Shown one piece after another: positions 1-28,531 of a DNA stretch of 28,531 nucleotides. This stretch comes from Candidatus Nanohaloarchaea archaeon (GTDB lineage: Archaea; Nanohalarchaeota; Nanosalinia; Nanosalinales; Nanosalinaceae): NCBI GenBank assembly GCA_047617745.1, contig JBLGBN010000011.1, forward strand, positions 1-28,531, in the 5' to 3' direction. Under the pieces are notes generated by a model, which saw only the letters and a program-made list of their open reading frames with translations, was not told the origin of the DNA and ran no database searches. How positions within the stretch are numbered: position 1 is the stretch's first letter; each line of letters opens with the position of its first letter. The position numbers and the translations under genes are program-made.

Positions 1-2
1 TA

Positions 3-863
3 GAACAGGAAGAAGAACAGCTCAAGGAAATGGTAAACGCAATCGACGAAGCAGGAGCAAATGTCGTCCTGTGTCAGAAAGGAATTGATGACATCGCACA
101 GCACTACCTCGCGAAGAAAGGAATCTACGCAGTCAGAAGAGTAAGCTCATCAGACATGGATAAACTTGCGAAAGCAACAAATGCAAACATCGTGACAAGC
201 ATCACAGAGATCGAATCAAACGATCTCGGGCAGGCAGGAACCGTAGAAGAGAGAAGAGTCGGAGGTTCTGCAATGACATTTGTACAGGACTGTCCTGAAG
301 CCAAATCCGTTTCCATCCTGATCAGAGGGGGAACAGAACATGTAGTTGACGAGATTGAAAGAGCAATGGAAGATGCAATCGGCGGAGTAAGCTCCGCTCT
401 ACGCAACGGAAGAGTTGTCGGCGGAGGAGGAGCAACCGAAGTTGAACTTGCACAGGAACTCCGCGATTATGCTGACTCAGTAGGCGGAAGAGAACAGCTA
501 GCGATCAACGCGTTCGCAGACGCACTGGAGATCATTCCAAGAACTCTCGCAGAGAACGCAGGATTCGACCCGATCGACACGCTGGTAGACCTCAGAAACA
601 AGCACGACGACGGAGAGGTCTGGGCCGGAATCGACGTAACAAGTGGAGAATCCCAGAAACTGTTTGACGAAGGAGTTGTCGAACCACAGCAGACCAAGAC
701 ACAGGCAGTCTCATCAGCATCAGAAGCAGCTGAGATGATTCTCAGAATCGACGACGTCATCTCCGCATCAGGCGGAGGAGACGAAGCCGGCGGAGGACCA
801 CCAGGCGGACCTGGAGGCGCACCAGGAGGAATGCCAGGCGGCGGAATGGGCGGAATGATGTAA
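3..863 (+). CDS. ths: Thermosome (group II chaperonin) subunit, 5'-truncated by window edge
   Basis: Frame is open from position 3 ([14 protein letters not shown]). Motifs [50 protein letters not shown] and a Gly/Met C-terminal tail. Confidence 0.97.
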
Positions 864-898
864 AGCAAGAAACATCATCCAACCCTCAACCTCATCTC

Positions 899-921
899 AA
901 TCTTCTTCTTTCTTCCTCTCC
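899..921 (+). terminator. Pyrimidine-rich putative archaeal terminator after thermosome
   Basis: tcttcttctttcttcctctcc tract about 40 nt after the stop codon. Confidence 0.4.
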
Positions 922-923
922 GG

Positions 924-938
924 AAATAAATTAAATAA
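924..938 (+). promoter_or_regulatory. Putative BRE/TATA box for the 962 operon
   Basis: aaataaaTTAAATAA ends about 24 nt before ATG 962, consistent with a leaderless or short-leader transcript. Confidence 0.4.
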
Positions 939-961
939 GCTCTAACAAGTTTTATCCAGAG

Positions 962-1480
962 ATGGACGAAAATCTTCTGGAGCAGAAAATCGAGGAACTA
1001 ATAGAAGAGAAAGCCGAGAAAATAGAGAAAGGCGAACAACCTGACAGCAAACTCGGCGAACTAATAGAGAAAAAAGTGGAACAGAAAATAGACGATGAAA
1101 AGGAAACAGAAACCGTTCCACAGAAAACCACACGAAGAAACTTCATGAAAATGCTGGGGCTGGGCGCAGGAGGACTGGCGCTTTCATCAGCAGCATCTGC
1201 CAACTTCTTCTCGGTAAACAAGAATGTCGGCGGTAAAACTCTCTCGGATATTCTATCCAATGGAAACGATGCATCCGGAAACTCGATCACAAACCTTGGA
1301 AGCCTGAGCGTTAACAATGACATAACCGCAAATTCGGCGAATATTACAAACCAGATTTCGGCAGGAAGTGTAAGCACAACAGGCACAATTACAGCCGGAG
1401 CCGAGATAGTTCTACCTGACTTAAGCTCCGACCCAAGCGCTTCAACAGGCGCAATGTGGTACAGAAGCGACCTGGAATAA
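962..1480 (+). CDS. Twin-arginine-motif protein with acidic coiled-coil N-terminus and fibre-like C-terminus (172 aa)
   Basis: About 55 aa E/K-rich heptad-like segment, then TRRNFMKMLGLGAGGLALSSAASA (RR at 1133-1138, AxA at aa 78-80), then an S/T/N/G-rich beta-like region ending DPSASTGAMWYRSDLE. Confidence 0.8.
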   Translation: MDENLLEQKIEELIEEKAEKIEKGEQPDSKLGELIEKKVEQKIDDEKETETVPQKTTRRNFMKMLGLGAGGLALSSAASANFFSVNKNVGGKTLSDILSNGNDASGNSITNLGSLSVNNDITANSANITNQISAGSVSTTGTITAGAEIVLPDLSSDPSASTGAMWYRSDLE

Positions 1481-1491
1481 AAGGTGTAAAA

Positions 1492-1950
1492 ATGGTTCAG
1501 ATAGGAACGATAAAACTTCAGACAACAACCGGATCAATTGAAGTACCGGTTTTCGAGATAGCAGATGTTCAGAATGAATCGCTGAGAGTGCAGACACAGA
1601 ACAACGGAGTCGGCGCTTTAAACCTGGTCGACCCCTCAAAGGCCGAACTGAACCAGGTAAGAGTGCAGACACAGAACAGCGGTGTGCTCGCTGTCAGCAC
1701 CACAATTGGAGCAGTACTGGAAACAGATACCGTTCTAAACGGGGGAAATATCAACCTGAAAATATACGAGGACACGGACGGCGACGGATACCCTGAAAAC
1801 AGAGAAACAGTCAGTCTATCAGATGGAACAACCAGCCAGAGCCTGTCACAGATAAAAGCCGATCCTGAAAACGAGATCTGGTTCGAGGTCGAAAAAGAAA
1901 CCAGTTCGGTTGACACAACACCAGAACTGCAGAGAGTGAGGATAGCTTAA
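1492..1950 (+). CDS. Hypothetical protein: three-repeat N-terminal domain plus small beta-sandwich-like domain (152 aa)
   Basis: Start moved to ATG 1492, which follows an AGGTG RBS and the upstream stop. Repeats IKLQTTTG / LRVQTQNNG / VRVQTQNSG; DTDGDG Ca-binding-like motif; ends TTPELQRVRIA; TAATG overlap with the next gene. Confidence 0.75.
   Translation: MVQIGTIKLQTTTGSIEVPVFEIADVQNESLRVQTQNNGVGALNLVDPSKAELNQVRVQTQNSGVLAVSTTIGAVLETDTVLNGGNINLKIYEDTDGDGYPENRETVSLSDGTTSQSLSQIKADPENEIWFEVEKETSSVDTTPELQRVRIA
1585..1678 (+). repeat. 19-bp exact direct repeat agagtgcagacacagaaca (1585-1603 and 1660-1678)
   Basis: Read directly; copies are 75 bp apart, in frame, and encode RVQTQN. Confidence 0.9.
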
Positions 1951-3395
1951 TGGCACTAGAATGGAGCAAAAACGAGGACTGGGACCAGGAACAGGACAAC
2001 ACCGGAGTCATACACGACGAAACACTGCAGCAGGGCTACAAATCAGGTAGTCTGAAGGAAGGACTAGTCGCCTACTACCCTATGGAAAACTCTGGAAGTG
2101 AGATTCTGAGGGATGCAGTAGCCAAGAATATCGGGCAGATCAAAGGAGCGACATGGAACGGGAGCGGACAGGTCGGAAGCGATTCACTAAACTTTGACGG
2201 ATCAAACGACTATATACCAATTCCAGGCTACAAGAGTCCTCTCGACCTACAGGGAGAACTTAGAACAAACTTCACAATCTGCTTGTGGTTCAGAACCAGC
2301 GATGGGAACGCAGGGATCTCCGGAGTGCAGGGGGGAGATGACCCTGATAACGCAGACGGACACGACCGACATATCTATCTCACAAACGGAAATGTCGGTT
2401 TGAGGGTTTACAACAGCGGGGGGTCGAATGCAGAACCTATATCCTCTGGAACTAACTATGCAGATGGGAACTGGCACCATGTAGTCTTTAGAGCAAACTC
2501 AAACGACGGAGTCTACGGCTTTATCGACGGAAACCAGTTTGGATACGACTCAAATACAAGCATCTCTGACTTCACAGGCTCCGACGGATCCTGGTCTAAC
2601 CTTTATCTAATGATCGGACACTCCCAAGACGGCTCCAACCAGTACTTTACAGGCGAAATCGATGATGTTCGAGTCTACAGCAGACCGCTTTCGCACCAGG
2701 AAATTCAGGCATTATACAACCTCACCTCTCCAAGTGGCAGAGAAATAACATCCAAAGATGTACCCGGAAATGAAAGCGGCGGAATTTCAAGGTACAAATT
2801 CAACGGCGACGTAACGGATTCCTGGAGATCGAATGACGGGACCGATAACACGAGCGCTGGCTATGTTAACGGCGTCTACGGTCAGGCAAAAGATTTTGAC
2901 GGGAGTGATGATGAGGTAAACCTTCCTAATCTAGGGATTTCTGGAAACGATTCACATAGTATCTCTATCTGGATGAAAACTTCAGATTCAACAAATCAGA
3001 CACTGTACTTTCAGGGCGATAGATCAACGGATAGCCAAATAGATTTTATCTATCAAGGAGGAACACCTCAATTCAATTACGCCTTTTACAGTAATGACTT
3101 AACCTATAATGTAAATCTACACGATGGAAACTGGCATCACCTAATTGGTACCTATAACGGATACATTAGAAAGTTATATTTAGATGGAAAACTGGTAGCC
3201 CAAGATCAACCTAGTTCTCCCTCAATCGTGAATGACGATTTCAGTGTTGGTTATAGAAGAGCCAGTAATAGTTCATACTTTAACGGCGCCCTAGATGACC
3301 TGAGACTCTACGATCGAGCACTCTCACCCCTTGAAGTAGAAAAACTTTTCCATCTCGGATCTAGAAGAATCAACAGGAAAGAGGTGCTGCACTAG
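1950..3395 (+). CDS. LamG-like jellyroll (concanavalin A-like) protein, two domains, no signal peptide (481 aa)
   Basis: LVAYYPME...FDGSNDYI...DGNWHHVV...FTGEIDDVRVYSRPLS, and a second unit RYKFNGD...DGNWHHLIGTY...FNGALDDLRLYDRALS. Confidence 0.9.
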   Translation: MALEWSKNEDWDQEQDNTGVIHDETLQQGYKSGSLKEGLVAYYPMENSGSEILRDAVAKNIGQIKGATWNGSGQVGSDSLNFDGSNDYIPIPGYKSPLDLQGELRTNFTICLWFRTSDGNAGISGVQGGDDPDNADGHDRHIYLTNGNVGLRVYNSGGSNAEPISSGTNYADGNWHHVVFRANSNDGVYGFIDGNQFGYDSNTSISDFTGSDGSWSNLYLMIGHSQDGSNQYFTGEIDDVRVYSRPLSHQEIQALYNLTSPSGREITSKDVPGNESGGISRYKFNGDVTDSWRSNDGTDNTSAGYVNGVYGQAKDFDGSDDEVNLPNLGISGNDSHSISIWMKTSDSTNQTLYFQGDRSTDSQIDFIYQGGTPQFNYAFYSNDLTYNVNLHDGNWHHLIGTYNGYIRKLYLDGKLVAQDQPSSPSIVNDDFSVGYRRASNSSYFNGALDDLRLYDRALSPLEVEKLFHLGSRRINRKEVLH

Positions 3396-3396
3396 A

Positions 3397-6087
3397 ATGG
3401 GCTTAATCGGATGGTGGCCTCTCCATGAGAACTCGGGGAAAGCATACGATCTATCCGGAAAAGAAAATCATGGGAGTGTTAACGGCCCAGTACAGGGAAT
3501 AGCTGCGAAAGGCGGGCTCACCGGCTACCACTTCGATGGAACCGATGACTATGTGGATCTACCCTCAATTGCGGATCTCGATTTTGCCATTGAGGCTTAC
3601 ACAGTAAGCGCATGGATAAACCCCGATAACTCCAGCTCGCAGACATTTGCATCTAAACATCCGGGAACACACCCTGTCGGATTCAGACTCTCCCATTCCA
3701 ATGAAAGGATAAACTTGAGAACAACCGACTCAAATGGAAACGGCCCTTCAGCTAATGGAGGCTATGCACCAGCCAATACCTGGACACACGTGGTAGGTAT
3801 CGTAGCTCGGGACTCCCGTGAATTCATCGAACTTTACGTTAATGGAGAAAAAGTAGATAGAAAATCTACCGCGAGTATAAACGACGACACTTCTAACGCC
3901 AACGGATTACTGGGAGATATAACTACAACGGCAGCAACACCCTACTCGGGATCACTAGCAGACTTCAGAGTATATGACCATGTATTAACACCCTCTGAAA
4001 TACGAGAACTCTACGAACTTGGCGGAAAAGCAGCCGCACCGGAGGACGGAGTATCGAGGTACAAACTCGACGGTGATGCAACAGATTCCTGGCATTCAAA
4101 TGATGGAACAGTGAATGGAACAACATTTACAAGCGGATACTACAATCAAGCAGCAAGATTTGATGGTAGCTCTAACATTAAAACCGGTATAACAGACAAT
4201 TTACAGACAGGAAACTTCAGCGTCTCCGCATGGATGAAAATACCCTCCTTTGCCAGTAACGGCACCCGAATTGTGGCTGACGACAAAAACGGGAATGGCT
4301 GGGCTCTTTCATACGGCGATGCCGGAGAAAATTCGATAAGATTCTTTGTCCGGGGTATGGACAGTACTTCACTTGATGCCACAAACACAATTAATTCAAC
4401 AAACATCTGGTATCACGTAGTAGGCGTATTTGACAACGATAATAACAACCGATTTATCTTTATTAACGGCAAAAAAGAAGGTGCGATCACTTCTGACAGC
4501 GGAACACCAACAACAGATTCTGGAAATATTTACCTAGGTGCTTCAGGAAGCGGAAATAACCTCATCGGAGAAATAGACGACGTTCGGATATACGACCGAG
4601 CACTGAAAGACTGGGAGGTTAAAGCTATTTACAGAGGCTACAATGACCTTGCGACTCCGCCAGGAAAAGAGGATCCTGACGCAGTTTCAAAATACAAGTT
4701 TGACGACAAAATATCATCAGGCGCAGTAGATTCCTGGGGATCTAATGACGGCACAATAACTGCCGGGATTTACTCTAATGATGCAATTAGAGGCAAATCT
4801 ATGAACTTTGGTGGATCGGATGAATACGTAGATATAGGAAACTTCGGCTTTGACTCGTCTACAAGCTTTACATGGTCTCTTTGGGCTAAACCAGAGGATA
4901 CAAATAACGCTCCAGTAATGGGACGTTATGATGGGTCAGATGACCTAGTACAGTTCTATTACGTAACAGATGATAGATGGATCTTCAGATTAGGTCATGT
5001 TGGAGGAAATGACCATAATGTAGCCGGGGGGAAACCTAATGTCGGTAGCTGGGACCATATAGTAGGAATGTACGACCCCGCAGGACCAACATCTCAAATT
5101 TACGTAAACGGAGAATTAGTCGACCGACAAACAGGAACTATCGACGACTTCGCTACTTCTAACCCTATCTATATAGGGGGTAGAGGAGGATCAACCAGCT
5201 TCTTTAACGGATTAATAGACGATGTGAGAATCTACAACAGGACACTGACACCTCATGAAGTCCAGCAGCTCTACCAGTGGGGAACCCGAGGAAGAGATAT
5301 GCGAAATTTAACCGCCAACAGTAAATCCGCCGGATTTGGAACTGTTACCAAAACTTATACCACCGCACAACAGCATTCCGTAAATGTACCAGATAAAGCT
5401 AGTAAAGCAACAATTAAAGCATGGGGTGGCGAAACTAGGAATTCAGACTTTAATTTTCAAATCCATGGAGGTTATACAAAGGGGACTCTAGATGTTTCCA
5501 ATATTGATTCTATGGAGGTATTTGTAGGTGGTGAAGGCGGGATGCCAAACGGTGGATTTAACGGAGGAGGTGACGGTGGAAGCGGAGATAGACACGATGG
5601 AAGCGGTGGAGCTGGAGCTAGCGACGTTAGAACTGGAGGTAGCTCACTATCTGATAGAATAATTGTAGCAGGAGGAGCAGGAGGAGAAAGTAATTCGGAT
5701 GGAACAGCAGGAGGAGCAGGTGGCCCTGATACCGGAGCTTCTGGAAAAGGAGATGATGCAGAACCCGGGACCGGCGGAACTCAAAGCAGTGGAGGTGCCG
5801 GTGGAAGCGGAAGCGGTGCTGGAAACGGTAGTGACGGCAGTCTAGGGACTGGAGGTGCCGGTGGAGATGCACTCAATAACGGAGGAGAAGGAACTGCAGG
5901 AGGAGGTGGAGGAGGAGGGTACTACGGAGGAGGTGGAGGAGGTGCAAACGGAAATAATTTCTATGGCGCCGGTGGAGGAGGCGGATCAAATTATATCGAC
6001 TCAACATTAACTAATACTCAAAGTCAGCGTGGAGTAAGTGCAAACAATAATGGGGATGGAAAAGTAGTTATAATCTTCAAAAAATAA
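3397..6087 (+). CDS. Three LamG-like domains plus C-terminal glycine-rich (ALK/LTK-type, polyglycine) domain (896 aa)
   Basis: Three units ending ADFRVYDHVLT, IDDVRIYDRAL and IDDVRIYNRTLT. C-terminus has GGAGASDVR...DRIIVAGGAGG...GGGGGGGYYGGGGG...GGGGGSNYI...GDGKVVI. Confidence 0.9.
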   Translation: MGLIGWWPLHENSGKAYDLSGKENHGSVNGPVQGIAAKGGLTGYHFDGTDDYVDLPSIADLDFAIEAYTVSAWINPDNSSSQTFASKHPGTHPVGFRLSHSNERINLRTTDSNGNGPSANGGYAPANTWTHVVGIVARDSREFIELYVNGEKVDRKSTASINDDTSNANGLLGDITTTAATPYSGSLADFRVYDHVLTPSEIRELYELGGKAAAPEDGVSRYKLDGDATDSWHSNDGTVNGTTFTSGYYNQAARFDGSSNIKTGITDNLQTGNFSVSAWMKIPSFASNGTRIVADDKNGNGWALSYGDAGENSIRFFVRGMDSTSLDATNTINSTNIWYHVVGVFDNDNNNRFIFINGKKEGAITSDSGTPTTDSGNIYLGASGSGNNLIGEIDDVRIYDRALKDWEVKAIYRGYNDLATPPGKEDPDAVSKYKFDDKISSGAVDSWGSNDGTITAGIYSNDAIRGKSMNFGGSDEYVDIGNFGFDSSTSFTWSLWAKPEDTNNAPVMGRYDGSDDLVQFYYVTDDRWIFRLGHVGGNDHNVAGGKPNVGSWDHIVGMYDPAGPTSQIYVNGELVDRQTGTIDDFATSNPIYIGGRGGSTSFFNGLIDDVRIYNRTLTPHEVQQLYQWGTRGRDMRNLTANSKSAGFGTVTKTYTTAQQHSVNVPDKASKATIKAWGGETRNSDFNFQIHGGYTKGTLDVSNIDSMEVFVGGEGGMPNGGFNGGGDGGSGDRHDGSGGAGASDVRTGGSSLSDRIIVAGGAGGESNSDGTAGGAGGPDTGASGKGDDAEPGTGGTQSSGGAGGSGSGAGNGSDGSLGTGGAGGDALNNGGEGTAGGGGGGGYYGGGGGGANGNNFYGAGGGGGSNYIDSTLTNTQSQRGVSANNNGDGKVVIIFKK

Positions 6088-6096
6088 TGCGATAAA

Positions 6097-7908
6097 ATGA
6101 CACTAATAGGATACTGGCTGTTGGACGAAGACTCCGGAAGCACAGCTTACGATGCTTCAGGAAACGGAAACAATGGTTCTCTAAATGGCGGAATAACTCA
6201 GGGCGAACCAGGAATTCTTGGAAGGAGCGCTTACAGCTTCGATGGATCTGATGATGCTGTAACGATAAGTGACTCCCAGATCCTGAAACTGACTGGAAGC
6301 CTCACCATCAGCATGTGGGTCAACCCGAACAATCTTGGTGCGCAGAGAGAAAATCCGATCCATAAAGCCTATGGAGGAGAGTTTTCCTTTGTTTTTGAAG
6401 ACACAAATGATGATCCAGCAGGAACATTGAGCACATACTTCGGATCTGCCGGAGGGAACGCCAGCCCTTACGCACATAATCAGTGGACAGATGTAGCCTC
6501 TGACAATACCTGGACTCATCTATGCTGGGTTAGAGACAATAATGCACAGGAGGTGAGACTGTACAAGAACGGTACTAGATGGTCTAAGAATAAAATACAG
6601 ACAGAGTGGGAAACTACTTCAGCCAGCAACAACGATATGCAGATCGGAAGCGGATACACCAATACGTTTGATGGAAGCATCTCAGAGGTCAGACTCTATA
6701 ACCGTGCATTAACATCTTCAGAGATACAGTACCTTTACGAAGTATCACAGAGAGGTAGATATGTCTCAAGTAAAAAGAAAATACAGAATATTATTGATTT
6801 AGGTGTTAATTCGCCGGTTTCAGGACAAGTAGTTTCAGGAACCACAAGTATCGACATACAGGCTTCAAGCAGCGCCGGATCAATAAGTTCAATCGAAGCA
6901 GATGTAAATTCGAACAACATTGGTACAGCTTCTTCCAGTCCAGCCTCTTTCAGCTGGGATACAACAACAGCTTCTGGCGGAGCGAATAATCTGACAGCAA
7001 CCGCCTCAGACGACGCAGACAACTCCCGAACCGAAGACGTTTCAGTAATAGTTGACAACACACCGCCATCTGTATCATTCAGTAATCCGAGCGACGGAGC
7101 TACAGTAAGCGACACCGTTACGGTTGAAGGAAATAGCTCCGATAACGAGTCTTCAGTGAAACGCATGGAACTACAGATAGACAGTTCAACGCTCACAACC
7201 TCTAACAGCAACACACTTTCCTACAGTTTAGATACTACGAACTACTCCGATGGCGATCACACACTTAATCTGGACGCATCAGACAAGGGAGATAACACCG
7301 GTAATTCCAATATAACTATCACCATCAGCAATCGTGTCGACACTTCTGTGGTCCTAGATGACTTCGAGGATGGTGATACTAACGGCTGGAGCATAACTGA
7401 TGGCGACAATATAGGCACCTGGAGTGCAGTACAAGACAGCTCCATGGAAGGAAGTTACCTTGCGAGAGCCTCAGTAAACGGAAGTGAGAACGATACTAAT
7501 TTCGAAGCTTCTAAAACTATAAGTAATGACTACAGGAAAAACATAGAATTTTATTGTGCTGTTTCAAATGACACAAACGACGACTTTGACACAAGTAGAG
7601 TCGAAATAATCGATCACGAAGGTAACTCTTGGGGTTATATTGAATGGGAGCAGAATGGAGGCACACTTCGAGCAGATGCAGATGGAGATTATGAGCTACT
7701 AAGTAGTTGGAGTGAGGGAACTGTATACCATATTGAATTACAAGCCAATGGAGATGGAACGTGGGACATCTATGTAGACGGGACGTATCAGAATACAGCC
7801 CCAGGATTCTCTAGCACTGGTTTTACAGGGGTTACGCTAGAGAATGGTGTATACGGAAGTGGCGGGTCTAGAGACATGGATCTGGACTATATCCGGCTCT
7901 GGGGGTAA
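6097..7908 (+). CDS. LamG-like domain, two bacterial Ig-like domains and a C-terminal lectin-like beta-sandwich (603 aa)
   Basis: LIGYWLLDEDSGSTAYDASGNGNNG...FDGSISEVRLYNRALT. Ig-like units SPVSGQVVSGTTSI...WDTT and DNTPPSVSFSNPSDGATVSDTVTV...LDTTNYSDGDHTL. Final domain VLDDFEDGDTNGW...DLDYIRLW. Confidence 0.88.
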   Translation: MTLIGYWLLDEDSGSTAYDASGNGNNGSLNGGITQGEPGILGRSAYSFDGSDDAVTISDSQILKLTGSLTISMWVNPNNLGAQRENPIHKAYGGEFSFVFEDTNDDPAGTLSTYFGSAGGNASPYAHNQWTDVASDNTWTHLCWVRDNNAQEVRLYKNGTRWSKNKIQTEWETTSASNNDMQIGSGYTNTFDGSISEVRLYNRALTSSEIQYLYEVSQRGRYVSSKKKIQNIIDLGVNSPVSGQVVSGTTSIDIQASSSAGSISSIEADVNSNNIGTASSSPASFSWDTTTASGGANNLTATASDDADNSRTEDVSVIVDNTPPSVSFSNPSDGATVSDTVTVEGNSSDNESSVKRMELQIDSSTLTTSNSNTLSYSLDTTNYSDGDHTLNLDASDKGDNTGNSNITITISNRVDTSVVLDDFEDGDTNGWSITDGDNIGTWSAVQDSSMEGSYLARASVNGSENDTNFEASKTISNDYRKNIEFYCAVSNDTNDDFDTSRVEIIDHEGNSWGYIEWEQNGGTLRADADGDYELLSSWSEGTVYHIELQANGDGTWDIYVDGTYQNTAPGFSSTGFTGVTLENGVYGSGGSRDMDLDYIRLWG

Positions 7909-7931
7909 TCTACAGATAATTCATAATTACC

Positions 7932-7938
7932 TTTATAA
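7932..7938 (+). promoter_or_regulatory. Putative TATA box (TTTATAA) upstream of the pilus locus
   Basis: Lies in the 7909-7972 intergenic gap, about 35 nt before ATG 7973. Confidence 0.45.
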
Positions 7939-7972
7939 TCCGTCCAGTACAACTGTTGTGTAGGGTACTAAT

Positions 7973-8725
7973 ATGTCTAAAGACGAGGTAGAGCTAGGTG
8001 GAGAAAATGCCGGCGAGGATTACGAGGTAGTGCCGGTTGGACCTATCAGAAAACTTGAGAGAAGAATTGACGAAATCGAGACGAAGGGAACAGGAGGTTC
8101 CGCCGACGACGAGCTTATAAGAGACGTTCTGGATATAATGAAATCCAACCAGAAAATCGTCAACGACATGACAGAATCCACCCACGAGCTCAAGAACTCT
8201 GTCGAAGACCTGACCCACAAAATGGACAGCGTAATTGACAACCTGAACTCTTTCATGGATCTTCTGGAGGAAGCTTCGGAAGCAGACATGGAGGGCGAGG
8301 TAATCAGCGATGTACACTCCAGAATTGCAGATGCAGTTGGAAGTGAAATGCAGTCCGTAGCAGATGATATCAAGGAGTCAAACAGAGAAGTTGTTGATAA
8401 CCTTCAAGATCTGAACAAGAGCATCAAGAGATCTTACACCGCGCAGAACAAGGAAAACACTTTATCGAAGAGTAATCTTGGAGGTAAAGGGCAGCAGGAA
8501 AGAAATCCGCAACAGCAGCAGGGAAGATCACAGAACAACAGCCAGGGAAGAGGTAACAAAGGTCAGGGCCTGAATATCGATAGAGGTTCTAACCAGAACA
8601 GCAACCAAAGATCAGGCAGAGGAAACAGGAGCGGCGGAAACGATCAGCAAGGACGCGGAAACCAGGATTCTGACAGGATGAGAAAGCTGAAGGAAAGATT
8701 TGACAAGATGGATGATGACCAGTAA
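7973..8725 (+). CDS. Coiled-coil protein with Q/N/G/R-rich low-complexity tail (250 aa)
   Basis: YEVVPVGPIRKLERRIDEIE followed by long acidic heptads, then a roughly 70 aa disordered tail. The stop overlaps the first pilin gene. Confidence 0.8.
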   Translation: MSKDEVELGGENAGEDYEVVPVGPIRKLERRIDEIETKGTGGSADDELIRDVLDIMKSNQKIVNDMTESTHELKNSVEDLTHKMDSVIDNLNSFMDLLEEASEADMEGEVISDVHSRIADAVGSEMQSVADDIKESNREVVDNLQDLNKSIKRSYTAQNKENTLSKSNLGGKGQQERNPQQQQGRSQNNSQGRGNKGQGLNIDRGSNQNSNQRSGRGNRSGGNDQQGRGNQDSDRMRKLKERFDKMDDDQ

Positions 8726-9197
8726 AGGATTAAGTTCCGTTATTGGCGCAGTACTTCTCATATTTATCAGCGTTGCAGCAGCTACTTCTGCCTGGACATT
8801 TATAGATACTTTAACAGAACAAACACAGGACAATGTTCAGGACCAGGTTAATGAGCAGAACAGGGAGACGCAGTCAGAGCTCACCAGCGAGATCGGATAC
8901 AACGGGAGTCACGGTTTCACCATCATAACCCTTAGAAATAGTGGATCTCTAACGCTGCCTGTACAGACAGAGGATGGGGAAAAAACAGTGAATATGTACG
9001 TTAACGGGCCGCCACAGGACTGGGAGTTCATGAACGACCGTTCCGGATTAGTGGAACTGGATCCTACTGAATCACTTCCTATCAACACGACAGAAAAATA
9101 CCCTTCAAACGGGGATCAAGACAGCATACGATTTGAAGGACCTTACGGGACCTCTACAACGTATGTATGCTATAATTCGGGTACAGCCTCGTGTTAG
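8715..9197 (+). CDS. Archaeal type IV pilin-like protein (class III signal peptide)
   Basis: MTSKG|LSSVIGAVLLIFISVAAA; start is ATG 8712 or 8715; LRNSG motif; ends C-x7-C. Confidence 0.88.
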   Translation: MTSKGLSSVIGAVLLIFISVAAATSAWTFIDTLTEQTQDNVQDQVNEQNRETQSELTSEIGYNGSHGFTIITLRNSGSLTLPVQTEDGEKTVNMYVNGPPQDWEFMNDRSGLVELDPTESLPINTTEKYPSNGDQDSIRFEGPYGTSTTYVCYNSGTASC

Positions 9198-9206
9198 TTA
9201 TTTAAA
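9198..9206 (+). promoter_or_regulatory. Putative TATA box for the 9230 pilin
   Basis: TTATTTAAA ends about 24 nt before ATG 9230. Confidence 0.5.
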
Positions 9207-9229
9207 CAGGAACCGGTAAAACCAAACTA

Positions 9230-9799
9230 ATGAACAGAAAAGGTATTACACCTGTAATTGCAGTTGTTCTACTGCTCCTAATTACAGTTGGAGCGGTTGC
9301 CTCAGCATACGGTCTTTACCAGAGTATTATCAGCGATCAGAGCCAGATTGATCAGTTGAATGCTCAGCAGAGAGCTTCACAGACAAACATTGATTTCAAC
9401 TCTGTGTACTCAGGTCAACACGGATACATAAACATGGATGTATCCAACACCGGCCAGAGAGCAATCAACGTGACCAAGGAGTTATCGTTTAGAGTTACAC
9501 CAGACGGTTCAAGTAGCGGTCTGGCGTTCACAACCTTCAAGAGAAGGTTCAACGACACCGGTTACGGAGAATGGAACAGTTCAGAGGTTAATGAAGGGCT
9601 TGACTGCCTGCAGAGCAATCCTTCACCTGACGGACTTAGAATAGCAAATCAGGGAGGAAACCCTATGAACTGTAACACGACAATCAGGTTCCCATCAGCG
9701 ACACAGACAGTTGGATTGACACTGAACTACCGGGGCGCAGATAACACAGAGTGGACTTACTCTTGTAACCCAGGAACTTCAGACACAATCTCCTGCTAG
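9230..9799 (+). CDS. Archaeal type IV pilin, probable major pilin
   Basis: MNRKG|ITPVIAVVLLLLITVGAVASAY is a canonical archaeal pilin N-terminus; VSNTG motif; four Cys, the last one terminal. Confidence 0.92.
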   Translation: MNRKGITPVIAVVLLLLITVGAVASAYGLYQSIISDQSQIDQLNAQQRASQTNIDFNSVYSGQHGYINMDVSNTGQRAINVTKELSFRVTPDGSSSGLAFTTFKRRFNDTGYGEWNSSEVNEGLDCLQSNPSPDGLRIANQGGNPMNCNTTIRFPSATQTVGLTLNYRGADNTEWTYSCNPGTSDTISC

Positions 9800-9809
9800 G
9801 ACCGTTCAC

Positions 9810-9832
9810 ATTTAATTTCTCTTTTTTATTTT
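9810..9832 (+). terminator. T-rich terminator after the 9230 pilin
   Basis: tttaatttctcttttttattttc immediately downstream of the stop. Confidence 0.55.
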
Positions 9833-9840
9833 CCCGACAC

Positions 9841-9848
9841 TTTATATT
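9841..9848 (+). promoter_or_regulatory. Putative TATA box for the pilus assembly operon
   Basis: TTTATATT ends about 24 nt before ATG 9872. Confidence 0.5.
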
Positions 9849-9871
9849 CCAGATAACTGATATAATAGAGT

Positions 9872-10549
9872 ATGAAAGGGCAGGCGCAAGCAGTTACCGC
9901 CGTACTTATAACCAGTGTCATAGTTGGTGCAATAGCCACCTCCTACACCTGGGGAGTACCACTACTTGAGAAACAGCAGAGCCAGGCAGAACTGGAGAGA
10001 ACACAACAGAATGTGTTGAACCTTTACGACAGAATAATAGAGGTAAGTGAAAGCGGTGAAGGTACCACCGCGAGAGTTGACGTAACAGACGGCATATCTA
10101 CCTCAGAACTAACTTTTCGCGTTAATGAGAAGCAAAACTATATTGACATAGTGAAAAGGGATTCGTCCCAAAATCCTCCTTACCCATTCGATACATGGAC
10201 CTTGATCAGAGGTAACACAATGCAGAACCTCTCCACAGGCAGCGGAGCTTATGCGAGGAGTGGAGACGATCTGCCGGGCGTAGTAATTGTAAGGCCTATA
10301 GGAGGACCGGATAGATCGACTATAACCTACAGGGTTGAATTCCGGAATATACTGTCCGAGAACCCATCAGGAACCCAGCTATCGAGGATAAACCTAACCG
10401 CCGAAGGCCAGACCCGGAGTACCGGGGAAACCACATTGTTTATATCTAACCAGGGAACCAACTGGGAAAGAGGTAATGAGGGAGTAACTCTTCCAAACGG
10501 GGAAATAGTTCCTCGACAAAATACACAGATCGCAGTGGGATTCCGGTGA
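9872..10549 (+). CDS. Minor pilin-like protein (class III signal peptide)
   Basis: MKG|QAQAVTAVLITSVIVGAIATSYTWGVP followed by a helix and a beta-rich domain. Confidence 0.82.
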   Translation: MKGQAQAVTAVLITSVIVGAIATSYTWGVPLLEKQQSQAELERTQQNVLNLYDRIIEVSESGEGTTARVDVTDGISTSELTFRVNEKQNYIDIVKRDSSQNPPYPFDTWTLIRGNTMQNLSTGSGAYARSGDDLPGVVIVRPIGGPDRSTITYRVEFRNILSENPSGTQLSRINLTAEGQTRSTGETTLFISNQGTNWERGNEGVTLPNGEIVPRQNTQIAVGFR

Positions 10550-10555
10550 TAGACC

Positions 10556-10951
10556 GTGAAAGGACAGTATCTCGCGGTTGAAAGCGTTTTAACTGTAGGT
10601 ATGGGTATAACCTTGGCCTTTGGAACTATAACCATGTTTGATACCTATCAGGAGAATGTAGAAAGATCAACTGTCGACAAACAGGTTGAGGAAACCCAGT
10701 ACAGAGTTAAAACAGCAGTATACAATCTGAGAGGTGTAGATTCCGGTAATGCTCAGATAGAGCTACCGGAGAAACTGGGTGGTCTGAACTACAACCTCGC
10801 TCTTGATGAGGACATCATTATATCTACCCCAGAAGACAGTTACAACTCATCCCTAGGAAACCTCGAAGAGTATGAAACGCGGGGATCAGTGCAGGGGGGA
10901 ACAGTAATATTATACAAAAGCGGAAATCAATATACACTGAGGTCGAACTAA
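10556..10951 (+). CDS. Minor pilin-like protein (class III signal peptide)
   Basis: GTG start; MKG|QYLAVESVLTVGMGITLAFG; IELPEKLGGLNYNL segment. Confidence 0.82.
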   Translation: MKGQYLAVESVLTVGMGITLAFGTITMFDTYQENVERSTVDKQVEETQYRVKTAVYNLRGVDSGNAQIELPEKLGGLNYNLALDEDIIISTPEDSYNSSLGNLEEYETRGSVQGGTVILYKSGNQYTLRSN

Positions 10952-12661
10952 ATGTCATTCAGCTTCCTTAGCCTGAGCGAGAAACTGAGAAGGGTGAAAT
11001 ACCCAGAACTCTACGAAGATGAAGAAGAGGAGGAAATAGAGGAAAACCCTGACGGCGTAGAGGTACCATCACCAGGTAAATTCAGCCCTAACATGGTTAA
11101 GGAGGACGAGGAAAACGACCAGAGTCTGGCAGACACAGATATTGTTTACCCTCTCGTACCTGCCGACCCGGACGAAGGAGAGCTGGTCTACGCATGGGCA
11201 CATATCAAATGGAGTGACCGGCAGGGGGAGCTTGTATACAAAGTTATAGAACCTGAGCTGAATCCAAGTACCGAAAGAGCACTTGACAAGATCAAGATGA
11301 TACTTGAGAGAAGCTTCGATGTCAACTTCACAGATCTAGAAACAGAGGAGGCGGAGGAGTACCTGCAGGAGAAGATAGATCATATCACCGACAAGTACAA
11401 TATTTCACTTACTGACGAACAGCGGAAGGTAATAAGATACTACGCGAAAAGAGACTTCGCAGGGCTGGGACGGCTGCAACCGCTTATGAACGACAAAGAG
11501 GTCGAAGATATTTCATGTGACGGAGCCGGGATACCGGTTTACGCGTACCACAGAAACCCGAAATTCGGTTCTCTGAAAACCAGTATTGAATGGGATAACC
11601 CTGAAGAACTGGACAGTTTTGTTATGAAACTGGCGCAGAGATGTGGTAGATCGATCTCGGTTTCCTCCCCGCTTCTGGATGGATCGCTTCCAGACGGCTC
11701 AAGAGTGCAGGCGACACTTGCGACAGATATTGCCCGTAAAGGATCCAACTTCACTATCAGAAGGTTCACAGAAGATCCATTGACACCTATACACATGATG
11801 GACTTCGAGACGGAGAACGCACAGATAATGAGCTATCTCTGGACTATAATCGAACACGAGAAATCAGTGCTTGTCTGTGGAACAACCGGCGCCGGTAAAA
11901 CTTCGCAGCTCAATGCTTTGTCACTTTTCATCCGTCCTGACAAGAAGATTGTATCTATCGAGGACACCCCGGAGTTAAGACTCCCTCACGACCACTGGGT
12001 GCCGGAAGTCGCACGTTCCGGGTTCGGAAGCTCGGTTGAGGAAGGCGGAGAAGTATCAATGGACGACCTGCTTAAAGAATCGCTACGTCAGAGACCGGAG
12101 TACATCATCGTCGGTGAGGTCAGAGGTGAAGAAGCTTACATTCTATTCCAGCAGATGGCAACAGGACACACAGGTCTCAGTACGATCCACGCCGATTCAC
12201 TTGACATGCTTATGGACAGACTAACAACGAACCCGATCAACCTCTCACCATCGCTTATCGAGACTCTTGACGCTATTATGCTGATCAAGAGGATCAGAAG
12301 AGGCGATAAATATATTAGACGGATTACAGGTCTCTACGAGGTAGAGGGGTACAACAAGAGAAGCGGGATTGATGCGAACCAAGTTTTCGGCTGGGATTCC
12401 CACACTGATACTTACGAAGTCAAAAACAATTCGATGCTTCTAAAGGAGATCGTTGAACAGACAGGCGGAGACGAAGAGCAGATCAAGGAAGAACTCAAGA
12501 AGAGACAGCATGTACTGAACTACATGCAGGATGAACAGATAAAGCATTACAGAGATGTCGGAGATGTAATATCAAGATACTACTCAGATCCACAGTCAGT
12601 ACTGGAAGATGTTGATAAAAGCCTTAACTCGACAGAAAACGAAGTTGATGTAAAGAGTTAA
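10952..12661 (+). CDS. Type IV pilus assembly ATPase (PilB/FlaI/VirB11-like)
   Basis: Walker A GTTGAGKTS, SIEDTPEL, LRQRPEYIIVGEVRGEEA, ATGH...STIHA, LPDGSRVQAT. Confidence 0.95.
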   Translation: MSFSFLSLSEKLRRVKYPELYEDEEEEEIEENPDGVEVPSPGKFSPNMVKEDEENDQSLADTDIVYPLVPADPDEGELVYAWAHIKWSDRQGELVYKVIEPELNPSTERALDKIKMILERSFDVNFTDLETEEAEEYLQEKIDHITDKYNISLTDEQRKVIRYYAKRDFAGLGRLQPLMNDKEVEDISCDGAGIPVYAYHRNPKFGSLKTSIEWDNPEELDSFVMKLAQRCGRSISVSSPLLDGSLPDGSRVQATLATDIARKGSNFTIRRFTEDPLTPIHMMDFETENAQIMSYLWTIIEHEKSVLVCGTTGAGKTSQLNALSLFIRPDKKIVSIEDTPELRLPHDHWVPEVARSGFGSSVEEGGEVSMDDLLKESLRQRPEYIIVGEVRGEEAYILFQQMATGHTGLSTIHADSLDMLMDRLTTNPINLSPSLIETLDAIMLIKRIRRGDKYIRRITGLYEVEGYNKRSGIDANQVFGWDSHTDTYEVKNNSMLLKEIVEQTGGDEEQIKEELKKRQHVLNYMQDEQIKHYRDVGDVISRYYSDPQSVLEDVDKSLNSTENEVDVKS

Positions 12662-12662
12662 G

Positions 12663-13529
12663 ATGCTAGAGAAATACGCAAACTTCTGCTACGATCAGAT
12701 CGGGCCTTATGCTCTTGAGATGGTCGAGTACTTCGAGGACTTGAGACCGCAGCTCTCGAAGGCGAACATATCTGCATCACTCCCCGAATACATCAGCATG
12801 ATGCTTTTCACAACCGGGGCGATGTTCGTCGGAAGCCTGTTCTTACTAGGGACGTTTCTCTCGCTTATAATGGGTGCCTCCGGATTTATTCTTGCCATAA
12901 CTCTCTCGCTAATCCTTCCAATGGGAACACTAATCCTGCTCTACATCTACCCTTCCATACTGATAAAGCAGAGAGCATCCAAGATAAGAGACACACTACC
13001 CTTCGCAACAATGTACATGTCAACGCTTGCAGGAACCGGCACCTCAATCTCGGAACTTTTCAAAAACATGGGCGAGGTCGAAGAATACGGTGAGGTTTCT
13101 AAGGAAGCGGCAAAGATCAGCCAGGATATTGAGACCTTTGGAATGGACATAAGCGAGGCGCTCCAGAGAGCAGCAGAAAGAACCCCAAGCGACGATTTCA
13201 ATGACTTGATGTGGGGAATGAACCACGCACTCACCTCTGGAGGATCGCTCCAGGCTTTCCTGCATGAAAGATCAGAAACCCTTATGAAGGACTACCAGAG
13301 AAGAATCGAATCTTTCTCAGAGCAGCTATCCCTCCTAGTTGAAATGTATATTACTGTAGTAATTGTCGGCTCCATCGTCTTCACATCAATGAGCGCGGTT
13401 ATGGGAAGCTTTATCTCCGGAAACATACTCGTACTTGTACAGATAGTTGCAATATTCATCGGACTGCCTCTAATCTCTGGGATGTTTATACTACTGGTAA
13501 GAGGGATTGCTCCAGGAGGTATAAGGTGA
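12663..13529 (+). CDS. Type II secretion system F family membrane platform protein (TadB/PilC-like)
   Basis: Multiple TM helices; LPFATMYMSTLAGTG, YGEVSKEA, ALQRAAERTPS; directly follows the ATPase. Confidence 0.92.
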   Translation: MLEKYANFCYDQIGPYALEMVEYFEDLRPQLSKANISASLPEYISMMLFTTGAMFVGSLFLLGTFLSLIMGASGFILAITLSLILPMGTLILLYIYPSILIKQRASKIRDTLPFATMYMSTLAGTGTSISELFKNMGEVEEYGEVSKEAAKISQDIETFGMDISEALQRAAERTPSDDFNDLMWGMNHALTSGGSLQAFLHERSETLMKDYQRRIESFSEQLSLLVEMYITVVIVGSIVFTSMSAVMGSFISGNILVLVQIVAIFIGLPLISGMFILLVRGIAPGGIR

Positions 13530-13533
13530 TACC

Positions 13534-14568
13534 GTGTTCGAATTCTTCACCGAGGAAAAACTACAGGCAGGAAGAACGAAGGCCGAGAAACTGATAATCG
13601 GTTCCGCAGTACTGGGAGCGATACTTGTTATCAGCGGAATAGGAATCTACCTGATGGAGGCTCGACAGACAGGTGGATCGATAATAATCCTTGGTATGAT
13701 AATAGGGGTGCTCCCCTACGGAATGGTATCTTTCTTCCGGAATAGAGCTGTCAGAGAGGTTGAAGACCAGTTCCCCTCATTCCTGAAAGACCTCGCCGAG
13801 TCAAAAAGAGGCGGTATGACCCTTATACAGGCGTTCGAATCCGCCAAGGAAACGGACTACGGACGGTTAAACTCTGAAACTGAAAAGATACATAACGAAT
13901 TAACCTGGGGTATACCTTTCCCGAAAGTAATGGAAAGATTCTCGATCAGGATGAGCGATTCCGCTGTTATACAGGAGTCGGTTTCAATCCTTCTCCAGAG
14001 CTTCAGAAGTGGCGGGAACATCACCAAAACGATAGAATCAATCGCTGAGGACTCAGCCAACCTGAAAGAGGTCATACAGAAGAAAAATGCTCAGACCAAG
14101 CAGCAAATCCTCATCATGTATGTTATCTACTTCCTTTTCGTGGGAATTACAATAGGAGTCTACCTTATGCTTGGCCAGATGCTTGGACTCGGAGAACCGG
14201 GCGAAGGAGCGGTGCAGAATATTGACGAGGTCCTGGGAAGCGGCGAAGGCGGTGTCACAAACTTCTGCAACGGCCAGATAATTTACGCTCAACCTCTCTG
14301 CACAATCTCAGAGATCTTCGGATTTGTACCTGACCAGGCAATCAACGAAGGACTGGCCAGTGACTACTCTGAGGAGTATAAATATGGCCAGATGGCCTAC
14401 TATAAGGGGTTGCTATTCGCTATGCTTATGATACAGGGAATCTGCACAGGAGCAGTCGCCGGTCAGATAGGAGAGGGAAGTCCATCCGCCGGCATTAAAC
14501 ACGCAATGGTTATGCTGCCGATAGCATTCCTGGTATTCATGTATATGGTAGGGCTGGCAGGTGTATAG
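13534..14568 (+). CDS. Type II secretion system F family membrane platform protein (TadC/PilC-like)
   Basis: EDQFPSFLKDLAESKRGGMTL, DYGRLN, LTWGIPF, AGQIGEGSPSAGIKHA; extended loop containing a Cys pair. Confidence 0.92.
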   Translation: MFEFFTEEKLQAGRTKAEKLIIGSAVLGAILVISGIGIYLMEARQTGGSIIILGMIIGVLPYGMVSFFRNRAVREVEDQFPSFLKDLAESKRGGMTLIQAFESAKETDYGRLNSETEKIHNELTWGIPFPKVMERFSIRMSDSAVIQESVSILLQSFRSGGNITKTIESIAEDSANLKEVIQKKNAQTKQQILIMYVIYFLFVGITIGVYLMLGQMLGLGEPGEGAVQNIDEVLGSGEGGVTNFCNGQIIYAQPLCTISEIFGFVPDQAINEGLASDYSEEYKYGQMAYYKGLLFAMLMIQGICTGAVAGQIGEGSPSAGIKHAMVMLPIAFLVFMYMVGLAGV

Positions 14569-14569
14569 A

Positions 14570-15442
14570 ATGAAAAACCTCTTGGTGAAAAAAAGCACAG
14601 GACAGCTTAACTTGGAATTTCTGGCAGCTGCAGGCCTTTTCCTGGCAGCAGTGATCGGCTTAGTAGCATCCAACCAGCTGCTGCCTGGTTACGACGACAA
14701 TATGGACAGAATGGGGCTTAACCTTGAGGCCAAAACGGTATCAGATCAGCTAATAACGGAACCCGGTCGTCACAGCTATGGTGAAGGAGACCATGTCTGG
14801 GAGAGAAATGACTCCACGCTATCGAATATTGAAGCCGTGGGTATAGCCTCCGGACACCACGAACTGGATAGAGAGAAACTTGAAATGCTCAAGACAACGA
14901 CCCGTCCCAGCGGAGCAGAGGGGCTTAATTACACCCAGTTCAGGGAAATAACCGGCGTAGATAACCAGTACCGGTTCAACTTTGTATGGCTTCCCACCAT
15001 CCAGACAAACCACTCCTTCATCAAGGGCGACCCTCCAGACAACCCGAACATAATCGAACCAGGAGTATCTGAATACGCTGCCGCAGATAACCGCGTCCAC
15101 TACGGCTCGGTAACCTTACAAGGACAGAAGTACAACATGCTAGTAACCTCACACGATGGAACGTATGACTCACTGCATGTCAGACAGGGTGACTGGGACT
15201 TCAGCAGTATAAACACCGGACCAGACGGCGAACCTTACAATCTGGGAGACAGAATACTTGAAAACGATTTTGTAGTGGAAAGATTTCAGAACAGGGAGAA
15301 AAGCCGCGGAGAATTCGTGGTTTGGCGCAGAAAAATCAAAGATTTCGGCCCCACAACTAACGCAGATACAGAAGTCATTACCATGAACCGGCTGGCAGTC
15401 CTGGAGGGGGAACCGGTAAGAATCGAGGTGTCAGCATGGTAA
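14570..15442 (+). CDS. Minor pilin-like protein (class III signal peptide, Q+1/E+5)
   Basis: KKSTG|QLNLEFLAAAGLFLAAVIGLV; SDQLITEPG motif; start is ATG 14570 or GTG 14585. Confidence 0.8.
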   Translation: MKNLLVKKSTGQLNLEFLAAAGLFLAAVIGLVASNQLLPGYDDNMDRMGLNLEAKTVSDQLITEPGRHSYGEGDHVWERNDSTLSNIEAVGIASGHHELDREKLEMLKTTTRPSGAEGLNYTQFREITGVDNQYRFNFVWLPTIQTNHSFIKGDPPDNPNIIEPGVSEYAAADNRVHYGSVTLQGQKYNMLVTSHDGTYDSLHVRQGDWDFSSINTGPDGEPYNLGDRILENDFVVERFQNREKSRGEFVVWRRKIKDFGPTTNADTEVITMNRLAVLEGEPVRIEVSAW

Positions 15443-17271
15443 GAAGGAAAGGAGCCGGCTACATGATAGAGGTAATGACAGCCCTCCTCGTAATGTTTGG
15501 ATTTATACTCGGAAACGCTCCCTCCGACCCTGCAACCGACTGGAGCAACTTCCAGAAAGAGGTTATAGCCGAAGATTTCACCTATGTAATGGAGAAAACC
15601 GGTGATACAGAAAGCTTTATCCGTGGAGGTGAGACCGGTTCACTGGTTACAGCGAGTGAAGCACTTAGCCGGGATCGGGTCACCGCCTCCGGAACAGTTG
15701 AAAACGTCCCGATAAGCAGGCAGACAGTTGGATTCAATATAAGAGAGATCGACAGATACAATGAAACCGTAGAGCCCGTAGCCGATCTGGGAGATCAGTG
15801 CTACCAAGACGATGATCTCGAAGAACTCTCCGACAACTCGGATATACTGAGAACTGTCAATGAAAGGGCGGGAGCCTACATTTATGTAACGGACAGTAAC
15901 CCTAGTATTTCAACCGGTAATACCAACGAAGACTATGACACCGTATGGGTTGACAACGGCACTAGATGCCAGTTCTCCTCGGCAGAGGGTCCTTACTACC
16001 GGGACGAATTTCTCTACTGGGGGGACGGACCGGGCGGAGACCACTGGGAGTTCAACGAAATATACTACGACGACAGCAGTAACGAAGGTGACCTCGAACT
16101 CTATAACTCAACCCAGATAATCCGGCTAAAGAAAGTGCTGGAAAGCGAGGTAAACGATATAGACACCGGTGTAGAGGTTGACTCAGTAGCAGTCGATCGG
16201 GAAGATCTTGAGGACTACGACATACTGGTTTTCAGAGAAAGAGGGACACTTACGACCGGTGTGCTCGATGAAGATCCTGGAAAAGTCCAGGATTTCATGT
16301 CAGATGGATCAGTGCTCTTGATGATGGATCTGGAGAGAACAGATTTCTACGACACAAACAACAATCTTAGAGACAACTTCATAACCAGTACAGGTCTGAA
16401 ATGGGTGGATATGCCGTACCGGATAGATTACAGGGATAATCCCGGCGATTCCGTTGGAGGTAGCTTCACAGATGAATCTGAATCAGAGACCTTGCAGACC
16501 TACTTCAAAGGTGTGAACGGCGACCTTGGAAACCTTAATCTAACTCCTGCCGGTAATATCAGCTCATCCAACAGCCAGAAATTTAAACGTTCAGAGGCTC
16601 TACTGTCCAGCGATCAGGGCGCCTACCAGATAACCGAATGGAATGTCACCAACTACAGCATGCAACAGGTCGATCCTGCAAAAATTGACGGCTACCCTAA
16701 CACAGCCTGTGTTGAAGATGGAACTGTTGACGGAAACCTTACCCGCGGCAACTTCAGCTTCCAGGAATATGAAACCGGCGAAAAAGTTGAATACAGAGCT
16801 ATAAGCACAAAACTAGGTGAAGACGACAAGTTCTGCAGCGAAAACGACATACGTGCGTTAAACATCGATCTGAACCGTAACGGGGATTACGGCGATCAGG
16901 GGGAGGGCGCTTTCCTGAATGGCGAATCACATACAATTCTCGGCAAGAGATACACTGTTTACTTTCCCAGCGAAGAAGCAATCCAGAACGGTACCGCAGC
17001 AGAGTTTATCTACACAGGGGACAGCGATATAGAGGTTATAAACTACAGAACAAGCTTTGAAGGCTTCCCGGGCGACAAACTTGCAAGGCTCGGCTACAAA
17101 GAAAGATATAACGCTGCGGAGAAAAAGATGATCTCCTCTGTTATTCACTGGCTCTCTGAGGAAACCACCGAGTTCGGCGCCCAGGAGGAAACACAGATAT
17201 CAACAGAAAATATAGGCGCGGTGAAAGAAAACACATTCATGCCGTACCGGATAGCCTTGAGGTGGAGATAG
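15436..17271 (+). CDS. Large pilin-like/adhesin protein with class III-like signal peptide (611 aa)
   Basis: MVRRKG|AGYMIEVMTALLVMFGFIL followed by a long acidic extracellular region with four Cys and a DLNRNGD motif. Confidence 0.78.
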   Translation: MVRRKGAGYMIEVMTALLVMFGFILGNAPSDPATDWSNFQKEVIAEDFTYVMEKTGDTESFIRGGETGSLVTASEALSRDRVTASGTVENVPISRQTVGFNIREIDRYNETVEPVADLGDQCYQDDDLEELSDNSDILRTVNERAGAYIYVTDSNPSISTGNTNEDYDTVWVDNGTRCQFSSAEGPYYRDEFLYWGDGPGGDHWEFNEIYYDDSSNEGDLELYNSTQIIRLKKVLESEVNDIDTGVEVDSVAVDREDLEDYDILVFRERGTLTTGVLDEDPGKVQDFMSDGSVLLMMDLERTDFYDTNNNLRDNFITSTGLKWVDMPYRIDYRDNPGDSVGGSFTDESESETLQTYFKGVNGDLGNLNLTPAGNISSSNSQKFKRSEALLSSDQGAYQITEWNVTNYSMQQVDPAKIDGYPNTACVEDGTVDGNLTRGNFSFQEYETGEKVEYRAISTKLGEDDKFCSENDIRALNIDLNRNGDYGDQGEGAFLNGESHTILGKRYTVYFPSEEAIQNGTAAEFIYTGDSDIEVINYRTSFEGFPGDKLARLGYKERYNAAEKKMISSVIHWLSEETTEFGAQEETQISTENIGAVKENTFMPYRIALRWR

Positions 17272-17579
17272 TGAAAGGACAGTTCATGCTTATATCCTCA
17301 GTTCTTATGGGCTTCATAGTCATATCGACCGCTTCAAGTATATCAGAGGTGCAGGAAAGAAGCTATGAAAGCGACGACACAGGAAAAGTTGTGGAGATGG
17401 TGAAAGAGTCTGCAGAAAAAGTAAACCACTTCGACGAGAGAGAAGTGGAAAACTTCAAACTGATGGTATCAAGCATATCCGGATATGAAACTGAAACCAC
17501 TCACTGGAGTTCCAACGGATGCTTCAACGTGACGCTTAGCTCCTCAGATAAACAGGTCAGGCTCAACTGCATAGGTTAA
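17271..17579 (+). CDS. Small pilin-like protein (class III signal peptide)
   Basis: GTG 17271 overlaps the upstream TAG and follows GAGGTGG. MKG|QFMLISSVLMGFIVIS; C-terminal Cys pair. Confidence 0.78.
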   Translation: MKGQFMLISSVLMGFIVISTASSISEVQERSYESDDTGKVVEMVKESAEKVNHFDEREVENFKLMVSSISGYETETTHWSSNGCFNVTLSSSDKQVRLNCIG

Positions 17580-18769
17580 TCACGGAACTTCTCAATGAAC
17601 TCGACTTCGTCCTCATCTAGGTCCAGCTGTTCGGCGAATCTTTCCTCGTTGTATTCCAAAAGCAGGGCGATAAAAGGCATCATAGATTTCGATTCATTTA
17701 GAGAAACGTGAAGTTTTTCTCCCAGCTTCTTCGATATCTCCTCCAACTTGTTTCTTGAGGCTCGAGACGAACCCATCTGCCGGATCTTGGAAGGGTACTG
17801 GTACTTGGTCCAGCCCTGGTATCTCTCCTGTTTGCTCAACGCAACGCCGATCGTTGAGAAAGCGTACACATACTTCAGCAGCTTCCAGTTCATCCGCCTC
17901 CTAATTCTGCCATTAAACAGGTCAGCCTTTGAAATCCAGTTGTAAGCCGTAGCGGTATCACCCGAACGAACGTATTCACGTGGGATGTTCTCACGGACCC
18001 ACTGCAGAAATGTATCCGGATCTTCATCCAGATTGTCAGTCGCATCCTTCGCAGTCTGAGCATCCTCAGTCTTGAAAATCATTTTCAACGCATCGAATAT
18101 ATCCTGCTCCACATCTCTTACCCCCACAGCGTTGAGGTTTTCCTCCGTGAGTTTATCCTCTCCTGCAGCGACCGCCTGAAGATCGTTTATAGCGGATCTC
18201 ATCTGGCCATTTGCCTGTCGGGCAATCTTCTTCACAGCTTTTTCATCATACTCAATGCCCTCTTCTTCAAGTATTTCTTTCAGATGTGCGTTGATCGAGT
18301 TAGTATGTACTTTTCCAATCTCAATAAGTTTAGCCCTATTTCTCAGAGAACGAATCTTGGAGTCATATGCGTCGTTCGCAGTCATGACGATAGGAAACTT
18401 TGTCTCATCTAGAATCCTGCCCAGCTCTTTTGTCCCCCCTCTATCTGTCGCGGACATTCCGTCTACTTCATCAACTAGTATCAGCTTCTTACCGCCAAAA
18501 AATGATTTCTGCTGGGTAGCCTGCTTCAGCTCGGTTTTCAATTTGCTCTTGGTTCTCACATCTGATGCGTTTGTCTCGACCATCTCATAGCCGAGATCAT
18601 TCGCTAAAGCCTCTACCAGAGAGGTTTTTCCGGTGCCCGCTGGTCCATGTAGAAGAACGGGTTTATCCCCTGTCTCCCAGTTCTCGGCCCACTCCTTCAG
18701 CTCCTCTTTCTCGCTACTGGCTCCCCTGTAATCCGACAGGGACTCTGGCCTGTATTTTTGTACCCACAT
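17576..18769 (-). CDS. rfcL: Replication factor C large subunit
   Basis: WVQKYRP, GPAGTGKTS, ETNASDVRT, ILVDEVDGM, MRSAINDLQ, WKLLKY; downstream of rfcS. Confidence 0.95.
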   Translation of the reverse strand: MWVQKYRPESLSDYRGASSEKEELKEWAENWETGDKPVLLHGPAGTGKTSLVEALANDLGYEMVETNASDVRTKSKLKTELKQATQQKSFFGGKKLILVDEVDGMSATDRGGTKELGRILDETKFPIVMTANDAYDSKIRSLRNRAKLIEIGKVHTNSINAHLKEILEEEGIEYDEKAVKKIARQANGQMRSAINDLQAVAAGEDKLTEENLNAVGVRDVEQDIFDALKMIFKTEDAQTAKDATDNLDEDPDTFLQWVRENIPREYVRSGDTATAYNWISKADLFNGRIRRRMNWKLLKYVYAFSTIGVALSKQERYQGWTKYQYPSKIRQMGSSRASRNKLEEISKKLGEKLHVSLNESKSMMPFIALLLEYNEERFAEQLDLDEDEVEFIEKFRD

Positions 18770-18797
18770 AACTGGTTACGCTCGGTTAACACGCAAT

Positions 18798-18818
18798 AAG
18801 CCATTCGAGAAATGGCTT
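18798..18818. repeat. Perfect 8-bp inverted repeat AAGCCATT-cgaga-AATGGCTT between rfcS and rfcL
   Basis: Read directly in the intergenic gap. Confidence 0.8.
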
Positions 18819-18834
18819 TCAGGTTTTTGTCTTA

Positions 18835-19791
18835 TCATTTTTGATCTAGATCTGCTATTTTGGCCAAGAGGGCTTCGATCTGGATGTCGGATGTTCCTCC
18901 TTCCGCGATCCGGAACTCGAACTCGCCCAGGTGCTCAATTATCTCCAGCTTGGCCCGGTCAGATACATCCAGATTCATGACTTCCCTGTGGATTGCATTG
19001 ATCACGTCCTGACCGTCCAATCCTCTTTCAATCATTATATCTGCAAGCTGTTCTCGGGCGTCGATGAACTCTCCTTTCAATGCTTTCTCAAGTATTTCCT
19101 CTGTCTCGTCCGGCTTCAGAGAAGCTGATGCACCATAAATATCTTCCTCCTCGATCTTGTCCTCTGTCATTGAAGCTGTCTGAAGTACGTTAGTCACCCT
19201 CCTGAGATCGCCGCCTGAAACTCTTAGAACTGCATCTATCGCCTCTCTTGAGATCTTGAAGCCTTCATTCTCTGCGATCCTGGTTATGTATTCCTCTACG
19301 TCCTCATCGTCCAGACGGTTGAACCTGAAAACGGCGCATCTAGACTGTATTGGGTCTATGATCTTTGATGAATAGTTGCATGATAGGATGAAACGGCAGT
19401 TATCCGAGAACTGCTCCATTGTCCTTCTCAATGCCTGCTGTGCGTCCTGTGTCAGTGCGTCCGCTTCATCCAGGAATATTATCTTGTAGTCTGCATTAAC
19501 CGGTTTGGTGCGGGCGAAATCCTTGATTCTTTCCCGGACAACGTCGATACCCCTCTCGTCGGAGGCGTTTGTCTCCATAAAGTTCTGTCTCCATGAATCG
19601 CCGTAGAGATCTTTTGCCAGCGCCATCGCGCATGTGGTTTTACCTGTCCCTGCTGGCCCTGCGAACATAAGATGCGGAATAGAATCCTCTTCAACGAATG
19701 AAGTCAGACGGTCAACTATTTTCTCCTGGCCAACGACCTCGGTCAAGGTGTCAGGCCTGTACTTTTCTGTCCAGACATCGATTTCAGCCAT
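18835..19791 (-). CDS. rfcS: Replication factor C small subunit (no intein)
   Basis: WTEKYRP, GPAGTGKTT, NASDERGIDVVR, IFLDEADAL, QALRRTME, IQSRC, GDLRR. Confidence 0.97.
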   Translation of the reverse strand: MAEIDVWTEKYRPDTLTEVVGQEKIVDRLTSFVEEDSIPHLMFAGPAGTGKTTCAMALAKDLYGDSWRQNFMETNASDERGIDVVRERIKDFARTKPVNADYKIIFLDEADALTQDAQQALRRTMEQFSDNCRFILSCNYSSKIIDPIQSRCAVFRFNRLDDEDVEEYITRIAENEGFKISREAIDAVLRVSGGDLRRVTNVLQTASMTEDKIEEEDIYGASASLKPDETEEILEKALKGEFIDAREQLADIMIERGLDGQDVINAIHREVMNLDVSDRAKLEIIEHLGEFEFRIAEGGTSDIQIEALLAKIADLDQK

Positions 19792-19858
19792 TATTCTATC
19801 ACATCAACTACTGGCTCTGTCAATCTTTTATGCTTTCACCGGCCAGACTTAGACATTG

Positions 19859-20356
19859 ATGATAGTATCTCTGACCGGGACACCGGGAACCGGGAAAACC
19901 AGTGTTTCAGAGCACCTAAGCGGTTTTGAAGTGATCGATCTTACCGGATTCGTGAAAGAATACGGGCTAGGCGATAGCAGCGGCAGTGAGTTCGAGGTCG
20001 ATATAAATGAGATGAAACAGAAACTGGACGAGGAAATAGACAAGGATAAAGATATTTTGATCGAAGGCCATCTCTCACATCATTTCCCGGCAGATTACTG
20101 TGTGGTTCTCAGATGCGACCCGGAAGAGCTTGAACAGAGACTGGAAAAAAGAGATTATGACGAAGAGAAGATTCAAGAGAATGTTGAATCAGAGATGCTC
20201 GATGTGATACTTACCGAAGCAGCTGGGTTGCAGGAAAATATTATTGAAGTAGATACTACAGGTAGAGAGCCAGAAGAAGTTGCTGAGGAAATAGAGAAAA
20301 GAATAGAGAATGAGGAAACAGGTTACGGCGAAGTTGACTGGACAGGGCGTCTCTAG
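19859..20356 (+). CDS. AK6/Fap7-type adenylate kinase
   Basis: LTGTPGTGKTS, ILIEGHLSH, VLRCDPEELEQRL, KIQENVESE; start ATG 19859. Confidence 0.92.
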   Translation: MIVSLTGTPGTGKTSVSEHLSGFEVIDLTGFVKEYGLGDSSGSEFEVDINEMKQKLDEEIDKDKDILIEGHLSHHFPADYCVVLRCDPEELEQRLEKRDYDEEKIQENVESEMLDVILTEAAGLQENIIEVDTTGREPEEVAEEIEKRIENEETGYGEVDWTGRL

Positions 20357-20664
20357 GAGTTTTCCTGGATCCAGTCCTTCAGCTCGCCTTTCTTTTTGAC
20401 TCCCGAGGTTCTGGCTACTTCCTCATCTCCCTTCATTATTACCATTGTCGGCAGAGCTCTAACCCCCATAGATGTTCCCAGCTGCTGGTGTTCCTCCATA
20501 TCTACTTTTCCAAAGTTCACACCCTCTATTTCTTCGGAAACCTCTTCGAAGATCGGTGCGAGCTTTTTGCATGGCTGGCACCAGTCCGCCCAGAAGTCGA
20601 TTACCCATGTTTCATCGGAATTTTGGATATCTTCCAGTTTGTCAGAATCAATATCGGTCGGCAT
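20353..20664 (-). CDS. trxA: Thioredoxin
   Basis: IDFWADWCQPCK, GVRALPT; 103 aa. Confidence 0.95.
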   Translation of the reverse strand: MPTDIDSDKLEDIQNSDETWVIDFWADWCQPCKKLAPIFEEVSEEIEGVNFGKVDMEEHQQLGTSMGVRALPTMVIMKGDEEVARTSGVKKKGELKDWIQENS

Positions 20665-20736
20665 ACTGAATCTTTGAGTATTGAAATCTTAAGAAGAAAC
20701 CGGTGGAAGTTAAACGCTTGAGGAGAAGGAAATATC

Positions 20737-21606
20737 ATGGAGATTTTCATAACCGGGGGCACAGGGTTTGTAGGCTCGCATTTGATTCAGAAACTTAGCA
20801 GGAATCATGAAATAACAGTTGGAGGATTAACCCCTGAAAAATCCATTCTGGAGCTCCCAGAGGAAGTGAACCGAAAGAGGATAGATGTAACTAAAAAAGA
20901 TTCTCTCGACTTCTCCGGTTACGATTGCGTAATCCATCTCGTGGCCCTTTCCCCTCTAAAGAAACCTGCTGTGCCATATAGGAAAATCCATGTAGAAGGT
21001 ACAAGAAATGTTGTGGATCAATCTGAACAGGACCGTGTTGAAAAATTCTTCCACATGAGCGCTCTCGGAGCGGATAAAAACGCAAGAACCCAATACCTCC
21101 GAACTAAAGGAGAGGCTGAAGAGTATGTAAAAAAATCTGATCTGGACTGGCGTATAATGAAACCATCAACCATGTTTGGAGAAGGAGGCGAATTCCTGGA
21201 TTTCATATCAAAACTTACAACCCCCTACCTGACGGTTTTGCCAGGCAAAAACACCAGATTCCAGCCGGTACATATCGACGACGCAGTTCGATGTATAGAG
21301 GAATCATTGAAAGATGACTACTCAGACAAAATATTTGAGATCGGAGGACCTGAAAAACTCAGTCTGGCTGAAATCGCCGAGATGATAGATAACTCTAGAG
21401 GACGGAATCTAGAGGTTCTTGACCTCCCAATGCCATTATTCAGACTGTCCATGTCTTTCTCTGAGAGAATCCCTATCTCACCTTTTGGAAAAGAACAGTA
21501 CTATTCACTGAAAACAGATAATGTAACTGAAGATAATGATGTAGAGGATTTAGGAATGAAAATCAGTGAGATGAAAACTTTAGACGAATATCTCGAGTTA
21601 AAATAA
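20737..21606 (+). CDS. NAD-dependent epimerase/dehydratase, NDUFA9-like atypical SDR
   Basis: ITGGTGFVG, HMSALGA, YLRTKGEAE, FQPVHIDD, EIGGPE. Confidence 0.9.
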   Translation: MEIFITGGTGFVGSHLIQKLSRNHEITVGGLTPEKSILELPEEVNRKRIDVTKKDSLDFSGYDCVIHLVALSPLKKPAVPYRKIHVEGTRNVVDQSEQDRVEKFFHMSALGADKNARTQYLRTKGEAEEYVKKSDLDWRIMKPSTMFGEGGEFLDFISKLTTPYLTVLPGKNTRFQPVHIDDAVRCIEESLKDDYSDKIFEIGGPEKLSLAEIAEMIDNSRGRNLEVLDLPMPLFRLSMSFSERIPISPFGKEQYYSLKTDNVTEDNDVEDLGMKISEMKTLDEYLELK

Positions 21607-21608
21607 CA

Positions 21609-22088
21609 ATGGAAATTATACTGATCATAACCCTGGCGTTACTTGCAGCAGGTGTAATAGGTAGCTTTCTGCCGCTTGTTCCCGGATCATTGATCTCTAT
21701 CGCCGGCATCAGCATTTACTGGTGGAACACTGGTTTCACACAGCCAGGCATTCTACCTCTAATTCTGATGTATCTTACAGCTTTGACAGCGCTTGTTTTC
21801 GATCTTTTTGCCGGGGCTATAGGCTCAAAGGCGGGAGGTGCTTCTAGCAAAACCGTTCAAATGGCTGCTATAGCAGGAGTAATTTTCTTCTTTGTAGCCG
21901 GACCTGTAGGAACTATAGTCGGTATCACGGCCGTGGTTCTTATCAGAGAATACCTGTTAACCGGCGATACAGGAATAAGTTCAAGAGCAGCGTTTTACAC
22001 TATAATTTCGGTCCTAGGATCCGCTATAATACAGGGTGTGTTGGCAGGTCTAACGCTCGCCATATTTATTCTAACCTTAATCATCTGA
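21609..22088 (+). CDS. DUF456 family membrane protein
   Basis: GVIGSFLPLVPG, D..AGAIGSKAGGAS, GPVGTIVG; hydrophobic throughout. Confidence 0.85.
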   Translation: MEIILIITLALLAAGVIGSFLPLVPGSLISIAGISIYWWNTGFTQPGILPLILMYLTALTALVFDLFAGAIGSKAGGASSKTVQMAAIAGVIFFFVAGPVGTIVGITAVVLIREYLLTGDTGISSRAAFYTIISVLGSAIIQGVLAGLTLAIFILTLII

Positions 22089-24035
22089 GAGAATAGAATC
22101 AGGGAAAGCGACAACCTCTGTCTCGTACTCTCCGCCTTCGCCAGCTGCATTGAAGCCGTACTCGCGGGAAAGCTCGATAAGTTCCTCCACAGAATTTTCA
22201 TCAAGAATCTTTCCCTCCCAGCTTTCATCTAATCCGCGGGCTGCAACGTCAGTTATTTTTACCTCGAAGCCTTCCCTAATAAGCCACTTCATGTAGTTTT
22301 CCTGATCCTCCTGCCAGAGAGGTGCGAAAACCTTCAGACCAAGCTCTTCAGCTACTTTCTCCACTCTATCACGCTGGTATGTCGAAGCTAACGCCCCTGC
22401 GATTACACCCTCCACTTCATAATCTTCAACTGCTCTCATTAGTCCTTCCTTCAGATCCTCCAGTTCTTCCTCCTTCTCACCTTCAGTATTCTGGACTAAC
22501 AGCGGGACTCCAAGCTTCTCAGACTGCCATTCTATGCTCGACTTCGATTTCTCTGAGTCAAACATGTAGCTATCCTTATTTTCACTTCTCAAAGTCAATA
22601 GACAGCTGATATCGTTGTTTCTACGTTTCATCCTGTAGAGCGCTGCGTTGGAATCTTTACCCCCAGAAGTCAGCGCCACCAGCTGGTTGTTGGGTTCATC
22701 CCGAAGAGAGTTCAGGTGCTCCTGCTTGTGTTTAAAGCCCTTGTTCTTTGAGATACGGGAAATTGCCTTGTCAAAATTACTTCCATACTGTGCAGCGGTT
22801 TTACCTCTCCATGCAACTTTTTCTGGCACTCCTAGTTTCTCAGCGGCTTTTCTGAGAACGTATTTCCGGTAATTCTCTTTGACCTTGTAATCCTCTGGTA
22901 TTGTGAGCGCATGTTTGATCAGCTCATGATCAAGGAAAGGAACTCTTAACTCACACCCGTTCCTGAAACTGACGACATTATCTCTGTATAGATCCCGCTC
23001 GAATATACCTCTCAAACCGGATAAGCACTCTTTGTTCAGGTAACCCTGCTGTCTGTGGTAACCTGCGTAAAGCTGCTCCGAGCCCAGACCTGACATAACG
23101 ACTTTCTCACCGGCCTGCTGGAGCGATAGGTGGAATGGCAGTGCCACACCATTCTTCACAACAGAAGTTGAGGAGATCCAGTCGGTTATATTTTCCAGGC
23201 TACTCTCCACTTCCTCCAGATTGGATTCACGGACTTCAAGGTCGATATCCATTTTCTCTGCAATCTCCTCTGCCCACTCGACATCCCTGGGAGCGTTAAC
23301 GTTGCCGTGCTGTATACCTGCTGTATATGCGGTAAAATCTGCACCCAGTTCCTGAAGTGCTGCAGCAACAAGTGTAGAATCCACACCTCCAGAGAAAAGC
23401 AACGCGGTCTCCTTCTCCTCAGGTATCCTCTTCTTCACTGCCTTGAGGAATAAATCCTTGATCTCTTCCGCGCATTCATCCAGTTTTTTTCCTTCATTGA
23501 CATCTATTTCGAAGAAATCTCTGTTCTCGAATCTGAGTTCTCCAGTTTCAATATTGTATACCAGGATCTGCCGGGGATGAAGTTCCCGGGGCGTTAATCC
23601 TTCTTTCTCCAACGCCTGTTTCTCGGAGCAGAAAACAAATGGATCTTCCGAATACCAGACGGGGTTAACTCCAAGACTGTCCCGAGCTATTACAACTTCA
23701 TTAGATCTCGAGTATGCGAACGCGTAGATTCCCTCTACCTCTTCTAACGCATCTAGACCTTTCTCATCCAGGAGCTTAAGTAGAAGTTCGGCGTCATTCT
23801 CAGCCTCCAAACCATATTTGTCACGCAGCTCCTTCCAGTTGTATATCTCGCAGTTGGCTGAAATCAGTCCCTTGTCTTGAAGAGGCTGTTCAACTACGCC
23901 AATAATCGAATGAAGAACATGTCCTAGAGAAAAATCCTTTAATTCCTCTATTTCACTGCTTCCGCCTCTATGCTCTGTCCTTTCGATCAGTCTTTCTACT
24001 ACTTCAGGGTTTTCTGCTCCTGCTATACTGCACAT
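22077..24035 (-). CDS. Fusion of asparagine synthetase (class II glutamine amidotransferase + synthase) and diphthine-ammonia ligase (Dph6 family)
   Basis: MCSIAG, HRG, NCEIYN, ARDSLGVNPVWY, LFSGGVDS, SGLGSEQLYAGY, RVPFLD; then LTSGGKDS, DSYMF, GALASTYQ, APLWQ, GEGGEYET. Confidence 0.9.
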   Translation of the reverse strand: MCSIAGAENPEVVERLIERTEHRGGSSEIEELKDFSLGHVLHSIIGVVEQPLQDKGLISANCEIYNWKELRDKYGLEAENDAELLLKLLDEKGLDALEEVEGIYAFAYSRSNEVVIARDSLGVNPVWYSEDPFVFCSEKQALEKEGLTPRELHPRQILVYNIETGELRFENRDFFEIDVNEGKKLDECAEEIKDLFLKAVKKRIPEEKETALLFSGGVDSTLVAAALQELGADFTAYTAGIQHGNVNAPRDVEWAEEIAEKMDIDLEVRESNLEEVESSLENITDWISSTSVVKNGVALPFHLSLQQAGEKVVMSGLGSEQLYAGYHRQQGYLNKECLSGLRGIFERDLYRDNVVSFRNGCELRVPFLDHELIKHALTIPEDYKVKENYRKYVLRKAAEKLGVPEKVAWRGKTAAQYGSNFDKAISRISKNKGFKHKQEHLNSLRDEPNNQLVALTSGGKDSNAALYRMKRRNNDISCLLTLRSENKDSYMFDSEKSKSSIEWQSEKLGVPLLVQNTEGEKEEELEDLKEGLMRAVEDYEVEGVIAGALASTYQRDRVEKVAEELGLKVFAPLWQEDQENYMKWLIREGFEVKITDVAARGLDESWEGKILDENSVEELIELSREYGFNAAGEGGEYETEVVAFPDSILSDD

Positions 24036-24100
24036 ACACGGAAAAATCGGTCGGAAACTTTTTGACAGTTCCCTGCTAATCCTTTATTAGGTGAAATCAA

Positions 24101-24298
24101 ATGTTTGACAGACTACAGAAGGCGGTCGACGAGAAGGGCGAGGTAATGATCAAAACAGACTCAGGCGAAGAAAGAGAGCTACACAAACATAATACAGAGT
24201 TCCTGAGTTCAGGACTGATCAAGGTGGATGCAGACGACGAAATCCACTGGTTCAATCCCGAGAAAGTTGAGCGCTACTGGATTCACAAGGATTTCTAA
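24101..24298 (+). CDS. Small hypothetical protein (65 aa)
   Basis: AGGTGA RBS at 24089-24094, acidic composition, T-rich tract after the stop. Confidence 0.75.
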   Translation: MFDRLQKAVDEKGEVMIKTDSGEERELHKHNTEFLSSGLIKVDADDEIHWFNPEKVERYWIHKDF

Positions 24299-24304
24299 TT
24301 TAAC

Positions 24305-24328
24305 ATTTTACTTCCATTTTTCTTTTTC
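24305..24328 (+). terminator. T-rich terminator after the 65-aa gene
   Basis: ttttacttccatttttctttttc. Confidence 0.45.
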
Positions 24329-24329
24329 T

Positions 24330-24647
24330 GTGATAAGACACCGGAAGCAGGAGAGAAGGCGCAGATCCAACTTCAATACCTCATCTTGGAAGACAAGTAA
24401 GTCGATAGACGAAGTATACGAATCTCTAGTCAACTCTGATTCGACGATTGATTTCACATTCCCCTATAATGTAGAGGAGTATCAAGAAGGTAGAGAGGCT
24501 ATTTTCCGGTCAGAATCTGGTAATTACCAAGTTTGCGCTCATGAATACAGTAAAAGTTGGAAAGACACTGAAATTGATTTAATCTATTTTGGAAATGTCG
24601 ATGAAGAAGTAAATGAGATTATGGATTCCTACCGTACGGAGATTTAA
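24330..24647 (+). CDS. Hypothetical acidic protein or gene remnant
   Basis: Open frame fills the gap with an acidic, protein-like C-terminal part. The stop overlaps the nucS stop (TTAA). The only plausible start is GTG 24330, so the start is uncertain. Confidence 0.4.
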   Translation: MIRHRKQERRRRSNFNTSSWKTSKSIDEVYESLVNSDSTIDFTFPYNVEEYQEGREAIFRSESGNYQVCAHEYSKSWKDTEIDLIYFGNVDEEVNEIMDSYRTEI

Positions 24648-25426
24648 TCAGCTTCATAATCAGGGCCGAAGTCGCTTAGACCGGACTGGGAATCGTCAAT
24701 TGCCTCGTAGGATGCGATTACATCCTCCATCTCCACTTCGACGAACTCAAGGCCGCGCTCCTCAAGGTAGTCTAGAACCTTGTCTGTCATCTTCGGCGCT
24801 ACAAGAATACCTCTGATACTCCCTGAGAACTCGTCTTCGATCTCATCAACGTACCGCTGAAGCTGGAGAACAGTGTTATAATCCGGGTTTCTCTTTACCT
24901 CAATCACTACATAGTTGTCATCTATATCGCGGGCAAACACATCAATGAAACCGGCAGGAGTCTCTCTTTCCCTTTCAACCACTTTCAGGTCTTCCTCAAC
25001 AATACCCGGATCCTCCTCAATGGATTCATGAATATCAACTTCGTGGCCTCGAATCTTCAGATCAGAGCTGTCTACCAGCTGCGCCACCATAAGGAAATCG
25101 AGGTCCTCAAACCGTATCTCCACAACTTCGTCCGGATTTTTCCGTTTTCCTTTGAGCAGAAGCTCGTCTTCCTGAGCCTTGACCTCCCACTCATCCACTT
25201 CCGGCTGCCAGTTCTTCGGCTGGTAGTTCTCAGGTCCGTGGACGAGAAGCGCGGAGTCCTGTTTCTTGATTACAATTCTTTCACCCCGATCCAGCTTGGA
25301 TTTAGCCCTTCCCTGGTAATTAACCGAGCATAGACCAGAAAGCTGTAAAGTATAGTTTCTCCTGAGGTATTCAGATATTATTTCCTCCGCCTCCGAGAAA
25401 TCAGGGTTTTCAATCAGATTCTTCAT
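24644..25426 (-). CDS. nucS: Mismatch endonuclease NucS/EndoMS
   Basis: CSVNYQGRAKSKL..GERIVIKKQDSALLVH, QPKNWQP, GFIDVFARD, VVIEVKR, QLQRYV, RGILVAP. Start moved to ATG 25426 (MKNLIENP). Confidence 0.95.
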   Translation of the reverse strand: MKNLIENPDFSEAEEIISEYLRRNYTLQLSGLCSVNYQGRAKSKLDRGERIVIKKQDSALLVHGPENYQPKNWQPEVDEWEVKAQEDELLLKGKRKNPDEVVEIRFEDLDFLMVAQLVDSSDLKIRGHEVDIHESIEEDPGIVEEDLKVVERERETPAGFIDVFARDIDDNYVVIEVKRNPDYNTVLQLQRYVDEIEDEFSGSIRGILVAPKMTDKVLDYLEERGLEFVEVEMEDVIASYEAIDDSQSGLSDFGPDYEAD

Positions 25427-25509
25427 GTCAAGAAATAGGGAAATGAAGCTTAAGAAAATGGTTCGCCGGGCGAGGCAAGACACTCTCTGAAAGGTGTAAG
25501 AATACGAAA

Positions 25510-26182
25510 CTAGATATTATGACTATGAGGCGGGGTTGCTCGACAATGTAAATCAAGACTTGCAGAAGAGTAGTTACCAGCACTTACCTTGACCTTAATC
25601 ACTGGGTATGTCCCGCCAAAGGAAAACTCTCCGCTATTTGATTCACCATTACTTAAACTAAAAGACTCATTGACAGTACTTCCATCAGCAAACGTTACGG
25701 TAAATGAGGATGAAATAGTACCATTATAGCCATCGTTACTAGCACTAAAACTTGCTTTATTAGCAATCCAGAATCCGCTCTTTGAGCTAGTAGAGCCGCC
25801 ACTACTATTAGAACTAGAAACAATGTTCGATATATAACCAGATTTTGAGGGAGAAAAGTTCTGTGTACTGCTGGGGCCGAGATTATCTGCATTTTCTCCA
25901 TCCACCAAGTCCGCATCTATTTCACTTGTTCCTTGACTGCTGGGCTGAATCAAAGACCAAGCAGAAGCTACCGAAGATAGCCCAATTACTCCTGCACCTA
26001 GACCAGTCATCTTCATGAATTTACGGCGAGAAAGCTTCTCCTGCGCATTAGCATCGTCTGTGCCACCTGTTGTTTCCTGCTTGATTTCTTCTCGTATTTT
26101 TTTTCTTCTCTTCCCTCATTTGTTCTTGAACTTTCTGCTCTACTATCTCTTCTAGCCGATTTTCTATGGCTTTGTCAGGCAT
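25510..26182 (-). pseudogene. Frameshifted (A8 tract) twin-arginine-motif fibre-like protein; 223 aa if one A is removed
   Basis: ATG 26182 follows GGAGG (26195-26199) and gives MPDKAIENRLEEIVEQKVQEQMREEKKK. Removing one base from the T8 run at 26097-26104 joins it to IREEIKQETTGG...LSRRKFMKMTGLGAGVIGLSSVASA and the 168-aa ORF. Confidence 0.8.
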
Positions 26183-26386
26183 TATGACTTTTTTCCTCCA
26201 GTTGATTAAATCGTTTTTGGATATAACCTAGAGAACTCCCACATAGCGAAAGGACATATACCGGTTTTAGAATTCATTCACATATTTTCTATTAACTAAC
26301 GACTACAGATGATCTTTGTTTAGCTAATTCAGAAGCTAAAATAGATTACAAGATCAATGACCTGCCTGAAGCGGTAAATGAAAGGA

Positions 26387-26555
26387 GAGCAGCGCCGAGC
26401 CCTGTTTCTTGATGACAAGTCTTTCTCCTATACTATAGCTTTGGCTTACCTCCCCTGATAATAAACCGGACAGCTGCACCATGTAATTCCTTCTCAAGCA
26501 CTCCGAAAGAACCTCCTCAGCCTCAAAAAAACGGGTTTTCAATCAGCTTCTTCAT
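26387..26555 (-). pseudogene. nucS: Degenerate copy of the nucS 5' end
   Basis: MKKLIENP/frameshift/EAEEVLSECLRRNYMVQLSGL...GERLVIKKQGSALL aligns with NucS MKNLIENPDFSEAEEIISEYLRRNYTLQLSGL...GERIVIKKQDSALL. Confidence 0.88.
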
Positions 26556-26580
26556 GAATCCAGAATTAGGTCAAATACTC

Positions 26581-27084
26581 TTATGGCTCCTGCCCGGCTC
26601 TTTCCATTTCGACATAATAAAGCATCAGAAAAGCGGAGATGAATATCACGTTCTTGAAGACAAAGGCCGAAAACCCTCCAAGGTACCAGGGGAAGGTTAC
26701 AGCTCCCAGCTCTATCCAGGGCGGTTGAAACACTTCGAAGGGTATTATAACCAGCACCGCGAAACCTGTCGCCTGATGGATCAGGAAGGGCCAGAAAGCC
26801 AGTTTTATCTTTTTGAAGAAGAAAAGTACTGCCAGAGCTACTTCGTAAATCCCGATTATCAGAATAACAGTTCCCAAGGCTAGCGGTATACCTGTTTCAG
26901 CTAGCGCAGAACTTACCGGGAACCGGGGAGGTGATACAACAGGCGCCGGTTTCTGAATCCCGAAGTAGAAAAATACGAACGCAAAGCTGTAGTATAGGAG
27001 ATCAACTGTGTAATCGCCGATTCTCCCAACAAGAGAATCCTGGAAATCCTCAATTTTTCTCAGCTTATCCCTGATTCTCTCCAT
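26581..27084 (-). CDS. DoxX-like membrane protein
   Basis: About four TM helices, FVFFYFGIQK, IGIYEVALA, FVFKNVIFISA; TAATG-coupled to the upstream gene. Confidence 0.7.
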   Translation of the reverse strand: MERIRDKLRKIEDFQDSLVGRIGDYTVDLLYYSFAFVFFYFGIQKPAPVVSPPRFPVSSALAETGIPLALGTVILIIGIYEVALAVLFFFKKIKLAFWPFLIHQATGFAVLVIIPFEVFQPPWIELGAVTFPWYLGGFSAFVFKNVIFISAFLMLYYVEMERAGQEP

Positions 27085-28529
27085 TAACCCACCACCTCTA
27101 TTGATTCTTCTCTCCGGTCAATTATGTATCTCCGGTCCGGTTTTATGGATTCAAAACCAAACTCCTTCCCATCCGGATAAATTACTTTTAGAGATGTTAA
27201 ATTGCCCTCTAAACCGAAATGCGCCATCTGCGATTCCTGCGACATGAAATCACTTCTCGAGTTAAGAACCCTTCTCTGCACCCCTGCAGTTGTGTTCAGT
27301 AATAGCCTTGTGTTCGTGGATATGTAGTTTCCGGGCTTTAGCATAACCTGGAGGAAGCTACCTGAGGCGTTGGTATTTTCATAAAGCTTTAATGGCTCCG
27401 AATTATGCCTCGTTCTCTGATGTGTGGAAGCAACCAGGTCCAGTTTCCCGTCATTATTGAAATCTATCTTGGAAACCCCTCTGCTTGCATCGACCTCAAA
27501 ACCATGCCTGATCGAGTCTAGTCTTTGGAAGGAACCATTCTCCAGTCTCCTGAAAACTGACATCTGCCTGTACTTCCTCGGCGCCCGGTAATCATAGTGC
27601 CTGTTATCAGTAGCGTGTATTATCGACTGTCGTCCGTTATTCGAGAAATCGCTGAATGTGGAAGCCCAGCCCCAGCCCCCCTTTCTGATGTTGTACTCGG
27701 AAGCCTTATCCTCAAAACCGGAACCGTTGTTCATGAACATGTTATTGCCGAGTGGGAGCGGGACGTTGTCACCTACCAGCCTCTTTTCATGTTCATCGGT
27801 GAAGTTTTCAGGGTAGTATACATTTGTAACAAATATGTCCGGCCGGGAGTCGTTGTTGAAGAAACCTGTTTCACTTGACATAGCGTTCCTGTCCGACTCA
27901 GGCCCTATATCGACCGGTGTAAAAGTCCCGTTACCGTTATTTCTGTAGAAAATATCCCTGCCAAAGTCATTGGGCATGTAGATATCAGGATATTTGTTAC
28001 CCGAGAAGTCAGTGAAGGAAGCTGTGAAAGTGAAATAACCTTCACCGCCTATATTCGCCTTTTCATTTGCTTGTTCGAAGCTTTCACAGTTCCCCTCGTA
28101 GAAGTAGTTGGGGTAAGATGTTTCAGCGGTTGGCCTGTAATCCGGGTGCTCGTCATGCACCCTCTGCGCCTGATTGTAGAGAGTATCTCCTCCCCACTGC
28201 GTTATGAAGATATCCAGACACCCATCTCCATCATAATCGGCTGAAGCGGCTCCATAGGGCCGGGTTAACCTCTGGTCAAAACCGGCTTCGACCTTACTGA
28301 AACCCTCTCCCTGCCTGTTTTCCAGAAGTACAGGTTCTGCGTTCTGCCTGAGCAGGAGAAGATCGTCGTAACCTGACTTATCATAATCAAAGAAATGGGC
28401 TGCGGCGATGTTTCTATACTCCGAAAGGTAACCTGTTTTCCGAAACTCTCCCTTTCTGTTCTCGAAAAGCACAGCTTTATCTCCGTCTACACCAAGCACA
28501 TCCTCCCAGCCGTCATTGTTAAAGTCGTT
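27084..28529 (-). CDS. CRTAC1 family protein (FG-GAP/VCBS repeats + ASPIC/UnbV domain), 5'-truncated by window edge
   Basis: Frame is open to the window end (NDFNNDGWEDVL). Repeats DYDGDGCLDIF, DFNNDGKLDL; GWGW; C-terminal DFMSQESQMAHFGL...VIYPDG. Confidence 0.9.
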   Translation of the reverse strand, partial: NDFNNDGWEDVLGVDGDKAVLFENRKGEFRKTGYLSEYRNIAAAHFFDYDKSGYDDLLLLRQNAEPVLLENRQGEGFSKVEAGFDQRLTRPYGAASADYDGDGCLDIFITQWGGDTLYNQAQRVHDEHPDYRPTAETSYPNYFYEGNCESFEQANEKANIGGEGYFTFTASFTDFSGNKYPDIYMPNDFGRDIFYRNNGNGTFTPVDIGPESDRNAMSSETGFFNNDSRPDIFVTNVYYPENFTDEHEKRLVGDNVPLPLGNNMFMNNGSGFEDKASEYNIRKGGWGWASTFSDFSNNGRQSIIHATDNRHYDYRAPRKYRQMSVFRRLENGSFQRLDSIRHGFEVDASRGVSKIDFNNDGKLDLVASTHQRTRHNSEPLKLYENTNASGSFLQVMLKPGNYISTNTRLLLNTTAGVQRRVLNSRSDFMSQESQMAHFGLEGNLTSLKVIYPDGKEFGFESIKPDRRYIIDRREESIEVVG

Positions 28530-28531
28530 GA

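Follow-up and report, generated by a model that had tools for sequence, protein, structure and literature searches.

It is still an open question how DPANN symbionts recognise their hosts and hold on to them, and one nanohaloarchaeal operon raises it as a small testable unit: how could three lectin-type proteins with no export signal of their own reach the cell surface from an operon in which a single gene encodes such a signal? We analysed a 28,531-nt stretch of DNA from Candidatus Nanohaloarchaea archaeon (assembly GCA_047617745.1, contig JBLGBN010000011.1), hereafter the window. The answer to which our results point is that this organism seems to have put a viral tail-fibre tip to its own use, with predicted display at the surface via twin-arginine translocation (Tat). 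The unit would consist of a 44-kDa complex of the first two gene products plus lectin heads, and we found no description of such a system in the literature.

Operon layout and the gene-1 signal

The operon comprises five open reading frames on one strand with intergenic gaps of 11, -1, 1 and 9 nt, and these coordinates bear out the tight coupling described in an earlier, sequence-only reading of the window. The features are listed below; DOCK and IGX are names coined in this analysis.

962-1480, forward strand: gene 1, 172 aa, putative Tat carrier with a 57-aa acidic N-region, a Tat signal (~1127-1201), a short beta-rich shaft and a truncated fibre tip (~1400-1477)
1492-1950, forward strand: gene 2, 152 aa counted from ATG, putative adaptor, signal-less, with a three-repeat cap domain (DOCK, aa 1-73) and an 80-aa beta-sandwich (IGX)
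1950-3395, forward strand: gene 3, 481 aa, conserved N-terminal Trp motif and two LamG domains (Pfam PF13385)
3397-6087, forward strand: gene 4, 896 aa, with Pfam and PHROG matches: three LamG domains, conserved tail peptide and a C-terminal glycine-rich domain of the ALK/LTK type (PF12810)
6097-7908, forward strand: gene 5, 603 aa, one LamG domain (Pfam), conserved tail peptide, two Big_7 Ig domains and a C-terminal beta-domain
25510-26182, reverse strand: second gene-1 paralogue in the window (TIGR01409, 23.5 bits)

Gene 4 also gave a Pfam match to 'Toxin_R_bind_N' in a stretch overlapping a LamG domain; we take this to be a cross-match between folds.

In gene 1, the motif TRRNFMK (residues 57-63) is followed by a Gly-rich h-region and by ASA at residues 78-80. 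The protein scored 21.2 bits against TIGR01409, above the cut-off of 16.7, which confirmed the proposed twin-arginine signal; against Pfam TAT_signal it scored 16.6, under the cut-off of 22.7. Gene 1 was indeed alone in carrying an export-like signal: the best Kyte-Doolittle 19-residue windows of genes 2-5 reached 0.5-1.3, and their in-frame upstream extensions (24, 12, 19 and 3 residues) were short and polar, so that alternative starts would not provide any of these four genes with a signal peptide. The same hydropathy windows and extensions confirmed that the LamG/Ig/polyglycine proteins lack a hydrophobic N-terminus or anchor, and no C-terminal anchor was found in any of the five proteins.

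The N-region of gene 1, on which the sequence-only reading had not remarked, is atypical among Tat signals, with 19 acidic and 10 basic residues among the 57 ahead of the RR pair, and N-regions across the family had a median length of 47 aa and a net charge of -5 (79 frames). The Tat n-region has been described as positively charged (PMC13673990), and the hydrophilic, net-positive n-region expected of a Tat substrate is absent from gene 1; its long, acidic N-region counts against the Tat reading. Classes with internal or uncleaved signals are also listed in that source. Gene-1 paralogues number 10 in all in this genome, with R, R, F and K invariant across the 10, and 10 of the 11 Tat-like motif matches genome-wide fall in this family. 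RR-x-F-hydrophobic was retained in 97 of the 98 frames examined. In the second paralogue of the window, the N-region and the RR part lie in different frames, split at an A8 run (26097-26104).

Thermosome genes flank the operon on one side and pilus genes on the other, as they do at the same site in genome G069, and in both genomes a type IV pilin/ATPase cluster lies downstream. Synteny across Nanohaloarchaeota, on which the sequence-only reading had partly staked its proposal, proved to be conserved, with the gene order kept in G047 and G059; a pilus ATPase cluster was not seen within the stretches fetched from these two genomes. A promoter/terminator scan of the locus, of a kind not designed for archaeal promoters, gave chance-level results.

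Tat machinery and its distribution in the phylum

The genome encodes the machinery that such a signal would need: tatA adjoins tatC on contig C16 (TatC, E 4e-52; TatA, E 4.7e-13), and one gene-1 paralogue sits directly behind tatC. Across 70 genomes of the phylum, the signal model matched 18 of 20 tatC-positive and 10 of 50 tatC-negative genomes, and all eight single-contig genomes were concordant for signal and tatC. In 12 of the 18 genomes positive for both, tatC had an RR gene no more than about 5 kb away, and in G059 tatA-tatC is located within the orthologous operon itself. Several closed genomes without tatC also lack the entire family. Counting against the link to Tat, six genomes had strong RR matches (E <= 1e-5) yet no tatC match, among them G035 (10 copies, 90% complete), G043 (97%) and G003 (92%). 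On these genome comparisons, the presence of Tat machinery and its tie to the gene-1 family are supported. A published study called the Tat system of nanohaloarchaea 'likely inactive' (PMC10266531), which also counts against the reading. Two-component TatA-TatC systems are known to function (PMC13673990). Our reading would give a function to a Tat system elsewhere called likely inactive.

The predicted gene 1-gene 2 complex and its kinship with halovirus tails

Structure prediction of a gene-1 trimer with the N-domain of gene 2, one of the checks to which the sequence-only reading had pointed, returned an interface with a score of 0.89 (best of three controls, 0.01), at least 98% contact agreement between runs and a partner pLDDT of at least 88. 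Among the calibration pairs, 116 of 157 solved and 2 of 215 mismatched ones passed the mark, which is only roughly applicable to this job. The model thus supports binding of gene 2 to the gene-1 trimer. Gene pairing agrees with it: of 92 complete RR genes, 15 had a truncated tip, and a cap gene came directly after 10 of these, compared with 0 of the other 77. Counting against the pairing, five truncated-tip carriers lack an adjacent cap gene, among them this genome's paralogue behind tatC. Agreement between tip subtype and cap type was 10 of 10, a figure overstated by one case because the rule for assigning tip subtypes had been adjusted by hand for L035.

From this model, we propose that gene 1 would form a short trimeric fibre in which the Tat signal replaces the baseplate-binding N-terminus of a viral fibre, and that each chain would end in a half-finished tip strand. 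A single copy of gene 2 would then cap the trimer, its three internal repeats taking one tip strand each from the three chains, giving a complex of about 44 kDa in total. Since gene 2 is signal-less, it would cross the membrane as a hitchhiker. We consider a gene-1 trimer capped by gene 2 in this way to be likely. In known Tat hitchhikers such as hydrogenase and formate dehydrogenase (PMC13673990, PMC10924467), a signal-bearing subunit likewise carries folded partners; those described there are redox-enzyme heterodimers, whereas the present case would be a fibre-adhesin assembly with exchangeable heads and a long acidic N-region. If correct, hitchhiker export through Tat reaches beyond redox enzymes to adhesins.

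Both halves of this interface have close relatives in the tail module of the halovirus HGTV-1. The last 26 residues of gene 1 share 65% identity with the C-terminus of gp29, and the first 78 residues of gene 2 share 57% identity with the N-terminus of gp33 (E 6e-16). Although both viral genes are annotated 'hypothetical', they are taken to be the fibre and adhesin-type genes of the module because of their position after the baseplate genes. The retrieved IMG/VR contigs with DOCK, L058-L060, also combine tip and cap in all three cases; two of these contigs are near-identical. The link to viral tails suggested by the sequence-only reading held for the fibre-then-adaptor module, which is shared with halovirus tails. 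It did not extend to a direction of transfer between virus and cell: a DOCK tree built by a quick method from 98 rows and 78 columns lacked resolution, and therefore no donor can be named from it.

For gene 2, 379 clusters at 50% identity were recorded, and its structure model reached a pLDDT of 92; a fold search with this model gave no match at E <= 0.001 in PDB or BFVD, with HGTV-1 gp33 ranked second in BFVD (2.7e-3). The best VIA match (Z 5.7, rmsd 3.6, 74 aligned) was confined to IGX, and the fold search therefore barely probed DOCK. PDB sequence searches gave no relevant match, an Atlas search gave leads only, all <0.9, and a second DOCK query against phages and plasmids gave no match. 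An exact-pattern scan of GTDB genomes, too insensitive to prove absence in haloarchaea, returned one locus. A match at locus L049 was dismissed as spurious.

Compared with halovirus tails (HGTV-1 gp29/gp33; Hafunaviridae, PMC8651126), the fibre tip and adhesin N-domain are near-identical here, and the fibre-before-adhesin order, glycine-rich and VP1-like domains and variable binding domains are common to both. In contrast to the viral modules, this locus is chromosomal, with no virion genes found in the two families searched, and has a Tat signal in place of the baseplate-binding N-terminus; its adaptor ends in IGX, and its lectin domains lie on separate genes.

The LamG proteins and alternative readings

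The products of genes 3-5 could attach to this complex as exchangeable lectin heads, via conserved terminal peptides that would bind the IGX of gene 2 or each other. Relative to G069, the first 70 aa of gene 3 are 87% identical to the orthologue compared with 52% for the entire protein, the gene-4 orthologue has no glycine-rich domain and stops at the tail peptide, and the LamG core of gene 5 is only 27% identical to its orthologue. Divergence is far more rapid in the LamG cores than in flanking genes, as would be expected of receptor-binding parts. The C-terminal beta-domain of gene 5 matched 14 halovirus records (best E 2e-4) and has relatives in tail-fibre/VP1 proteins of hafunaviruses; the glycine-rich domain of gene 4 gave no match in phages, possibly owing to a low-complexity filter. 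The gene-3 Trp motif is fused to IGX in proteins of G055, G019 and G025, RR-IGX-LamG fusions occur in G055, and 37 of 158 DOCK proteins are fused directly to LamG, with a hydrophobic segment in none of the 158. We also considered that the Trp motif of gene 3 and the tail of gene 5 might complete a single beta-sandwich with IGX; AlphaFold2, run on the natural G055 fusion (22-row alignment), gave this no support. In that model IGX folded by itself and both peptides had pLDDT <50. The G025 and G019 fusions have the reverse order. The earlier proposal that fibre, adaptor and lectin chain are exported together thus stood for the predicted gene 1-gene 2 interface and gained no support from the fold test for the joining of genes 3-5. 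Fusions, synteny and co-occurrence, the only evidence on this point, suggest that genes 3-5 may bind gene 2.

Export of genes 3-5 is where a different account has to be weighed, namely that genes 1 and 2 are the only Tat-exported pair and the LamG proteins, though co-transcribed, leave otherwise (for instance by another RR paralogue or the type IV pilus system) and meet the fibre outside or never. The complete five-gene set amounts to about 255 kDa, above the natural Tat cargo range given as <10 to over 140 kDa (PMC13673990), which counts against export of a whole chain and for this account, as do the fusion model that left Trp motif and tail off IGX, the downstream pilin/ATPase cluster here and in G069, and the fusion of LamG-IGX modules to pilin-like and Sec signals as well. 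Against it stand the G047 and G059 operons, which keep the gene order in fetched stretches without that cluster, the natural RR-IGX-LamG and DOCK-LamG fusions, and the distribution of signals: of 18 LamG ORFs evaluated in closed genomes lacking tatC, 17 had a hydrophobic signal of their own, whereas in the three genomes with tatC and DOCK-IGX, LamG ORFs were signal-less in 3 of 3, 4 of 4 and 40 of 44 cases. Signal-less LamG ORFs are thus almost confined to the latter type of genome, and G059 has 40 of them versus two RR genes. We regard export of genes 1 and 2 only as unlikely, and think it fairly probable that the LamG proteins are heads co-exported with the carrier, possibly in sub-complexes rather than as one 255-kDa chain.

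Once exported, the heads would bind glycans of the haloarchaeal host, as viral adhesins do, and by analogy with these we hold binding to host-surface glycans to be reasonably probable. Cleavage at the ASA site would leave no membrane anchor evident, which counts against a cell-bound fibre; the fibre might be held by its own signal, if this stays uncleaved with the acidic N-region in the cytoplasm, or by a distinct anchor protein. The AxA cleavage motif and the lack of a C-terminal anchor also favour a complex that is exported but not for host attachment, being released or loosely held and acting in aggregation, polysaccharide binding or rivalry with viruses for receptors. Such roles would fit the closed genomes without tatC and the family in a phylum that is obligately host-associated (PMC10266531), and Tat-exported, LamG-tipped haloarchaeal filaments have been linked to adhesion and biofilm (PMC11821415; PMC12337348). 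However, glycine-rich tail adhesins set the host range of haloarchaea-infecting hafunaviruses (PMC8651126), and the match of the gene-5 C-terminal domain to hafunavirus tail proteins and the rapid divergence of LamG cores also point to receptor binding, and we regard a non-attachment role as unlikely. A decaying provirus or tailocin remnant, with cytoplasmic products and an incidental RR motif, would account for the clear homology with virus tail genes and for frameshifts in the G069 gene-4 orthologue and the window paralogue; both frameshifts, however, lie in 8-base homopolymer runs, an A8 and a G8, and fit slipped-strand switching or assembly error. Moreover, dN/dS against G069 was 0.10 for gene 1, 0.07 for gene 2 and 0.08 for the signal region, and the resulting picture of purifying selection disfavours debris, as do the shared site between thermosome and pilus genes in G069 and the near-invariant RR motif linked to tatC. 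Terminase_6N and Baseplate_J, the two virion families searched, had no match in the 88.6%-complete genome, and its single integrase lies on contig C1, away from the operon, which agrees with the earlier remark that terminase and integrase genes are absent nearby. The sequence data thus largely refute a remnant, which we consider highly improbable.

We lean, by a modest degree, towards a maintained chromosomal surface-recognition module that is built from the same parts as halovirus tail tips and leaves the cell in folded form through a minimal TatA-TatC system. If this is true, a cell uses one receptor-binding toolkit in common with viruses that infect its host. A more far-reaching version, in which Tat is kept mainly for virus-type fibres with a trimeric carrier, a pseudo-trimeric cap and a library of interchangeable signal-less lectin heads, some of them switched on and off at homopolymer runs, and in which host range is set with the same recognition parts as those of the viruses of these hosts, is offered tentatively and seems to us rather doubtful.

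Two archaeal systems invite comparison. The Tat-fimbriae (tafi) of Haloarcula hispanica (PMC11821415) are a Tat-dependent surface appendage in which an adaptor subunit accompanies a laminin-G-like adhesin at the tip, and the present operon, which encodes LamG domains, would resemble them in this; TafA, TafC and TafE each carry a Tat signal, whereas here gene 1 alone of five does, and tafi use beta-sandwich pilins, donor-strand exchange, a peptidase and an anchor where we propose a virus-type trimeric carrier. The TafC model NF052521 scored 54.6-98.1 bits against a cut-off of 410, in the LamG portion only, and genes 1-5 gave no report of a match to any further Taf model. In Ca. Nanohalococcus occultus, a LamG operon has been proposed to act in host recognition, with locus tags near tatC (SVXNc_0793 versus 0798-0807); in the available portion of that report its proteins are called secreted or membrane-bound, without a carrier-passenger scheme, and tatC and the LamG genes are transcribed, at RPKM 654 and 1932-2608 (PMC10266531).

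Setting and maintenance of the operon

The window derives from an 834-kb genome that is 88.6% complete, and near relatives of genes 1 and 2 carry the source label Candidatus Nanohaloarchaea. We found the coordinates, gaps and domains of the five genes to be as the sequence-only reading had described them, and genes 2–5 to be without a hydrophobic segment, as it had also stated, and without a usable upstream start.

962–7908 (+), operon of a putative Tat carrier (gene 1), an adaptor (gene 2) and three LamG genes (genes 3–5), with a thermosome gene on one side and a type IV pilin/ATPase cluster on the other
7973–8725, acidic protein, probably coiled-coil, located between operon and pilin cluster and with a tail rich in Gln, Asn and Gly
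8712–17579, type IV pilus cluster with several pilin-like genes, a T2SSE ATPase and two T2SSF membrane proteins
25510–26182 (−), second gene-1 paralogue with an RR signal, its N-region and signal in two reading frames on either side of an A8 run (26097–26104)
27084–28531 (−), FG-GAP/ASPIC-UnbV repeat protein, interrupted by the contig end

The protein at 7973–8725 is kept (86%) in G069, a genome of the same phylum with an orthologous operon; a family search with it gave nothing above cut-off. By eye, the non-coding stretch at 26398–26556 (−) looks like a degraded 5′-end copy of the nuclease-like gene at 24644–25426.

Compared with G069, gene 1 gave a dN/dS of 0.10 (its signal region, 0.08) and gene 2 a dN/dS of 0.07; identity was only 27% in the LamG core of gene 5, with flanking genes at 86–99%. 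This pattern is consistent with a conserved scaffold on which the binding domains have been replaced. A decaying provirus remnant is ruled against by the dN/dS values of 0.07–0.10 and by the lack of a Terminase_6N or Baseplate_J match in the 88.6%-complete genome, and we conclude that the operon is real and maintained. Apart from the A8 run, the genome has a single A/T run of at least 8 nt, and the G069 gene-4 orthologue, which has no glycine-rich domain, is frameshifted at a G8 run (locus L041:4405–4412); these two frameshifts in 8-base runs may reflect phase variation or assembly error.

A predicted capped carrier trimer and its halovirus relatives

The N-terminal domain of gene 2 (here named DOCK) contains three internal repeats, and capping of a gene-1 trimer was predicted before modelling. 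With three copies of gene-1 residues 110–172 and gene-2 residues 1–76 as input, the interface proposed from sequence was indeed predicted, with a score of 0.89 compared with 0.01 for the best of three controls; solved pairs reach the score mark in 116 of 157 cases and mismatched pairs in 2 of 215, and for a trimer with custom alignments these figures hold only approximately. Runs shared at least 98% of contacts with partner pLDDT of at least 88, and gene-2 strands 7–9, 32–34 and 57–59 each paired with residues 163–168 of a separate gene-1 chain. Sequence searches found no solved relative. The model supports, as a prediction, binding of the DOCK domain to the gene-1 trimer.

We also surveyed tips (fibre C-termini) and caps in 98 RR-bearing frames from the loci examined (138 profile matches listed; mostly the stronger ones, family f5 left out). 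Fifteen of 92 complete frames had a truncated tip, and a cap gene followed immediately in 10 of these 15 vs. none of the other 77, leaving five truncated-tip genes without an adjacent cap. Six of the adjoining cap genes encode a DOCK domain and four repeated Trp-Asp-Gly-type hairpins. This pairing agrees with the modelled binding, and a predicted Tat carrier with a cap is well supported computationally. Passengers ending in the Trp-Asp-Gly-type hairpins represent a second cap type (L036:14964–15866, L037:8862–9644, L071, L100); the carriers in front of them bear a different tip subtype, and one such passenger has a glycine-rich domain like that of gene 4.

Among 50,697 phage records, the sole match to the DOCK domain was gene 33 of halovirus HGTV-1 (57%, E = 6e-16). 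Gene 1 matches HGTV-1 gene 29 in its C-terminal 26 residues (65%), and the tail spike of a Bacillus phage less strongly; both HGTV-1 genes lie downstream of baseplate genes and are annotated 'hypothetical'. In three IMG/VR contigs (two near-identical), a tail gene ends in a gene-1-type tip and is followed by a DOCK domain directly or one gene later. By sequence comparison, the operon has parts in common with halovirus tails; for the suggested viral-tail derivation, a tree gave no direction of transfer. The T-even gp37–gp38 cap provides a comparison for the fibre-plus-cap arrangement. The C-terminal domain of gene 5 has matches among the tail-fibre/VP1 proteins of hafunaviruses (14 records, best E = 2e-4). 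PMC8651126 states that hafunavirus host range is set by a glycine-rich tail adhesin and likens that adhesin to the T-even type.

The probable Tat signal and its association with tatC

The export-like signal ascribed to gene 1 scored above the TIGR01409 cut-off, and TatC and TatA genes, which the sequence-only reading had proposed seeking, lie side by side in the genome, followed by a gene-1 paralogue. Ten of 11 Tat-like motif matches in the genome belong to the gene-1 family, whose members combine a long and acidic N-region with RRxFLK, an h-region rich in Gly and a beta-rich tail that varies. Of 70 phylum genomes, 20 have tatC, and 28 were matched by a profile built from the 10 RR signals of the source genome: 18 of 20 tatC-positive vs. 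10 of 50 tatC-negative genomes. We attach no p-value to this tally because of relatedness among the genomes, because the source genome is bound to match and because weak matches may be ordinary Tat signals. All eight single-contig genomes were concordant (four with both, four with neither), 12 of the 18 genomes positive for both have their nearest RR gene about 5 kb or less from tatC, and in G059 tatA-tatC is located within the orthologous operon.

Against a Tat link, however, count G035, G043 and G003 (90–97% complete), which have the RR family and no tatC match; six of the 10 matched tatC-negative genomes reach E ≤ 1e-5. Against an ordinary Tat signal counts the N-region (median 47 aa, net charge −5, 79 frames), which is acidic, whereas a positive n-region is described for Tat signals (PMC13673990). 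In the literature, nanohaloarchaeal Tat has been called likely inactive (PMC10266531), and the patchiness of tatC has been ascribed to salt adaptation (PMC9765267). The gene-1 signal is probably functional. RR-signal genes are expanded in G065 (30 matches), G035 (10, without a tatC match) and G019 (10).

Signal-less LamG proteins

G069 and G047 keep the order carrier, adaptor and three LamG genes, as does G059 around the inserted tatAC, bearing out the synteny expected; the operon LamG ORFs of all three lack signals. G055 encodes signal, IGX (our name for the second, beta-sandwich domain of gene 2) and LamG as a single ORF, in whose fold the terminal peptides of the gene 3–5 type were left unplaced. 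None of 158 DOCK-domain proteins was hydrophobic; 37 carry LamG, 17 IGX, two the gene-5 C-domain and one a glycine-rich domain.

As a control, we scored N-terminal hydrophobicity (12-residue window, ≥2.0) of LamG ORFs in eight closed genomes and the source genome, leaving out four giant ORFs (one G053, two G040, one G066) and two duplicate rows (one G053, one G051), with one G053 ORF lost to de-duplication. Signals were present on 17 of 18 ORFs evaluated in tatC-negative closed genomes, the exception being a very long G040 frame, and on 6/6 in G051 and G066, which are tatC-positive without DOCK. Where tatC and DOCK-IGX occur together (three genomes), 3/3, 4/4 and 40/44 were signal-less, and 38 of the 40 in G059 bear a terminal peptide of gene 3, 4 or 5. 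Since signal-less LamG ORFs go with tatC and DOCK-IGX, and terminal peptides recur, a carrier-dependent export route is likely, and genes 3–5 encode plausible candidate passengers. A trimer with one copy of each passenger comes to ~255 kDa, which weighs against a single exported chain; PMC13673990 gives 'over 140 kDa' for the largest natural cargo of Tat that it names.

The nearest described Tat-dependent appendage is tafi, and we rejected the operon as a member because every tafi subunit has its own signal and a pilin fold (PMC11821415). LamG proteins have been proposed for host recognition (PMC10266531, PMC7443923), and we infer host attachment by the operon products. Our search of the literature, most subscription journals excepted, found no description of the system, which is undescribed within that scope.

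The 40 signal-less LamG ORFs of G059 lie in scattered clusters (L034, L116–L135), compared with two RR genes, and fall into three terminal classes corresponding to genes 3–5; three stand-alone DOCK proteins there had no adjacent carrier that we could see. The tatC-negative G053 (L102–L108) has 46 LamG domains in Sec-signal proteins, which suggests a Sec-based alternative serving the same need. The position immediately upstream of an RR gene is often taken by a small Sec-signal protein with a terminal Cys-x-Gly-x-x-Cys, or by a pilin-like protein whose end is similar (L015, L018, L036, L039, L040, L046); these are candidate anchors for the fibre.
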